Below are positions 1 to 64,000 of a stretch of DNA of 64,000 bases, piece after piece. The position numbers were made by a program, and so were the translations under genes. The notes beneath the pieces were generated by a model, which worked only from the letters and a program-made list of their open reading frames with translations, did not search any database and was not told the origin of the DNA. Where the stretch lies: positions 110,536 through 174,535 of the IMG/VR virus record IMGVR_UViG_3300044297_000138; one strand, written 5' to 3'. The first letter of the stretch is position 1, and every line of letters begins with the position of its first letter. Origin of the DNA: a virus (lineage: Duplodnaviria > Caudoviricetes).

Positions 1-676
1 CCTATTCATTGTTACCTCAGCACTAAAACCTTTAGGTGGTGCATTTAGTGATGGCGAAAGATTCCAACAAACTGTTGATGGAATTAGGTCTATAAGAAAG
101 GTTCTTCCGGATGCAATTATTGTGACTTCTGATGTGTCGGTCCGACCTCTATCGGAAATGGAAAGAAATGGGATTGCAAAACTATCAAATATATTTGTTG
201 ATATGTCACAAGATCAAGTTGTTATGGATTTATCTAACAAAGGAATGAAAAGTCTTGCTGAGAATGTATTGTTATTCAATACTATTCAAACGTTAAGAAA
301 TTCACCAGAAACAGCACAAATGATGAGTTCTGTAAAAAGAATTTTTAAATTTTCGGCCAGAACTATATTAGAAGATAGTTTTGACGCATCCGAATATGAT
401 GCCTTATTTGGTAAATTTGTTTTTAAAAAACGGATTCCTACATGGATGAATCCTCCTGTAATCTCAGACATTCTAATTACTAGGATGTTTTCTCTGTGTC
501 CGTCTTTAATTGATACATATTTGAGTGTGGTTGGTCAAAATATACAAGCCATACAACAAGGATTTGATACCGAACATGCACATTTTCACAACATTCCAAA
601 ACAACATTTAGTTGAGTTTGATAAACTACATTGTCACGGATGGCTGGCTGGAAATGGTAAAATTGAGTATTATTGA
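1..676 (+). CDS. Hypothetical protein, 5'-truncated (possibly glycosyltransferase-associated)
   Basis: Frame is open from the window start (LFIVTSALKPLGG...), so the track start at 122 is not the real start. No decisive motif. Confidence 0.45.
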   Translation, partial: LFIVTSALKPLGGAFSDGERFQQTVDGIRSIRKVLPDAIIVTSDVSVRPLSEMERNGIAKLSNIFVDMSQDQVVMDLSNKGMKSLAENVLLFNTIQTLRNSPETAQMMSSVKRIFKFSARTILEDSFDASEYDALFGKFVFKKRIPTWMNPPVISDILITRMFSLCPSLIDTYLSVVGQNIQAIQQGFDTEHAHFHNIPKQHLVEFDKLHCHGWLAGNGKIEYY

Positions 677-731
677 CGCTATATATCGTTTCCAACATTT
701 GTTTGGTTCTAGACCATACATTTAAATCTTA

Positions 732-739
732 TATAAATA
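732..739 (+). promoter_or_regulatory. T4-type late promoter TATAAATA
   Basis: Exact gp55 consensus in the intergenic region, about 40 nt upstream of ATG 781. Confidence 0.7.
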
Positions 740-780
740 TACCGCTGGCAACCAAAGTGTGTTGCATCCTAGAGGTACTA

Positions 781-1983
781 ATGTTAACTTTCAAGAGTTT
801 TTTAAAAGAACAAACTGATCCTGAAGAAGGCGCAAGCCGCCAAATAAAACATCTAACACATGTTGAGGATCGTCCTTTGCAAAAGGGAGAATCTGGATTT
901 AAACATGCCATCGGTTCACTAACGTCTGCGGCTGATCACATTGCAAAAGGTAAAAAGACTTCCGAACTCACAACAAAATATGATGGTTCACCAGCTATTG
1001 TTTATGGTCATCATCCAAAGAATGGTAAATTTTTTGTTGCTTCAAAGTCAGCTTTCAATAAAACACCAAAAATAAATTACACACCACAAGATATAGAAAA
1101 GAATCATGGCCATGCACCAGGTCTGGTTAGCAAATTAAAAGACGCATTAGAAAACTTACCAAAAATTGCACCAAAAGAAGGTGTCTATCAGGGTGATATG
1201 ATGTTTGGAAGTAGTAAGGGTGATAAAATTAAAGAAAAAGATGGCGGTCAGTCTTTTCATCCAAATCCATCAGGACTAACTTATACTGCCCACGGTGATG
1301 AAGCAAATAAAGTTAAAAAAGCCAAAATTGGTGTTGTTACACATCTTTCATATCATGGTGATGATGCATCAAATTTAAATGCATCACATGAAGTTAATCA
1401 CGAAAAATTTCAACAACACCCGGATGTTTATTCTGTAGATCCAAGAATGGACACAAGTAAAGTTCATTTCAGTCCAAAAGAAAAAAAAGAATTTGATAAA
1501 CATATCAGAGCTGCACAAGCTTTACATGACACACACGGTAGTGACATGTATGCAGGCACAAGAGATCACCAAGGTGTTGGTGGTCATTTGGAAACATATA
1601 TGAATCATACGGTTAGAACCGGTGAAGAACCAAACCATGAAAACTTTAAAAATTGGCTTGAAACTAAGACAAACAAAGACATTGACAAACTAAAAGTTGA
1701 AAAGAACAAACAAACAAAACAAAAAGCTTTGTCTGATGAATTAGGTAAAGTCGAAAGAAACAAAAAACATTATAACAATCTTTTCAAATTACACAAGCAT
1801 TTACAGAGCGCCAAGAATGTTTTAATAGGTGTATTAAATCAGCACCAAGAATTTCAACACAAACACGCAGGTGAAGATGCTAATCCAGAAGGTTATGTTT
1901 TTCATCACAACAACGATTCAGATAAACTTGTAAATCGTGCTGAATTTTCTCGTAGAAATTTTGCTGGTATAAGGAACATTTAA
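781..1983 (+). CDS. DUF6267-like protein with ATP-dependent ligase/nucleotidyltransferase motifs; probable internal head protein
   Basis: KHLTHVED N-terminal motif; ligase-like motifs TTKYDG (KxDG), YQGD, EGYV, KLVNR. Start moved to ATG 781 (SD gagg; MLTFKSFLKE). Confidence 0.6.
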   Translation: MLTFKSFLKEQTDPEEGASRQIKHLTHVEDRPLQKGESGFKHAIGSLTSAADHIAKGKKTSELTTKYDGSPAIVYGHHPKNGKFFVASKSAFNKTPKINYTPQDIEKNHGHAPGLVSKLKDALENLPKIAPKEGVYQGDMMFGSSKGDKIKEKDGGQSFHPNPSGLTYTAHGDEANKVKKAKIGVVTHLSYHGDDASNLNASHEVNHEKFQQHPDVYSVDPRMDTSKVHFSPKEKKEFDKHIRAAQALHDTHGSDMYAGTRDHQGVGGHLETYMNHTVRTGEEPNHENFKNWLETKTNKDIDKLKVEKNKQTKQKALSDELGKVERNKKHYNNLFKLHKHLQSAKNVLIGVLNQHQEFQHKHAGEDANPEGYVFHHNNDSDKLVNRAEFSRRNFAGIRNI

Positions 1984-1984
1984 A

Positions 1985-2959
1985 ATGCCAATGTCTTTTA
2001 AAGGATTTTTAATTGTTGAAGGTCGTGGCAAAATGACAGCTTCTGGTTCAGCTGGCGCCGAACATGTAAAAAAATATGTCAATCCATTTATTGGTTCTAA
2101 AGATTATACACATACATTAGCTGCTGAACATGATGATTTGCCAGCAGGTTCACATGTTAAATTGAAATCGGTGTCAAATATAAACGGAAAATATCATGTT
2201 AATGCCGAAGATCAAACCGGTAATGAACATACAATTCCAATTTCAAAATTATTTAAACCAGGTGAAGCTCCTGCCAATAAAGGTCACGATTACGAAAGTA
2301 AATTTGTGGAAAGAATGAAAAAACACGATATTATGCCATCACATTTGTCTGGCGCAGGTTCTACAGCAGGAACAGATTTTGCTATTGAAAATAAAAAGAA
2401 GGGTGTTTTTCATCCGGCCACAGTTAATGGAAATTTGTTAAACGGCGAAACTAAAGATGGTGTTACAGCCGCAATGGGACAACTAACAATACATTACACA
2501 AAAGAAAAAGGTTGGCACATTGGAGATAAAGCAAGAAACAACCGACCTTTATATGCAAAACAAATTGAAAAATCTGGAATTTTGAAACATATGAATCAAC
2601 ATTTTTCCGATCCAGAAAAATCCGAAACTACAGCATCAGGTCGTGCAAAAACAGTAGAAATCAAACACCCTAATTTGGATCCAGCCGAATCTTATTTACA
2701 AGATCATCATGTTCATGTATTACAGGTTGGTGGTCATGGAACATATAGTGTCGGAAAATCCGATGCAACTGGACACGGATTGCCAAGAATAAGCGGCAAA
2801 GGTGTTTGGAGAATTCGTGAAAAACAAAAAGGTAATAAATTTGCTAGAACTGTTGCTTTTCATCCTGACGGTAAAAAAGGATTAAATAAGAGTAATGTTG
2901 ATTTAGATAATGACGAACACCTTTTTGCATTTAAGAAAACTATAGGACACAAAGATTAA
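1985..2959 (+). CDS. Hypothetical protein, possible PD-(D/E)xK fold, capsid-targeting-like N-terminus
   Basis: GHDYE...GTDF...GETK pattern; N-terminus MSFKGFLIVE. Confidence 0.4.
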   Translation: MPMSFKGFLIVEGRGKMTASGSAGAEHVKKYVNPFIGSKDYTHTLAAEHDDLPAGSHVKLKSVSNINGKYHVNAEDQTGNEHTIPISKLFKPGEAPANKGHDYESKFVERMKKHDIMPSHLSGAGSTAGTDFAIENKKKGVFHPATVNGNLLNGETKDGVTAAMGQLTIHYTKEKGWHIGDKARNNRPLYAKQIEKSGILKHMNQHFSDPEKSETTASGRAKTVEIKHPNLDPAESYLQDHHVHVLQVGGHGTYSVGKSDATGHGLPRISGKGVWRIREKQKGNKFARTVAFHPDGKKGLNKSNVDLDNDEHLFAFKKTIGHKD

Positions 2960-4816
2960 ATGAAATCGTTTTTAGAAAGACTGCAAGACGAATCTAAAAC
3001 ACAAAAGCCAGTTGTTATGGCTTTTGGTAGAATGAATCCACCAACTACAGGACATGAAAAGTTGGTGAATAAAGTTCATCAGTTGGCCAAAGATTACAAT
3101 GCAGATCACAAAGTTGTCATATCACATTCTATTGATGCAAAGAAAAATCCATTGGATCCAAAGACCAAATTAAAACATGCAAAACGTTTTTTCCCTGGTA
3201 CAAACATTGAAACATCCGATAAAGAGCATCCAACTTTCTTGCAACATGCCGCCAAACTATTTCAACAAGGACACGATCATTTAATTATGGTGGCTGGTTC
3301 GGATAGAGTTAAAGAATATGAACAAAAACTAAAACAATATAATGGAACTGCACAAGGTTCACTATATAACTTCAAAAAGATAGAAGTCAAATCTGCCGGA
3401 CAACGTGATCCTGATGCAGAAGGAACCGAAGGTATGTCAGCATCTAAAATGCGTGAACATGCTCAAAATAATGATTTTAATAGTTTCAAACAAGGAATTC
3501 CTTCTCATGTTCCAGAAAAACATGCCAGGGAATTATTCCGTGATGTTAGAAGTGGCATGGGTTTAAATGAAAATACCAACCGTGGTATGTTTAAGGCTGT
3601 TTTTGTTACTGGTGGTCCAGGTTCAGGTAAAGATATCATTCTGAGAGAAGCCATTGCTGAACAAAAATCTATTGAAATAAATCTATTACAAGCCTTTCAA
3701 TATCTAGCCGATAAACAAAAATTGTCCGAAAAGACTGATGATTACCGTAGAAATGCGATTCGTAATCGTAAACCATTGATTATTAATGGTCCAGCAGATA
3801 AACAAAATGAGATGTTTTGGGTTAAGGAAGAGTTGGAAGAACTAGGATACGACACGATGATGATTTTTGTTGAATCTTCCGATGAAGTTAGCAAAATAAG
3901 AAATGAAAAATTAACAAAGATGATTGCAGAATCCACCAGAAAAGTAAAGTGGAAACAAGCACAAGAAAGTAAAGAACAATACCAAAACTCCTTTGAACAA
4001 TTTATCAGTTTGAACAATAGTGGTTCTTTGGAAGAAATAGAAGAAGATATCACAGATATATACCTAAAAATCAATAATTTTATTGAAGTTAAAATACTGA
4101 ACGAAGAAGCTTACGTATGGTTAGAAAACCACGGTAAGCTAAATAATATCATTAACCATTCTTTTGTTGAGGAAGAAAATCATGTTAAAAAAGATTCTAG
4201 ATTTATTCAAAGGCTCAAAGAAAGCAGAGGAAAGCCATCCTCTGGACTTCACGGAAAGAACAGCAGCGGTCCAAGACTCTACTCAGCCGGAGGTCCAGCA
4301 GCCAGTGGTCCAGGAGATATCCCAGCCGACAACCGAGCAAGTGACTCAGGAACAGACGATATCAAGTGGAACAGAAACGCCAAGCGAGGAAGTTACATCT
4401 TTAGAACCTACACAGAAGCCAAAGAAGGGACGCTCAAAAAATTCCCAGAGCCAAAAGAAAGCAACTTCAGCAAAGACAAAGAAAAAGTAAAGAATAAGAA
4501 AAACAGATTTGTTGACTCACCAACAGTTAATCAAAGAGTGAGAAACCAATCTGGAATAGGATCTGAATTTGACACTCGCCAACAGGGAACAGTATACCCT
4601 ATGTCTGGATTAGGCGATGTTACTTACAGAGAAGAAAAGAATTTTAATAAATTTAGAAAAGTTATTAATGAATATAATGGCTTCCAAAATGACCAGGAAT
4701 CTGGTTTTGGTGGTACATTAGGTGGATCTGATAATAAAGAACCCATTGAGAATCCAAAAGACAAAGTAGGATATACCTACGACATAATAAAAAGAAAAAA
4801 GGCAGGCAAAAAATGA
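2960..4816 (+). CDS. Cytidylyltransferase/NadD-like nucleotidyltransferase fused to a P-loop kinase-like domain and a low-complexity tail
   Basis: FGRMNPPTTGH (TxGH), AGSDR, MSASKMR, then VTGGPGSGKD Walker A. Confidence 0.75.
   Translation: MKSFLERLQDESKTQKPVVMAFGRMNPPTTGHEKLVNKVHQLAKDYNADHKVVISHSIDAKKNPLDPKTKLKHAKRFFPGTNIETSDKEHPTFLQHAAKLFQQGHDHLIMVAGSDRVKEYEQKLKQYNGTAQGSLYNFKKIEVKSAGQRDPDAEGTEGMSASKMREHAQNNDFNSFKQGIPSHVPEKHARELFRDVRSGMGLNENTNRGMFKAVFVTGGPGSGKDIILREAIAEQKSIEINLLQAFQYLADKQKLSEKTDDYRRNAIRNRKPLIINGPADKQNEMFWVKEELEELGYDTMMIFVESSDEVSKIRNEKLTKMIAESTRKVKWKQAQESKEQYQNSFEQFISLNNSGSLEEIEEDITDIYLKINNFIEVKILNEEAYVWLENHGKLNNIINHSFVEEENHVKKDSRFIQRLKESRGKPSSGLHGKNSSGPRLYSAGGPAASGPGDIPADNRASDSGTDDIKWNRNAKRGSYIFRTYTEAKEGTLKKFPEPKESNFSKDKEKVKNKKNRFVDSPTVNQRVRNQSGIGSEFDTRQQGTVYPMSGLGDVTYREEKNFNKFRKVINEYNGFQNDQESGFGGTLGGSDNKEPIENPKDKVGYTYDIIKRKKAGKK
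4182..4490 (+). CDS. Candidate nested (overprinted) gene in the +1 frame inside 2960-4816
   Basis: SD GAGGA upstream of ATG 4182; late-promoter-like CTAAATA at 4139-4145; 102-aa product MLKKILDLFK... with an acidic Q/E/T/P middle and a basic tail. Confidence 0.55.
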   Translation: MLKKILDLFKGSKKAEESHPLDFTERTAAVQDSTQPEVQQPVVQEISQPTTEQVTQEQTISSGTETPSEEVTSLEPTQKPKKGRSKNSQSQKKATSAKTKKK

Positions 4817-6114
4817 TTAATCTTAACAAAAAAGATTCTGTTGCAGATTCAATAAAATCTATTTTAGAGAAAAAAGAGCTTTCTCCTAAACAGAAACAAA
4901 TTGCTAAAATGTCTCCACCAGCAGATAAGATTGATGCAGGCGATTTAGCTAAGCTTCGTTCTGGTCAGAAACCAGTCAAAGAAGCAGCCAAAATGAAAGA
5001 AGAAGTGACAGACACACTAAAAGGTCGTGAAAAGAAATCTGCCGATCCTTATTTGTCTAAAAAAGTTAAGATTGCTGGTGATGTAAAAGAAGAAGTTGAA
5101 CAAATTGAAGAAAAAGAAAAGTGGATTCAAAAGGCTATCAAAAAACCAGGTGCTTTACATAAACAACTACATGTTCCTGCTGACAAAAAGATTCCTGCCG
5201 AAAAACTAAAGTCAGCTGCCGAAAAGGGTGGTAAACTAGGTAAGCGTGCCAACTTGGCCATGACTTTGAAAAAATTCAAAGAAGAAAACGAAGAACATTC
5301 AATCTATGACCAGATGATTCAGGAAGTTCTTTCTAAAGACGCAAAAGCTGGTGATTGGATTCACGATTTCGTTCACTCTGATAATCCAAAGTTTGCTGGT
5401 AAGTCCAAAGAGAAGCGTAAGCAAATGGCTCTTGCTGCTTACTACGCAAAGCAACGTAATGAAGAAGTTGAACATGATATTTGTCCAGAATGTATGCAGG
5501 ATCCATGCGTATGTGGTGGAAACCATGTTGAAGAATCGGTTGAACAGATTGATGAATTGTCAAAATCAACTTTAGGTTCTTATGTGAAAAGTGCGGCAAG
5601 AGATGTTGGTGCTTCTCGTAAACTTTCCGCCGACTTCCAGAATCAGGCAGATAAGGCTAGAAAACCTAGTTCAAAAGCAGCATCATCTAGTCTTTCCAAA
5701 AAATTCATGGCCACAGCCCAAAAGCGACATGCAGGTATTGGCAAAGCAGTCGAGCGTTTGACCAAAGAAGAATCTGAACAAGTAGAAGAAAACGCATTTG
5801 ATTGGAAGAAACCAAAACCACCAGAATCAAAAGGTGGTTCAGGTGTTAAAGCTGGTCGTGCATATGGTGGTGCTGCACAAAAGAGCAAACCAGAGCATGA
5901 CGAACCAGAAGATAAAAAAAAAGTAACTGAATCTAAAAGACCAGAAACCGATAATGTTCCATTTGAAGGACCATACAATTCAACATCCAATCCGGTTATA
6001 ACAGATAAATCTGGTGCAAAACATACACCAATGTCTAGAGTCAAACACTTGGCCAAACAAGCGATGAAAAAAGTTAAAACTGAAATGCTTGGCAAAACAG
6101 GTACTTCTGAATAA
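4813..6114 (+). CDS. Modular Lys/Glu-rich probable internal head (poly)protein
   Basis: Repeated EEvEQIdE linkers between small modules. Confidence 0.55.
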   Translation: MINLNKKDSVADSIKSILEKKELSPKQKQIAKMSPPADKIDAGDLAKLRSGQKPVKEAAKMKEEVTDTLKGREKKSADPYLSKKVKIAGDVKEEVEQIEEKEKWIQKAIKKPGALHKQLHVPADKKIPAEKLKSAAEKGGKLGKRANLAMTLKKFKEENEEHSIYDQMIQEVLSKDAKAGDWIHDFVHSDNPKFAGKSKEKRKQMALAAYYAKQRNEEVEHDICPECMQDPCVCGGNHVEESVEQIDELSKSTLGSYVKSAARDVGASRKLSADFQNQADKARKPSSKAASSSLSKKFMATAQKRHAGIGKAVERLTKEESEQVEENAFDWKKPKPPESKGGSGVKAGRAYGGAAQKSKPEHDEPEDKKKVTESKRPETDNVPFEGPYNSTSNPVITDKSGAKHTPMSRVKHLAKQAMKKVKTEMLGKTGTSE

Positions 6115-6123
6115 GGTATAGAA

Positions 6124-7242
6124 ATGACTAAAAAAGCAAAAATAGTCAAAGATGCAGTAAAAGGATGTGGGTGCGAAAAACCCACATTCGGTACTGATCC
6201 TAGAGATCCTTGGTCTGCAAAGGCAAACATTACCGAAAGTGCTTTACTGAATAGATATTTAAAATCTAGAGGTATCAATCCAGAATTTGCTTCTAAGGAT
6301 ACAAAAGTTGCACACTCAAAAACAAATGCATTTAAAGTTTGGGCAACTGCACATTTGAACGATCCAGTTAAAGAATCTATGTCGGATGAACATACACCGA
6401 CAGAAAAAAGATTACATACTCTAAAAAGAGCTATGCACTATAATAAAGAAATTCGTGTTGCGGATGGTCATAAACAACTACACTCTGAATCCGTAGATAA
6501 AGAAGATGTGATTGCTTTTGATATTCCTCTGTTAATTCGTATGTTTGAATATGCTCGTGAAGATGCAAAGACAGATATGGATTTACATAAGGTTGTGGAA
6601 AAATTAATTAAAATCCGCAAAAAAGGCACCTTGACGATGAAAGACTATAAGTTCGTTACTTCAATTCGTGAAGAGGTGCAAAGTGCTGGTGTTCAGTTGA
6701 ATGAATTGTCACCAGAACTTCTAAATCGTTACAGAGACAAAGCTGGAGAATCAGCCAAAGAATTGGCCAATAAAGGCGAATATAAAAAGTCTAATAAACG
6801 TTGGATGGGTCACATGAAGTCTACCGGAAAACAGATTGAAAAGATGTTCAATAAAGAAGATGTTTTCCATGGATCAACCGCAGCCACACAAATGCCTTTT
6901 GACGGCGCAAACAATCCGGACGATGTTATTCCTGCAAAACGCAAAAATGTGAAAGAAATGTCAAAATCAGCAAGGATCATCAAATCCATTTACAAACGTA
7001 AGAATGTAAAAGAAGAATTGTATGACCATGAAAAAGAAGATAAATCTGTTGCAACCTACGGTAAAAAACCCAAGTTCCAAAAACCTGGTGTTGATAGTGA
7101 AACAAAAGAATCACCACAAGCCGCAGCAGTTTTAAGTGGTGGAAAGACTATGACAGGTGCTTCAAGAGACACCATTGAAATTGATCCTATGATGAAAACC
7201 AAAAAACAAGCAATTTTCGGCTCACAGAAACCAATTAAATAA
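6124..7242 (+). CDS. Modular probable internal head protein
   Basis: Contains the LNELSPELLNRY module also seen in neighbours; many L/I/V-x-E sites. Confidence 0.5.
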   Translation: MTKKAKIVKDAVKGCGCEKPTFGTDPRDPWSAKANITESALLNRYLKSRGINPEFASKDTKVAHSKTNAFKVWATAHLNDPVKESMSDEHTPTEKRLHTLKRAMHYNKEIRVADGHKQLHSESVDKEDVIAFDIPLLIRMFEYAREDAKTDMDLHKVVEKLIKIRKKGTLTMKDYKFVTSIREEVQSAGVQLNELSPELLNRYRDKAGESAKELANKGEYKKSNKRWMGHMKSTGKQIEKMFNKEDVFHGSTAATQMPFDGANNPDDVIPAKRKNVKEMSKSARIIKSIYKRKNVKEELYDHEKEDKSVATYGKKPKFQKPGVDSETKESPQAAAVLSGGKTMTGASRDTIEIDPMMKTKKQAIFGSQKPIK

Positions 7243-7277
7243 ATACAACATAACCCTCGGTTAAAAGGAGAATAAGA

Positions 7278-7643
7278 ATGTCATCTTGGGGAAACAACGA
7301 TAATTCAGCTAACGCTCCATATTGGGCAGTTAGTTCCGCAATAGCACACAGTACAGCTGCAGTTAAAGTATCTGCACCAACAGCATCTAATGTTGCTATT
7401 TTGTATGCAAATACCACTTCCGGCGCATATATTGCCGGAGAAACTATTGGTCTTTTTGCTATTGATGCGGCCGAACAAGCCAATAATCAACAACAACATG
7501 CCATTCCACATACCGGTTGGGTTTATAAAACCACTGGTTCTGGTGGACGTGCAGGTAGAACACAATATGAAGTTCTTGTTGCCTTAGCACAAGTTAAAGG
7601 TGATGGCGATAACGGACTGATTGCAAATACTGCCAATCCATAA
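7278..7643 (+). CDS. Probable virion structural protein
   Basis: Ala/Asn/Gly-rich, starts MSSWG, strong SD aaggag, TAAATA upstream. Confidence 0.45.
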   Translation: MSSWGNNDNSANAPYWAVSSAIAHSTAAVKVSAPTASNVAILYANTTSGAYIAGETIGLFAIDAAEQANNQQQHAIPHTGWVYKTTGSGGRAGRTQYEVLVALAQVKGDGDNGLIANTANP

Positions 7644-7673
7644 TTAAAACAGGAGTTATAACTCCGATATACA

Positions 7674-8060
7674 ATGTTTGATGATTTGAATGATGAAAAT
7701 TTCGTGATGTATGCGGTGAAACATTATAATTCACCACAATGCATTATGTCAGAATTTGAGGGAGATATCAAGCGTACCAAGTATCTGAAAAGATTGTTTA
7801 GAAGATACAAAGTGACGAAATCACTAAAGGAACGCTTGATATTGAACCACATTATTCTATTGAACAATGTTTTTGGTCCAGAGGTCACAGCAAGAATATT
7901 GTTCTATAAAATAGATGAACGTGACTACGATATACTAAAGACATTTTTAGAATATCTCAATATTATGCCAGAAGCAGTATATGGTATCAGAGGTAAAAAT
8001 TTTTATTCTTCCGAGATACCATTAAATTCAGATATCGCAGAGGTATTATTAAAGATATGA
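7674..8060 (+). CDS. Conserved T4-like phage hypothetical protein
   Basis: F.M.A.K.Y...EF..D.KR.KY.KRL...LILNHII.L.NVFG pattern typical of T4-like core hypotheticals. Confidence 0.6.
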   Translation: MFDDLNDENFVMYAVKHYNSPQCIMSEFEGDIKRTKYLKRLFRRYKVTKSLKERLILNHIILLNNVFGPEVTARILFYKIDERDYDILKTFLEYLNIMPEAVYGIRGKNFYSSEIPLNSDIAEVLLKI

Positions 8061-8923
8061 AAACATTTAAAGAATATATCAACGAAGTCAAGAAGCCAAC
8101 AGGACAATTAAAAGATGCTTGCTGGTCAGGTTATACTGCTGTCGGCATGAAAGAAAAGAATGGTCGCAAAGTTCCTAATTGCGTACCTGAAGAAGTTGAA
8201 ATTCAAGAAGAATTCAAAAAAGGTGACAGAGTAAGACACAATGATGGCACATTAGGTACCGTAACTAGAGAACCAGATGAGCAAGGCCTAGTTCAATGGA
8301 AACATGCGGGAAATAAACACCGTGTAAGTAGTAAAAATGTTTTGAAATCTGCTGCCGATGAAAAATTTCGTTGGCGCCAGCAAAAAGAAGAAGTTGAACA
8401 GATTGATGAAATCAGTCAAAAAACTTTATCATCATATACAGCCAAAGCTTACAAAGATTATTCAGACAGATTAAAAGGCTGGACTAAAAAAGGTCCAGAA
8501 AACATGGCAAAAGCCGATAAAAGATTTAAAGGCTTAACTGCTGCTGCAAAAAGAGGACCAAAGACACATCAAGTTCCTCCTGGAAAAGAACCAGTAGATA
8601 AATCTGGACGTCCATACTGGGGTGAAGAAACAGAACAGTTGGATGAAAAGTCAGCAGCATGGCAACGTAAAGAAGGTAAGAATCCTTCAGGCGGTCTAAA
8701 TGCAAAAGGTGTGGCATCTTATCGCAGAGAAAATCCAGGTTCAAAATTAAAGACAGCTGTTACAACAAAACCATCCAAATTAAAACCAGGTTCTAAAGCA
8801 GCAAACCGCCGTAAGTCTTTCTGTGCAAGAATGGGTGGAATGAAGAAACGCCTAACATCAGCCAAAACTGCTCGTGATCCAAATTCACGCATCAATAAGT
8901 CACTAAGAAAGTGGAACTGCTGA
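8057..8923 (+). CDS. Modular internal head protein with DUF6321-like C-terminal domain
   Basis: N-terminus MKTFKEYINE; CWSGY...KVPNCVPE module; AWQRKEGKNPSGGLN...RKSFCARM...WNC. Confidence 0.6.
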   Translation: MKTFKEYINEVKKPTGQLKDACWSGYTAVGMKEKNGRKVPNCVPEEVEIQEEFKKGDRVRHNDGTLGTVTREPDEQGLVQWKHAGNKHRVSSKNVLKSAADEKFRWRQQKEEVEQIDEISQKTLSSYTAKAYKDYSDRLKGWTKKGPENMAKADKRFKGLTAAAKRGPKTHQVPPGKEPVDKSGRPYWGEETEQLDEKSAAWQRKEGKNPSGGLNAKGVASYRRENPGSKLKTAVTTKPSKLKPGSKAANRRKSFCARMGGMKKRLTSAKTARDPNSRINKSLRKWNC

Positions 8924-9102
8924 TGAAAACCTTTAGACAGTTTAATGAAGATGGCATGGCCGCAGCACCAACAAATAGTGTTTCTGGTGTAGCTGGTTCT
9001 GGTGATTCCAGATTACCTGCATCACAAAGAGAACCTGGTGTTTCCAAAAAAAGAACTCCAATAATCGTGAGGTTGGCTAGAAGAAAACTGCCAAATATGT
9101 AA
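8923..9102 (+). CDS. Small protein with capsid-targeting-like N-terminus
   Basis: MKTFRQFNE; ATG overlaps the upstream TGA. Confidence 0.5.
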   Translation: MKTFRQFNEDGMAAAPTNSVSGVAGSGDSRLPASQREPGVSKKRTPIIVRLARRKLPNM

Positions 9103-9537
9103 ATGTGGATATTAAAATGGTTACCTGATTGGATTTTTTATGGTATCTTGTTCATAGGTATCATAGGTTATATTGCCACATATCTTCTACGATTCATTCC
9201 ACTCCCCGCAGTCTACATGTATAAGACACCAATACAGTTGGTGTCTATTGCTCTTATTGTCATCGGTGTTTTTATGTCCGGCGCAATTCATAACGAAGCT
9301 GCATGGATAGAACGTGTCAGAGAATTGGAAGCAAAAATTGTTGAAGCTGAATCCAGGTCTGCGGAAGAAAATGTTAAGATTGTAGAAAAAGTTGTAACAA
9401 AGATTCAAGTTATCCGAGATAGAACTGATGTTGGCATCAAATACATTGACAGAGAAGTTGTTAAGTATGATAATACATGTGTGATACCAAAAGAATTTGT
9501 TAAAGCACATAATGATGCGGCGGAGCCACCAAAATGA
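9103..9537 (+). CDS. Inner-membrane spanin (Rz-like)
   Basis: N-terminal TM helices, coiled coil, C-terminal Cys; immediately upstream of a lipoprotein and the endolysin. Confidence 0.7.
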   Translation: MWILKWLPDWIFYGILFIGIIGYIATYLLRFIPLPAVYMYKTPIQLVSIALIVIGVFMSGAIHNEAAWIERVRELEAKIVEAESRSAEENVKIVEKVVTKIQVIRDRTDVGIKYIDREVVKYDNTCVIPKEFVKAHNDAAEPPK

Positions 9538-9797
9538 AATATTATTTGTTGATTCTTACACTCTGCTTAGTTGGTTGTTCAACTACTGTTCCTGTAACTG
9601 CTAAATTCCCAGATGTACCAAACAAACTTTTAGAACAATGTCCTAATTTGCAAAAAGTTAATGAAGAAGCAAAATTGAGTGATGTTGCAAAAACCGTAAC
9701 TGTAAATTATTCCACTTACTATGATTGTGCTGTGAAACATGATGCGATGATTGAATGGTATCAGATTCAAAAGAAAATCTATGAAAGTGTAAAATAA
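9534..9797 (+). CDS. Outer-membrane spanin lipoprotein (Rz1-like)
   Basis: Lipobox LVGC, Pro-rich region, extra Cys residues. Confidence 0.75.
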   Translation: MKYYLLILTLCLVGCSTTVPVTAKFPDVPNKLLEQCPNLQKVNEEAKLSDVAKTVTVNYSTYYDCAVKHDAMIEWYQIQKKIYESVK

Positions 9798-10420
9798 TGG
9801 AATTGACAAAAGAACAACTAAAACAATTACTGCCAAAAAATCCATATATTGATTACTGGTATAATGCATTATCACAACTATTGCCTGATTATGAAATCAA
9901 TAATGCAAAACGTATTGCGGCTTTTATTGCTCAATGTTCACATGAGTCTGGTGGTTTTACAGCATTAGAAGAAAATTTAAATTACAAAGCTGCAACACTA
10001 CGTAAAATATTTCCAAAGTATTTTCCAACAGATGAGATTGCAAATCAATATGCTAGTATGCCAAACAAACAACAAGCTATTGCCAACAAGGTATATGCCA
10101 ACCGCATGGGTAATGGTGATGAATCATCTGGTGACGGATTCAAATATAAAGGTCGTGGTCTAATCCAATTGACGGGTAAAGATAACTATACATTCTTTGC
10201 TGGTTCACTCGGTATTTCCGTAGAAGAAGCAGCAGAATACATGCACACATTTGAGGGTGCCGCACAATCTGCTTGCTGGTTTTGGGAAACAAACAATCTA
10301 AACCAATGGGCTGATAAGGGTGATATTCTTACACTAACAAAACGAATTAATGGTGGAACAATTGGTCTGGAAGATCGTATTAAACACTATGAACATGCAT
10401 TACATGTTTTGGGAGCATAA
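9797..10420 (+). CDS. Glycoside hydrolase family 19 endolysin
   Basis: AFIAQCSHESGGF, GRGLIQLTG, TKRINGG motifs. Confidence 0.9.
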   Translation: MELTKEQLKQLLPKNPYIDYWYNALSQLLPDYEINNAKRIAAFIAQCSHESGGFTALEENLNYKAATLRKIFPKYFPTDEIANQYASMPNKQQAIANKVYANRMGNGDESSGDGFKYKGRGLIQLTGKDNYTFFAGSLGISVEEAAEYMHTFEGAAQSACWFWETNNLNQWADKGDILTLTKRINGGTIGLEDRIKHYEHALHVLGA

Positions 10421-10422
10421 AG

Positions 10423-10704
10423 ATGCACGATTTAAAAATGATGAAATGGTTAGTGATATTGATTATGTTACCGGTTGGCCTTGCTTTTTTTGGTGGTGAT
10501 AAGTTTCGTTATCCTTGCCAAGATCCAGCTAATTGGGATAAAGACATTTGTAAACCACCAATCTGTGATGTGACAAGAACTTGTCCGGAACATGTATTTA
10601 AAGGACAGCGTGATCCTAGATTAGGTCCACCAAAAGATGGTGTAAATGGACCATTGCCATCAGCATCACCTGCACCAGCACAAGGAGTTAACTGTGGAAA
10701 ATAA
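10423..10704 (+). CDS. Small membrane-anchored Cys-rich protein
   Basis: N-terminal TM; RYPCQDPANW...CKPPIC...TCP. Confidence 0.5.
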   Translation: MHDLKMMKWLVILIMLPVGLAFFGGDKFRYPCQDPANWDKDICKPPICDVTRTCPEHVFKGQRDPRLGPPKDGVNGPLPSASPAPAQGVNCGK

Positions 10705-11170
10705 TATACCATTTTTATATACAGAAGAACAGTTGATGGCTCGACTGAAATTCTTTATTGGTGTTTGCCTTGCATTGACACTAACAGGAATCGTATTCGT
10801 TGTATTATATTCTATCATCTTTGTTACACAACCACTTAATGCAATTTCACCTATTGACCAAAAATTCTTTGAGTTGATTATTCCTATCGCCACATTCTTG
10901 ACTGGTACTTTATCTGGTATCATGTTGGCTGGCAATAAGAAAGAAGATCAAGAAGCAATGTTGGCTGCACAAAAAATGGCACAAGATAACTTTGCTGAAA
11001 CCAAAAAAGCAATGACTGCACCTCCACCAGTTCAAAAAGTTGAACCTGTGTTTGCACCAGCAACAGGTACACAACCTCAAGTGCAACAACCACCATTGGT
11101 TACCACACAAGTAGTTACTGGATTCGGCGGCAAACCCGCACCAGCACCAGCACCACAACCGGAGATTTAA
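10694..11170 (+). CDS. Two-TM membrane protein (holin-like candidate)
   Basis: GTG start after SD aggag; two hydrophobic helices; Pro-rich tail; lies in the lysis cluster. Confidence 0.45.
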   Translation: MENNIPFLYTEEQLMARLKFFIGVCLALTLTGIVFVVLYSIIFVTQPLNAISPIDQKFFELIIPIATFLTGTLSGIMLAGNKKEDQEAMLAAQKMAQDNFAETKKAMTAPPPVQKVEPVFAPATGTQPQVQQPPLVTTQVVTGFGGKPAPAPAPQPEI

Positions 11171-11407
11171 ATGTTACAAGGTCTATTCAGCGATAGTCAC
11201 AATGGCACATTAAGTAGTAAAAGGGTTATTACATTTCTATCCTTTTTATTATGTGCATGGGGTTTTGTTGCAGATACTATGGGACATAAAGTAAATGCTG
11301 ACCTATTCAATTCATTAATGTATATTGTTGTTGCAGGTTTAGGGTTTACTGCTTCCGAGAAATTTACAACAATAAATAAAGAAACAAAATCTAAGGGGTT
11401 ACTATGA
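11171..11407 (+). CDS. Small two-TM membrane protein (holin-like candidate)
   Basis: SSKRV followed by two TM segments. Confidence 0.45.
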   Translation: MLQGLFSDSHNGTLSSKRVITFLSFLLCAWGFVADTMGHKVNADLFNSLMYIVVAGLGFTASEKFTTINKETKSKGLL

Positions 11408-11613
11408 AAATGTATGCAATATTTTTAGCCGTTGCGATGGCATTTGGTTCAGTTTCTGTTTACGCTGAGGCAGAAAAAACAAAAGTTTGTGTTGATGTTA
11501 AAGATAAAGATGGTAAACCAGTTAAAGATGCCAAAGGTAATGTCAAACAAAACTGCAAGGAAATGAAAGTCCATAAAAAATTAGAGGGCACAGAAGTTCC
11601 TCCAAAGAAATAA
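11404..11613 (+). CDS. Small secreted/periplasmic protein
   Basis: Signal peptide ending AxA; two Cys; Lys-rich. Confidence 0.5.
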   Translation: MKMYAIFLAVAMAFGSVSVYAEAEKTKVCVDVKDKDGKPVKDAKGNVKQNCKEMKVHKKLEGTEVPPKK

Positions 11614-11620
11614 TAAAAAA

Positions 11621-11926
11621 ATGGCAACTACCACCGAAAGATTAGGCATTGTTGAAACTAAGGTAGAAAACCTTAGTGAAAAATTGGATGATATTAAAGT
11701 TGATGTTAAAGAAATGCACGATTGTTTAGATAGAACCCGTGATGAATTAAAAGATCAACTATCAAGGATGTATGACACATCATGTTCTCAACATGCCGAA
11801 ATGGCCAAAAAAATTGGCGAACTGGAAAAAATCCGAGAAAAAACTATGTGGATGGTTGCCGGTGCCGTTGCCATGGCTGGTATATTTTCGGGTCACCTGG
11901 ACAAGTTGCTTGCATTTTTACATTAA
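11621..11926 (+). CDS. Coiled-coil protein with C-terminal TM
   Basis: Heptad pattern and hydrophobic C-terminus. Confidence 0.5.
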   Translation: MATTTERLGIVETKVENLSEKLDDIKVDVKEMHDCLDRTRDELKDQLSRMYDTSCSQHAEMAKKIGELEKIREKTMWMVAGAVAMAGIFSGHLDKLLAFLH

Positions 11927-11968
11927 TTAGTATATAATTGAGTTTCTTGTAAACATTTTGTCTTTGTT

Positions 11969-12994
11969 ATGTCCGTTTTTATTGATAGAACCTTTCTGCT
12001 AAGGGTGTCCCCTAAGCTTCAAAAATTCACACAGAAAAAATCTGATCTTTATAATTTCAGATGCCCTATCTGTGGCGATTCTTCCAAAAATAAGACTAAA
12101 GCTCGTGGTTATATCTACGAGAAAAAAAATAACTATTTCTTTATGTGTCACAATTGTGGTGCATCCATGTCTTTTTACAATTTCCTGGATAAAGTTGATC
12201 CACACCTACTTAAAGAATATGCACTTGAAAGATACAAAAATGGTGAAGATGGAAAAGCAAACTATACAAAGCCTACATTTGAGATTGCTAAAGGCACTCC
12301 CACATTTAAATCCAAATTATCTTTACCGTCCATACAATCGTTGCCAACTGGCCATTTTGCAAAAGAATATGTGGAAAACAGGAAAATTCCCGAAACTCAT
12401 TTTTCATCGTTATATTTTGCCGAAGATTTTAAAAAGTTTGTTGAAAGCCTCGGCATTGAAAAAGACGGATTAAAAGAGGATGATCCACGATTGGTTATTC
12501 CTTTTTATGATGAAGAAAAAAATCTTGTGGCATTTCAAGGACGTGCTCTCGGTGAATCTAAACTGAGATATATTACCGTAAAAATTGATAAAGACAATCA
12601 CAAAGTTTTTGGTATGGACCGTGTGAGTGTTGACATGGATGATGAAGATAAAATGGTCTATGTCACAGAAGGACCTATTGACTCACTTTTTTTGGATAAT
12701 GCCATAGCAACAGCAGATGCAAATCTGAGGACAGCAGCTAAACACATTGATAAATCAAAGTTAGTATTGATTTATGACAATGAACCACGCAATAAAGATA
12801 TTTGCCGACAAATGGAACAGGCAATAGAGGAACATTTCAATATTGTTATATGGCCTGAAATGATTGAAGAAAAAGATATCAACGAAATGGTCTTGGCTGG
12901 TTTCTCACCTGACGAAATCCAAGATATCATAAGTAAAAATACATATCAAAATTTAAGAGCAAAAATTGAATTTGTAAATTGGAGAAAAACATGA
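11969..12994 (+). CDS. gp61: DNA primase (T4 gp61-like)
   Basis: Zn finger CPICGDS...CHNC; TOPRIM motifs EGPIDS and YDNEPRN. Confidence 0.95.
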   Translation: MSVFIDRTFLLRVSPKLQKFTQKKSDLYNFRCPICGDSSKNKTKARGYIYEKKNNYFFMCHNCGASMSFYNFLDKVDPHLLKEYALERYKNGEDGKANYTKPTFEIAKGTPTFKSKLSLPSIQSLPTGHFAKEYVENRKIPETHFSSLYFAEDFKKFVESLGIEKDGLKEDDPRLVIPFYDEEKNLVAFQGRALGESKLRYITVKIDKDNHKVFGMDRVSVDMDDEDKMVYVTEGPIDSLFLDNAIATADANLRTAAKHIDKSKLVLIYDNEPRNKDICRQMEQAIEEHFNIVIWPEMIEEKDINEMVLAGFSPDEIQDIISKNTYQNLRAKIEFVNWRKT

Positions 12995-13686
12995 AAGTAA
13001 CATTAATTAATTATTCACAAGGCCCCTTTGAAAACATTCTCGGTGTGGATGTACCATCTAAAACGAATCTTTTAGATCAAATCGCATACTGTGCCAGAGT
13101 ATCAAATCCTGCTAACCAAAACAACACGGAAACATCAGAAAAACTGGTCCGTTATCTGATTAAGAACCAACACTGGTCTCCGTTGGAGATGGTTTCCGTC
13201 TGTGTGGAAATTGAAACTACCCGTGATATTGCTCGACAGATTTTGCGTCACCGTTCCTTCTCTTTCCAAGAATTCAGTCAGCGTTATGCTGATGCATCAC
13301 AATTAGGTTTTGAATTGCGTGAACCTCGTTTGCAAGATACAAAGAATCGTCAAAATAGTGTTGAATTGAATACTGATGATGAGGATGACAGATTTATATT
13401 TTCTGAATGGAATCTTAGACAACAAGAAGTGATTGATTTAGTAGAAGAACACTATAATTGGGCTTTAGAAGCTGGTATAGCCAAAGAACAAGCAAGATCC
13501 ATTTTACCTGAAGGTAATACTGGTTCTCGCATGTATATGAATGGAACTTTGCGTTCTTGGGTTCACTATATACAACTCCGTTCAGCAAATGGAACACAAA
13601 AAGAACACCGTGAAGTTGCATTGGCCTGTGCTGATGCGATTGAACCTATTTTCCCAATGATTAAAGAATTTATAACACAAGAATAA
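12991..13686 (+). CDS. thyX: Flavin-dependent thymidylate synthase
   Basis: HWSPLE and RHRSFSFQEFSQRY ThyX motif. Confidence 0.95.
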   Translation: MKVTLINYSQGPFENILGVDVPSKTNLLDQIAYCARVSNPANQNNTETSEKLVRYLIKNQHWSPLEMVSVCVEIETTRDIARQILRHRSFSFQEFSQRYADASQLGFELREPRLQDTKNRQNSVELNTDDEDDRFIFSEWNLRQQEVIDLVEEHYNWALEAGIAKEQARSILPEGNTGSRMYMNGTLRSWVHYIQLRSANGTQKEHREVALACADAIEPIFPMIKEFITQE

Positions 13687-13695
13687 GGATAAAAT

Positions 13696-15507
13696 ATGCA
13701 ACATCTAGGAATCAAAATAGATTTAGAAAAAGATAAACTATTTGATGAATTGGGAATTAAAAGATTAAAAGAATCTTATATGAGAGATGATGAGGAAAGT
13801 CCTCAACAAAGATTTGCATATGTTTCAAAACAATTTGGTACAGATAAAGATCATGCACAAAGACTTTATGAATATTCTAGCAAACATTGGTTATCGTATT
13901 CTACACCGATTCTATCTTTTGGTCGTAGCAAGCGTGGTTTACCAATTTCTTGTTTCTTAAATTATATTGAAGATACTGCGGAGGGTTTAGTTGATAATCT
14001 TTCAGAAACTAATTGGCTTTCTATGCTTGGTGGCGGTGTTGGGATTGGTTTTGGTATTCGTTCGGCGGATGATAAATCTACTGGCGTTATGCCGCACCTC
14101 AAAATTTACGATGCATCTAGTTTGGCGTATCGCCAAGGTAGCACTCGCCGTGGGTCTTATGCTGCCTATCTTGATATTTCCCATCCTGATATTATTCCCT
14201 TCCTTGAGATGAGAAAACCGACAGGCGACCAAAATGTTCGTTGCCTGAATCTACATCACGGCATTAATATCACCGATGACTTCATGCAGATTATTGAAAA
14301 CTGCATGATTGATAAGGATGCGAGCGATGATTGGAAACTTATTGATCCGGCTTCAAATGAAATTCGTGAAGTTGTATCAGCAAGAATGTTGTGGGAAAAA
14401 ATTCTAGATTTACGTATGCATACGGGTGAACCATATCTACATTTTATTGATACGAGCAATCGTTTTCTTCCTGAGTGGTTAAAAGAAAAAAATTTAAAGA
14501 TACATCAATCAAACTTGTGTTCTGAAATTATTCTTCCTACAAATGAAGAAAGAACCGCTGTATGTTGTTTATCATCCTTAAATCTGGAGTATTATGATGA
14601 ATGGAAAGAAAATTCTGTCTTTCTCCGTGACGTTGCTGAAATGCTTGATAATGTACTTAATTATTTTATTGATAATGCTCCAGCAGCCATCGAAAGAGCT
14701 AAATATTCTGCTATGCGTGAACGCAGCATTGGTATTGGTGCTTTGGGATTTCATGCTTATCTGCAAAGAAAAGGCGTGGCGTTTGAAGGAGTGATGGCCA
14801 AAGTTTTAAACAATTCAATGTTCAAAAATATTAGAGAAGGACTTGACGATGCTAACTTGGTTCTTGGAAAAATTAGGGGTGAAGCTCCAGATGCTGTTGG
14901 CTACGGTAAACGTTTTAGTCATCTTATGGCTATTGCTCCAAATGCTTCTTCGTCTATCATTATGGGAAACACTAGCCCTAGTATTGAACCTTATCGTGCT
15001 AATGCTTATCGCCAGGATACGTTATCTGGCTCATTTTTGAATAAGAACAAATATCTAGATAAAGTGATTATGAATCATCTTTCTCCGGACGGTTCACCAT
15101 TGACACCAAAAGGTGAAGAATTTTATGCTGAAATTTGGTCATCAATTATTGCAAATGATGGATCGGTTCAACATTTGGATTGGATGGATGAAAACACAAA
15201 AGCAGTATACAAAACATCCATGGAAATTGACCAGCGTTGGGTAATTGAACATGCATCCGACCGTCAACAATATATTGACCAAGCGCAATCACTAAATCTA
15301 TTTTTCCGTCCAGATGTAAATATTAAATATCTACATGCAATTCATTTTATGGCATGGAAAAAAGGACTTAAAACTCTTTATTACTGCCGTAGTGAAAAAT
15401 TAGCCAAGGCAGATAAAGTGGCCAAAAAAATTGAAAGACAAGTTATCAAAGAACTTGATATGACACAGATTGCACAAGGTAACGACTGCATTGCCTGTGA
15501 AGGTTAA
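13696..15507 (+). CDS. nrdA: Class I ribonucleotide reductase alpha subunit (short form, no ATP cone)
   Basis: ISCF, SNLCSEI, APNASSS, KTLYY, C-terminal CIACEG. Confidence 0.95.
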   Translation: MQHLGIKIDLEKDKLFDELGIKRLKESYMRDDEESPQQRFAYVSKQFGTDKDHAQRLYEYSSKHWLSYSTPILSFGRSKRGLPISCFLNYIEDTAEGLVDNLSETNWLSMLGGGVGIGFGIRSADDKSTGVMPHLKIYDASSLAYRQGSTRRGSYAAYLDISHPDIIPFLEMRKPTGDQNVRCLNLHHGINITDDFMQIIENCMIDKDASDDWKLIDPASNEIREVVSARMLWEKILDLRMHTGEPYLHFIDTSNRFLPEWLKEKNLKIHQSNLCSEIILPTNEERTAVCCLSSLNLEYYDEWKENSVFLRDVAEMLDNVLNYFIDNAPAAIERAKYSAMRERSIGIGALGFHAYLQRKGVAFEGVMAKVLNNSMFKNIREGLDDANLVLGKIRGEAPDAVGYGKRFSHLMAIAPNASSSIIMGNTSPSIEPYRANAYRQDTLSGSFLNKNKYLDKVIMNHLSPDGSPLTPKGEEFYAEIWSSIIANDGSVQHLDWMDENTKAVYKTSMEIDQRWVIEHASDRQQYIDQAQSLNLFFRPDVNIKYLHAIHFMAWKKGLKTLYYCRSEKLAKADKVAKKIERQVIKELDMTQIAQGNDCIACEG

Positions 15508-15509
15508 TA

Positions 15510-16214
15510 ATGACAGCACTACTTTATACTCTTATAGTTACACACATTACGATTGTTTGTGTAACCATATTTTTACATAGAGGTCAAGCACATAAAGGAT
15601 TGATTTTTAATCCTATATTAGAACACTTTATGAGGTTCTGGTTGTGGTTGACTACCGGCATGGTTACGAAACAATGGGTTGCAATTCACCGTAAACATCA
15701 TCGTTATAGTGATTTAAATGGTGATCCTCATAGCCCACATGTATATGGTTTTTGGAAAGTATTATTCAAAGGAGCATTACTGTACCATGAAGCATCAAAA
15801 GATAAAGACATGGTTAATACATATGGCGTTGGTACTCCTTCTGATTGGATTGAGCACAACATATACAGTAATCACTCCAGACTTGGCATTGGCCTTCTCT
15901 TTTTGTTCAACACGTTAATATTTGGATGGTTGGGTATATTGATTTGGTTGATACAAATGATTTGGATTCCATTTTGGGCCGCAGGTGTTATAAATGGTGT
16001 TGGACATTTTTTTGGATATAGAAATGGAGAAACAAAAGATTCTTCCAAAAACATTTTTCCTTGGGGTATAATCATTGGTGGAGAATGTCTACATAACAAT
16101 CATCATCTAGATCCAGCAAATCCAAAATTGAGTCGCCGCTGGTTTGAATTTGATATTGGCTGGTTTTATATAAAAGTTTTAGAAAAAGTTGGATTATTAA
16201 AAATTAGGAGTTAA
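15510..16214 (+). CDS. desA: Membrane fatty acid (acyl-CoA, delta-9 type) desaturase
   Basis: His boxes HRGQAH, HRKHH, HNNHH; FDIGW motif. Confidence 0.85.
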   Translation: MTALLYTLIVTHITIVCVTIFLHRGQAHKGLIFNPILEHFMRFWLWLTTGMVTKQWVAIHRKHHRYSDLNGDPHSPHVYGFWKVLFKGALLYHEASKDKDMVNTYGVGTPSDWIEHNIYSNHSRLGIGLLFLFNTLIFGWLGILIWLIQMIWIPFWAAGVINGVGHFFGYRNGETKDSSKNIFPWGIIIGGECLHNNHHLDPANPKLSRRWFEFDIGWFYIKVLEKVGLLKIRS

Positions 16215-16215
16215 A

Positions 16216-16653
16216 ATGAAAAAATTAATTTCAATATTATTATTTTTACCATTAATAGTATTAGCACAACAACAAAAGGATGGTGTCACATACGATGCAA
16301 CTATAACAAGAGTCATCGATGGTGATACCGTAGCATTTCAAGCCAACTGGTTGCCTGAACCTCTTAAAAAGGAGTTGTCAATCAGAGTCTTTGGCGTCGA
16401 TACTCCAGAAAAAGGATTTAGAGCAAAATGTCCTCAAGAAGATGCTAGAGGACAAGCCGCAACTAATTTTACCAAAAGTGCAGTTGCAAAAGCTAAGAAA
16501 CGACAAATCATTATCATGGACTGGGACAAATATGGTGGTCGTGTCTTGGGTGATGTATTACTAGATGGTTATAGTCTAAGACATATGTTAATGGCGAATG
16601 GTTTTGCTAGGGAATATTATGGTGAAGCAAAAACATCTTGGTGTATTCAATAA
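16216..16653 (+). CDS. Thermonuclease (SNase) family nuclease with signal peptide
   Basis: VIDGDT, GVDTPE, DKYGGRVLG motifs. Confidence 0.85.
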   Translation: MKKLISILLFLPLIVLAQQQKDGVTYDATITRVIDGDTVAFQANWLPEPLKKELSIRVFGVDTPEKGFRAKCPQEDARGQAATNFTKSAVAKAKKRQIIIMDWDKYGGRVLGDVLLDGYSLRHMLMANGFAREYYGEAKTSWCIQ

Positions 16654-16664
16654 AAGGATAATAA

Positions 16665-16916
16665 ATGAAAAGAGTAATAAGATTTACAGCTTCATGGTGT
16701 CAACCATGTAAAACATTAGCAAAGAATTTGGAAACAGTAAACAACGTGAAAAGCATTCCAATTGAAGTTATTGATATTGATGTTAATCCAGAACTTGCCA
16801 TGGAATATGGCATTAGAAGTGTGCCAACTTTAATAATGAAAGAAGAAAACGTAGAAGTTAAAAGATTTAGTGGTGTTCGTTCTCTTAAAGAATTAGAAGG
16901 ATGGATCAATGATTAA
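16665..16916 (+). CDS. Thioredoxin
   Basis: WCQPC active site; SVPT motif. Confidence 0.9.
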   Translation: MKRVIRFTASWCQPCKTLAKNLETVNNVKSIPIEVIDIDVNPELAMEYGIRSVPTLIMKEENVEVKRFSGVRSLKELEGWIND

Positions 16917-17895
16917 AAAAGCAGAATCAAAATTAACTGACGAAAGAAATTCGTTTAAACCATTCAATTATCCTTGGGCATATGATGCTTGGTTGAAACA
17001 CGAACAAATTCATTGGTTACATACCGAAGTTCCAATGCTTGAGGATATGAAAGATTGGAAGAAGAAACTGACGGCTGAAGAAAAACAATTCTTAACTCAT
17101 ATTTTTCGTTTCTTTACACAAGGTGATATTGATGTTGCCGGTGGTTATGTTAAAAATTATCTTCCGTATTTTCCACAACCAGAAATTCGTATGATGTTGA
17201 TGGGTTTTGCTGCTCGTGAAGCACTACACATTGCTGCTTATTCACACTTGATTGAAACCCTTGGTTTACCCGAGACTACATACAATCAATTTCTTGAATA
17301 TCAAGAAATGAAAGACAAACACGACTATGTGTTAGACATTGCAAGTAAAAACGGAACAAAAGAGAATACTGCACGCCATATCGCCGTGTTCAGTGCTTTT
17401 ACTGAAGGTATGCAGTTATTCTCCTCTTTTATTATGTTGTTGAATTTCCCACGCCACGGTAAAATGAAAGGAATGGGTCAAATCGTTACTTGGTCTATTG
17501 TTGATGAAACGATGCACGCCGAGAACATGATGAAACTATTCAAAACATATGTTGGTGAAAATCCTGAAATCTGGACGGACGAATTAAAGTCCAGCATTTA
17601 TACTATTGCCGAAAAAATGGTAGATTTAGAAGATAAGTTTATTGATTTGGCTTTTGGTGTGACTGAGATGGAAGGACTAAGTAGTGATGATGTAAAAAAA
17701 TATATTCGTTACATTGCTGATCGCAGATTGATTGGTCTTGGAATGAAAGGTATTTTTAAGGTGAAACGTAATCCTCTTCCTTGGGTTGAGGAAATGATTA
17801 ATGCACCAACACACACCAACTTCTTTGAGAATCGTGCAACAGATTATGCAAAAGGTGCCACGCAAGGTGATTGGAGTGAGGTTTGGGCTCATTAA
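16909..17895 (+). CDS. nrdB: Ribonucleotide reductase beta subunit
   Basis: EALH, EGMQLFSSF, DETMH di-metal ligands; NFFE C-terminus. Confidence 0.95.
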   Translation: MIKKAESKLTDERNSFKPFNYPWAYDAWLKHEQIHWLHTEVPMLEDMKDWKKKLTAEEKQFLTHIFRFFTQGDIDVAGGYVKNYLPYFPQPEIRMMLMGFAAREALHIAAYSHLIETLGLPETTYNQFLEYQEMKDKHDYVLDIASKNGTKENTARHIAVFSAFTEGMQLFSSFIMLLNFPRHGKMKGMGQIVTWSIVDETMHAENMMKLFKTYVGENPEIWTDELKSSIYTIAEKMVDLEDKFIDLAFGVTEMEGLSSDDVKKYIRYIADRRLIGLGMKGIFKVKRNPLPWVEEMINAPTHTNFFENRATDYAKGATQGDWSEVWAH

Positions 17896-17904
17896 GGAGA
17901 ATAA

Positions 17905-18090
17905 ATGAAAACAATAACAGCAGAGTGTTCAAACTGCGAATCATCTTATGATATAATTTACCAAGAACAATTAGTGTCTGAAGAATATCCAGAAATTTGT
18001 CCGTTTTGCGGCGAACAGATTGATGAGCTTACGGAGTCCGACTATATAGAGGATGACGATGCTATGGATAATCAAGAATGGGACGATTGA
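17905..18090 (+). CDS. Small Zn-ribbon protein
   Basis: CSNC...CPFCG with an acidic tail. Confidence 0.6.
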   Translation: MKTITAECSNCESSYDIIYQEQLVSEEYPEICPFCGEQIDELTESDYIEDDDAMDNQEWDD

Positions 18091-18494
18091 ATTGGATTTA
18101 TAAACAAAACGACTTTGTTGAAGAAATGATTGGTGAGAATTACGGTTTTGTATACTGTATCACCAATACAACAACCGGTAAAAAATACATTGGTAAGAAA
18201 TTTTTCTACAGCTCAAAGACCAAACAGGTAAAAGGTAAGAAGAAACGTTTAAAAGTTTCCTCGGACTGGCAAACTTATTATGGAAGTAATGAGGAGTTGA
18301 AAAAAGATGTTATAATACATGGTCAAGAGGCTTTTGTCCGTGAGATACTACACCTTTGCAAAAGTAAAGGAGAATGTGGTTATCTTGAGGCCAAAGAACA
18401 GTTTGTGAATGGTGTATTAGAAAGTGACAATTATTATAATACCTGGATTATGGTAAGAGTAAGAAAGTCACATATCAAGGGATTACAATGTTAA
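18078..18494 (+). CDS. GIY-YIG endonuclease (T4 endonuclease II-like)
   Basis: GFVYCITN...KKYIGKK, YYGS, YYN. Confidence 0.8.
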   Translation: MGRLNWIYKQNDFVEEMIGENYGFVYCITNTTTGKKYIGKKFFYSSKTKQVKGKKKRLKVSSDWQTYYGSNEELKKDVIIHGQEAFVREILHLCKSKGECGYLEAKEQFVNGVLESDNYYNTWIMVRVRKSHIKGLQC

Positions 18495-18835
18495 GTGTTT
18501 TTCAAAAAATAAAAGATTTTGATACAATCTTTTTTGTTCCGAATCCTGAATCGGATAATGATAATGAGGTTCAAATAGAAGTTGCAAATTATAAAGAAGT
18601 TGGTGAAAAAGTTGGTGGTTCCGAAATGGGTGACTTATATGATATTATTGTGTTTCGTTTAGATGAAGAAAGTAATGTTACCGATTTAGATAAATTTGAA
18701 GGTATTTTAGTTGAACCTAGAGAATATGTTTCCAGAATGATTAAAGAAGATTGGTATGGAATGGTTTCCAGGAAAACCACAACTTCCGACAAACTTACCA
18801 CAGACGTATTTGCCAAATGGTCGGCTTTGTGTTAA
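18488..18835 (+). CDS. Hypothetical protein
   Basis: ORF coupled to its neighbours. Confidence 0.5.
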   Translation: MLSVFQKIKDFDTIFFVPNPESDNDNEVQIEVANYKEVGEKVGGSEMGDLYDIIVFRLDEESNVTDLDKFEGILVEPREYVSRMIKEDWYGMVSRKTTTSDKLTTDVFAKWSALC

Positions 18836-18861
18836 AATACTAAAAACTTTGAAAGTATATT

Positions 18862-19725
18862 ATGATTCTCGTTGATTTGAACCAAGTCTTGCTTGCAGGC
18901 CTGATGGCACAGATTGCCAACCAGAAACCAAAGGTTAATTTGGAAGAAGGCCTAGTTAGGCATATGGTACTGAATATCATTAGGACTCACCTAAGAAACT
19001 TCCGTGAACAATACGGTGAAGTTGTGTTGTGTTGTGACAACCGCAAATACTGGCGTAAGGATTTCTTTCCTTTCTATAAGGCACACCGAAAGAAAGCCAG
19101 AGAAAAGTCTGATTTGGATTGGCATCTGATTTTTGATATGTTGGCCAAGTTTAAATTGGAACTTAAAGAGAATTTTCCATACAAGGTAATTGATGTTGAA
19201 GGTGCCGAAGCCGATGATATCATTGGTACACTTGCACCAAGACATGTCATGCATGAAGATGTATTGATTATTTCCAGTGATGGTGATTTTTTGCAATTAC
19301 AAATGTATAATGGCCGCAGTCAATATACAATCAAACAATATAATCCCGCACAGAAGAAATTTGTGATATCCCACGATCCTGTAAAAGAGTTGAAAATGAA
19401 AATTATCAACGGAGATTCTGGTGATGGCATTCCAAATATACTATCGTCAAGTGACACTTTCGTTACCGGTCAAAGACAAAAACGCATGACCGAACAAAAG
19501 ATGGAAAAATATCTAAATGAAGAATATGTAAACTACGATACGATTGCAAATACTGGTTTTGCTCGCAATCAGGTATTGATTGACTTGAGAAACATTCCGA
19601 ATGATATCAAAGACAAAATTATAAATATGTATGACGAAACAAAGCCAGCATCAAAAAACAAAATGTTGGATTACTTTATTGCTAACAAACTTAAAAATTT
19701 GATGGAAGTTATTGAGGAATTTTAA
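18862..19725 (+). CDS. rnh: T4-like RNase H / 5'-3' exonuclease
   Basis: ILVD, YKAHR, EADDIIG, SSDGDF, GDSGDGIPN motifs. Confidence 0.92.
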   Translation: MILVDLNQVLLAGLMAQIANQKPKVNLEEGLVRHMVLNIIRTHLRNFREQYGEVVLCCDNRKYWRKDFFPFYKAHRKKAREKSDLDWHLIFDMLAKFKLELKENFPYKVIDVEGAEADDIIGTLAPRHVMHEDVLIISSDGDFLQLQMYNGRSQYTIKQYNPAQKKFVISHDPVKELKMKIINGDSGDGIPNILSSSDTFVTGQRQKRMTEQKMEKYLNEEYVNYDTIANTGFARNQVLIDLRNIPNDIKDKIINMYDETKPASKNKMLDYFIANKLKNLMEVIEEF

Positions 19726-20150
19726 TGAAACCACTTTATGAAGTTTTTGATGAATTTGAAAAAGCCACGACTAAACAAGAAAGAATGGATATCGTTGGCC
19801 GAAATTTATCGCAAACATTGGTAGATGTACTAAAATTAACTTTTCATCCTGACTACAAATGGAAAGTTAAAGGCCTTCCCGAAAATTATAGGATACCAGA
19901 TGATGTTTTGCCTGGTCTAACCTATGATACATTGAATTCACAAATTCGTAGATTGTATCTTTTTCAAGAAGGTAACAATACAGCAGAACAATTAACCGAA
20001 AGAAGAAGAACAGAATTATTGTTTCAAATTTTAAATTCACTAGAGCCCCGTGAAGCTGAAATTATTATGGGCATCTTTTCAAAAGATCAAGGTGTAAAAG
20101 GTTTAAATTATAAATTTGTAAAAGAGGCTTTTCCACAAATGCTTCCATGA
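19725..20150 (+). CDS. Conserved T4-like hypothetical protein (DUF6433-like)
   Basis: Typical rnh neighbour (LP.G...E.LF.Q.L..L...EA...V.EAFP); TATAAATA at 19620-19627. Confidence 0.55.
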   Translation: MKPLYEVFDEFEKATTKQERMDIVGRNLSQTLVDVLKLTFHPDYKWKVKGLPENYRIPDDVLPGLTYDTLNSQIRRLYLFQEGNNTAEQLTERRRTELLFQILNSLEPREAEIIMGIFSKDQGVKGLNYKFVKEAFPQMLP

Positions 20151-20515
20151 ACAAAGATAGAATCATCGTCACATCAGGAATATTTGATCCACTCACATTA
20201 AAAGAACTACGATTTCTCCAGAAATGCAAAAATAAAGGAGATTGGTTAATCGTAGGAATATATTCTGATATCAATCTACACATGAGAACAGGCTATCTAA
20301 ATCAAAACTACGAAACACGCCGAGAAATTATTGAAGAACTAAGGTGTGTTGATGAAGTTTTTAGATTCCATGATGGTGATGGTACGGTTTGCAATTTATT
20401 AAAATTAGTTAAGTTCTGTTATCCCTTGTCAGACATAACTTATATCACAGATTCCGATATGCATAATATGCCGGAAACTAAAATCAAGGGAATAAATTTT
20501 GAAGTATTAAAGTAA
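20147..20515 (+). CDS. Cytidylyltransferase-like protein (TagD/RfaE fold), degenerate active site
   Basis: TSGIFDPL...GDWLIVGIYSD...LRCVDEV; the HxGH motif is replaced by TLKE. Confidence 0.65.
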   Translation: MNKDRIIVTSGIFDPLTLKELRFLQKCKNKGDWLIVGIYSDINLHMRTGYLNQNYETRREIIEELRCVDEVFRFHDGDGTVCNLLKLVKFCYPLSDITYITDSDMHNMPETKIKGINFEVLK

Positions 20516-20524
20516 GGAGTTTTT

Positions 20525-20722
20525 GTGTCAAAATTTGTTGCAAAGTTTCGTAAAGACAGAGACTATAGCGATGATTCATACTACGGTAATTTTTCCAAGA
20601 AAAATGAGAATCGTAGTAATAGAACCAAAAAATTAATTAAATATGATAATGATGCATATCTATCGGAATACGAAAGTGAATTCGTAAAACCCGCTAGAAA
20701 AAAAGCAAAACGATTTGATTAA
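20525..20722 (+). CDS. Small basic hypothetical protein
   Basis: GTG start with SD aaggag. Confidence 0.5.
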   Translation: MSKFVAKFRKDRDYSDDSYYGNFSKKNENRSNRTKKLIKYDNDAYLSEYESEFVKPARKKAKRFD

Positions 20723-20754
20723 TCCTTACTTGTTGTAAAAATACAACACCATTG

Positions 20755-20783
20755 TTGACAAGTATCATCAATTCAGATATAAT
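20755..20783 (+). promoter_or_regulatory. sigma70-type early promoter
   Basis: TTGACA-17-TATAAT, preceded by the palindrome TGTTGTA-AAAA-TACAACA (20731-20748). Confidence 0.8.
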
Positions 20784-20810
20784 AGAGTTATCTGTTTTGG
20801 AGATATTTCA

Positions 20811-21143
20811 ATGATGATTCACACCTATACTCGCAAATCCAAAAAGCGCAAGCCTAATGCAGCTCAGCGCCAGCTGGCGGCCGAGTGGGATTCTATTGTG
20901 AAAAAATATGAACCCCAAAAACCCATCAAAACAAATATTGAACCTTGGACTCAAACCAAGTCTTATGTTCGGCAAACACCGTATTACCCTTCATTAAATA
21001 CAGGTATGGGTGTTGCAACTAAATCCAATACAAAAGTATATACTGGTGATAAAATGATTGGTATCGCCACCCTACACAAATCCAATGCTGTTCCTGTTTT
21101 TAATAGTGAAGATGCCGTGGATATTTCTAAAATGAGGCGTTAA
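20811..21143 (+). CDS. Conserved T4-like hypothetical protein
   Basis: YTG..MIGIATLHKSNAVPV...DISKMRR C-terminus. Confidence 0.6.
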   Translation: MMIHTYTRKSKKRKPNAAQRQLAAEWDSIVKKYEPQKPIKTNIEPWTQTKSYVRQTPYYPSLNTGMGVATKSNTKVYTGDKMIGIATLHKSNAVPVFNSEDAVDISKMRR

Positions 21144-21256
21144 AATGAAAGAGAAAATGTCGTTTGTTGTAAAATTACAACGTCCTGTTTGTCGGACACC
21201 AATTAAACCTGTACAAAAACACAAAGTTGATGTAAAATACTCCCGTAAGGTGAAAC

Positions 21257-21436
21257 ATGCAGCAAAAAACTTGGATCGGTGATATCATTGAAGTTAATGA
21301 CGGCACAGGAGATGCAATATTGCAATTTCCTGATGACTTTATTGCTGAGGTCGGTTGGAAAGAAGGCACCGAATTAAATCTTGAATTGCGAGAAACACCT
21401 ACAGGCAATGTTATTGTTATTACGGAGAAAAAATAA
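21257..21436 (+). CDS. AbrB/MazE-like small DNA-binding protein (not in ORF track)
   Basis: Translates as MQQKTWIGDIIEVNDGTGDAILQFPDDFIAEVGWKEGTELNLELRETPTGNVIVITEKK; GW.EG motif. Confidence 0.6.
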   Translation: MQQKTWIGDIIEVNDGTGDAILQFPDDFIAEVGWKEGTELNLELRETPTGNVIVITEKK

Positions 21437-23682
21437 TGTCTAAGTTTGATTCAAAATCACTTTTGGCTAAATTGATGGCCACCGAAAACCTATACGTGGA
21501 ACAGGCGAATGTACCTACGGCCAGTTTTGATGTATTGAATCGTATTCTGACCGTTCCTATTCTTGATTCCAATCTATCCGGTGAACTTTATGATCTATTC
21601 ATCGGTCACGAAGTTGGTCACGCTCTTTATACTCCTGTTGAAGAAATGGCAGAAGCCAAAAATTCTGGTGTTCACATGTCAATTTTAAATGTATGTGAAG
21701 ATTACCGTATTGAACGCAAAATCAAATACAAATATCCTGGTCTAAAAAACTGCTTTGTTAAAGCTTACAAAGAGTTGATGGAAAAAGATTTCTTTGAAAC
21801 CAAAGATAAAGATTTGCAGGAAATGAATTTTATTGACCGGATGAATTTGCATCACAAAGTTGGTCCAATTCTAGGCATTAAATTTACGGATTTTGAGCGT
21901 GAACTTGTTTCCGAAGTTGAATCCGCAGAAAAATATAGCGAAATTATTGAAGTTGCGAAAAAAATTGCTTCTTATATGAAAGAAGAATTGGAAAATATGC
22001 AACAAGAACAAGAAAAAATGAAAATTCTTGTTTTAACTGATGATCCAAATGTTGCCGGCGAGCAAAATGAGCAAAATGAAGAAGAAAAAATTGAAGAATA
22101 TGATGTAATTATTGATGCTCGCTCAGGAAATTCAGAAAATAATGATGAAAACGGCGAAGAAAAGCAAAATTCTAGTTCTTCCGGTGAAATTGAAGAATCA
22201 AAAGCCGGTGAAAATGAAACCGGTGAAGAATCCAATGCAATGAGTGATTCTTCCGGCAATCCTGGTCAAGGCGGTTCAACAGAATCGTCAGCTGGATCTG
22301 GTGCAGGCATTAATTCTAAGGCAAAAGAGCTTACAGAAGATGATTTGAAATCACATACTGACGAAGCATACAATCGGAATCAAAATAAATTGTATTCCCA
22401 AGAAAATGCCACAATGTCATATGCATCGGTTCCTAAATTCAATACTAATCGGATCTATGATTACAAAAAATTGTATACTGATTATGTTGAAGAAGGATAT
22501 ACTGTAGCCACAAAACATTTCAACAAATACAAAACAGAAGCCAATAAAGTGGTTTCATATCTTGTCAAAGAATTTGAACTGCGTAAAAATGCGGATCAAA
22601 TGAAACGTGCATCTGTTGCTAAAACGGGTGAACTGAATCTCAACAAGATTTATGCATACAATTTTAGCGAAGATATCTTCAAACGAATGTCAATCATTCC
22701 TGAAGGCAAATCACACGGCCTTATCATGTATCTTGATTGGTCTGGTTCTATGGTTCGCCATCTCGGTAACACCGTAAAACAATTAATGAACTTGGCCATG
22801 TTCTGCCGTAAAGTAAATATTCCTTTTGAAGTATATGCTTTCATAGATAACACCAAAGATGAATACATGAGTGAAATGAAATATCAAAACGGTGACCTTG
22901 AATGTCATAAATTTGGTTTGTTGAATTTGCTTTCAAGCAGAATGTCAAATCGTGATTTCACTATTGCTTGTGGTGCTTTAATGAATATTGCTGGTCTTGG
23001 TCATAGTTATCGTGTAGGCCTTGGTCCTCTTTGGATGAATCTATCAGGAACTCCTTTGAATGAGGCAGTTATTTCTGCTATGGAAATTGTTCCTGAATTC
23101 CAAAAGAAAAATGGCCTTCAAATTGTGAATACGGTATTCTTAACTGATGGTGAAGGTTCTTATTTGAGTGGTGTTCACCAAGATAGACTAGGAATGAAAA
23201 CAAATAGTTTGCACCGTGGTAGAGGTTATGTTGTGCTTCGTGATCCAAAAACCCGTCACGAAGAAAAATATAACTTGGCTGATTCAATTTCAATGGGACA
23301 AACTAATGCACTTGTTCGTTTGTTAAAACACCGCACCGGTGCTCATGTGATTGGTTTCTATGTTGCTGATACCGGTGAATTTAAAAACAAAATCAGATAT
23401 TTGTATGATATTCCAAAAGATGATTTGGGTTACTATAATCTACATGAAATTGACAGAATCAAATCCGAGTTTGTGAAAAACAAATACGCCATTTCCACAA
23501 ATACTGGATTTGATGATTATTACATTTTGCGTGGCGCCAGTCTAGATACAGATGATGATGCCGAATTGGAGTTCAAAGAAAATGCCACAACCCGTGGTAT
23601 GGTATCTGCCTTTAGCAAATATGCAGGCAATCGTTTGAACAATCGTATCATTCTAAACAAATTCATTTCTTGGATTGCATAA
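21436..23682 (+). CDS. Metallopeptidase-like (HExxH) plus vWA domain protein (CobT-like partner of CobS)
   Basis: HEVGH, acidic linker, DWSGS MIDAS, GTP, LTDGE. Confidence 0.8.
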   Translation: MSKFDSKSLLAKLMATENLYVEQANVPTASFDVLNRILTVPILDSNLSGELYDLFIGHEVGHALYTPVEEMAEAKNSGVHMSILNVCEDYRIERKIKYKYPGLKNCFVKAYKELMEKDFFETKDKDLQEMNFIDRMNLHHKVGPILGIKFTDFERELVSEVESAEKYSEIIEVAKKIASYMKEELENMQQEQEKMKILVLTDDPNVAGEQNEQNEEEKIEEYDVIIDARSGNSENNDENGEEKQNSSSSGEIEESKAGENETGEESNAMSDSSGNPGQGGSTESSAGSGAGINSKAKELTEDDLKSHTDEAYNRNQNKLYSQENATMSYASVPKFNTNRIYDYKKLYTDYVEEGYTVATKHFNKYKTEANKVVSYLVKEFELRKNADQMKRASVAKTGELNLNKIYAYNFSEDIFKRMSIIPEGKSHGLIMYLDWSGSMVRHLGNTVKQLMNLAMFCRKVNIPFEVYAFIDNTKDEYMSEMKYQNGDLECHKFGLLNLLSSRMSNRDFTIACGALMNIAGLGHSYRVGLGPLWMNLSGTPLNEAVISAMEIVPEFQKKNGLQIVNTVFLTDGEGSYLSGVHQDRLGMKTNSLHRGRGYVVLRDPKTRHEEKYNLADSISMGQTNALVRLLKHRTGAHVIGFYVADTGEFKNKIRYLYDIPKDDLGYYNLHEIDRIKSEFVKNKYAISTNTGFDDYYILRGASLDTDDDAELEFKENATTRGMVSAFSKYAGNRLNNRIILNKFISWIA

Positions 23683-23691
23683 GGAGATTTT

Positions 23692-23916
23692 ATGATTAAC
23701 TATTCTGAATTTTACAATGGTGACCGTAAGGCCACAGTCACAATGATTGACACACATTGGGACAAATCATTTATTAAGTGGGAAGTCACCATGTATGTCA
23801 ATGATAGAATCATTGAAAAAAGAACGATCAGTTCAGAATCTTTGGCTGAAAATTTGGCCGAAGATTTTGTAAATGGTGGTTATGATAGCCGTTCATTATT
23901 GAATGAAAGTAACTGA
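23692..23916 (+). CDS. Hypothetical protein
   Basis: SD aaggag; AENLAEDFV. Confidence 0.55.
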   Translation: MINYSEFYNGDRKATVTMIDTHWDKSFIKWEVTMYVNDRIIEKRTISSESLAENLAEDFVNGGYDSRSLLNESN

Positions 23917-24191
23917 TGAATAATCAAATGAAAGAAATTTTCTGTATTGCACAGGAAGAATGTGCTGAGGTCACTCAGGCCATTTCCAAAGTGTTTCGTT
24001 TTGGTATTGATAATCACAAACCTGGACAAGACAAAACAAACAAGCAACACCTAGAAGAAGAAGTGGGTGATTTGTTGGCCATGGTTGACATTATGGTGGA
24101 AAAGTGTATAATCTCTGATAATGCTGTTAATGCAGCAAGAAAAGCTAAACGTGAAAAGTTGAAACGATGGTCAACGATTGAAGGTCTATGA
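23916..24191 (+). CDS. MazG-like nucleotide pyrophosphohydrolase
   Basis: EECAE...EEVGD ExxE/ExxD motifs. Confidence 0.75.
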   Translation: MNNQMKEIFCIAQEECAEVTQAISKVFRFGIDNHKPGQDKTNKQHLEEEVGDLLAMVDIMVEKCIISDNAVNAARKAKREKLKRWSTIEGL

Positions 24192-24491
24192 CAGACGAAG
24201 AATTGATCTATCACTACAATCGTATGGTAGAAATTTGGGGTGACAGGCTTCCTAATCTAGAACAGGAACCGATTCGCTTTGCTTATTATGTGAAACTCTA
24301 TAGGATGTATTATGTTGAAACTAATTGATTTTCTTATCTTTGGTTGTTGGCACCGTTGGCAAATCAAAGAACAATTCAATGTTAAAGAAGGTACTCATTA
24401 TGTTGGTACAGCCTATGTCTGCCAATGTCAGAAATGCGGTAAGCCTCAACGGTTCAACTGCTATTAATTTTCCAGCGCTTCCGGAGTTATT

Positions 24492-24982
24492 ATGAAAAAA
24501 TACGAAAAATTTGAGGATTGGTTTGACGAAATGGAAATCACCGCTGACCGTTCTGACCGGTTCTACGATGAAATGAAATACATGACGTATCAAAGAGCAG
24601 TCGAATGGTTAAGAGCCGCATGGGATTGTGCCAGAGAAGAATTCTGTCCGTACTGTGCCAGTGTAGAGCTAGGCGAAGTAATTTTTGACCAGAACTGTCC
24701 TAGTTGCGTAGAACGTATGTCAAAGTTTGCAGATAGAGTTAAATGACGGAGACAAAGGCCAAGAAACCTGCACCATACTATAAGGTTCATGTGGTGATGA
24801 AAACAGGTTTCAAATACAAGTTTGTGTGTATCGGTAGAAATTTACAAAGTATGCTGAACCACACCAATAGTTTCTACTGGACAGAATCTACGAAGCATGA
24901 AGAAATTCCAGAGCAGGAATACCGAGATTTTTATTCTGTGGGTTTAGAGGAAGAGAAACCGAAAAGGAAAAAGAAAAAGTGA
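24492..24982 (+). CDS. Two small hypothetical proteins (24492-24746, 24743-24982)
   Basis: Coupled ORFs with SD sequences. Confidence 0.5.
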
Positions 24983-25089
24983 AGTATGTTTTTATGGCTT
25001 TGAATGCCATCATACTTTTTCTATGGATGTTAGTAATGTTTGGATTTTTAACCGTAGTTGTGAGTATGGTCTACGGTATGATTGTTCAA

Positions 25090-25293
25090 TCAATTAAATG
25101 ATTGATTCTTTCTGGAGTATTCATTGATCCAGTATTCAACATCGGCGGTGCTCTGTGGTGCCTTGGAAGCAACGAAAGTTTCCATATCTTGCTTCAGAGA
25201 AACATTGGCCAGTTTATCAATATCCAAAGAAAGCTTACCAGTCACTATTAACGCAACGATATACATGGAAAGAACTATAATTGGAAATAACAT
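25090..25293 (-). CDS. Small membrane-anchored hypothetical protein on the opposite strand
   Basis: N-terminal TM; fills an otherwise empty gap. Confidence 0.55.
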   Translation of the reverse strand: MLFPIIVLSMYIVALIVTGKLSLDIDKLANVSLKQDMETFVASKAPQSTADVEYWINEYSRKNQSFN

Positions 25294-25374
25294 TTGATTT
25301 ACCCTATATTAGTGTTTATACTAATATGTATCCATAAATGATGCACCGCAACAACAATTTAGAGAGCAATATCT

Positions 25375-26139
25375 ATGAGAAATGACCAACTTTATATTTA
25401 CAGCCTAATACTAGAGAAATACCTCCAAGATATGGAAATAGAAGTATTGACTTACCATGTGATGGAAAGATTCAAACTGGTAGAAAAGGACGAAATCTGG
25501 CCAGATAAGATTACACTACCATTACCATTCACACCGTTGCCACAAAGCAACACATGCCCCCTATGTTGGATTGACTTGAATACCACCATGTGTTATACTT
25601 GTATTAATCCCAAATGCCCAACCGGAATGGGACCACTCATGTGCAAGGCTTAACATGGACTTCCTAGAATCTTTTTTCACAATTTCGGTATACAACCTCA
25701 ATCTATTCAGTTTCATACTGGGTATGCTGTGGTGCATGATGAACATGACATCCTTTGGTAACCAGAAATCAATATGGTCTCAGATTCTACTTTATACCAT
25801 CGGTGTTGCAGTCTACTATTATTGTAAATCAAAAGGTTTGATCCAATGAGTGGAAAATACTATGTCGTTTGTGGTAATCAGAATGAATTTAATGAGTTTA
25901 TCAAAAGGAAAGCTTTTGAGTTATTCGGCCAAGGAAATACCTCTATAAGCCTTTCACAATTCGTACATGTGGATAGTGTGGAAAAAATTAGAGGAATACA
26001 CGAACCGACCGGATGGTTCTATGGTACCTGGAAGAATAATCCAAATATTGAAGTTATTATGATTGCACTTGCAGGTTCTCTTAACGGTATCAGACTACGA
26101 AACATTCAGAATCTTTGGAAGGAATACAGAAAAGGATGA
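25375..26139 (+). CDS. Three small hypothetical proteins (25375-25653, 25655-25849, 25846-26139)
   Basis: Tightly packed ORFs; the first has CxxC...CxxxxC. Confidence 0.45.
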
Positions 26140-26735
26140 AAGTATATTTTATTTTAGATTCCGCATCCAATGCTGTAAAGGTTGGTAAAGCCAATAACAT
26201 ACAAGAAAGAATGTCAGACCTACAAACTGGCAATCCAAATACATTGAAATTGATCCATCAAATTGAGTGTGAATCCGAAAAACAAAGTTTTCTATTGGAA
26301 CAAACATTACATAAAAAATTGCAAGGTATTAGATTAATTGGTGAATGGTTCAGATATGATGAATCCATCTTTGCAGATTTTTTTGATGATAAATTGAATT
26401 TTGAAAGAACAATTAAACGGGAATCACTTGAATGGGAAACTTTGTTTGGTACAGAATCTTTTGGTTTAAAAGATTTTCCATGTTGTTTCTTTTATCCAAA
26501 CTTAACTGCACAAATAATGTTAAGTTATGAGGACTCTGTGGGAAAGAGAGTTCCGTTTAGAACAATGAAATACCCCACAGATGGCAAACAGATGCTTCTT
26601 CCTTATTCCATGGAAAAAGATAAAGTATTCATATCCGATAGAAAACACAAAGAGAACCTAAAATTGAAAAAATTCCTAAAATCACAGGAAATTCAAAATT
26701 CTCAGGTTTCTCCCCTAGAAAAATTTTTAGATTAA
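26136..26735 (+). CDS. GIY-YIG-like nuclease (T5orf172/MUG113 type)
   Basis: VYFI...VKVG...RMSDLQTGNP...E..LH...GEWF. Confidence 0.8.
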   Translation: MKVYFILDSASNAVKVGKANNIQERMSDLQTGNPNTLKLIHQIECESEKQSFLLEQTLHKKLQGIRLIGEWFRYDESIFADFFDDKLNFERTIKRESLEWETLFGTESFGLKDFPCCFFYPNLTAQIMLSYEDSVGKRVPFRTMKYPTDGKQMLLPYSMEKDKVFISDRKHKENLKLKKFLKSQEIQNSQVSPLEKFLD

Positions 26736-26878
26736 CAAAAATCGAAAACCTTGGGCCGGCCCCAGAAAATAAAAAATAGGAAAAAAGAGTTTGACCTGGT
26801 GGAGCTTTTTTAGCTAAGCGGTCACTCCCCATGGCCGGCCCCCTCCAGCCCTAGTCAAAAAGTATTACACCAGTAGCC

Positions 26879-26904
26879 AAAAAAAAGGAGGCGCATAGGC
26901 CTCC
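26879..26904 (-). terminator. Rho-independent terminator of the reverse-strand block
   Basis: GGAGGC-6nt-GCCTCC stem with an A-run on its left (U-tail on the minus strand). Confidence 0.75.
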
Positions 26905-26950
26905 TGAGCAACCGATGAGCCGCCAGCATCCGCTGGTCTTACTGCTTATA

Positions 26951-27595
26951 TCAGGCCGCAACCGCTATCCGTATAACCTTGGCCATTTTCTTGCCGTGAG
27001 CGGGATAACCAATAACCGCTACATCCTTGGAGTAGCAGGCACGGCATGTAAGGCACTTGCCGCCTTGGTTATATGCCTGGCACACCGTGACACCAGCAGG
27101 TGCTGAGGTAGCATCAGGTAAAATGGTGGAGCCATGGACGCCAGGTGTGAAGGTGCCATCCACCGCATCGCTACTATAACGGACCATGACATTAGGTAAA
27201 GCTTGCATGGCTTTAAGCACTGCCTGGAATTTAGGGAATTTATACATCCGGGTGGGAAGCCAGTGCTTGGTGCCAGGAGTAGCTGTCATAATGGCCAGCA
27301 TTTTCTCAGCCAATTCCAAGCTATACATATCGCCGGAATCAAACCAGCGGAAATGGCTGTCCTTGGACAGAGCTTTCACCATATCAGCGGTCCAGCCGTC
27401 ACGCTGCCAGTCCGCCTTATTATCGGCACGGACAGCTTTCACGGGGCCAAAGTGGTACATGCCGGTGGTGGCGTAGCAACCAGAGCAAGCGGGAACCAGT
27501 GAACCGTCAGCGGCTTTGGAACCAGGGCAGGTTTCGAGAGCTTGCAGGGACCAGCTTTTGGTACCGAGCTTGGAGGTTTTTGAGAACTTGACCAT
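26951..27595 (-). CDS. GP88-family Cys-rich (Fe-S/radical-SAM-like) phage protein
   Basis: SWSL...TCPG...CSGCYA, FRWFDSGD, HWLPTR, CLTCRAC. Confidence 0.75.
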   Translation of the reverse strand: MVKFSKTSKLGTKSWSLQALETCPGSKAADGSLVPACSGCYATTGMYHFGPVKAVRADNKADWQRDGWTADMVKALSKDSHFRWFDSGDMYSLELAEKMLAIMTATPGTKHWLPTRMYKFPKFQAVLKAMQALPNVMVRYSSDAVDGTFTPGVHGSTILPDATSAPAGVTVCQAYNQGGKCLTCRACYSKDVAVIGYPAHGKKMAKVIRIAVAA

Positions 27596-27619
27596 GTATT
27601 TCCTTTCAACTATGGATGG

Positions 27620-27647
27620 AGTATACCATAACCAGTGAAAATGGCAA
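27620..27647 (-). promoter_or_regulatory. sigma70-type early promoter
   Basis: Minus strand TTGCCA-16-TATACT with extended TG; near-identical copy at 28143-28170. Confidence 0.8.
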
Positions 27648-27659
27648 CCTAATACTTTT

Positions 27660-28114
27660 TTATTCCACCTGGCTCAAGTGACAATCCGAATCCAGATAAT
27701 CCGGATCATTCTCCACGTATTCCTGTTGGATGAGCTCCACCCAATCCATTGGTACCTCATGCTTGGCGGTTATCTCAGCAAAGGAAAGCCGGCCGGCTAC
27801 TAGGTCTTCCTGGATATCCAGGACTAGGTTTGATATTTTGGACATAATTTTCTCCTTTAATTGGTTTGCTTGGCATCCATCATTTCCGAGAGGATATACT
27901 TGGCACGGTTCAAATACTGGCGGATGGTGTTATCAGCCTGTCCGTCAGGGAATGAACCAGCCATTTCCTGCAGCTCTTGGCAGTCCGAAAGGATACCCAT
28001 GACCACCATTTCCAGACCGGAGACCCGAGCGGTCAGGCCTTCCATGTATTCCCTGCGGATGCCCTCGGTGGACATGCCGTAGCATTGCTTTTCAAATTCG
28101 GTGATATTAGCCAT
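27660..28114 (-). CDS. Two small hypothetical proteins (27660-27845, 27857-28114)
   Basis: SD aggag/ggag; downstream of the promoter at 28143-28170. Confidence 0.6.
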
Positions 28115-28142
28115 AATTGCTCCGTTTGTTGACTATGGAAGG

Positions 28143-28170
28143 AGTATACCACAACCAGTGAAAATGGCAA
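28143..28170 (-). promoter_or_regulatory. sigma70-type early promoter
   Basis: Minus strand TTGCCA-16-TATACT with extended TG. Confidence 0.8.
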
Positions 28171-28214
28171 TGGTATACTTTAGTATTCCATCCAGGGGAT
28201 GGACAATGGCTTGC

Positions 28215-28451
28215 TTAATCCAGGAGGACCATGTAGGCTTTAGGGTTGAACCGGCGGAACCACTCCACACCGGTGCGGACGGTTTTGTAGTCTCCGAACC
28301 GCTCAGCACCCATGGTGATATCATACACCGTAACCTCCAGAGGGGTCAGCCATATGCTCTCACCAGAAAATGGATTGGTCACCTGTACCGGTTCCGTATC
28401 CACAACCACGCCACCCTCGAAGGGAAGCTTGTCAGCACTCATTTTAGCCAT
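28215..28451 (-). CDS. Hypothetical protein
   Basis: NPFSGE...WFRRFNPKAYMVLLD; SD GGAG supports the second Met. Confidence 0.6.
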   Translation of the reverse strand: MAKMSADKLPFEGGVVVDTEPVQVTNPFSGESIWLTPLEVTVYDITMGAERFGDYKTVRTGVEWFRRFNPKAYMVLLD

Positions 28452-28526
28452 TATGGTCTCCAATAGAAAATGTCCAACACCAACACCAAAGCTGCAGCCG
28501 CATATACGGCTGCCAGCACTTTTACC

Positions 28527-28832
28527 TTAAGCTGCAACAGCATGAGCAGCCTCCGCACCTTTATACACTACAGCCTTGCTGGGACGCTTGGCGGCTTTGA
28601 TAGCCTTAGTGCCTACAGGCTTGGCCTGCTTTTCAAGCAACCGCTGCAAGCGAGCCTGAGCACGGACGATAGCCTGCTCACGCTTTTCCTGACGGGCGGT
28701 GGCACGAGCTGCACGCTCTGCCGATTTAAGGATTTTAGCTTCCACACGGGCTTCCTTATGGAGCTGGCGGAGCGCCTTGATAATAACAGCCTGATCCTTC
28801 AGGCTCATGGCTTTGAATTCATCGGTCAACAT
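28527..28832 (-). CDS. Ala/Lys/Arg-rich basic coiled-coil protein
   Basis: SD aagga; first gene after the promoter at 28862-28889. Confidence 0.6.
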   Translation of the reverse strand: MLTDEFKAMSLKDQAVIIKALRQLHKEARVEAKILKSAERAARATARQEKREQAIVRAQARLQRLLEKQAKPVGTKAIKAAKRPSKAVVYKGAEAAHAVAA

Positions 28833-28861
28833 AAAATGTCCTTTCGTTTGTTGATGGTTGA

Positions 28862-28965
28862 ATTATGCACGAACCAAGGGGAATGGCAATATTAAACTTT
28901 TTTCTTACAGGGGGAAAACTGAGAACCTTTGTCTGAATTGCCATGGATACTGGTTCGCTTATAAT
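28862..28965. promoter_or_regulatory. Back-to-back divergent sigma70 promoters
   Basis: Minus: TTGCCA-16-CATAAT (28889-28862). Plus: TTGCCA-16-TATAAT (28938-28965). Confidence 0.75.
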
Positions 28966-29208
28966 TGGTACCAGATTCGAAGCCAAGCGGGATGCACACG
29001 GAGCCTGGCCGTTATATTCGGTCACCATCGGATGAATACTTTTGTTTGCGGGGCACCAGAGGAAAAGAAACCAAAGAATGGCTCTGTGACCTTCCGTATT
29101 CAATCCTGAGTGATCCTGAAAACAAATGGCATCGTTGCCAGAAACTAAGTCGGACTAATACCAAAGGTCTAACGCTCGGTTGCGCTTCACCATGCGAAAT
29201 TTGCGAAG

Positions 29209-29269
29209 TTATCCACAGCTTATCCACAGCCATCACTTTTTGACTGTTTTATCCACAAAGTTATGCACA
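29209..29269 (+). promoter_or_regulatory. Cluster of four co-oriented DnaA boxes
   Basis: TTATCCACA at 29209, 29220 and 29249; TTATGCACA at 29261. Confidence 0.8.
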
Positions 29270-29330
29270 GCCTTTGGATCGGTTAAAACTTTTTTACTGG
29301 TTTATTCCAATGGAATACTATGGTATACGC

Positions 29331-29358
29331 TTGCCAATTCTACCAATTATGACATAAT
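29331..29358 (+). promoter_or_regulatory. sigma70-type early promoter
   Basis: TTGCCA-16-CATAAT; the first 17 nt are repeated at 31800. Confidence 0.7.
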
Positions 29359-29389
29359 CTAACCATCAAAACCAACAAGGAATGACGAT

Positions 29390-29563
29390 ATGAAACGAAA
29401 TGATTACATTGCTCTGATTATAGAGCATATTGTGAACCAAGGTTATAAATCTTCGGATGCTTTTGTGAACTATATTACTAATGAGTTGGTCAATATGAGT
29501 ACCGAAGCATTAGCCGATGAATTGGAAGCTTTGGAAATTAATGCTATTGGTCTCAGTATGTAA
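29390..29563 (+). CDS. Small hypothetical protein (not in ORF track)
   Basis: MKRNDYIALIIEH..., 57 aa, SD aagga. Confidence 0.5.
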   Translation: MKRNDYIALIIEHIVNQGYKSSDAFVNYITNELVNMSTEALADELEALEINAIGLSM

Positions 29564-29606
29564 TCTTTGGTTCTCTATCGTAAAAATGGAGAACTAATTG
29601 ATTATA

Positions 29607-29634
29607 TTGACATTTTTGTGTTTTTGTGTATAAT
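29607..29634 (+). promoter_or_regulatory. sigma70-type early promoter
   Basis: TTGACA-16-TATAAT with extended TG. Confidence 0.8.
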
Positions 29635-30150
29635 GATTGTATTGAAAGGTTGACAGAATGAATACTATTCACTACGGTAAGAAGGAAGAGTTACAAGGTA
29701 GATTTTTAATACCTTTTTCTTGCTCTGATATTGTCGGAATACGGACTGAGCTTCGGCCACACGAGCGGACAGATGCTGAGAATAAAGTATTAGGTACGGT
29801 TTCGGATCGTATTACTTTGGCATTACAAGAGCGTGGGTATGAGGTGGTTAGTATTAGTTTTTGGTCTATGTTGATTTCAGCAGTAAAAAGTGAGGTAAAA
29901 AGTGTTTGAGCTTGTAAATATTGACGGATTGTGGAATGTTGTATACAATGGTACGATAGTAGATACTTTTGTTTTCAGGCAAGAGGCTGAGGATCACATT
30001 GTAGTGCTTAGGTATGAAATGGATCATGCATGGGATAACTTTGGTATGGAATTTGATGAAATGATTGAAGTTTGAGTTAATTAGTATTCACTACGATAAG
30101 GTGAATACTTTAGTAATCCATGAGGTAAATGGAATACTAAAGCATTCGTC

Positions 30151-30179
30151 TTGACAAAGCGGATGGTTTCAGGTAGAAT
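30151..30179 (+). promoter_or_regulatory. sigma70-type early promoter
   Basis: TTGACA-17-TAGAAT. Confidence 0.75.
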
Positions 30180-30205
30180 TATTGCATTGATTGAAAGGTG
30201 AATTT

Positions 30206-31782
30206 ATGCGGAACTCTGACATTGTGGACATGGTTGACGATATGCTGAATGATGAAGGTCCGGTGCAAATCGGTAACCTGACATTTGACCGCTCGGAAAT
30301 CGTGCGCCGGTGTGACCCTACGGCTTATCGTATCATGGTCAATGAATACATTGATTCAATGATTGATGACCTTAGGTACGACCAAGAGCGTCTGGACCCT
30401 GAAACCGATATGGCTGAACATCAGGAAATTCAGGAACGCATTGATGAATTGGAAGGTGCATATCTATGAGGTACGTTTGTGGTGGTAAATCGTTTCGGAC
30501 TTATGAGAAAGCGTTAAGGTACGCTACCCATCAGTTTATGGAAAACGGCATTATTCTTGGAATTGAGGTAAAACATGGTTGATATGATGGATTTAATTGA
30601 TAAAGTCATTTACCAGATCCAGCGGGATGTGGAAAATGGTGATTTTGATGCGGTGATTGAATTGCTGAGTTTCTTACCTGCTGATAAACTGCAAGGTTAT
30701 CTGCCTGAAGGTACGGAAGTGTATGATGGCCAACCTGACGAAGCGCAGGAATGGCATGATTTTGATCCTGAATGCTGATGAGGTAAAGTATGATTGAATT
30801 GAATTGTTTGTCCGTTGCAGGTGGTTGGCAATCCCACGACCAGGTAACAGGTTTGACCTTTGGACCCGTGTTCAATGAGGTAAACGACCTATGGAATTGG
30901 CAGAAAGCCAATCCTGTAGAAGGTAAGGTTGTCGTTAAAAGCCTGATGACAGGCGCAGGTGTGCTGATTGATGAGGACACGCCTTGGTGCTGCAACCCTG
31001 CATCGGAGACCTTTTGGAGTATGTAAAATGAAGTTGGTAAGACATTTCAAAGTAATATGTAGCCAGTGCTCGGATGAGCATTCGGTAGAGGATATCCGTG
31101 TGCTCAATGTAGAGGAAGATTACATGGGGCGGGATATTTGTTTCTTTGAATGTCCTATCACCGGTCAGGTAACAAAAAGCAATGTTTATGGAGAACAGTA
31201 AAATGGACTTTTTAATCCGTGCTGAGAGGTACGCCGAAGCCCGTGGTGATGAATATTGGTTCAAGGATGTGTATACATTTTACCGCCAAGATAATAATAT
31301 CACCGAATCGGTGTGGAAAACCCTGTCGTACCTGTATGATGATTATACGGCCGACCTGTTGGAGTTCCAATGATGGATTTTAAATTTTCACACTATGTAT
31401 CTGGTTCAGGTAGAACCTCCATATTTCATGGAATTCCTGTTCAATACAGGGAAGAGGTACTGCGCCGGCTTAAAAATGCAGGTATCAAGGTCAAATTGCG
31501 TTATCGTGGGCCTAGAGCACACAATTACAACCGTGGACGATTTACCAATAGTTGTTCCTGCCTGATGCGGGATGCTGTGACCTTTGCGGTGTATCCAAAA
31601 TGAAGGTCAATCCTGCAACTCTGGACGCTCTTAGGCGAGCGGCAGATATCATGCGCTATCAGAATAAACAGATGGAGGTCAAACGATTGGACGAAGCCCT
31701 AAGACAGGAGAAGCTGCGCCTGCAAAGGTTAAGGCCGTCCAATGACCCGACCAAAGGTCAAAATGTTGACCAAAATGCTTGA
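30206..31782 (+). CDS. Run of small early hypothetical genes (30206-30469, 30575-30778, 30790-31026, about 31028-31201, about 31203-31373, 31370-31603, about 31600-31782)
   Basis: Tightly packed ORFs with SD sequences; no recognisable domains. Confidence 0.55.
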
Positions 31783-31799
31783 GAACTTTAGTATTAAGG

Positions 31800-31828
31800 T
31801 TGCCAATTCTACCAATTCATATTAGAAT
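31800..31828 (+). promoter_or_regulatory. sigma70-type early promoter
   Basis: TTGCCA-17-TAGAAT. Confidence 0.7.
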
Positions 31829-31857
31829 ACAACCATTGATTGAAACAGGAGATTGTT

Positions 31858-32931
31858 ATGGGTTGGAATAAAGATGGTTCTACCGTCAAGGCCTTGTACC
31901 TTGGTGAGTATGAATGTGTTGGTGTTGTGGAGGAATCCCGTGTATCATACGGTGGTTCGGTTCTATACACTATCCAATTGGATCAACCTTTGGTGTTGCC
32001 ATTCAATGGTGAACAGCGTAAGGTTGTGATTGTGAATCAAACGCAAGTCATTGCAGATTTTGGAGTGATTGAAAATGCCTAAACGCAAGTATTCCCACCA
32101 TGACATTGATTTGTCAATTACCCATTTTTTGGTGAAGTTGCCGGTGAATAATCACCAGCAAGCGGCTGAGCTCATCTTTGCTCAATATATTGACCTTTTG
32201 ACCAAGGCCAGTAGGAAGGTGCAAGATGAGCACATGACCGGTTTGAATTCTTTTTTGAAAGAGGTTGAAAATGCATCCTAAAATGAAACCGATTGATATC
32301 AAAGCGGAAACATCAGGTAATGGTTATTGGTCAAATGTCAAGGCCACCGTCCAATGCACCATGTATGATATTCCATATATCAATGAAGATTTGAATTTTG
32401 GTGAATTGCGGGTTTTCTTTGACACCAGAACCTGGCGTGTTGAAGATGATGGCCTGATTTACACCGATCCTGCTTTCTTGGAATACATCCGTGAAGCGTT
32501 TGCAACAAACGACATTGTTTACTCCGAGCAAGGAATGCAAGGAAGAAATTATGTGTCATTTGATGTTGGATCACAATTCATTCAAATGTATGGAGAGAAC
32601 ATTTATGCAGAATGAACAATATAAAATTTCCTCTGCTGGATGGTTGTGTGTGAAATATGGTCCATACAAATGGACCGCTGTGTGTAAATTGACAAACGAG
32701 CAATTAGAGCAATTGCGTGAATTTTTAAAGATGGAGTAAATGATGCAAAGCGCAAACGATTTCCAATGGGACCTGATGCTGGCACAGCTGCGTGGTCTTG
32801 AATTCAACAACTATGGACTCAACCAAATCGCTCAGGTCTCATGCGGACAAGTGCTCAGCTCTGTAACGCATGACCTACTGACACAGCGCCTCCACGAAGA
32901 GGATTGGCGTGAACGATTCATTGCAAAATGA
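31858..32931 (+). CDS. Run of small early hypothetical genes
   Basis: Coupled ORFs ending at 32082, 32281, 32615, 32739 and 32931. Confidence 0.5.
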
Positions 32932-32975
32932 ATACTTTACTCTTACTTTTTATAAATGGAATACTTTTGTCTGAA

Positions 32976-33003
32976 TTGACAAAACCGACCAATCGTGTAT
33001 AAT
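32976..33003 (+). promoter_or_regulatory. sigma70-type early promoter
   Basis: TTGACA-16-TATAAT with extended TG. Confidence 0.8.
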
Positions 33004-33023
33004 GAATGTTTTGAAAGGATATT

Positions 33024-33545
33024 GTGATGCAATTTATCTCTGACCGTAACCCTACTGCTTCTGCTCTCTACCTAGTTGACCGTGGTATGCAGGGTAAGCA
33101 TTATCGCTGGTATGATGCTGATACTGACCAATGGTCCCAATGTGGTTGGCACATGGAGGACGCATTGGCCAATCGTGACAAACCATCGGCTGTTGAATTC
33201 TTTCCGTGGTGTGGTCCATTGACAGGTAAGAAGTTTGATCCTGAACAACCAATCAAGGTTGTGACCGATGAAACCGAAACCAAACCGACCAAACCTGCCA
33301 AAGCAGCCAAGGTCAAGGTTCCTGCCAAGAAAATGGCCAAACAACGCACCGCTGTGGTTGTTGCACCAAAAGCACCCAAAGCGCCGAAGTCCACCCATCC
33401 TGATGGTACGGTTTGGTTCCGTGCTGATCGTCAAAAGTGGATTGCACAATATGGCGGCAAGCAAGAAGCTGCCCGTCCTACTAAAGAAGCCTGTTTGGCT
33501 TTCTTGAAGAAAAAATACAATGTTGATGGTGTCGTGGTTGAATAA
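33024..33545 (+). CDS. Two-domain protein with Lys/Ala/Pro linker (possible DNA-binding protein)
   Basis: Histone-H1-like linker; C-terminal WFRADRQKWIAQY resembles an AP2-like sheet. Confidence 0.45.
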   Translation: MMQFISDRNPTASALYLVDRGMQGKHYRWYDADTDQWSQCGWHMEDALANRDKPSAVEFFPWCGPLTGKKFDPEQPIKVVTDETETKPTKPAKAAKVKVPAKKMAKQRTAVVVAPKAPKAPKSTHPDGTVWFRADRQKWIAQYGGKQEAARPTKEACLAFLKKKYNVDGVVVE

Positions 33546-33555
33546 GGAGTAAATC

Positions 33556-34014
33556 ATGGGTTTAGATATGTATTTGAAGGCTAGGAAATTCGTCAGTAAT
33601 TGGGATTTTCGGCCTGAAGATAAACCAATCAACCAAAGCATCCGTGAGGCCATGGGTCTTGGTCACCGTAATGATGAAGATTCGGATGTTTATGTCACCA
33701 TTGGTGTTGGATATTGGCGCAAAGCAAACCAGATTCATAAATGGTTTGTTGATAACTGCCAAAATGGCCGAGATGAGTGCCAAGAAACATATGTGTCCCG
33801 TGAAAAGTTGGAAACATTATTGTCTTTGTGTAAAGAAACCTTGGAGACAAAAGATGCAAGCAAATTGCCACCATCATCTGGTTTCTTTTTTGGTTCAACC
33901 AATGTTGATGAATGGTATTGGTCAGACATTGAACACACCATTAAAACACTTGAATCGGCTCTGAATGATAGAGCACTTGATAATTGGGATTTTGAATATC
34001 AATCATCGTGGTAA
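33556..34014 (+). CDS. Conserved phage protein of unknown function
   Basis: MGLDMYL...YWRKANQIHKWF...GFFFGS...YQSSW family. Confidence 0.7.
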   Translation: MGLDMYLKARKFVSNWDFRPEDKPINQSIREAMGLGHRNDEDSDVYVTIGVGYWRKANQIHKWFVDNCQNGRDECQETYVSREKLETLLSLCKETLETKDASKLPPSSGFFFGSTNVDEWYWSDIEHTIKTLESALNDRALDNWDFEYQSSW

Positions 34015-34024
34015 GGAGTAAATT

Positions 34025-34560
34025 ATGAATTTGAAATTAAAAGCTGGTTTGTATACCGTTGGCATGGTTGCTGGTGGTTATATTGGTTTGTCTCTCATTC
34101 AAGCAATCTTTCAGGCAATGCCTGAGAGTTGGAGAGAAAATTCTTTTTATGTCATTTGTATTGGTCTGATATTATATGTTGTGTATAGTATAGTATTGTC
34201 CAGTTTGGAAATGAATGAGAAAATGAAAAACATTGCTGACAGGATGTAATTGTGAAAGTTGTAATCAATAGATGTTTTGGTGGATTTGGTTTGTCTGATG
34301 AAGCCATAGAATTGTATGCTGAGAAAAAAGGTATAAAACTCGGTGAAAAACTGAAATATGGTGGTTATGAAGAACTGTGGGAAGGTGACATACCACGTAA
34401 TGACCTTGTTTTGGTTTGGGTTGTAGAACATCTTGGCGTAAAAGCCAATGGTTGGGCAGCCGAATTAAATATTGTGGAAATTCCCGAAGATGTGGATTGG
34501 TATGTTGAAGAATATGATGGTGTTGAGCATGTTGCTGAACGCCATAGAACTTGGAGTTAA
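34025..34560 (+). CDS. Membrane protein (34025-34249) and conserved phage protein (34252-34560)
   Basis: Two TM helices; MKVVINRCFGGFGLS...EYDGVEHVAE family. Confidence 0.6.
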
Positions 34561-35027
34561 TGATGATTAAATTTATTGCCAACTATCTAAAAAACAAAGG
34601 TCGTTTCCGTAACATTCGTGATCGTTATGGATTGAATGATTATTTGCATCGTTATTATCTATTGCATAGAAGTGAAGATGAAGTTGGCAATGAAGTCCGT
34701 GAATATTCATTCAATGCATTTATTCATAATTTCAAAGCATCGGACGAACCTGTGTTCCATGACCATCCATGGACATGGTGTTCAATCGTATTGAAAGGTG
34801 GATATTGGGAACATAGAGTTGGCAAACCCCGTAAATGGCGTGGTGTTGGCAGTATCTGTTTTCGCAAAGCAACCGATTTGCATTGGGTTGAAACCGATCC
34901 GAACATTGATACATGGACACTATTCATGCACGGCAAACGCCAGCGAGATTGGGGTTTCATTGTGAATGAAAAATGGATTTATTGGAAAGATTATTTGGCT
35001 GAAAGAATTGCAAGGCAACAAGTATGA
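34560..35027 (+). CDS. Cupin-fold protein
   Basis: HDHPW...LKGGYWE...H...WTLF...RDWGF. Confidence 0.7.
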   Translation: MMIKFIANYLKNKGRFRNIRDRYGLNDYLHRYYLLHRSEDEVGNEVREYSFNAFIHNFKASDEPVFHDHPWTWCSIVLKGGYWEHRVGKPRKWRGVGSICFRKATDLHWVETDPNIDTWTLFMHGKRQRDWGFIVNEKWIYWKDYLAERIARQQV

Positions 35028-36883
35028 ATGAAATTTTAACAACATTGTATCGTGCCAGTAAACCAAAAGAGGCATTGGCATCACAAGATGAATTTGGTGG
35101 TTCTAATTGTTTGTTAGGATCAGATGTGGAAAAATTTGCCGAACTGATTATACGGGAATGTGCAGATGTTGCCTCAATCAATCAACACCAGTATAATGAT
35201 GTTGGTAGTTATGTTAAAAAACATTTTGGAGTTGAATGATGCGTAAAGAACTTGATGAAAAACTATGCGAAAAATATCCATTGATATTTAAGAATCGCCA
35301 TGCTGATATGACTACCACGGCAATGTGTTGGGGTTTTGAATGTGGTGATGGTTGGTTCAATATTATTGATGTGTTGTGTAGTATGTTGTATAATGATTAT
35401 GTAACAGCCAAAGAAAGATATGAAGCCGTCAAACAATACTATGAAACGGACGGAAAATATCCATGGAAAGGCGGCAAAGAAATCACACCTGAAATTTTGG
35501 AAGAATTGCGCCTGAAAATGATTGGACAAGAAGAATTGGTTCCCGTTGCAGCGCAAGTGAAAGAAAAGTTTGGCGGCCTGCGATTCTATGTTAATGGTGC
35601 AAACGAAGAACATTACAATTATATTTCTTTTGCTGAGAATATGAGTTATCGCACCTGTGAGAAGTGTGGTAATCCAGGCAAATTGTATACCAATGGTTGG
35701 CATACTACTCTATGTGAGAAGCACGCCGAAGAACTTGGTTATCTTAATGAAGGAGAAAATGATGAGCAGAATGTCTGAATTACATATTGAAATCAGCGAA
35801 ATGTTGGAAAATGGTTATGATGCCGAAGATACCGCATCATGCCTTGGTGTACCACTTGAATGGGTTTTGGCTGCACAAAAGGGGCTTGCCAATATGTCGG
35901 AAATGCAATACAATGGCGGTGAGCCGCTTTGAGGATATAAAATGGAACTTAAATTTGAACTTGCTGGTTTTCATCTGGACTACCAAAACATCCTAAAGAA
36001 CAAAGAAACATTGGCCGTGACCAAGTTGCTTGCCACAGAGTTGATGACGAATGGTTATATCGTGGTTGGTGAATTCATTAAGAATCTTACCGATGCCGAT
36101 CTACAGGCATTGACCGATAATATGGAAGATGATGCACAGAACCAATACCAAGATTTGATTTTGGTTTCTGAAATGTTGGCAACAGGCGAGGGTTGTGGAC
36201 CATCAGGCAACGATAATGAATTTGAATCTAGGGCTCACCATTTCATTACTCTATTGATTTTGGAATCATTGCACCGTAAGGGCATGGTCAAACTATACCA
36301 TGAGAACATTTCATTCCATGAGGATATGGGTGATAAACTGTTGGTTGAAAAGATTAACCTATGATTATTCTATTGCAAGCCGTTTTGGCATATGGATTGT
36401 GGAAAGTGGCCGATATGTATTTTGAAATGCAAAGAACAACATTGGGATGGATCTGTATTATTATGAGTGCATTAAACTTTGCATCATTCATGGCAGAGAT
36501 TCTTTGAAAGGAAATAAAATGGACAAAGAAACAGTTGTATATGAATTTTCCTATTTTCTGGATGCATGGTTGTATTGCACACAGAATGGATTAGATTGGA
36601 AAACATCCATTCATAAAAAGGACTTCCGTACCTGGATGGTCATGGTATGAATGAACGAATCATAGAACTCGCTGAACAGGCTGGCGGCCATTATAGCCGT
36701 GAAGAATTGGAATTTGCCGTTGTGTTTGGTGAATTGGAAGATTTTGAAAAATTCGCTGAATTGATTGTCCGTGAATGTATTGCAATATGTGAATCCGGCA
36801 CACCAACGCAAACCACAAGCGGCGGGGCTGCGGAACTTATCAAACAACATTTTGGTGTTGTAACAAAACAACACAATACTTGA
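35024..36883 (+). CDS. Run of hypothetical genes (35024-35239, 35236-35778, 35771-35932, 35942-36364, 36519-36650, 36647-36883)
   Basis: 35236 has GFECGDGW...QVKEKFGGLRFY...CEKCG; 35024 and 36647 share EKFAELI.REC...HFGV. Confidence 0.55.
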
Positions 36884-36912
36884 CCAAAAAAACTGAGAAC
36901 CTTTTACTTACA

Positions 36913-36940
36913 TTGCCATTTCTGTTGGTTGTGATAGAAT
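36913..36940 (+). promoter_or_regulatory. sigma70-type early promoter
   Basis: TTGCCA-16-TAGAAT. Confidence 0.7.
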
Positions 36941-36968
36941 ACTTGTATTGATTGATTGAAAGGCAACA

Positions 36969-37853
36969 ATGTCGCAAGTCACTTTTGTTAATGGTAAGTA
37001 TCAAGCCGTCATCAATGGCAAGATCGTCAAACGCACCAGCAAGGCGCACATGGATTATGTGTTGCGTAAAGCTGGTCTGTCCGCTTCCGCCGTGGAAGCA
37101 TCCGCACCCCAAGAATCCCGTTTCACTATCAACGAGCGGTTTGGTTTCGTTACCGATATGGTCACCATGTTGGCCAATGGCGCACAAGCGTCTGTGGTTG
37201 TGACTGGTCCTGGCGGTCTGGGTAAGTCCTACACCGTCTCCAAAGCGTTGGAAACCAACGGATTCAAAGATATTTCCACGCTTGAAGCACTAGAGGTCGG
37301 CGCTCGTATCAACACCCGCCGCTCGTTCCGTGTTATCAAGGGTTACTCTACACCCAAAGGTCTGTATCGTTTGTTGTATGAGAACAAGGACGGCGTGCTC
37401 GTGTTTGATGATTGTGATTCCGTATTGAAAGATCCGGTGTCCCTGAACCTGCTCAAAGGTGCGCTTGATTCATATTCCCGCCGTATCATCAGCTGGCGTG
37501 CTGATATCCGTGATGAAGATTTGCCCACATCCTTTGAATTCAAAGGTCGTGTTGTGTTCATTTCCAATCTAGGTTCATCACAAATTGACCAAGCAATTAT
37601 CACCCGTTCCATGGCCGTGGATTTGTCCATGACCACGCAACAAAAGATTGACCGTATGCGTCACATTTTGGAATCTGGTGAGTTTATGCCTGAAGCTCTC
37701 AAAGAGCACAAGGTAGATGCCATTGCTTTGATTGAACGCCTCAAAGATTCGGTCAAAGAGTTGTCGCTTCGCACACTCATTCAGGTAACAAAAATTCGTG
37801 CCAATGCAGGTAGCAATTGGGCTAACTTGGCTGAATACACTATTTGTGGTTGA
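36969..37853 (+). CDS. AAA+/P-loop ATPase
   Basis: Walker A GPGGLGKS, Walker B VFDDCD, FISN. Confidence 0.8.
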   Translation: MSQVTFVNGKYQAVINGKIVKRTSKAHMDYVLRKAGLSASAVEASAPQESRFTINERFGFVTDMVTMLANGAQASVVVTGPGGLGKSYTVSKALETNGFKDISTLEALEVGARINTRRSFRVIKGYSTPKGLYRLLYENKDGVLVFDDCDSVLKDPVSLNLLKGALDSYSRRIISWRADIRDEDLPTSFEFKGRVVFISNLGSSQIDQAIITRSMAVDLSMTTQQKIDRMRHILESGEFMPEALKEHKVDAIALIERLKDSVKELSLRTLIQVTKIRANAGSNWANLAEYTICG

Positions 37854-37855
37854 TT

Positions 37856-38491
37856 ATGAGTTTATCAGATAAAACACTTCAATTGTTCAAAGATTATGCC
37901 ACAGGTAAGATTAACAGTCTTGAGGGTTTTAACGTTTGTGCTCAAGAATTTTATGACTACACCATGAGTGATGTTAATTCTTCCAAATTGCGTGAAGAAT
38001 TAACAATTAGAATTGGTGATTATGAACAAATTCCTGGAAAATTAGGTTATGATGGTTTAGATATAGAAACGGGAAAATATAAAGAAGCAAAACCAAAGTT
38101 ATACACAAGAGATAAAGCACATTCAGGTAATGGAAACTTTTCTGATCTGACCATGCGTAAATTGGATAAACTTATTTTGGATAATGTTGATGTTGTTGTA
38201 AGTTATTTTGCTCATAATAAGTTAGTTTACATTATGGAATTTCCTGTTGCAACAATTTACTCTCGTTTATATTTGCAAGTCTATGATAAATGTGTAGTGA
38301 ACAAACAAAAAATGTGTCGTAGTGCAAACTTCAATTATGCTGATTATATTGATTCAAACGATTTGGTCATCAAATATATTGATTGGGATTTCATCGATAA
38401 ATATCCTAAAATAATCAATCGGCCATTTCTAAAAAAATTGAAAGAAAAAAGACAATATGAAAACACAATTGAAAAATTACTTGAATGTTAG
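37856..38491 (+). CDS. Putative PD-(D/E)xK endonuclease (restriction-enzyme-like)
   Basis: E...LGYDG...KEAKPK; overlaps a methyltransferase. Confidence 0.45.
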   Translation: MSLSDKTLQLFKDYATGKINSLEGFNVCAQEFYDYTMSDVNSSKLREELTIRIGDYEQIPGKLGYDGLDIETGKYKEAKPKLYTRDKAHSGNGNFSDLTMRKLDKLILDNVDVVVSYFAHNKLVYIMEFPVATIYSRLYLQVYDKCVVNKQKMCRSANFNYADYIDSNDLVIKYIDWDFIDKYPKIINRPFLKKLKEKRQYENTIEKLLEC

Positions 38492-39455
38492 ATATTCAAC
38501 ACAAAATTTAACAGATGAAGAATTTAATTCTATCGTTGATGACTTAGCAGAACAATTAGAACAAGTTTCATTTGTTCCACAATATACTGATGCACAATTG
38601 TATAAAGATTGGATGCAATTGAAAAAATGGACAACTAAAGATGATTATATCAATTCAACAAATAGAATTGGCATGAAACTGTGTGAACATTTTTTTCCAA
38701 ATTTTTATGATATTGCAGATAATAAAGGCAATTCATTTCATTCCATGTGGAAGAAAGAAAATTTGATTAAAATTCTCCGTTGGAATAGAAAGAGCCATTC
38801 TACACCTTATTTGTCTGAACTGAAACGTGGAATTTATTTCTGTTGTGGTATGACCAAAAGTACCATGTATCGTCCACAAATGATGAAAATGATTTGTGAC
38901 CATTATTCACCAAAGATTGTGTTGGATCCTTGTATGGGTTGGGGTGGCCGTATGCTTGGTGCTGTTGCAAGTGGTGCTCATTACATTGGTTTTGATCCAA
39001 ATACCTTGACATACGACAATTTGAAAAAACTGGCTAAATTTCTTAATATTGAAGATAAGGTAACTTTGATTTGTGATGATGCAATGAATATGGACAAACA
39101 CAATTTGCCGTATGTGGATTTAATATTGACAAGTCCTCCATATTTTGATTTGGAAGTTTATACCAATGAATCAACACAATCAATCAGTAATCATTCCAAC
39201 TATCGTGCATGGTCGGATTTTTTCCTAAAAGGTATCATAAAAAAATCTGCTTGCCTATTGAATGAAGGTGGTGTATCATGTTGGAATGTTGGTAAAGTTG
39301 GCAAGAATAATATGTTTGATGATGTGAGAACCTATCAAGAAGAAATTGGTTATAAACAAATAAAAGAATTTTTGGTGGTAAGTAGCAAACGACAAGCACT
39401 ACAAAAAACAGGTAACAACAAAAGCAACGATAATACCGTTGTGTATAAAATTTGA
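38457..39455 (+). CDS. Amino-DNA methyltransferase (N4-C/N6-A)
   Basis: SAM-binding LDPCMGWGG; catalytic TSPPY. Confidence 0.85.
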   Translation: MKTQLKNYLNVRYSTQNLTDEEFNSIVDDLAEQLEQVSFVPQYTDAQLYKDWMQLKKWTTKDDYINSTNRIGMKLCEHFFPNFYDIADNKGNSFHSMWKKENLIKILRWNRKSHSTPYLSELKRGIYFCCGMTKSTMYRPQMMKMICDHYSPKIVLDPCMGWGGRMLGAVASGAHYIGFDPNTLTYDNLKKLAKFLNIEDKVTLICDDAMNMDKHNLPYVDLILTSPPYFDLEVYTNESTQSISNHSNYRAWSDFFLKGIIKKSACLLNEGGVSCWNVGKVGKNNMFDDVRTYQEEIGYKQIKEFLVVSSKRQALQKTGNNKSNDNTVVYKI

Positions 39456-39480
39456 AACACATTTTTAAAGGAATTATGTT

Positions 39481-39897
39481 ATGATGCCTCTTGGTAAATA
39501 TTATATTGGTGATTTGTGTTATGTGATGACCGATGAAGAATGGGACCAATTGTGCAGTATCACCATCAAGGATCATAAATGTCTTGAAGGTGAATTCAAT
39601 CTGCCTGATGGTCGCCGTTTCGCCATGTATAGCACAATGTGGGGTGATGGATGTTATAATGACCAATTTGGAAAAGAATATTGTGTGGATTCTGGATCCA
39701 TTGGTTGTATTCTTGTGTCGGATATTCGTGCTGAAAAGTATGATGACATTGAACAACTCGGTGCCTTTGTGACATTCAATAATGATTTTGAAACCAGTGG
39801 ATGCATCAAAGGCCGTGATTCTAATGGAACTATCACCATAGGACATATCAGAATTGAAACTGATCCTGTATATGAAGATAAGGAAGAAGATTACTGA
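39481..39897 (+). CDS. Conserved phage hypothetical protein
   Basis: YYIGDLCYV...T.WGDG.Y...VDSGSIG. Confidence 0.6.
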   Translation: MMPLGKYYIGDLCYVMTDEEWDQLCSITIKDHKCLEGEFNLPDGRRFAMYSTMWGDGCYNDQFGKEYCVDSGSIGCILVSDIRAEKYDDIEQLGAFVTFNNDFETSGCIKGRDSNGTITIGHIRIETDPVYEDKEEDY

Positions 39898-40478
39898 TGT
39901 TCATGTTTGATGTTGAAACACTTGGCAAAAGATCCAATTCTGTGATCTTGTCCATGGCCTGTATTCATTTTGATCCATTGCAGAAACCATCACCACAACA
40001 AATGCGTGAAGGTGCCTTTTTTGCAAAGTTTAAGGTAAAGGAACAGGCACAAAAATTCGGACGTGAAATCAATCAACCTACCGTGGATTGGTGGGTTAAA
40101 CAATGTGAAAATGCAAAGGTAGCATCATACAAACCATCACACCATGATGTTGACTTTGAAGTTGGTTATGAAGCCATGCGTGAATGGGTGGCCGAAAAGA
40201 ATGACAATAAGTCTTGGGTTTGGGCAAGAGGCAATCTGGATCAACTTGTGATGGATGATATTGAAGAACAGATTGGCCTTACGCCCATTTTTCCTTATGC
40301 GAGGTGGCGTGATGTAAGAACTGCCATTGATTTTTTGTATGAAACCGACAATGGATATACGGATGTGGACTATCCAGGATTCGATTCCAGAAATCACATA
40401 ACTAAGCATAATCCAATAGATGATTGTTTATTGGATGCAATGATGTTAATGTATGGTGTTAAAAAGGAGATAATATGA
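39897..40478 (+). CDS. DEDDh 3'-5' exonuclease (DexA-like)
   Basis: FDVETLG, WARG..D, RDVRT, HNPIDD. Confidence 0.8.
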   Translation: MFMFDVETLGKRSNSVILSMACIHFDPLQKPSPQQMREGAFFAKFKVKEQAQKFGREINQPTVDWWVKQCENAKVASYKPSHHDVDFEVGYEAMREWVAEKNDNKSWVWARGNLDQLVMDDIEEQIGLTPIFPYARWRDVRTAIDFLYETDNGYTDVDYPGFDSRNHITKHNPIDDCLLDAMMLMYGVKKEII

Positions 40479-40735
40479 GCGATCAAGATCAAAAAGAAAA
40501 GCACAGCAAACGCCTCCAACGAGAAATGAATGCCATTAAAAGGCAACAAAGAATTGCCAAGGCATATGGCGCACCAGATCACCCGTATGAAGCACACCGA
40601 TTAGCCAAACACCACGCCATGGATTGTGGAAATCCTGAATGTGGGTTGTGTGGTAATCCCAGACACATTTACAAACATGGTAAAACCCTACAGGAATATT
40701 CCTTTGAACAAACCGACAAGTGGACCGAGGAATAA
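40475..40735 (+). CDS. Small Cys/His-containing protein
   Basis: HHAMDCGNPECGLCGNPR. Confidence 0.55.
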   Translation: MSDQDQKEKHSKRLQREMNAIKRQQRIAKAYGAPDHPYEAHRLAKHHAMDCGNPECGLCGNPRHIYKHGKTLQEYSFEQTDKWTEE

Positions 40736-40749
40736 TACCGAAATAATGC

Positions 40750-40778
40750 TTGCCAACCACACCCGGTTGGTATATAAT
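40750..40778 (+). promoter_or_regulatory. sigma70-type promoter
   Basis: TTGCCA-17-TATAAT. Confidence 0.75.
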
Positions 40779-40807
40779 ATGAATTCCTTTTGTTATGGAG
40801 AACTTGA

Positions 40808-41947
40808 ATGTCTTTGAATCGTAATCAAACCGCCTTTGTGAAGGCCGCCGAACAACTGTTTGGTGTTGGTTCTGTTTTAACCCGTGATGGTATTGACCAT
40901 GTATGTGAAGAAAGTAATCTTTCATATCCATATTGGTTGGTAACTAAATCTGAATACCGATATGGCCGTGGTCAATACAAACTGCCAAGCATTGGCACCA
41001 AGGCTGAAGTGAAAGAGCCTGAACTTGAAGTTGCTATGGCTGCACAAGTGTTGACATTCAAACAACCTAAGTTGGAAGATACATCTGATGTATCCATTCC
41101 AACCAAATATCCTGATTATGTTCCGTTTGGCTTTTTCAAAGACATGAAGAACATCATCACATCTAAACAATTCTATCCCGTATTCGTTACTGGCCTTTCA
41201 GGCAACGGCAAGACCTTGATGGTTGAACAAGTGTGTGCCGAACTTGGTCGTGAATGTATCCGTGTGAATATTTCCGTTGAAACTGATGAGACTGACCTGT
41301 TGGGTGGTCCTACATTGGTCAATGGTAATGTGGTCAATCGTGATGGTCCTGTGATTACTGCCATGAAGCGTGGCGCCATTCTGTTGATTGATGAAGTTGA
41401 CCGTGGTTCAAACAAACTGATGTGTTTGCAAGGTATCTTAGAAGGCAAACCACATTACAATAAAAAATCTGGTGAGTTGGTTCATCCTGCTGCCGGTTTC
41501 AATGTGATTGCTACTGCAAACACCAAAGGTCGTGGTTCAGAAGAAGGCCGTTACCTGTCACAAATTCTTGATGATGCATTTTTGGAACGATTTCCAATTA
41601 CTGTTGAACAGGATTATCCTGATGCAAAGACCGAGAAAAAGATTCTTGCGCCTTTGATTCCCGATGAAGATTTTGTAAACAACCTCTGCCAATGGGCTGA
41701 TGTGGTTCGCCAATCATTTGAACAAGGCGCAACCGATGAGATTATTTCTACTCGCCGTTTGGTGCATATTGCCAAGGCGTATACCATTTTCAAAGACCGT
41801 ATGAAAGCCATTGAATTGTGTGTTGCTCGTTTTGATGAAGAAACCAAGACCGCATTTCTTGACCTTTATACTAAGGTTGATGAAAAAGCTAAAGCACCTG
41901 CTGAAGCAAAACCCGTGGAAGATCCTACCAAGGAAATTCCGTTTTAA
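40808..41947 (+). CDS. cobS: CobS/MoxR-family AAA+ ATPase
   Basis: GLSGNGKT, LLIDEVD, ATANTKG, AFLERF, ISTRRL. Confidence 0.85.
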   Translation: MSLNRNQTAFVKAAEQLFGVGSVLTRDGIDHVCEESNLSYPYWLVTKSEYRYGRGQYKLPSIGTKAEVKEPELEVAMAAQVLTFKQPKLEDTSDVSIPTKYPDYVPFGFFKDMKNIITSKQFYPVFVTGLSGNGKTLMVEQVCAELGRECIRVNISVETDETDLLGGPTLVNGNVVNRDGPVITAMKRGAILLIDEVDRGSNKLMCLQGILEGKPHYNKKSGELVHPAAGFNVIATANTKGRGSEEGRYLSQILDDAFLERFPITVEQDYPDAKTEKKILAPLIPDEDFVNNLCQWADVVRQSFEQGATDEIISTRRLVHIAKAYTIFKDRMKAIELCVARFDEETKTAFLDLYTKVDEKAKAPAEAKPVEDPTKEIPF

Positions 41948-41969
41948 TTATATAATGAAAGGAACTAAT

Positions 41970-44253
41970 ATGAACACCGTTCGTAAAGGTAAAGTGAATC
42001 GCCATGAAAAAATCACACAGGTTCTCCTGTCTGGTAAAGTGGTGACTGTTGATGAAATCAATGCTGTGTTTAAAGGCACAGACCAAGAAGCCGTATTGTA
42101 TCGGCTACCCACCAACATTTACAATATTCGCAAAGATGGCGGTATTGTGAAGGTCTTTAAAGATGGCCGCCGTGTCACTGGTTATCAATTGGTGAATTAC
42201 ACCGAGTTTGATAAGAATGGCCGTTATGTTGGTTCTACCAAACAGGCACAACCTGTTGAAACCAAAGAAGTTGAATCTGTCTAAATGAATGACTATGACT
42301 TCCACAATCTGGAGTTTTTGATGAACATTACGGATGCCGATTTTGACGATTGGTTGAATCAGGCATCCGATGATGACATTGATTATGCTCTTGAGTTAAT
42401 TAAGTTGGCCAAATTGGAACTCATTGATGATGTTGACAATTTTGATGAGGCTATGGCTGTAATTCAAAAAATTAAGGACATGTAATATGGTTACAATTGT
42501 AAAACATGAATGGCATTCTGTTGATAGTCAATTTGCTTTTGAACTTGAAAGAGAATTGTTGGAAGAAATTTATCCGGATATGGATGAAGATGAACTTGAT
42601 GAATTGTGGGCAAAGGTTGAATCAGGTGAAGCCGACCTTGATGAAATTTTAGATGAGGCCGACAATAATAGTATTGATATTGATTGGGATCGTCAATATG
42701 ATGATTGGTATTCTGACCGTAAAGGTGGTTACGATATTACATATGAATATGGTGACGAAGATAGTTGGGTAGAACAACCCAAAGAACCTGAACCTTCACA
42801 TAAATGTACCAATTGTAAATGGGAAGGACGTAGTTATCATGCTGAGAAGCAATATCTAAGAGCTGATGGCACAATCATTGAAGATTATTGGACTTCCGAT
42901 GAAGAATGTTCATCTGTTAAAGATGTTTGTCCTATGTGTGATAGTGAACTTGAACTGACCGAAGTTGGACTTCAGGAAGAAAAAGAACACGCAGAGTGGG
43001 AAAAGAAATGGGAGGAAGAAAATGCTGATGAAGATTCTAAGTAAAATTCAAGATTGGTCAAATTATTACAACACACAGATTACCTGGTTTTTCCTTGGTT
43101 TCTTTTTGTGTGATATGTTGGTTAAAATTGGCCAGCGTGAATGGTGGAATGTCCTTTGGGATATTGTTATAATTCTTTTAATGTATTCTACTAGAAAGAT
43201 GAGGGTTTAAAATGGCAACTTGGCGTGTATCTCCACTATGGAAAAAATCCATCATTGAATACAATCACATGACCAAAGACGATAACGAAATTGTTATTGA
43301 AACTGGTTGGCGTGGTGGTTCTTTCTATGTTTACACCGATGATGACAATCCTCCCGTATTGGAACCTGGTGTTGACATTTTGAATTGTGATTATGAATCA
43401 GAATTGATTGAAACCTTTGATGGTTGTTGGGAAGAACATCACATGGATGATTGTGATGATGATACCCGTGAATGGTTGGAAGAATTTTTGGAAGATAATT
43501 CTTACTTTGATTTGGAAGAACATGGTTGGATTTTCTCTGATAGTGAAATGATTATTGACTGTGACATGGAAATTGTCCGTATTGATGATGAAGGTAATGA
43601 AGTTGGTGAAAAAATCACAACTGAGAGTGAGGAAGAACCTGAATCAAATACGGATGTGAAACTTACACCTAACGCTGCATGGCCATTTGGAAATTAAGAT
43701 GAATGAAGAAAAACTAATTCAAATCTCACAAGAGATTGATGAAGCATTATTGGATATTGCTGAAAAGCATGATGCCAATTTTTTGAGTTTTGCTGCATTG
43801 GTACTGGCTAGATTGGCAAGGTTGAGCATTGATTTGGAAGAACAAGAAATTTTTGTTCGGTTGATGAAAGAATCTTGTGTTTTGATTGGAAATATTCCAA
43901 AAACGGAAACACCAAACATTCATTGATATATGGCTTCATCAAACACATTCAATTGGGAACCAAAATGGGCCGATAAACTAGAAAATTTTGACGTAACTCA
44001 TACTCCTTTGCAAGGACAAATGGTTATCGCCACTTTTCAGGTTGATGCATTAAAGATGCAAGCACATGTTTTTAGTGAAGATGAAATTAAAAAAGAATTG
44101 ATAGATAAATTACTATACGAATTGTGGAATAGAAATTGTATTGAATTTACCAAACAAGAGGATCATTTAACAGGCAGACACTTTTTCCGTGCGAGAATAT
44201 ATGCCTTGCCTGATGACCAGGTGAGAATTGTCCGGCAAAATAATGTAGTATGA
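41970..44253 (+). CDS. Run of hypothetical genes, several highly acidic (41970-42284, 42285-42485, 42487-43044, about 43028-43210, 43212-43697, 43699-43926, 43930-44253)
   Basis: Coupled ORFs; 41970 resembles a winged helix; 42285, 42487 and 43212 are D/E-rich. Confidence 0.55.
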
Positions 44254-44262
44254 AAGACTTAC

Positions 44263-44291
44263 TTGACAGCCTTTTGGTAATCGTGTATAAT
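44263..44291 (+). promoter_or_regulatory. sigma70-type promoter with about 100-nt leader
   Basis: TTGACA-17-TATAAT with extended TG. Confidence 0.8.
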
Positions 44292-44398
44292 CTAACCATA
44301 TTAGGTGGTACAGTTTACCTGGTTGCCGAAAAAGATTGGAGTCCTTGGTGGTTCGTTCTATCGGTATTGTTAATGTTAAGTAAAACGAAAGATAAAAA

Positions 44399-45301
44399 AT
44401 GAAAATCGCCGTTTGTTCGGACCTACACCTTGAATTTGGTCCCATCAGCCTTGAAAACAAAGACAATGCTGATGTGTTGATCCTGTCCGGTGATATTTGT
44501 GTGGCCAGAGATTTGCGTGAAAAAGATGATTTCAATTTTAAAGGTGAACGCAACAAATCTAATCAATATCACACTTTCTTTCAAGAATGTTGTGAAAGAT
44601 TTACCAATGTGATTTATGTTATGGGTAACCATGAACATTATAATGGTGATTTTGCAAAAACATATAACACATTGAAGGAACGCCTTGGTTATTTGTCCAA
44701 CCTGCACGTTATGGAAAAAGAATTTTTCGTGATTGGTAGTGTTTGCTTTGCCGCTGGTACTCTTTGGACTGATATGAACAAGGAAGATCCAAACACATTG
44801 TATGCAATTAGGCGTTACATGAATGATTTCCGTATCATTGAAGATTCATCCTCACCCGTGCAATACAAAGAACATGAATATGGCAAAACAGAAGATGGCA
44901 AAACAGATTGGAATAATGTGATTGGCACAACATTTCACACTCGTCCTGGAATGTTTACACCAGAACAGTCTGTGCGTGAACACAAAGATGTGTTGCAATT
45001 CATCCGTGATTCTATTGCTTCACGGCCTGAAATGCCTTGGGTTGTGGTTGGTCACCATGCGCCTAGCAAACAATCTACAAAGCCAAGGTATAAGAATGAT
45101 ACCATGGTGAATGGTGCATACAGTTCCGATTTGTCTGAATTCATTTTGGATCATCCACAAATCAAACTGTGGACACATGGACACACACATGATACCTTTG
45201 ACTATATGATTGGTAGCACTCGTATTGTTTGTAATCCCCGTGGTTACATTAATTATGAAGGCCGTGCTGATGAATTTGAATTGAAAACTGTGGAGATTTA
45301 A
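44399..45301 (+). CDS. Calcineurin-like metallophosphoesterase
   Basis: DLH, GD, GNHE, HH, GHTH. Confidence 0.9.
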   Translation: MKIAVCSDLHLEFGPISLENKDNADVLILSGDICVARDLREKDDFNFKGERNKSNQYHTFFQECCERFTNVIYVMGNHEHYNGDFAKTYNTLKERLGYLSNLHVMEKEFFVIGSVCFAAGTLWTDMNKEDPNTLYAIRRYMNDFRIIEDSSSPVQYKEHEYGKTEDGKTDWNNVIGTTFHTRPGMFTPEQSVREHKDVLQFIRDSIASRPEMPWVVVGHHAPSKQSTKPRYKNDTMVNGAYSSDLSEFILDHPQIKLWTHGHTHDTFDYMIGSTRIVCNPRGYINYEGRADEFELKTVEI

Positions 45302-45459
45302 TCATGTATGATTTGTATGATTTTGGAATGTATGTATTGTTTGAAATTGAATATCAACTAGATATTAGAGAGCAATGTATTACAGCATATGATCGTGAAT
45401 GGAAGCAAGGTCATATTGACCTTCTGAAAAATATTCTTAAACCTTTGATGTGAGTTAAA

Positions 45460-45738
45460 ATGGAAAAGAAACTATATCTTGTTGAAACTGTCAGTATCTT
45501 CCGTCATCGTTATGTGGTTGAGGCTAAAGAAGCCGAACATGCGAATGATGAAGTTGTTTGCAATAATGGTAACTTGGAAGAATTTTCACAGAAACATATT
45601 GCTGAAAATATTACCACAACCCGTGAAATTACCGCAGACGAATACATGAAATTGTTTGATGAAGATAATGATTATCTAAAACAATGGACTGATGTTGAGA
45701 AAATGCAATTTGTTAATGTGATTGATTATAAAGAATGA
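45460..45738 (+). CDS. Hypothetical protein
   Basis: LVETVSIFRHRYVVE; coupled to the downstream gene. Confidence 0.55.
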   Translation: MEKKLYLVETVSIFRHRYVVEAKEAEHANDEVVCNNGNLEEFSQKHIAENITTTREITADEYMKLFDEDNDYLKQWTDVEKMQFVNVIDYKE

Positions 45739-46757
45739 AAAAAGTATTGATTACCGGCGGCGCCGGCTTTATTGCACACCATGTGATTGACCATATTCTG
45801 TCAACAACCGACTGGAACATTGTTACACTTGATCGCCTTGATTTTAGTGGCAATTTGAATCGTTTGCATGAGGTGATGGAACTGCACGACAAACGCCGTG
45901 TTAAGATTGTGTACCATGACTTGAAAGCAGAAGTTAGTCCAATGATTGCGGAAATGCTTGGTGATATCAATATCGTCTTGCATTTGGCCGCTGGTTCTCA
46001 TGTTGATCGTTCTATTGAATTTCCTATGGAATTTGTTATGGACAATGTGGTTGGAACGGTCAACATCCTTAACTATGCACGAACACTTAAAAACCTAGAG
46101 AAGTTTGTTTATTTCTCTACTGATGAAGTGTTTGGTCCTGCGCCAGTTGGTGTTAATTATGGAGAATATGATCGGTACAATTCAACAAATCCATATTCTG
46201 CTTCAAAGGCAGGTGGTGAAGAAATGTGTGTTGCATTTGAAAACACATACAAGATGCCGATTGTAATTACACATACAATGAATGTATTTGGTGAACGCCA
46301 GCACCCTGAAAAATTTATTCCGTTGTGCATTAAGAAGGCTCGTGATGGTGAAATGGTTCGTATTCATGCTGATCCAACCAAAACTATTCCAGGTAGCCGT
46401 CATTACATTCATGCAAAAGATGTGGCAGAAGGTTTAATGTTTATCGTAACACAATTGAAAGATTACACCTATTTTGAACCTAATGGTTTGAAGGTGATTC
46501 CTAAATTCAATCTTGTGGGACCGGAAGAAACAGATAACTTGGCATTGGCCAAGATGATTGCTGCTGCACAAGGTAAAGAAATGAATTATGAATTGACTGA
46601 TTTTCATTCTGCACGACCTGGACATGACCTGCGTTATGCATTGGATGGAAATTTGTTGAAGAAGTTGGGTTGGGAACCCAAGATTAAATTCAGCGAACGA
46701 ATTAATCAGGTGGTTCAATGGAGTCTTGCAAACGAACGTTGGTTGATGAGCAAATGA
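45735..46757 (+). CDS. rmlB: dTDP-glucose 4,6-dehydratase-like SDR
   Basis: GGAGFIA, HVDRSI, STDEV, YSASK, RPGHDLRY. Confidence 0.85.
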   Translation: MKKVLITGGAGFIAHHVIDHILSTTDWNIVTLDRLDFSGNLNRLHEVMELHDKRRVKIVYHDLKAEVSPMIAEMLGDINIVLHLAAGSHVDRSIEFPMEFVMDNVVGTVNILNYARTLKNLEKFVYFSTDEVFGPAPVGVNYGEYDRYNSTNPYSASKAGGEEMCVAFENTYKMPIVITHTMNVFGERQHPEKFIPLCIKKARDGEMVRIHADPTKTIPGSRHYIHAKDVAEGLMFIVTQLKDYTYFEPNGLKVIPKFNLVGPEETDNLALAKMIAAAQGKEMNYELTDFHSARPGHDLRYALDGNLLKKLGWEPKIKFSERINQVVQWSLANERWLMSK

Positions 46758-47599
46758 AAAAAGTATTAGTAACAGGTTCTTCTGGTTATATTGGTCAACA
46801 TCTTTGCCTATATCTGGCAAAGATGGGTTATCATGTAACCGGTTTGGATCGTCTAGAGTGTGGCACTGGTTGCCATGAATTCATACATCAAAGCATTTTA
46901 GATGCCGTAGATATCAAAGGTGAATATGATGCTGTGGTTCACTTGGCCGCATTGGTTCAGGTTAACATGAGCAGTAAATGTATGATGGAATACTATCGCA
47001 ACAATGTGATGGGTACCATGAATATATTGGAGCGCATTAATTACAATACATTTATCTTTGCATCAACCTGCCAAGCCAATGAATCACACACATATGGTAA
47101 AACCAAATTGATTGGTGAACATTTGGTGAAAGATTATTGTGAAGCTAAATATGTACCACACACTATTTTTAGATTCGGTAATGTTGCAGGAACCGCAGGT
47201 TATAAACCTACAAATATGGACGGATTGATGTATAATCTGATTCAGGCGAAAGAAACAGGCACATTCAATCTGTATGGTAATGATTATGATACAAAAGATG
47301 GAACTGCTTTGCGAGACTATATCCATGTGATGGAAGTTGCTTATGCAATTGAAAAGGCCATTCAACGACCAAGCCGATTCATGGGTTCGGAATCATATCC
47401 GTTCTTTGAATATCTTGGTCATGGAAGATTGTATTCTGTAATGGAATGTATTGAAGCATTTAAGAAAGCAAACAATTGTAATTTTGAAGTGAATGTAAAA
47501 CCTCGCCGACAAGGTGATCCAGCAACTGTAAATTCATATGCTGTTTCGCCATATATGTTGGAGTTACGCAAAACACTTGAAGAAATGATGAAAGTATGA
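46754..47599 (+). CDS. galE: UDP-glucose 4-epimerase-like SDR
   Basis: GSSGYIG, YGKTK, GNDYDTKDGT..RDYIHV, RR.GD. Confidence 0.75.
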   Translation: MKKVLVTGSSGYIGQHLCLYLAKMGYHVTGLDRLECGTGCHEFIHQSILDAVDIKGEYDAVVHLAALVQVNMSSKCMMEYYRNNVMGTMNILERINYNTFIFASTCQANESHTYGKTKLIGEHLVKDYCEAKYVPHTIFRFGNVAGTAGYKPTNMDGLMYNLIQAKETGTFNLYGNDYDTKDGTALRDYIHVMEVAYAIEKAIQRPSRFMGSESYPFFEYLGHGRLYSVMECIEAFKKANNCNFEVNVKPRRQGDPATVNSYAVSPYMLELRKTLEEMMKV

Positions 47600-49784
47600 A
47601 AGTCTATATCAACAAATACAAAGATCATTGGATTAGTCCATACACAATGTTGGACTATATTTTCTTTTGGACTGATTGGTCTAAATGCAGCCGTAATCGC
47701 AGTTTGCAAAATGCCATTGGTGAAATGAATGGTGATTACAAATACATTGAACATCCAGAATGGGTTGAGAAATGGTCTGACCGTTTGGTGCCTATCAGCA
47801 AGGCCATTCAATGGGTGTGGGGTTTGTTTGACCGCAAAATTGATTATGTAAAGATTGACCGTTGGGACACCTGGTCCATGGATTACACTTTGTCTCACAT
47901 TATTCTTCCTATGTTGAAACAGTTGAAGGCAACCACACACGGTTCACCTTATGTTGATGATGAAGATGTACCAGAAGAATTGAAATCAACATCTGCACCA
48001 CCAAAAGAAAACCAGTATGATACTGATGACAATCATCATAAGCGTTGGGAATATGTTTTGAGTGAAATGATTTTTGCATTTGAACACAAGGTTGATGATA
48101 CATGGGAAGATGCATTTCGTTCAGGTGAATCTGATTGGAAAATGGTGCCTGTTGACAAAGATGGTAATGAAGTACCGAAAGGTGAACACAAATATTATCA
48201 GATGAGGGAAGGACCAGGCCATACATATCAATGTGATTATGATGGCATCAACGCAATTCGTGAACGTATGAAGAATGGTTTCCGTTTGTTTGGAAAATAT
48301 TATGAAGGACTGTGGGACTAATGAGTAAATTAAATGAACATGCAAGAATGGAATTCAAAGCCGCTGGTTGGTTAGATGATACTGGTGCATATCTTGATGA
48401 AATGCAAGGTGCGATATGTGAACATGTATTGGAACTATTAACAGTATTTTCTAATGAAGGACATTCAGGTACAACCGCACCATATACGGTTGACATATTC
48501 AAAAAATTGGCCATGTTTGAACCACTTGTACCATTGACTGGTGAAGATTGGGAATGGGTTGATGTTTCTGATATGGCAGGTTCTGGTAAATGGTATCAAA
48601 ATAAACGTTGTGGCCATGTGTTCAAAGATGATACTGGTGTATATGATAGTGAAGGAATTATTTTTTATGATTGGTGTAAAAATGAAGAAACCGGCGAAAA
48701 ATACAAAAGTTATTTCACCAGCCGTGAAAGCCGAGTTCCTGTCACTTTCCCGTATACACCTAAAACTGAATACAAGGAATGGATTGAAGAATGATGAGTT
48801 TGATTCATTGGCTGTCAGCAGAACGCCGATTAGAGGCGTGTGAAAGAACAATCATTGCTTTGGGTGGTTCTAGATATAGTGACCATAACGTACCATCACA
48901 ATTGGCCGCACAAAGAGATATGATTAAATTTGAAGTAGAATATTATAAAGAGCAATCTGTTATATTTTTGGTGGTAATAGCTTCTATTGGCATCATATCA
49001 TCTATTGTTTATGTTTTTCTTACAAAGATTAGAGTATTATGAGACCCGACAAAAATTACAAAATGAGTAAACCACTCAAACGCCGTTTGGCTTTGGCTAA
49101 GTTTCCAAGCAAAGAGATTAAAGATGCATGGAAAAGAGCAATGATTGGTTCTGAATTGGCTGGTAAATCGGCCGAAAGATTTACATTTAAATAAGGAGTT
49201 ATTATGGCTACATTTGTTGAAGTGAATTCTGTTGATAAAAACTGTCCTGTGATTATCAACCTTGACCAGATTATTGAAATTGCACCATTGATTGATGGTG
49301 GTTGTATTCTGTATATGGCTGATTCTGCTGGTGTTAATGCACGCCAAGGAATTCGTGTGAGAGATGATTATAAACTGTTTACACAATTTGCTATGCAGAC
49401 TGTTACCGCAGAAGATATTGAACGCCGTTTTCCAAAAAATACAAAGAAACAACCAGCACCAGTTGCGGATATTCCTTTAGAAATTCCTAAATTGTAATGA
49501 ATGAACTATTAAAGCCAACATTTGAGTGGATTAAAAGTGATTACAAAAGCCATCGAATTCGTTTTTGTCTTGAGGTCTTGGCTTGGATTATATCTATTGG
49601 TTGCAGTATCACTATGGCCGTCACCGTGCCTAATCCACCCCTTCTTATCTTGTACCCAATCTGGATTACAGGTTGTGCTATATACGCTGGGTGTGCTTAT
49701 AGTAGGCGTTCCTTTGGTATGTTGGCTAATTACCTCTTGCTTACCACAATCGACACAATCGGATTGATACGAATGATATGGTAA
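47596..49784 (+). CDS. Run of hypothetical genes (47596-48321, 48321-48794, 48791-49042, 49204-49497, 49497-49784)
   Basis: Coupled ORFs; 48321 has F.NEGHSG..A and PL.PLTGEDWEW; 49497 is multi-TM. Confidence 0.55.
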
Positions 49785-49787
49785 TGG

Positions 49788-49816
49788 TTGCCATGTATTA
49801 TGCATTGTGATATAAT
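49788..49816 (+). promoter_or_regulatory. sigma70-type promoter
   Basis: TTGCCA-17-TATAAT with extended TG. Confidence 0.75.
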
Positions 49817-49822
49817 TATACC

Positions 49823-50404
49823 ATGAATATCTTTTATCTTGATCCTGATCCACGCACCTGTGCTGAAATGCATTGTGATAAGCATTGTGTAAAAATGATT
49901 ATTGAGTATGCACAGCTCATGTCTACGGCTCATCGTGTGATTGACGGCACGGAATATACCGATCTGACTGCCAATGGCCGCCGGATCAAACGGTGGCGCC
50001 TTGATGATGACCGTGAATCAATACTGTACAAAGCATCACACATCAACCATCCATCAGCAATCTGGTGCAGAGCCAATTATGATAACTATGTTTGGCTCTA
50101 TCGTATGTGGTTCTACCTGTGCAAAGAATATACCTATCGTTATGGCAAAGTACATTCATGTTCAAGATTAAGTGAATCACTATATCTTCCACCAAACAAT
50201 ATTGTAGCAGGTGAATTCTTTTCACCTACACCCGCCATGCCCGCTGACTGCAAAGTTATGGCAGAAAATCCTGTACCTGGTCGTAAGTATGATAGCCTCA
50301 AGTCCTACCATAAATACTATATACAGGAGAAAGTTCGTTTCGCAAAGTGGAAAAATCGTAATATACCGGAGTGGTTTGCTAATGCCTGTTTATCAGTTTC
50401 TTAA
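49823..50404 (+). CDS. Pyrimidine-dimer DNA glycosylase/DenV-related family protein
   Basis: MNIFYLD...HCDKH..KM..E.AQL.STAH...H.NHP...EY..RY.K.H. Confidence 0.6.
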   Translation: MNIFYLDPDPRTCAEMHCDKHCVKMIIEYAQLMSTAHRVIDGTEYTDLTANGRRIKRWRLDDDRESILYKASHINHPSAIWCRANYDNYVWLYRMWFYLCKEYTYRYGKVHSCSRLSESLYLPPNNIVAGEFFSPTPAMPADCKVMAENPVPGRKYDSLKSYHKYYIQEKVRFAKWKNRNIPEWFANACLSVS

Positions 50405-50663
50405 TAAAAATTCAAACGAAGTTGAAGAGCACACAATGTCATATAAGGTGCTCGACCAATTCAAAGAAGATAATCCCCATTTGGAAAGATATTTCAGTAT
50501 TGAAGGCCTTGCAGGTCTTGGTGATGGTATTCGCATGAGCACACCTGGTACAGGACAACCAGTTAAAGCATTTGAACAAGGAGTAATTCAGCGCATCAAG
50601 GATTCGGTGCCTGGAAATACATTAGCAAAAACACATAAAACAAAAATGCCGAGGGAATGGTAA
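50382..50663 (+). CDS. Conserved T4-like small protein (FmdB-like N-terminus)
   Basis: MPVYQF...DNPHL; start moved to ATG 50382 (SD ggag). Confidence 0.55.
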   Translation: MPVYQFLNKNSNEVEEHTMSYKVLDQFKEDNPHLERYFSIEGLAGLGDGIRMSTPGTGQPVKAFEQGVIQRIKDSVPGNTLAKTHKTKMPREW

Positions 50664-50792
50664 TGACACAAGTGCCGGCTCTATTTTTACCGAAAGGGTC
50701 CAATGGTAAAAAAACCACCGTGAAGAAAGCCCCATTGAAATCACAAAAGAAACATAAGCCAATTAAATTGGCAGCATTATTAGGGGGAATTA

Positions 50793-51557
50793 ATGGTTAC
50801 AAAAAAGACAGCAAGAAATCTAGAAGAAGTTAATAGTGGAGATGAATGGAAAACTAAACATCAGCCAGTTAATAATGCACTCAAGATCAAATTAGACCAC
50901 CTCAAAACATTTGATCCTCTGACAGATAATCAAAAAAAGTTTTTTGATGCATACAAGAGAGGTGATTATTTCATTGCACTACATGGTGTAGCAGGTACAG
51001 GTAAAACATTCTGTGCCATGTATAGAGCATTAGAAGAAGTATTGGACAAAGGTAATCCATTTAAAAAGATTATCGTTGTTCGTTCTGCGGTGCAAAGCCG
51101 TGAGATTGGTCACTTGCCTGGTGATGTATCAGAGAAAATGGAAATCTACCAACAACCCTATCGCCAGATATGTGAAACACTATTTGGCCGTAAAGATTCA
51201 TGGGACCGCTTGGAAGAACAAGGATACATAGAATTTATCAGCACTTCATTCATTCGTGGTATGTCGTTTGATGACGCCATCATCATTGTGGATGAAATGC
51301 AGAACATGACCTTTGAAGAAATAGATACAGTTATGACCCGTGTTGGTTATCGTTCTAAAATTGTTTGGTGTGGTGATTATCGTCAGACAGACCTAAACAA
51401 AAAGAAGAATGACGTATCTGGTATTTTAAAGTTTTTTGATATTGCTTACCACATGAATTCGTTCACAAGAATTGAATTTACAGTTGATGATATTGTTCGT
51501 TCATCGCTTGTTAAAGATTACATTCTTGCAAAATTAAGATATGATGACAACCAATAA
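50793..51557 (+). CDS. phoH: PhoH-family ATPase
   Basis: GVAGTGKT, IGHLPG, RGMSF, DEMQN, GD..Q.D, VRS. Confidence 0.92.
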   Translation: MVTKKTARNLEEVNSGDEWKTKHQPVNNALKIKLDHLKTFDPLTDNQKKFFDAYKRGDYFIALHGVAGTGKTFCAMYRALEEVLDKGNPFKKIIVVRSAVQSREIGHLPGDVSEKMEIYQQPYRQICETLFGRKDSWDRLEEQGYIEFISTSFIRGMSFDDAIIIVDEMQNMTFEEIDTVMTRVGYRSKIVWCGDYRQTDLNKKKNDVSGILKFFDIAYHMNSFTRIEFTVDDIVRSSLVKDYILAKLRYDDNQ

Positions 51558-51559
51558 TT

Positions 51560-52219
51560 ATGTTTACACATTGCCCACCTAAAGAATTACCTAATCTAGA
51601 ATCCGTAACACAAGCCGATGGCAAACGATACTATGTCACACCAAGTGGCAAAAGATTACCATCGGTTACTACGGTTGTTGGTGCCAAGAAAAAACAGTCC
51701 ATCATGGAATGGCGTAAACGTGTTGGTGAGGTGGAAGCCAACCGTATTTCTAAATTGGCCACAGGTCGTGGCAATCGTGTTCACTTGTTGGCTGAAAAAT
51801 ATATCAACAATGAGAAGATTATTTGGCAAAAGGAAATGCCTGATGCCGTAGAGATGTTTAGAACATTGATTAAACCAATGCAAAACATCAATAACATACA
51901 TTACCAAGAACAGGCTTTGTGGTCTGAAGGCCTTGGTATGGCAGGTCGTGTTGACTTGATTGCGGAATGGAATGGTGTTCTGTCGGTCATTGACTTTAAG
52001 ACTTCCAAGAAACTTAAAACTGCATCTGATGTGCCGGAATACTTTGCACAATGTACCGCATATGCCTGCATGTATGAGGAACTGGTTGGAACACCAATTG
52101 ACCAGATTGTGGTTCTGATGGCCGTAGAGAACGAACAACCTCTTGTTTTCATTGAAAAAACCCAGGATCACCTAAATAATTTGTTGGATCACATATCTTT
52201 TTATAGAAACAACAAATAA
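51560..52219 (+). CDS. PD-(D/E)xK exonuclease of T4-like phages
   Basis: PSVTT, GRVD, IDFKTS, Q..AY. Confidence 0.85.
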   Translation: MFTHCPPKELPNLESVTQADGKRYYVTPSGKRLPSVTTVVGAKKKQSIMEWRKRVGEVEANRISKLATGRGNRVHLLAEKYINNEKIIWQKEMPDAVEMFRTLIKPMQNINNIHYQEQALWSEGLGMAGRVDLIAEWNGVLSVIDFKTSKKLKTASDVPEYFAQCTAYACMYEELVGTPIDQIVVLMAVENEQPLVFIEKTQDHLNNLLDHISFYRNNK

Positions 52220-52220
52220 A

Positions 52221-54440
52221 ATGACTATAACTTCATCTGGACAACTAAAATTTTCAGATTTACAGACAGAATTCGGCGGCACCAATCCAATTAGTTTAAG
52301 TGAGTATTATGCCGGCAACTTGGTTGCTCCTGGAACTATTGGAAATTCAGGTGCAATACCTGCCTCTGGTAATCCACTTAATATTGGAAAGTTTTATGGT
52401 TCTGCGGCCGCAGGTGTATTGTGGGGATCAAGATTTATAAAAGTTGGTAGTCTTGCTCAATTTAGTTCTGCGGCTGGTACTGTTCGTTATTTGAATGGTA
52501 AATTTTTTATTGTTAGTTCACCAGACAATTGGACCGCATTAACATACAGTACCGATTCTACTGCAACAAGTTGGACAACAACTTCAATTGCAAACGGTAC
52601 TTATTTTGGACCAAATAATGGACCAATAAACACATATACACCAGTTATATATGACATTGCTTCAAACGGATCAATATATGTTGTTGCTGGAAGTTCATTA
52701 GGTCCGGCGGCCACTTCTGCGCCGACTGGAGTTTTAGCAACAAGTACTGATTTGGTTAATTGGACTTTTTATAGTTTTTTAAATGGATTTGCTCCTAAAA
52801 GAATCATTTATTCACCAGAAAAAAGTCTTTTTGTTGGTATTGGAACCTCTAAACTCTTTACAAGCACCGATGGAATAACATGGACAGAAAGAGCGTTACC
52901 AAGTGCTCCAAGTTGGTACAGTGTTTTTTGGAATGGATTCGTTTTTGTTGCAACAGGTTACGGTTATATAGCATATAGTACAGACGGAATAAACTGGACA
53001 GCATCCAGCGGATTAAATGTAAATTACCAATACTATGATATTGCCTGGGGAAATAATATATTTGTAGTTGGTTCCAGTAATAATGGAGCAGTATATACCA
53101 GTCCAAATGGAGTTACATGGACACAAAGAGCTGTTCCATTAACGAGCGGATATTCAGGAGCAAACGCAAGCTTTGGAGCAGGATTATTTGTATTTCCTTG
53201 CCAAGGTGATCTTATTACAAGTCCTGATGGAATTACATGGACAAAAAGTAAACTACCAGTATATTCATTAGCTTATGGTGCAAGTAAATTTATAGGTTCA
53301 GGCGGATCAACCGGATCTGGAGGATTAAAAACAAGCACAGATGGAATAAACTGGACCACACTTTCTTCTGGAACATATGCTGATTTACAATCAGTCGCAA
53401 GTGACGGAAACATTACCGTGGCTGTTGGTAACAACACGATTACACCATTTAGCTCAACCAGAAGTTTACCAACAATATTCTCAACAACAGACGGAATCAA
53501 TTGGAGTTATCAAAATACAAATAACTTAACTACTTACAACACACCCAATTTTAACTCAGTTGTTTGGAATGGAACGAGATTTATTGCATTAGGAAATGCA
53601 TACAATGGAACAGGCGCACTCATTGCTACAAGTACTAATGGATCTACTTGGGCAACACAAGTTGATACTTTGGGTACAGCAGGATTGGGACCAAGCAAGA
53701 TGGCGGCCATAGGAAATACCGTTGTTACCAATTCAATGTTAAATAGTTATGATGGTGGATTAACTTGGGTTCAAAAAACAGATACGAGTTCGGACGTTAT
53801 TGAATCTAGTCCAACACAATTTTTTAAATGTTACAGAAACATCTATACATCAAATTCAGGATCTTATCCAAACAGCCAAAAATATTATGTTAGTTCTGAT
53901 GGTTTAACATGGACATTAAGAAATTTTTCTAATACTGTTTTTGCCACACAAGATGCAATAAATGGAAATTTTGGAGTTGGTGGTTCTGGCCAAATTTTTT
54001 GGATCAGTAATGTTCGTTGGTGTAATGATCGTTGGATTATTGCTGGAAGAGGCATAGTAAAAATTCCATATTCAACTAGCTTTGCGATTATTCAAAGACC
54101 TAGATTGATTTATAGTACCGATGGAATAAATTGGGCAGATTGTTTAGGATTTAATTACTCAACTGGTTACAATTATCCAACAGAATTTGTTGATGCGTAT
54201 TATGCATTTGGAAAATATTTTGCGATTGGTGCTTCAGATATATGGAGCAGTTCTGATGGAGTAACTTTTACAGAACTAAAATCAGCAAACGATAATACTA
54301 TAAATGAATACTCACCTAAAACTCTAGGTGGTGGTTTTATATCAATGAATAAAATGACAGCTTCAAGTACTAAAATAATAATTGTTGGTAAGAATGGGGG
54401 TATTGTAACTTCTCCAAGACCAACTACTGTATCAATATAA
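52221..54440 (+). CDS. Fibre/adhesin-like virion protein with about 13 S-x-D-G-x-x-W (BNR-like beta-propeller) repeats
   Basis: N-terminus SGQLKFSDLQTEFGGTNPISLSEYY; repeated STDGINW; CTAAATA upstream. Confidence 0.65.
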   Translation: MTITSSGQLKFSDLQTEFGGTNPISLSEYYAGNLVAPGTIGNSGAIPASGNPLNIGKFYGSAAAGVLWGSRFIKVGSLAQFSSAAGTVRYLNGKFFIVSSPDNWTALTYSTDSTATSWTTTSIANGTYFGPNNGPINTYTPVIYDIASNGSIYVVAGSSLGPAATSAPTGVLATSTDLVNWTFYSFLNGFAPKRIIYSPEKSLFVGIGTSKLFTSTDGITWTERALPSAPSWYSVFWNGFVFVATGYGYIAYSTDGINWTASSGLNVNYQYYDIAWGNNIFVVGSSNNGAVYTSPNGVTWTQRAVPLTSGYSGANASFGAGLFVFPCQGDLITSPDGITWTKSKLPVYSLAYGASKFIGSGGSTGSGGLKTSTDGINWTTLSSGTYADLQSVASDGNITVAVGNNTITPFSSTRSLPTIFSTTDGINWSYQNTNNLTTYNTPNFNSVVWNGTRFIALGNAYNGTGALIATSTNGSTWATQVDTLGTAGLGPSKMAAIGNTVVTNSMLNSYDGGLTWVQKTDTSSDVIESSPTQFFKCYRNIYTSNSGSYPNSQKYYVSSDGLTWTLRNFSNTVFATQDAINGNFGVGGSGQIFWISNVRWCNDRWIIAGRGIVKIPYSTSFAIIQRPRLIYSTDGINWADCLGFNYSTGYNYPTEFVDAYYAFGKYFAIGASDIWSSSDGVTFTELKSANDNTINEYSPKTLGGGFISMNKMTASSTKIIIVGKNGGIVTSPRPTTVSI

Positions 54441-54451
54441 CGGATTAAAAC

Positions 54452-55657
54452 ATGGCAACAACAATACCCGCTAGTGGACCAGTATCATTTGCTACTATTC
54501 AATCTGCATATGGCGGATCAAATCCAATCGGTATGAATGAATATTATAGAGGCGGATCATATGTAGATAATACAGGAATATCAAACCCTAATATTCCCAC
54601 CAGCGGTGCTATTTCAGTTAACAATTTTCGTGGAACAACAGCGTTTGCTGCGCCACAAGCTTCAATAATAGGTAGTCAGTATGCTGCAGCAATTTATGGA
54701 TCACATTATAATAGTGGTGGCGGAAGTCCAGGAACATTAAACAACGTTTTAGCCAATGGTGGTGGAATAGGCAATAGTGGTGGTCCTTGGTATATTGCAC
54801 CTATGGGTTCAGGAAATTATTCACCTGCTGGCGGAAGTGCTATTTTAACAGCATGTTCATCTTGTATAAACACATGGTTTCCTTTGATACCAACATTGTA
54901 TGCTCCATATGGAGGATATTTGTGTCGTAGTGTTTTAGCTGTAGGCACAGGAGACATTTATAATAATGTTCCAGTAATTGGTTCGGTCCCTCCCCTAAAC
55001 TCTAATAATGTTTTTTGTTGGCGTCATCCTCGCAGTACATGGACTAATTCCATGGTACAAAATTTTTTAGGATTTAATAACACCCAACTTAATAATGTAA
55101 CTTATGCTACTAGAGTATGGTGGAGACGTATGAACGCAGGTATGGATTCTTTTGTGGCTACTGGTTTTATGATTTTTAACTCAAACACATACAACTCATC
55201 TGGCGCACAAGCTTGTTATAATGGATCAAAGAAATTTTATATGACTGGCCAAAATGATGATGGTGGAGAATGGTCCAATCAAGGTTTTGATTTTATTCCT
55301 ACGGTCAACGGAAGTGGTTATGGAATAACTTTAACAAATGTTGGTGTTACTCGGAATGCTGCATATGATAGTTATGGAAATTTTGTTGCATATACGTTGA
55401 GCTGGCAAGGATCTTCCAACTGGAACGGATCTTCATGGAGAGCATCTGAATACATTTATGGAGCAAACGGTGAACAGTATAATGTAAACAATGTTGGTAC
55501 TGCTACGCCTAATGTAAGAAGTGACTATACATACACTATAGGAACTGATGACCTAGTTATTCCAATGATGTATGATAATAACGGTTTTAGTGGCGCTGCA
55601 TTTGATGGTAATAGAAACCCATTGACAGTTATGTTTGGTCAAATTCAAGTGGTATAA
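54452..55657 (+). CDS. Second fibre/adhesin-like protein sharing the N-terminal module
   Basis: SGPVSFATIQSAYGGSNPIGMNEYYRGG...IPTSG; Gly/Asn/Tyr-rich. Confidence 0.55.
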   Translation: MATTIPASGPVSFATIQSAYGGSNPIGMNEYYRGGSYVDNTGISNPNIPTSGAISVNNFRGTTAFAAPQASIIGSQYAAAIYGSHYNSGGGSPGTLNNVLANGGGIGNSGGPWYIAPMGSGNYSPAGGSAILTACSSCINTWFPLIPTLYAPYGGYLCRSVLAVGTGDIYNNVPVIGSVPPLNSNNVFCWRHPRSTWTNSMVQNFLGFNNTQLNNVTYATRVWWRRMNAGMDSFVATGFMIFNSNTYNSSGAQACYNGSKKFYMTGQNDDGGEWSNQGFDFIPTVNGSGYGITLTNVGVTRNAAYDSYGNFVAYTLSWQGSSNWNGSSWRASEYIYGANGEQYNVNNVGTATPNVRSDYTYTIGTDDLVIPMMYDNNGFSGAAFDGNRNPLTVMFGQIQVV

Positions 55658-55681
55658 AATATATCTACGACAGGAAATAAA

Positions 55682-55903
55682 ATGACTAACGAAGAATTAA
55701 CCGCATATGTTCAAAAAGCATTGGTTGTCGCAGAATCTCATAATAATAATGTGATTATTGGTGTATTAAATCAAGTGTTGGCTTGGTTGAATGGAACACA
55801 AAGTAAACCAGATGTAACTTTGTTGGAGGCAACAGGAACCACCTATAACTTTCCAAGATTAGTTCAACTACACGATTGGATTGTTGCTCACGAATTAACA
55901 TGA
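55682..55903 (+). CDS. Hypothetical protein
   Basis: ORF with SD agga. Confidence 0.5.
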   Translation: MTNEELTAYVQKALVVAESHNNNVIIGVLNQVLAWLNGTQSKPDVTLLEATGTTYNFPRLVQLHDWIVAHELT

Positions 55904-56466
55904 TTACTCCTGAAACACCAAAAATACGAAAACATAATCCATCAACATATTATAATTACTTAGATACATCACGTTCTTGGTCAAATGTTGTAGAGTTTTC
56001 AGAATGGTATTTGGATAACAAAATGCCCATTCGTATTTTGGACAAACAAGAAATATTTGTCACAGACATATCCACATCTTGGATTATGTTCAGAGAAGGT
56101 CGTTTTCAAGTTGAGTTATATTTGATGCCAGAAATGGTACCAGATGCTCCAGACCATGCACATCCTTATATGGATGTTGCCACGATAACAATCAGTTATG
56201 TCGGCAATGGAGATTCTAATGCGTGGTGGGGATTGCCTAGAGTATTAAAAGCTGGAGAAGTTCACGGCAGTATGGCCAATGGCAGAGGTTCATCTTTTTT
56301 AGCAATACAACATTGGAATGTAAATGATGAAAAGATGACTTCAGCCGCCGTAAATTGGCGAGGTAAACTATGTGGACCAGTTCATGCAAATCTCATAAGA
56401 GAATATTATCCAAACACTCAAATTGGTGGTGATCTATATTGGAACGTAACAGATGCACCACGATAA
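55900..56466 (+). CDS. Cupin-like protein (paralogue of 58196-58699)
   Basis: EF..WY.DN.MP, GRFQ.E.Y, H.HP..D, H, QHW, MTSAAVNW.G. Confidence 0.6.
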   Translation: MITPETPKIRKHNPSTYYNYLDTSRSWSNVVEFSEWYLDNKMPIRILDKQEIFVTDISTSWIMFREGRFQVELYLMPEMVPDAPDHAHPYMDVATITISYVGNGDSNAWWGLPRVLKAGEVHGSMANGRGSSFLAIQHWNVNDEKMTSAAVNWRGKLCGPVHANLIREYYPNTQIGGDLYWNVTDAPR

Positions 56467-57100
56467 AAGATTTCAACATCATTGTGATTTTGATATCTCA
56501 AATATACTTTCTGTATTACAACAAGAAAGCGATTGGTTCAAAGATACACATAGACAAGATACTTTCATGTGTTTCAAACAAACACAAAGTATACACCTGA
56601 TTGACGCACCAGATAATTGCCCATACAAACAACAAGGTAATGTCATTTGGAACGGAGAAGATTTATATTGGTGGCGTTTACGTGGTCCATACTATGATGC
56701 TTGTGAACCTATCATCAAATCATTAGAAGAAAAATACAACGGTACAGCAACGAAATCTGTTCTGACAAGATTACCAGCAGGATCTAAAATTGCACGGCAT
56801 GTTGATGGCAGACCATTATTACATTTAGGTCGCAGGCATCATATACCAATTACTACAAATGATGATGTTCAATTCATAATTGAAGATGAAATCATCAATA
56901 TGAAAGTTGGTGAGTGTTGGGAAATAGATAACACTCGGTTCCATGAAGTTAAAAATAACGGAACAACGGATCGTATACACTTAATGGTTGATATTGTACC
57001 AGGTGATAGAAAAGATAATTGTGAACCTGATTGTAAAATATGTGATCGTGTGAGAGGTAAATCTTATAGTATATTCTACGAGGACAGATATGAATTTTGA
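56453..57100 (+). CDS. Asp/Asn beta-hydroxylase-family 2OG-Fe(II) oxygenase
   Basis: HVD...HIPI.T...HEV.N.G..DRIHL..D. Confidence 0.8.
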   Translation: MHHDKRFQHHCDFDISNILSVLQQESDWFKDTHRQDTFMCFKQTQSIHLIDAPDNCPYKQQGNVIWNGEDLYWWRLRGPYYDACEPIIKSLEEKYNGTATKSVLTRLPAGSKIARHVDGRPLLHLGRRHHIPITTNDDVQFIIEDEIINMKVGECWEIDNTRFHEVKNNGTTDRIHLMVDIVPGDRKDNCEPDCKICDRVRGKSYSIFYEDRYEF

Positions 57101-57692
57101 TGGTGATTTTAATTATCTTGGTGAAATGAACATGCAAGTGTTAAATAACCTTGTGAGTGTTTTACCTAAATTAGATTGGTTTGCAAATCCATTGCGTCAA
57201 GTTTCTTTTAATGTTCATCAAAATACAAACACCATATTCATTACCAATACTGCACAAACAAAACCTTGGGATGGAATAGAACCGTTGAATGTCAGAGTAT
57301 CGGATCAACGATTGTTTGATATAGCTAAACCGATCATTGAAGAACTTGAAACAAGATTTGATAGTAAAGTTGCTCGTTGTATGTTGATACGATTACCGGC
57401 CGGTAAAAAAATAATACCACATCCAGATAGTGGACATTATTTAATGTCGGTACATCGTTGTCATATACCAGTGCAAACAAATCCAGGCGTTCTATTTGGT
57501 GTAGGACCAACAATCATTAATATGAAATTTGGTCAAGGATATGAGATCAATAACTCTAGATGGCATCGTGTAGAAAACAACGGAGATGAAGATAGAGTGC
57601 ACCTATTAATTGATTTAATACCCAATGACTATAAATATGTGGAAGAAAGAGGTGTTATACACCCCGAAACTTTTAGGCCACCACCAAAATGA
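57090..57692 (+). CDS. Asp/Asn beta-hydroxylase-family 2OG-Fe(II) oxygenase
   Basis: HPD...HIPVQT...HRV.N.G..DRVHL..D. Confidence 0.8.
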   Translation: MNFDGDFNYLGEMNMQVLNNLVSVLPKLDWFANPLRQVSFNVHQNTNTIFITNTAQTKPWDGIEPLNVRVSDQRLFDIAKPIIEELETRFDSKVARCMLIRLPAGKKIIPHPDSGHYLMSVHRCHIPVQTNPGVLFGVGPTIINMKFGQGYEINNSRWHRVENNGDEDRVHLLIDLIPNDYKYVEERGVIHPETFRPPPK

Positions 57693-58189
57693 ATGAGATA
57701 ATTTCACAAGATGCTAAACCTGAAGTAACAGTTATAAGATCACATTTGGGCATGTCTGATGTAAACCAACTTGGTTACTTTGGTAATGTTTGGGTTCGTA
57801 GTCACCATTTTGCTAAAGCAGGAGATAATAATGATGGTGGGCATGCCCATCACCACGATCATGTGACATTATTAGCCGTTGGTTCAGTAAGAGTAGAAGT
57901 TGAAGGTTTTGAACCAAAAGATTTTCATGCACCAACTTTTATTACAATTAAAAAAGAACATCATCATAAATTTACTGCTCTGACTGATGGTGTGGTTTAT
58001 TATTGTGTGTTTGCACTCAGAGATTTGGATGGAGAGGTGACCGAAATTTATTCTGGTGATAATAGCCCATATATTAGAACAGATGCAGTTGATGGTAAAG
58101 GACCTCTTGCAATAGGTTCAATTGTTCAAAGACACAATGTTGATGGCAAAGAATATGTTTTAACTGAAGATGGTTGGAAACAAACATAA
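57689..58189 (+). CDS. Cupin-fold protein
   Basis: GHAHHHDH.TLL..GSV...AP.FI.I....H.F.AL...YCV. Confidence 0.7.
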   Translation: MNEIISQDAKPEVTVIRSHLGMSDVNQLGYFGNVWVRSHHFAKAGDNNDGGHAHHHDHVTLLAVGSVRVEVEGFEPKDFHAPTFITIKKEHHHKFTALTDGVVYYCVFALRDLDGEVTEIYSGDNSPYIRTDAVDGKGPLAIGSIVQRHNVDGKEYVLTEDGWKQT

Positions 58190-58195
58190 TTCATT

Positions 58196-58699
58196 ATGAA
58201 TCTTTATGACATTGAATTTCCTGAATGGAAAGATGTTTCTGAATTTGCTAAGTGGTATACAGACAATCATATGCCTGTAATCATTAGAGGTGCACCAAGA
58301 ATATACGTGACTGAAAATGCAACATCATATATTGCTTTTCAACACGGCAGGTTTCAAGCGGAGATGTATATTGCACATCCTGATTACGTTATGGACACAC
58401 CAAAACATTCACATCCAGGTGTTGATTTGATTACTATTCCGATGAATTATTATGGTGAAATGATGTGGGGGAAATTCATCAGTCTAAATTCTGGTGATAC
58501 ACACGATGCGAAATTTCCAATGGATGGTTCGGTATTCTTAACCTGCCAACATTGGATAGATAATAGAAAGATGACCAGTGCAGCCGTTAATTGGACGGGA
58601 AAATTGGTTGGTCATATGCAGGAAAAAATGATACGTAAATATTATCCGGATGCAATTATTGAAAACGGATTTGTTGATACTAGGTTGGTTGCCAAATAA
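58196..58699 (+). CDS. Cupin-like protein (paralogue of 55900-56466)
   Basis: Same motifs as 55900. Confidence 0.6.
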   Translation: MNLYDIEFPEWKDVSEFAKWYTDNHMPVIIRGAPRIYVTENATSYIAFQHGRFQAEMYIAHPDYVMDTPKHSHPGVDLITIPMNYYGEMMWGKFISLNSGDTHDAKFPMDGSVFLTCQHWIDNRKMTSAAVNWTGKLVGHMQEKMIRKYYPDAIIENGFVDTRLVAK

Positions 58700-58717
58700 T
58701 CCTGGATGATGTATAAT
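58689..58717 (+). promoter_or_regulatory. sigma70-type promoter (may also drive the tmRNA)
   Basis: TTGCCA-17-TATAAT. Confidence 0.75.
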
Positions 58718-58737
58718 ACACACTAAGGAGATTACAA

Positions 58738-59043
58738 ATGCGTAAAGTAATACTTTCAGTAACAATGGCATTAGCTGCAATGTCTGCTAATGCACAATGG
58801 CATCATCACCAACATTATTATCATGGTGGCGGCGGTATCGGTTGGGCTTTCCCTGCATTGGTTGGTGGTGTTATTGGATATGAAATTGCAAAGCAACCTG
58901 CACCTGTTGTGGTTCAACCACCTGTTGTAGTTCAGCCTCAAGTAGTTACTGATCCTAATCTTGTAATTGTGAACGGTGTTCTATATCGCAAGGTTATGAT
59001 GCAAGTGAATGGCACTTATCAGGAGGTTCTGGTAAGACCATAA
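58738..59043 (+). CDS. Small secreted/membrane His/Gly/Pro-rich protein
   Basis: Signal peptide, HHHQHYYHGGGG, glycine zipper, PVVVQP repeats. Confidence 0.6.
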   Translation: MRKVILSVTMALAAMSANAQWHHHQHYYHGGGGIGWAFPALVGGVIGYEIAKQPAPVVVQPPVVVQPQVVTDPNLVIVNGVLYRKVMMQVNGTYQEVLVRP

Positions 59044-59045
59044 TA

Positions 59046-59352
59046 TGGTTGTATGAAGCAACTTGAAACGTGTTCAAGACGCCGGTTCGACTCCGGCCTG
59101 GTCCACCAGAAAGCATATTATTACACTGGCAGGCGAAAGTCCTACGCCAAAAGTTAAAACTAGATAGTATGCTTCCTAATGGGCCAGTCATTGGTTTCGA
59201 TTGGGCAAATAGTATAGAAGTGGACAACTCGACACAGATAGTCGCTAAAAGTAAATCAAGTAAATGCAAATGATGAAAAATTCGCATTGGCTGCCTAAGT
59301 AAAGGCACCTAGGGTTTTGGTGATTGTACCTCGTAACAGAATCAATCACCAA
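59046..59352 (+). ncRNA. ssrA: Circularly permuted (two-piece) tmRNA, tag ANDEKFALAA
   Basis: Acceptor piece ends in T-arm GCCGG-TTCGACT-CCGGC and CTGGTCC-ACCA (59108). Coding piece starts GGGCCAG (59181), giving a G3.U70 pair. Tag ORF at 59266-59298. Outer ends are approximate. Confidence 0.9.
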
Positions 59353-59377
59353 CATGTTCAACAACTTAGGAGTTTAA

Positions 59378-59824
59378 ATGAAAAAAATCGCATTAGCCGC
59401 TTTGGTTGCAGTCACTTTGTCTGCAAGTGCTTTGGAAGTTGGTATCAACGGAGTTGAATCAACCGTAGGCAATAATCGTTATGGCGCTGGCGTAACTGTT
59501 GGTCAGAAAATGGGCGATATCGGTGTTACTGCCGGTGTTAGCCGTTTCACCCGTGAATCAAACGATCAAACCCGTTGGTCTCTAGTAGCTGACAAACAAG
59601 TGTTTGCTGCAGGTCCTATCGGTGTAGCTGGTCGTGTTGGTGTTGCCTATTTGGACAACAGAACTGGTAATGATGGTTTGGCCGCTACTGTCGGTGTTGG
59701 TGCATCTATGCCTATCACCAAACAATTGAGCGTTGGTGTTTCTGTTGACCGCCAATTTGGTCAACATCGTGTTAACCAATTCAATGGTAACATCGTCACC
59801 GCTGGTGTAAAAGTAGGATTCTAA
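59378..59824 (+). CDS. Outer-membrane 8-stranded beta-barrel protein (OmpA/Ail/Lom-like)
   Basis: Signal peptide, alternating amphipathic strands, C-terminal Phe. Confidence 0.75.
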   Translation: MKKIALAALVAVTLSASALEVGINGVESTVGNNRYGAGVTVGQKMGDIGVTAGVSRFTRESNDQTRWSLVADKQVFAAGPIGVAGRVGVAYLDNRTGNDGLAATVGVGASMPITKQLSVGVSVDRQFGQHRVNQFNGNIVTAGVKVGF

Positions 59825-59882
59825 TCTTACAGAGTTTATAGGTGGTTCTCATAAAAACCACCTCAATCAACAAAGGAAAACA

Positions 59883-60440
59883 ATGCGAAGTAGACCAATA
59901 CTACTTACTATGTTATTCTCTGCCTTGATCCTGTCCATGAATATGATTAATGTGAATTTATACAGGATTCTTCCTTTTAAAACCACATATTATTCATTGA
60001 CTAATGATGTTCAAAAACAAGTGACTTGTTTGGCAGACAATATTTACTTTGAGGCCGCACATGAACCACTAGATGGTAAAAAAGCTGTGGCGTTCGTAAC
60101 AATCAACCGTGTTCAGACGGGCAATTATGCCGACACAATTTGTGATGTAGTTCACCAAAAAACCGGCACAACATGTCAGTTTTCTTGGTATTGTGATAAG
60201 TCATTTACCGATAGGCGCTTGACAGTCAGAAGCACCTCGTTGTATAATGAGATTCGTGAGTTAGCGACCAACATTGTTGTAAACTTTGAAAAAATGACCG
60301 ATGTGACTAATGGAGCAACATACTATCATGCCGATTACGTTAGACCAGGTTGGAAATTGGACAAAGTTGACCAAATTGGCCGACATATTTTTTACAAAAG
60401 AAAAGGTGACGAAATTGACCGCAACAGAGAGTTCTACTAA
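59883..60440 (+). CDS. SleB-like cell wall hydrolase
   Basis: CLADNIYFEA, TICDVV.Q, QFSW, GATYYHA, IG.HIFY. Confidence 0.88.
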   Translation: MRSRPILLTMLFSALILSMNMINVNLYRILPFKTTYYSLTNDVQKQVTCLADNIYFEAAHEPLDGKKAVAFVTINRVQTGNYADTICDVVHQKTGTTCQFSWYCDKSFTDRRLTVRSTSLYNEIRELATNIVVNFEKMTDVTNGATYYHADYVRPGWKLDKVDQIGRHIFYKRKGDEIDRNREFY

Positions 60441-60665
60441 ACTGAACAACAATTCAACATTCATTACGATTGTTATTTGTATTATGATTATGTGTATGAC
60501 CGGTATTATTTCTGTATCATTAAACTATATCAATGATCGGAACAATATGGCTAAAAACATTGAAGCGGCAATCAACAAAGGTGTTGATCCATTGTCCGTC
60601 AAGTGTGCATATGAAACCAATCCTACTGCCACTTGCATTTCTTATGCTTTGAATGTGAAGAAATA

Positions 60666-60887
60666 ATGCCTACAAAAAATGAAATCCAAGAATTCAGCGA
60701 TACGATTCTAAAACTCGCCGAAGAATCTGGGGAAAGTATCATGGACACAATCGTTGGTTATTGTGAGAAATCTGGACTTGAGGTTGACATTGCATCAACA
60801 CTTATTTCTAGTTCTCTCAAGGCCAAGATTCGTGAAGAAGCTCAAGAATTAAATCTATTGAAGAAAACTGCCAAGTTACCTGTATGA
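60666..60887 (+). CDS. gp33: Late-promoter transcription accessory protein (gp33)
   Basis: F...I......MD.IV.YCE...E......I...LK.KI..EA..LN.L; position before gp59. Confidence 0.8.
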   Translation: MPTKNEIQEFSDTILKLAEESGESIMDTIVGYCEKSGLEVDIASTLISSSLKAKIREEAQELNLLKKTAKLPV

Positions 60888-61495
60888 CATTTGTGTTTCA
60901 AGAGCGTAATGGTTATTCCGCTTTTGCATTATATAATTCGTTGAAGCTTCACTTTAGTTCTCCATCGTATGATTACTTCAAGTATCATGGTAAGACGAAC
61001 ATAAGTGAAAGTTCATTTATGAAAAGAAAGGACAAATATTCTTTCTACAAATTGTCACGCAAATACAATCTTGAACAACTCAAAAACTTTTATATCTCCA
61101 ACATTCTGCAAACGGATATCAAATGGATCGGCGATATCATGGGACCAGAAGGTGAGGAAAACTATAAGAATTGGCAAAAAAGAAATGAAAGCTTGACATA
61201 CCGATTTGAACAAGATATAATCTTTCTTTTTGATTCATCTGGTAATTTCCTGCATGTGGACAATGGTTCCCATCCGTACCTATTGACAACCATGTTGCAA
61301 GGTGATATAATGATTGAAACGGTGGTCATTCTAAATGACCTGATGAGGTTCTTCCCTATGTGGGAAAAGAAGATAACTGATGATATCATCTGGCCCAACT
61401 GGAAATTAAAGATTGAAAAATATACACCGTTTTTATATTATGATAAACCTAAACTAAAAGGTATTTTGAAAGAGAACATACATGAAAGTGTCTAA
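60884..61495 (+). CDS. gp59: Helicase loader (gp59)
   Basis: Y..LKLHF...YD.FKY.GK...F.KRKDKY.F.KL. Confidence 0.85.
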   Translation: MTFVFQERNGYSAFALYNSLKLHFSSPSYDYFKYHGKTNISESSFMKRKDKYSFYKLSRKYNLEQLKNFYISNILQTDIKWIGDIMGPEGEENYKNWQKRNESLTYRFEQDIIFLFDSSGNFLHVDNGSHPYLLTTMLQGDIMIETVVILNDLMRFFPMWEKKITDDIIWPNWKLKIEKYTPFLYYDKPKLKGILKENIHESV

Positions 61496-61961
61496 AATCT
61501 ATGTTGATATGGACGGCGTTCTGTGTGACTTTGAAAAGCGTTACAAAGAATTGTATGGTGATATCAAAGATAGAGACCGTAGGTCAACATTCAGGCCAAA
61601 TTTCAGTAACTTCATTGAAACCGGCCAGTTTGCAACACTTGAACCAATGTCTGATTTTTTAACATTAAAAGAATTTTTGGATTCTATTGATGTTACAAAA
61701 GAAATTCTATCTTCAACCGCATATGAAGAAACATACGATACCATTTCAAATCAAAAAATGAATTGGTTGAATGAATATGGCGTTACTTGGAAACCAAACT
61801 TTGTGCCTGGTAAAAGACACAAATACAAGTATGCCACACCTGATGCATTAATCATTGATGATACACTAAGTGTTATTCAAGATTGGCATAAAGCCGGTGG
61901 TTTTGCCATCTGGCACAATAATGCATTGTCTACCATTACTCAGCTGAAAATGTATGTTTAA
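61482..61961 (+). CDS. HAD-family 5'(3')-deoxyribonucleotidase-like protein
   Basis: DMDGV.CDF, LIIDD, W..AGG. Confidence 0.8.
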   Translation: MKVSKIYVDMDGVLCDFEKRYKELYGDIKDRDRRSTFRPNFSNFIETGQFATLEPMSDFLTLKEFLDSIDVTKEILSSTAYEETYDTISNQKMNWLNEYGVTWKPNFVPGKRHKYKYATPDALIIDDTLSVIQDWHKAGGFAIWHNNALSTITQLKMYV

Positions 61962-62045
61962 CTTGGATAAATATACATATATGATGAATAATGTGGATAA
62001 TACGTTAATACTCCGTTTATATTCCGTTTATACGAAAGGAAAATT

Positions 62046-62924
62046 ATGAGCTCATTTGCATCTCTAAAAAAATCTTCAGGCAATCTGGAGAAACTCACTA
62101 AAGCCATCGAGCAACTCAACAGCTCCTCAGAAGGTGGTAAATCCGAAGATAAATTCTGGCGTCCAGAAGTAGACAAAGCTGGTAACGGCATGGCGACCAT
62201 CCGTTTCTTGCCTGCACCTCCGCAAGATGGTGATGACGGCCTACCCTGGGTCAAGGTCTTTTCTCATGGATTTCAAGGTCCTGGTGGTTGGTTGATTGAC
62301 AATTGTTTGACAACCAAGAACCAACAATGTCCAGTTTGTGAACACAACAACCGTTTGTGGAACTCTGGCATTGAGGCCAACAAAGAAATCGTGCGTAAAC
62401 AAAAACGCAAACTCAACTACATTGCCAACGTTTATATCGTCAGCGATCCAAAACATCCTGAGAACGAAGGACAAGTTAAATTGTTCAAGTTTGGTAAGAA
62501 AATCTTTGACAAGATTAACGAAGCAATGAATCCTGCTTTTGAAGATGAAACCGCAATCAATCCATTTGATTTGTGGAAAGGTGCCAACTTCAAACTGAAG
62601 ATTCGTAAAGTTGATGGTTACCAAAACTATGACAAGAGTGAATTTGAATCACCATCAGCATTGATGAATGATGATGAAGAACTTGAAAAGATTTGGAAAC
62701 AGGAACATTCATTGCAAGACTTGGTTTCTGATAAAGAATTCAAGGCATATGATGACCTAAAGGCTCGCTTAGACAAAGTGTTGGGTGCTACTGATGTGCC
62801 TAAGACTACTGTTGAACAAGCTAAGGCAAAAGCCTTTTCTGCACCTGCAAAGGTTGACCATGATATCACCGAAACCGATGACGATGACATGGCATATTTC
62901 AGCAAACTGGCTGAAGAAGATTAA
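62046..62924 (+). CDS. gp32: Single-stranded DNA-binding protein (gp32)
   Basis: IRFLP, HGFQ, CLTT...CPVC, NYDKSEF, acidic C-terminus. Confidence 0.95.
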   Translation: MSSFASLKKSSGNLEKLTKAIEQLNSSSEGGKSEDKFWRPEVDKAGNGMATIRFLPAPPQDGDDGLPWVKVFSHGFQGPGGWLIDNCLTTKNQQCPVCEHNNRLWNSGIEANKEIVRKQKRKLNYIANVYIVSDPKHPENEGQVKLFKFGKKIFDKINEAMNPAFEDETAINPFDLWKGANFKLKIRKVDGYQNYDKSEFESPSALMNDDEELEKIWKQEHSLQDLVSDKEFKAYDDLKARLDKVLGATDVPKTTVEQAKAKAFSAPAKVDHDITETDDDDMAYFSKLAEED

Positions 62925-62951
62925 ACTTTAATTTCCTAGTAAAGAAGTTTT

Positions 62952-62975
62952 ACCCCGCCTAGTGCGGGGTTTTTT
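62952..62975 (+). terminator. Rho-independent terminator between convergent genes
   Basis: ACCCCGC-5nt-GCGGGGT followed by a T-run. Confidence 0.85.
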
Positions 62976-62977
62976 CT

Positions 62978-64000
62978 TTATACGATGCGTGTTGAACCCA
63001 TAATCATTCGTAAGAATGTTGGTTCATCGTTATGTACCGCAATCTCCGACAATTTGGCCAATTCTTGTCTTTGATTGGTTTTATTTTTAACTAAGTTGTT
63101 GACCACATTTTGTGTCGCTGTTGTTGATTTGTTTGGTAAATTTGCCGAAATATTTTCGGACATTACTTTATTCAATCTATCATCAACAGTTGGTATACCG
63201 TGTGGTTTGACGCCTGTTGCTGCGCCTGTTGGTAAATCCACTCGTCTTGGGTCTGTTGCTGCAGCGTCAGCACGGCTTTGGTCCGTGGCTGGTTCCACAC
63301 CTTGTGGTAATGACTGTGCTGCCATTTTAACTTTTGGTGTACCATCAGGATTATGTGTTGCACCAAAGTTTTGATCCCAAAATTCAGCCGCAGCAGTTTT
63401 TGTTTTTTTAGAATTCTTTATATATTCATCTCTTGGTATCACAGGTCTTAATTGTGTTGCTGTTTGTTCTTTGACTTCTATATTAGCAATTTTTTCATAT
63501 TGAGTTCTTTCTTCTGGTGTCAACTCTGCCTGTTCAGCCAAAATTCTTTTTGCTTGTTCTTTACCACCAATTGCAATTTCCATTAACTTTTCACGACCAC
63601 CAAACTTTTCTATATCTTTTGGTGAACCATTTTCCAATACATTCTTTGCTTCCTCTGGTGTAAGCTTTGACATATCGGTAACAGTTTCAACATATTTTTT
63701 AAGAAGATATGCAAGACCTAAAATAGAACCGACCATCAAAACAGCTGGGTTTGTTAGAACAGCAAAAATTGGACTTGCCAAAAATCTCAATAAAGAAAAA
63801 AAGTTTTTAGCAGCACCAAGTGATTTCAAATCTTTTAACCATTCAAAACCATCCAAAATTTTATGAACAAGGCCCTCAATCATATCTTTTAAACCACCAA
63901 ACAAACCATTTTCTTTTTCTTTTTTTGTTATAGTGGCTGTTGGTGCACCCGTTAATTTAGAAATGGCAACAACCAATTCTTTGTGGCGTCTTTCAGATTC
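62978..64000 (-). CDS. 5'-truncated hypothetical protein, possibly baseplate-hub/tape-measure related
   Basis: Frame is open to the window end; central hydrophobic helix; convergent with gp32. Confidence 0.4.
   Translation of the reverse strand, partial: ESERRHKELVVAISKLTGAPTATITKKEKENGLFGGLKDMIEGLVHKILDGFEWLKDLKSLGAAKNFFSLLRFLASPIFAVLTNPAVLMVGSILGLAYLLKKYVETVTDMSKLTPEEAKNVLENGSPKDIEKFGGREKLMEIAIGGKEQAKRILAEQAELTPEERTQYEKIANIEVKEQTATQLRPVIPRDEYIKNSKKTKTAAAEFWDQNFGATHNPDGTPKVKMAAQSLPQGVEPATDQSRADAAATDPRRVDLPTGAATGVKPHGIPTVDDRLNKVMSENISANLPNKSTTATQNVVNNLVKNKTNQRQELAKLSEIAVHNDEPTFLRMIMGSTRIV

Follow-up and report, generated by a model that had tools for sequence, protein, structure and literature searches.

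Capsid-loaded proteins and related enzymes

The closest described counterparts of this locus are the internal proteins IPI, IPII and IPIII and the Alt protein of bacteriophage T4, which carry a 10-residue capsid-targeting sequence (CTS), cleaved by gp21, with aromatic residues at positions 4 and 7, an aliphatic residue at position 8 and Glu at position 10. Residues 4 and 7 of the T4 leader serve targeting, and residues 8 and 10 serve processing (PMC9026906). The ipII and ipIII genes both open with MKTYQEFIAE (read from NC_000866), and Alt shows that the cargo borne by such a leader can be an enzyme. Phage P1 also loads large enzymes into its capsid, the anti-restriction Dar proteins (DarA, DarB and others), which are injected and active before expression; their lineage, targeting mechanism and enzymes are all unrelated to those described here. 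Published work classes the T4-GC190 'cytidylyltransferase', a core gene of cyanophages, among auxiliary metabolic or NMNAT-like genes and leaves the leader, ligase-fold partner and kinase fusion unmentioned. Delivery of cytidylyltransferases and kinases into the cell by cyanophage virions has been proposed in print before (PMC10665884); a literature search turned up no publication that deals with the leader, the DUF6267 ligase fold, or the nuclease.

A probable late operon between gp41 and gp61

The window analysed is a 64,000-nucleotide stretch of the 174.5-kb genome (G+C 35-38%) of a freshwater T4-like phage of the Kyanoviridae type. Three genes on its plus strand, g781 (781-1983), g1991 (1991-2959, possibly starting at 1985) and g2960 (2960-4816), encode proteins of 400, 322 and 618 aa. 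A T4-type late-promoter-like motif, TATAAATA, lies at 732-739 on the same strand, 42 nt ahead of the g781 start codon; it has three copies in the window, a count no greater than chance, and its weight comes from position only. The motif was looked for upstream of g1991 and g2960 and is not present there, and both genes start no more than 7 nt after the preceding gene. Given these gaps and the lack of a motif of their own, g1991 and g2960 are read as part of the same operon as g781, and the three genes look like one tight late operon with a single candidate promoter. The sequence-only reading had described three late-promoter genes, which stands for g781 and gives way to a shared operon for the other two.

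As in T4, unrelated cargo sits behind a common leader, a late promoter is indicated, and a prohead protease of the gp21 type (Peptidase_S77) is encoded in the genome, together with a gp23 in which an (I/L)LE site persists close to the N-terminus. All proteins of the cluster are basic, as T4 internal proteins are, and the pI of the enzymes is 9.2-10. The three enzymes, however, have no homology to IPI-III or Alt, and the cluster sits in the interval from gp41 to gp61, two replication genes, and not where T4 has its ip genes; for this phage, packaging and cleavage are predicted from its genes. Downstream on the plus strand, 4813-7242 encodes two basic, Lys-rich, leaderless proteins (4813-6114 and 6124-7242; pI 9.4-9.6), the first of which contains EEVEQIEE and EESEQVEE linkers, each ending in a candidate (I/L)xE protease site. 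Two leader-bearing basic proteins follow on this strand at 8057-9102: g8057 (pI 10.0), with a DUF6321 C-terminus and EEVEQIDE and EETEQLDE linkers, and g8923 (59 aa, pI 11.6).

A modular N-terminal leader

The N-termini at 781, 1991, 2960, 8057 and 8923 were all found where they had been reported. The leader of g781, MLTFKSFLKE (781-810, plus strand), holds F4, F7, L8 and E10 in the register of T4 IPII and IPIII. The N-terminus of g1991 is MSFKGFLIVE, an upstream alternative ATG at 1985 giving MPMSFKGFLIVE, and that of g8057 is MKTFKEYINE. The earlier claim of T4-type leaders stands, with corrections for two genes: g2960 begins with a degenerate MKSFLERLQDE (Arg at 7, Asp at 10), and g8923 with MKTFRQFNE, which fits only in part (Asn at 8, Glu at 9). 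Across the whole genome, the strict T4 register, M..[FYW]..[FYW][LIVM].E, is matched by only two first-ATG open reading frames, g781 and g8057, and by one internal ATG, where about 0.03 strict matches per genome are expected from amino-acid frequencies. A looser leader pattern recovers the five cluster genes and a few poor matches.

Many homologues retain the motif: among 121 DUF6267 representatives of 50% pairwise identity or less, the leader is present in strict form in 53 and in loose form in 72. The g1991 family keeps it as SFKxFLIxEGRG. None of 120 members of the g2960 family fits the strict pattern, and most show MK[KS]FLEK[LI]xE. When the g1991 family was aligned by hhalign with an unrelated protein of phage Melnitz, the first 12 residues alone aligned, and in Melnitz, HTVC008M and S-SM1 the leader occurs on several unrelated proteins within the corresponding interval. 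The leader lies outside the folded domains, with low pLDDT in g781 (about 50 over residues 1-20) and g1991, and the ligase alignments of g781 begin at residues 18-20. Sequence comparison supports the leader as a conserved module that heads otherwise unrelated proteins and keeps the register of the T4 capsid-targeting signal.

A ligase-type fold in g781

The product of g781 belongs to Pfam PF19782 (DUF6267; E=9e-95), and its AF2 model (pLDDT 92.9) has a ligase-superfamily nucleotidyltransferase fold. The best 14 matches in VIA-align are all ligases, with RNA ligases ahead (Z 8.1-6.1); T4 Rnl2, Naegleria NgrRnl (Rnl5), Trypanosoma REL1 and fungal Trl1-LIG match best, at Z 7.2-8.1 over 181-207 aligned residues. 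The motif order I (KxDG), III, IV, V is shared with these RNA ligases, there is no OB domain, EGYV is identical in Rnl2, and EGYV and K..N..F resemble motifs IV and V of that enzyme. Across 76 diverse DUF6267 proteins, K66-x-D68-G69, Q137-G138-D139, E370-G371-x-V373 and K382 vary hardly or not at all, so the ligase motifs listed in the sequence-only reading are real and conserved; the predicted catalytic Lys66 is encoded by bases 976-978. These residues and the structural matches also uphold the ligase-type fold. Unlike the RNA ligases, g781 has an inserted bundle of helices, some 120 aa long (residues 232-352), ahead of motif IV, a conserved HLxHxED before motif I and a motif V of the form KLVxR, and it has no detectable sequence-profile similarity to them; profile searches linked DUF6267 to no ligase family. 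The protein therefore models as a ligase nucleotidyltransferase nearest to the nick-sealing RNA ligases, on the strength of a middling Z of 8.1 and the motifs. In a further difference from the RNA ligases, DUF6267 frequently occurs as a fusion with a cytidylyltransferase-fold domain (40 of 150 representatives), from which the two are taken to work together.

A predicted nuclease in g1991

R.HhaI, R.HinP1I and R.MspI are monomeric type IIP restriction endonucleases of the PD-(D/E)xK superfamily, and a nuclease domain of this kind is predicted at residues 96-317 of g1991 (2276-2941, plus strand), behind the leader and an SH3/Tudor-like barrel at residues 19-92 (2045-2266). The AF2 model (pLDDT 86.2) matches HhaI (6uke_X) with Z=10.0 over 175 aligned residues, the next unrelated matches reaching Z of about 7, and Foldseek gives the same structure a probability of 0.84. 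The predicted catalytic residues D129 (2375-2377), E153 (2447-2449) and K155 (2453-2455) are invariant among 64 sequences as TD-x23-ETK, which corresponds to the (S/T)D...(E/Q/N)xK pattern of the restriction enzymes, although E153 and K155 sit in a low-confidence loop (pLDDT <50). A paralogue in the same genome carries PD-x11-ELK at the aligned place. The earlier PD-(D/E)xK-like assignment is thereby strengthened. Differences from the restriction enzymes are the added SH3-like domain and leader and an identity of 13%. The protein atlas gave a lead to R.HinP1I. A C5-methyltransferase or cognate methyltransferase was looked for and not found. Packaging of a nuclease would require protection of the phage's own DNA, which counts against the packaging reading.

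A nucleotidyltransferase-kinase fusion in g2960

NadR combines NMN adenylyltransferase with ribosylnicotinamide kinase, and COASY combines PPAT with dephospho-CoA kinase. In g2960, likewise, a cytidylyltransferase-fold (HIGH-type) nucleotidyltransferase (residues 12-206; 2993-3577, plus strand) precedes a P-loop kinase-like domain (residues 207-398; 3578-4153), with TxGH and SxxKxR motifs as in those enzymes. Unlike them, g2960 bears the leader and a basic, low-complexity, Lys-rich disordered tail of about 215 aa (residues 402-618; 4163-4813), its Walker A, GGPGSGKD, carries Asp in place of the usual Ser or Thr, and its best PDB sequence matches are marginal (PPAT and MJ0951, E of about 0.4-1). 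The protein matches phrog_3041 (E=8e-69), phrog_395 (E=3e-47) and the ATPase phrog_2071; PF01467, Zeta_toxin and AAA_19 all fall below the Pfam cut-off, and its protein-atlas clusters carry PF01467. T29-x-G31-H32, G113-S114-D115-R116, S160-x-x-K163-M-R165 and the GGPGSGK P-loop are invariant across the family, in agreement with the motifs first noticed. A family-specific match to NadD or NMNAT was sought and none was found; of the proposed NadD-like/kinase fusion, the HIGH-type nucleotidyltransferase and the P-loop kinase are supported and a specific NadD/NMNAT identity is not. The N-terminal domain has a direct homologue in T4-GC190 (SSM1_190 of S-SM1; blastp 4.5e-42), which occupies the same genomic position.

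Virion and expression data from relatives

Mass spectrometry of S-SM1 virions detected T4-GC190, 1453, 1454, 1455, 425 and 426, all from the gp41-gp61 interval. A cytidylyltransferase homologue appears in the published virion proteomes of three cyanomyoviruses, S-SM1, S-SZBM1 and S-CREM2, and those with readable sequence bear the leader: SSM1_190 begins MKKFSAFLNE and S-SZBM1_140 begins MRFRQFIIE. The leaderless DUF6267 neighbour of the latter, S-SZBM1_141 (MAKNTHLEHLED), is missing from the detected set, and the leaderless fusion of S-PM2 likewise went undetected. SSM1_188, SSM1_191 and S-SZBM1_139 are leaderless yet detected, so that the correlation between leader and virion rests on few cases, and the authors of the S-CREM2 study caution that late proteins of high abundance may be carried along when virions are purified. 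Cyanophage DUF6267 proteins are usually leaderless and are not reported among virion proteins, suggesting that DUF6267 is useful without packaging. The homologous genes 161-165 of P-HM2 are late and gene 160 is middle.

Alternative explanations

Late action in the cytoplasm, where the enzymes would, for example, seal and trim nicks in DNA concatemers awaiting packaging or stand in for the DNA ligase that cyanomyoviruses reportedly lack, is considered unlikely; the leader would then be a protein-interaction motif, such as a PIP-like sliding-clamp tether, instead of a capsid address. The location among replication genes is in its favour, as is the resemblance of the leader's hydrophobic 4/7/8 spacing to a PIP box; in human ligase I, such a box occupies the very N-terminus. 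A recognisable gp30 ligase is missing from cyanomyoviruses (PMC2984593), this genome contains no Pfam ligase match, and the DUF6267 genes that lack a leader are still late and absent from virion detections. Homologues of the cluster are late, however, whereas replisome genes are middle, and the phage polymerase ends in a different clamp-type motif (...SLEDFFS). T4-type processing, and not clamp binding, explains the invariant Glu10 and the start at Met1; the leader is also found on the small, basic, non-enzymatic g8057 and g8923; purified virions contain leader-bearing cytidylyltransferases; and the fold is nearest to those RNA ligases that lack an OB domain.

It is more doubtful still that the proteins, though packaged, act for the most part as bulk material inside the head (counter-ions for the DNA or accessories of the scaffold), with enzyme folds that are non-catalytic relics. 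Their uniform basicity, the long Lys-rich tail and unusual Walker A of g2960 and the low-complexity, basic, polyprotein-like products of adjoining genes would suit such a role, but the predicted catalytic residues of all three enzymes are invariant across hundreds of diverged homologues, and the conservation of leaderless versions as well argues for enzymatic function. Very improbable is an N-terminus shared through A/T-rich codon selection for translation initiation of highly expressed late genes, with no protein-level signal. Although starts such as ATG AAA ACT TTT AAA are A/T-rich in a genome of this composition, residue classes are conserved at fixed positions (F/Y at 4 and 7, L/I at 8, Glu at 10) while Phe/Tyr and Leu/Ile swap freely. 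The leader is moreover absent from most other late and structural genes of the genome, and homologues with and without it show a discrete module of 10-20 residues.

Proposed mechanism

The favoured reading, held with somewhat better than even confidence, is a late operon of three basic enzymes that would be addressed into the head by the leader, ejected with the genome and active before expression. The leader would dock each enzyme onto the prohead scaffolding core, and the gp21-type protease would trim it after Glu10 in g781 and g1991; the Asp at position 10 of g2960 may leave that leader uncleaved. The mature enzymes would remain in the DNA-filled head, be ejected together with the genome and act before any phage gene is expressed. 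Support for packaging of the trio in this phage, drawn from comparison with relatives and T4, is good but indirect. As far as folds and motifs show, the cargo consists of a ligase-superfamily nucleotidyltransferase, an SH3-like/PD-(D/E)xK nuclease and a HIGH-motif nucleotidyltransferase/P-loop kinase.

The sequence-only reading had suggested RNA or NAD repair as candidate roles. A nucleic-acid end-processing kit that would cut, phosphorylate, adenylylate and seal host or phage DNA or RNA is a plausible chemistry, at rather less than even odds. It is less likely that the kinase and adenylyltransferase instead make an ADP-linked cofactor, for instance NAD+, and in this way feed or complement the ligase-like enzyme; the architecture is NadR- or COASY-like. 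The remaining probability falls to some other chemistry. The T4-like head-loading leaders on three late genes suggest that this phage probably injects ready-made enzymes along with its DNA.

Genomic setting and operon structure

The phage record that contains the window is 174.5 kb long and is rated complete in IMG/VR, and its gene content, judged from sequence, is that of a T4-like myovirus of the Kyanoviridae type. Near-identical DNA is present in freshwater metagenomes of several studies; a megablast comparison of window bases 1-20000 with phage records returned no match, and at the sequence level deposited phages include no close relative of the record. Homologues of gp20, gp21, gp22 and gp23 lie at 64-70 kb of the genome (coordinates of the whole record), where the prohead protease is matched by PF03420 with 114 bits (genome 67041-67496) and is adjoined by the gp22 and gp23 homologues. 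The gp23 proteins of this phage and of S-SM1 both retain an (I/L)LE site near the N-terminus. The gp61 primase is located at window 11969. Homologues of proteins of the set encoded by the adjacent plus-strand genes 781, 1991 and 2960 (window 781-1983, 1991-2959 and 2960-4816) occur in cyanomyoviruses, in Pelagibacter phage HTVC008M and in Methylophilales phage Melnitz, and in all of these they occupy the interval between gp41 (primase-helicase) and gp61.

A single copy of the T4-type late-promoter-like motif TATAAATA precedes the three genes, at 732-739, 42 nt upstream of gene 781, and genes 1991 and 2960 follow with no spacer and no promoter motif of their own; the set is therefore read as one operon. 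The sequence-only reading had described three late-promoter genes, which holds for the motif in front of gene 781 and fails for separate promoters of genes 1991 and 2960, where no such motif is found. Only one RNA library contains related sequence, in the form of a few contigs of 150-260 nt with 95-98% identity, one of which crosses the junction of genes 1991 and 2960 (2839-3048); DNA carry-over is possible, and so these contigs are not counted as evidence of expression.

Two features elsewhere in the genome were also recorded. The G+C content of window 26000-37000 is 0.42-0.44, compared with 0.35-0.38 elsewhere, and the region holds many short ORFs, some on the minus strand; a tRNA scan of 23-38 kb found no tRNA genes. 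Outside the window, gp43 DNA polymerase is represented by two ORFs about 1.6 kb apart (genome 96148-97449 and 99050-100429), one matching the N-terminal and the other the C-terminal half of HTVC008M gp43; the gene could be split, or interrupted by an intervening element.

A putative T4-type capsid-targeting leader

The T4 internal proteins encoded by ipII and ipIII (NC_000866) both begin with MKTYQEFIAE, a capsid-targeting sequence (CTS). In the IPIII CTS, residues 4 and 7 serve targeting and residues 8 and 10 serve processing, and replacement by Asp at position 10 blocks cleavage while targeting is kept (PMC9026906). The sequence-only reading had proposed that genes 781-4816 encode capsid-packaged, injected enzymes, and had quoted five N-termini in support, all of which are present as written. 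Those of gene 781 (MLTFKSFLKE) and of the downstream gene 8057 (MKTFKEYINE) fit the T4 register exactly, positions 4 and 7 being aromatic, position 8 aliphatic and position 10 Glu. The gene 1991 N-terminus, MSFKGFLIVE, fits at Ile8 and Glu10, with its aromatics shifted one position earlier; an alternative ATG start lies at 1985. In gene 2960 (MKSFLERLQDE) only F4 and L8 fit, and position 10 is Asp. When first-ATG ORFs of the whole genome were scanned for the strict register M..[FYW]..[FYW][LIVM].E, genes 781 and 8057 were the only matches, with approximately 0.03 expected by chance.

The leader is also kept in homologues, as that proposal implied. Gene 781 belongs to the Pfam family DUF6267 (PF19782), and among 121 family representatives with mutual identity of at most 50% and the N-terminal domain present, 53 carry a strict leader and 72 carry a leader under a looser definition. 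In the 53 strict leaders, F or Y stands at position 4 throughout, one of F, Y and W at position 7, one of L, I and V at position 8, and E at position 10. Most representatives have 15-25 residues ahead of a conserved HLxHxED motif; approximately 14 begin straight at this motif, and the cyanophage versions from S-PM2, P-HM2 and S-SZBM1 have no leader. The leader consensus is SFKxFLIxEGRG in the gene 1991 family and MK[KS]FLEK[LI]xE in the gene 2960 family. In Melnitz, HTVC008M and S-SM1, the leader is found on several differing proteins of the gp41-gp61 interval, five of them in Melnitz, and when the gene 1991 family profile was compared with the Melnitz protein encoded upstream of DUF6267, the alignment covered the first 12 residues only. 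In the AlphaFold models, pLDDT is approximately 50 at residues 1-20 of gene 781 and 41 at residues 1-10 of gene 1991, and alignments of gene 781 to RNA ligases start at residues 18-20 of the model, level with residue 3 of T4 Rnl2. The conservation of the leader, which goes well past that of the remaining sequence, its modularity, its presence on unrelated proteins and its position outside the folded domains point to a signal and not to a part of the folds.

The genes at 4813-9102 encode very basic products, two of which carry leaders. Across the whole genome, linkers with the pattern EE-x-EQ-[ILV]-[DE]-E are confined to genes 4813 and 8057 (window 5089-5112, 5767-5790, 8387-8410 and 8624-8647) and end in (I/L)xE, the type of site recognized by T4 gp21. 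These linkers are candidate prohead-protease sites in what, by sequence, may be basic, polyprotein-like internal proteins.

Gene 781 encodes a ligase-fold protein

Gene 781 encodes a full-length member of DUF6267 (E=9e-95), a family for which a literature search found no publication. Its AlphaFold model, built from 76 diverse sequences, has a pLDDT of 92.9 and a pTM of 0.91. When the model was compared with 48,161 chains using VIA-align, ligases filled the best 14 positions (Z 8.1-6.1, rmsd 3.9-4.8, 170-207 residues aligned), including Naegleria RNA ligase (Z 8.1), the ligase domain of fungal Trl1 (7.8), trypanosome REL1 (7.8), T4 Rnl2 (7.2), T4 Rnl1 (6.5) and several DNA ligases. These Z values are middling, and so the argument for a ligase fold rests on the unanimous top ranks together with the motifs. 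Ligase motifs I, III, IV and V, noticed earlier in the sequence, are borne out by the alignment of 76 sequences, in which conservation is complete or reaches at least 90% at K66, D68, G69, D139, E370, G371 and K382, and is complete or nearly so at V373. The motif IV sequence EGYV is identical to that of T4 Rnl2, and KLVNRAEF resembles KCKNSKF of the same enzyme; the OB domain is absent, and a helical bundle of approximately 120 residues (232-352) is inserted ahead of motif IV. HLxHxED occupies residues 22-29 (window 844-867), between the leader and motif I, with H24 and H27 nearly invariant. T4 Rnl2 has SLENH at the structurally matching place, and to our knowledge HLxHxED has no counterpart in characterized ligases.

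Sequence comparisons place the protein outside the named ligase families. A phmmer search of PDB sequences with gene 781, and the corresponding profile search, gave matches at chance level or marginal ones only; PF09414 (RNA_ligase) and PF01068 (DNA_ligase_A_M) have no match in the whole genome; and T4 Rnl2, compared by hhalign with the DUF6267 alignment, yielded a probability of 0.2% and no meaningful match. Foldseek placed DNA ligases on top for the gene 781 model, at E values of 0.06 or worse, and returned no PDB match at E<=0.001 for either the gene 781 or the gene 1991 model; the ligase signal of the former and the HhaI signal of the latter come from VIA-align. Since no sequence profile ties DUF6267 to ligases, gene 781 is filed as ligase-fold, outside any named ligase family. 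On its modelled structure, the protein is a ligase-fold member nearest to RNA ligases, for which strand joining and Lys-NMP formation are candidate activities, and we infer only from the order of the motifs that Lys66 would lie in the ligase pocket. Identification as a gp30-type DNA ligase was considered and rejected, given the absence of an OB domain, the better match to RNA ligases and the late expression of homologues.

DUF6267 is fused to a cytidylyltransferase-fold domain in 40 of 150 representatives, with both domain orders occurring, and PHROG 455 unites the two families. These sequence associations indicate that DUF6267 and the cytidylyltransferase almost certainly share a pathway. A Pfam scan of nine long DUF6267 fusions found, beyond the known parts, one Pol-beta nucleotidyltransferase domain, on a fusion that includes the cytidylyltransferase, and one LysM (peptidoglycan-binding) domain on another; these extras are too few for any functional inference to be drawn for DUF6267.

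Gene 2960 encodes a nucleotidyltransferase joined to a P-loop domain

Residues 12-206 of gene 2960 match PHROG cytidyltransferase families (E=8e-69 and 3e-47), and TTGH, GSDR and SASKMR are invariant in the gene family. PF01467 scores 15.1 on gene 2960 itself, below its cut-off of 21, and is recorded for relatives and for atlas clusters. By its motifs and family matches, the region is a HIGH-motif, cytidylyltransferase-like nucleotidyltransferase. Searches of NCBIfam and PDB sequences (phmmer and profile) gave no match indicating NMNAT or any substrate class, and the marginal PDB matches are to PPAT and MJ0951.

Residues 207-398 form a P-loop domain with weak matches to Zeta_toxin (17.8 bits, cut-off 22.3), adenylate kinase (E=0.2) and the phrog_2071 ATPase (E=8e-7). 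Its Walker A motif, GGPGSGKD (residues 217-224, window 3608-3631), has Asp in the usual place of Ser/Thr, and this Asp is invariant across the clade, whereas in HTVC008M the homologous domain has a gene to itself and carries the canonical GKT. The order nucleotidyltransferase then kinase is that of NadR and COASY, which the domain order of gene 2960 recalls by analogy. The tail, residues 402-618, is basic and of low complexity, and within it an ORF of 108 codons lies in another frame (window 4164-4490).

Gene 1991 encodes a putative restriction-endonuclease-like nuclease

Gene 1991 has no match in Pfam or NCBIfam, and its 195 homologues are all from related uncultured phages. The model (pLDDT 86.2) contains an SH3/Tudor-like barrel at residues 19-92 and a second domain at residues 96-317. 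With VIA-align, the second domain matches HhaI (6uke_X) at Z=10.0 over 175 of 258 residues, and the next rows, 3 Z units lower, match the SH3-like part only; Foldseek gives a probability of 0.84 for HhaI. A language-model (protein-atlas) search led independently to R.HinP1I-like clusters, at a score of only 0.82. HhaI, HinP1I and MspI are monomeric PD-(D/E)xK enzymes with the site (S/T)D...(E/Q/N)xK, and in gene 1991 T128-D129 and E153-T-K155 are invariant among 64 sequences; pLDDT is below 50 in the loop containing ExK (residues 151-158). Residues 96-317 are therefore modelled as a restriction-endonuclease-like fold of the HhaI/HinP1I/MspI type, and the protein as a putative nuclease. The gene 1991 profile found no homologue in the gp41-gp61 intervals of HTVC008M, Melnitz, S-PM2 and S-SM1, suggesting that the nuclease is specific to its own clade.

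A leaderless paralogue of 248 aa that lacks the SH3-like domain is encoded 8 kb upstream, outside the window (genome 104281-105027; 782-1528 of L014, the stretch upstream of the window). Over 174 aligned columns, it has a textbook PD-x11-ELK at the place of the gene 1991 catalytic motif. Gene 1991 and this paralogue flank, on both sides, a sugar-modification-like operon recognized by Pfam matches upstream of gene 781 (L014:1796-7712 and window 2-676), which comprises a GT2 glycosyltransferase, a SAM methyltransferase, a DUF7796 pair, an APH-like kinase, a nucleotidyltransferase-HAD fusion and a further gene. The target of this operon could be DNA or a surface glycan, a choice that could bear on the sparing of phage DNA by a packaged nuclease. 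No C5 cytosine methyltransferase (PF00145) was found in the genome.

Virion and expression data from relatives

Purified S-SM1 virions yielded 41 detected proteins, among them a "putative cytidylyltransferase (T4-GC190)" with 25 counts, and also T4-GC 1453, 1454, 1455, 425 and 426 (PMC3037559). All six of these clusters map into the gp41-gp61 interval. The cytidylyltransferase, SSM1_190, is a homologue of the gene 2960 nucleotidyltransferase domain (blastp 4.5e-42), begins with MKKFSAFLNE, and is the sole ORF with the strict pattern in the 162 kb of S-SM1 scanned; some of the virion-detected neighbours have no leader. In S-SZBM1 virions, the cytidylyltransferase of gene 140 (N-terminus MRFRQFIIE) was detected, and the neighbouring DUF6267 protein of gene 141, which has no leader (N-terminus MAKNTHLEHLED), is absent from the detected list. 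The leaderless DUF6267-cytidylyltransferase fusion of S-PM2 is likewise not among the proteins detected in S-PM2 virions. A cytidylyltransferase is present in S-CREM2 virions, for which the authors warn of co-purification and suggest that kinases and cytidylyltransferases are perhaps carried into the cell (PMC10665884). Transcriptome data from P-HM2 infection class genes 161-165 as late and the adjoining gene 160 as middle (PMC5082946 supplement); P-HM2 genes 162 and 163 encode DUF6267 and cytidylyltransferase, respectively.

The published virion evidence covers the cytidylyltransferase homologue only, and leaders were compared in S-SM1, S-SZBM1 and S-PM2. The data from relatives support a late, virion-associated module, and by analogy the proteins of the present phage may be packaged too. 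The few available cases are compatible with the leader deciding which members of the module are packaged.

Proposed packaging and injection, and alternative explanations

It is probable that genes 781, 1991 and 2960 form a late operon for three enzymes that a T4-type leader directs to the prohead core, that a gp21-type protease trims and that are ejected with the DNA. The leader would address all three products to the core, the protease would remove it, perhaps with the exception of gene 2960, which may stay untrimmed because of Asp10, and the enzymes would enter the host together with the genome. The main rival, which we regard as improbable, is that the enzymes act late in the cytoplasm and that the peptide mediates an interaction, for instance by tethering them to the clamp. 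Cytoplasmic action would fit the position of the genes, which lie among replication genes, and the absence of a gp30 ligase from cyanomyoviruses (PMC2984593), but late timing, the Glu10 rule, the occurrence of the leader on non-enzymatic proteins and the virion proteomes speak against it, as does the polymerase C-terminus, which has a different clamp-type motif, SLEDFFS. That the packaged proteins are catalytically dead cargo is very unlikely because their catalytic residues are invariant, and an origin of the leader as a translation-initiation artefact is scarcely credible since its conservation follows residue class.

The combination of nuclease, kinase, adenylyltransferase and ligase-like protein suggests nucleic-acid end processing after injection; alternatively, gene 2960 may make a cofactor. 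A broader and doubtful extension of the packaging model is that, in T4-like phages of oceans and lakes, a portable address of 10 residues pre-loads a nucleic-acid surgery kit that is injected with the genome and active within seconds, and that the leader, by its presence or absence, decides in different lineages whether the same enzymes are injected or used late in the cytoplasm. The kit would consist of the restriction-enzyme-like nuclease, the RNA-ligase-like DUF6267 protein and the kinase-adenylyltransferase. It might, for example, cut host DNA while phage DNA is shielded by modification, the sugar operon being just upstream, and heal and seal breaks that the host inflicts on phage DNA or tRNAs, ahead of any phage gene expression.

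The T4 CTS and internal proteins are already known, cytidylyltransferase has been detected repeatedly in cyanophage virions, and speculation about carry-in has been published; a literature search found no paper joining "capsid targeting sequence" and cyanophage proteins. With respect to the searchable literature, the occurrence of the leader in T4-like phages from marine and fresh waters and its association with virion detection are new, as are the ligase fold of DUF6267, its fusion to a nucleotidyltransferase and the leader-bearing HhaI-like nuclease.

In marine and freshwater T4-like phages, DUF6267 and the cytidylyltransferase that partners it rank with the most widespread uncharacterized genes: they occur in 457 phage records, in 3,304 clusters when grouped at 90% identity and in 1,927 representatives when grouped at 50%. 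The T4-GC190 cytidylyltransferase cluster is a cyanophage core gene. The present analysis assigns DUF6267 a ligase fold and a T4-type capsid address that is also carried by its neighbours, and puts the family forward as a candidate for nucleic-acid joining, an activity that appears to be missing from cyanomyoviruses. Homologues with and without the leader constitute a natural, built-in experiment, and the leader would be a short peptide with which cargo could be targeted into T4-like capsids other than those of coliphages. Scattered proteomic oddities, such as "cytidylyltransferase in the virion", are thereby brought into a single testable model, in which abundant environmental phages would inject enzymes besides inhibitors.
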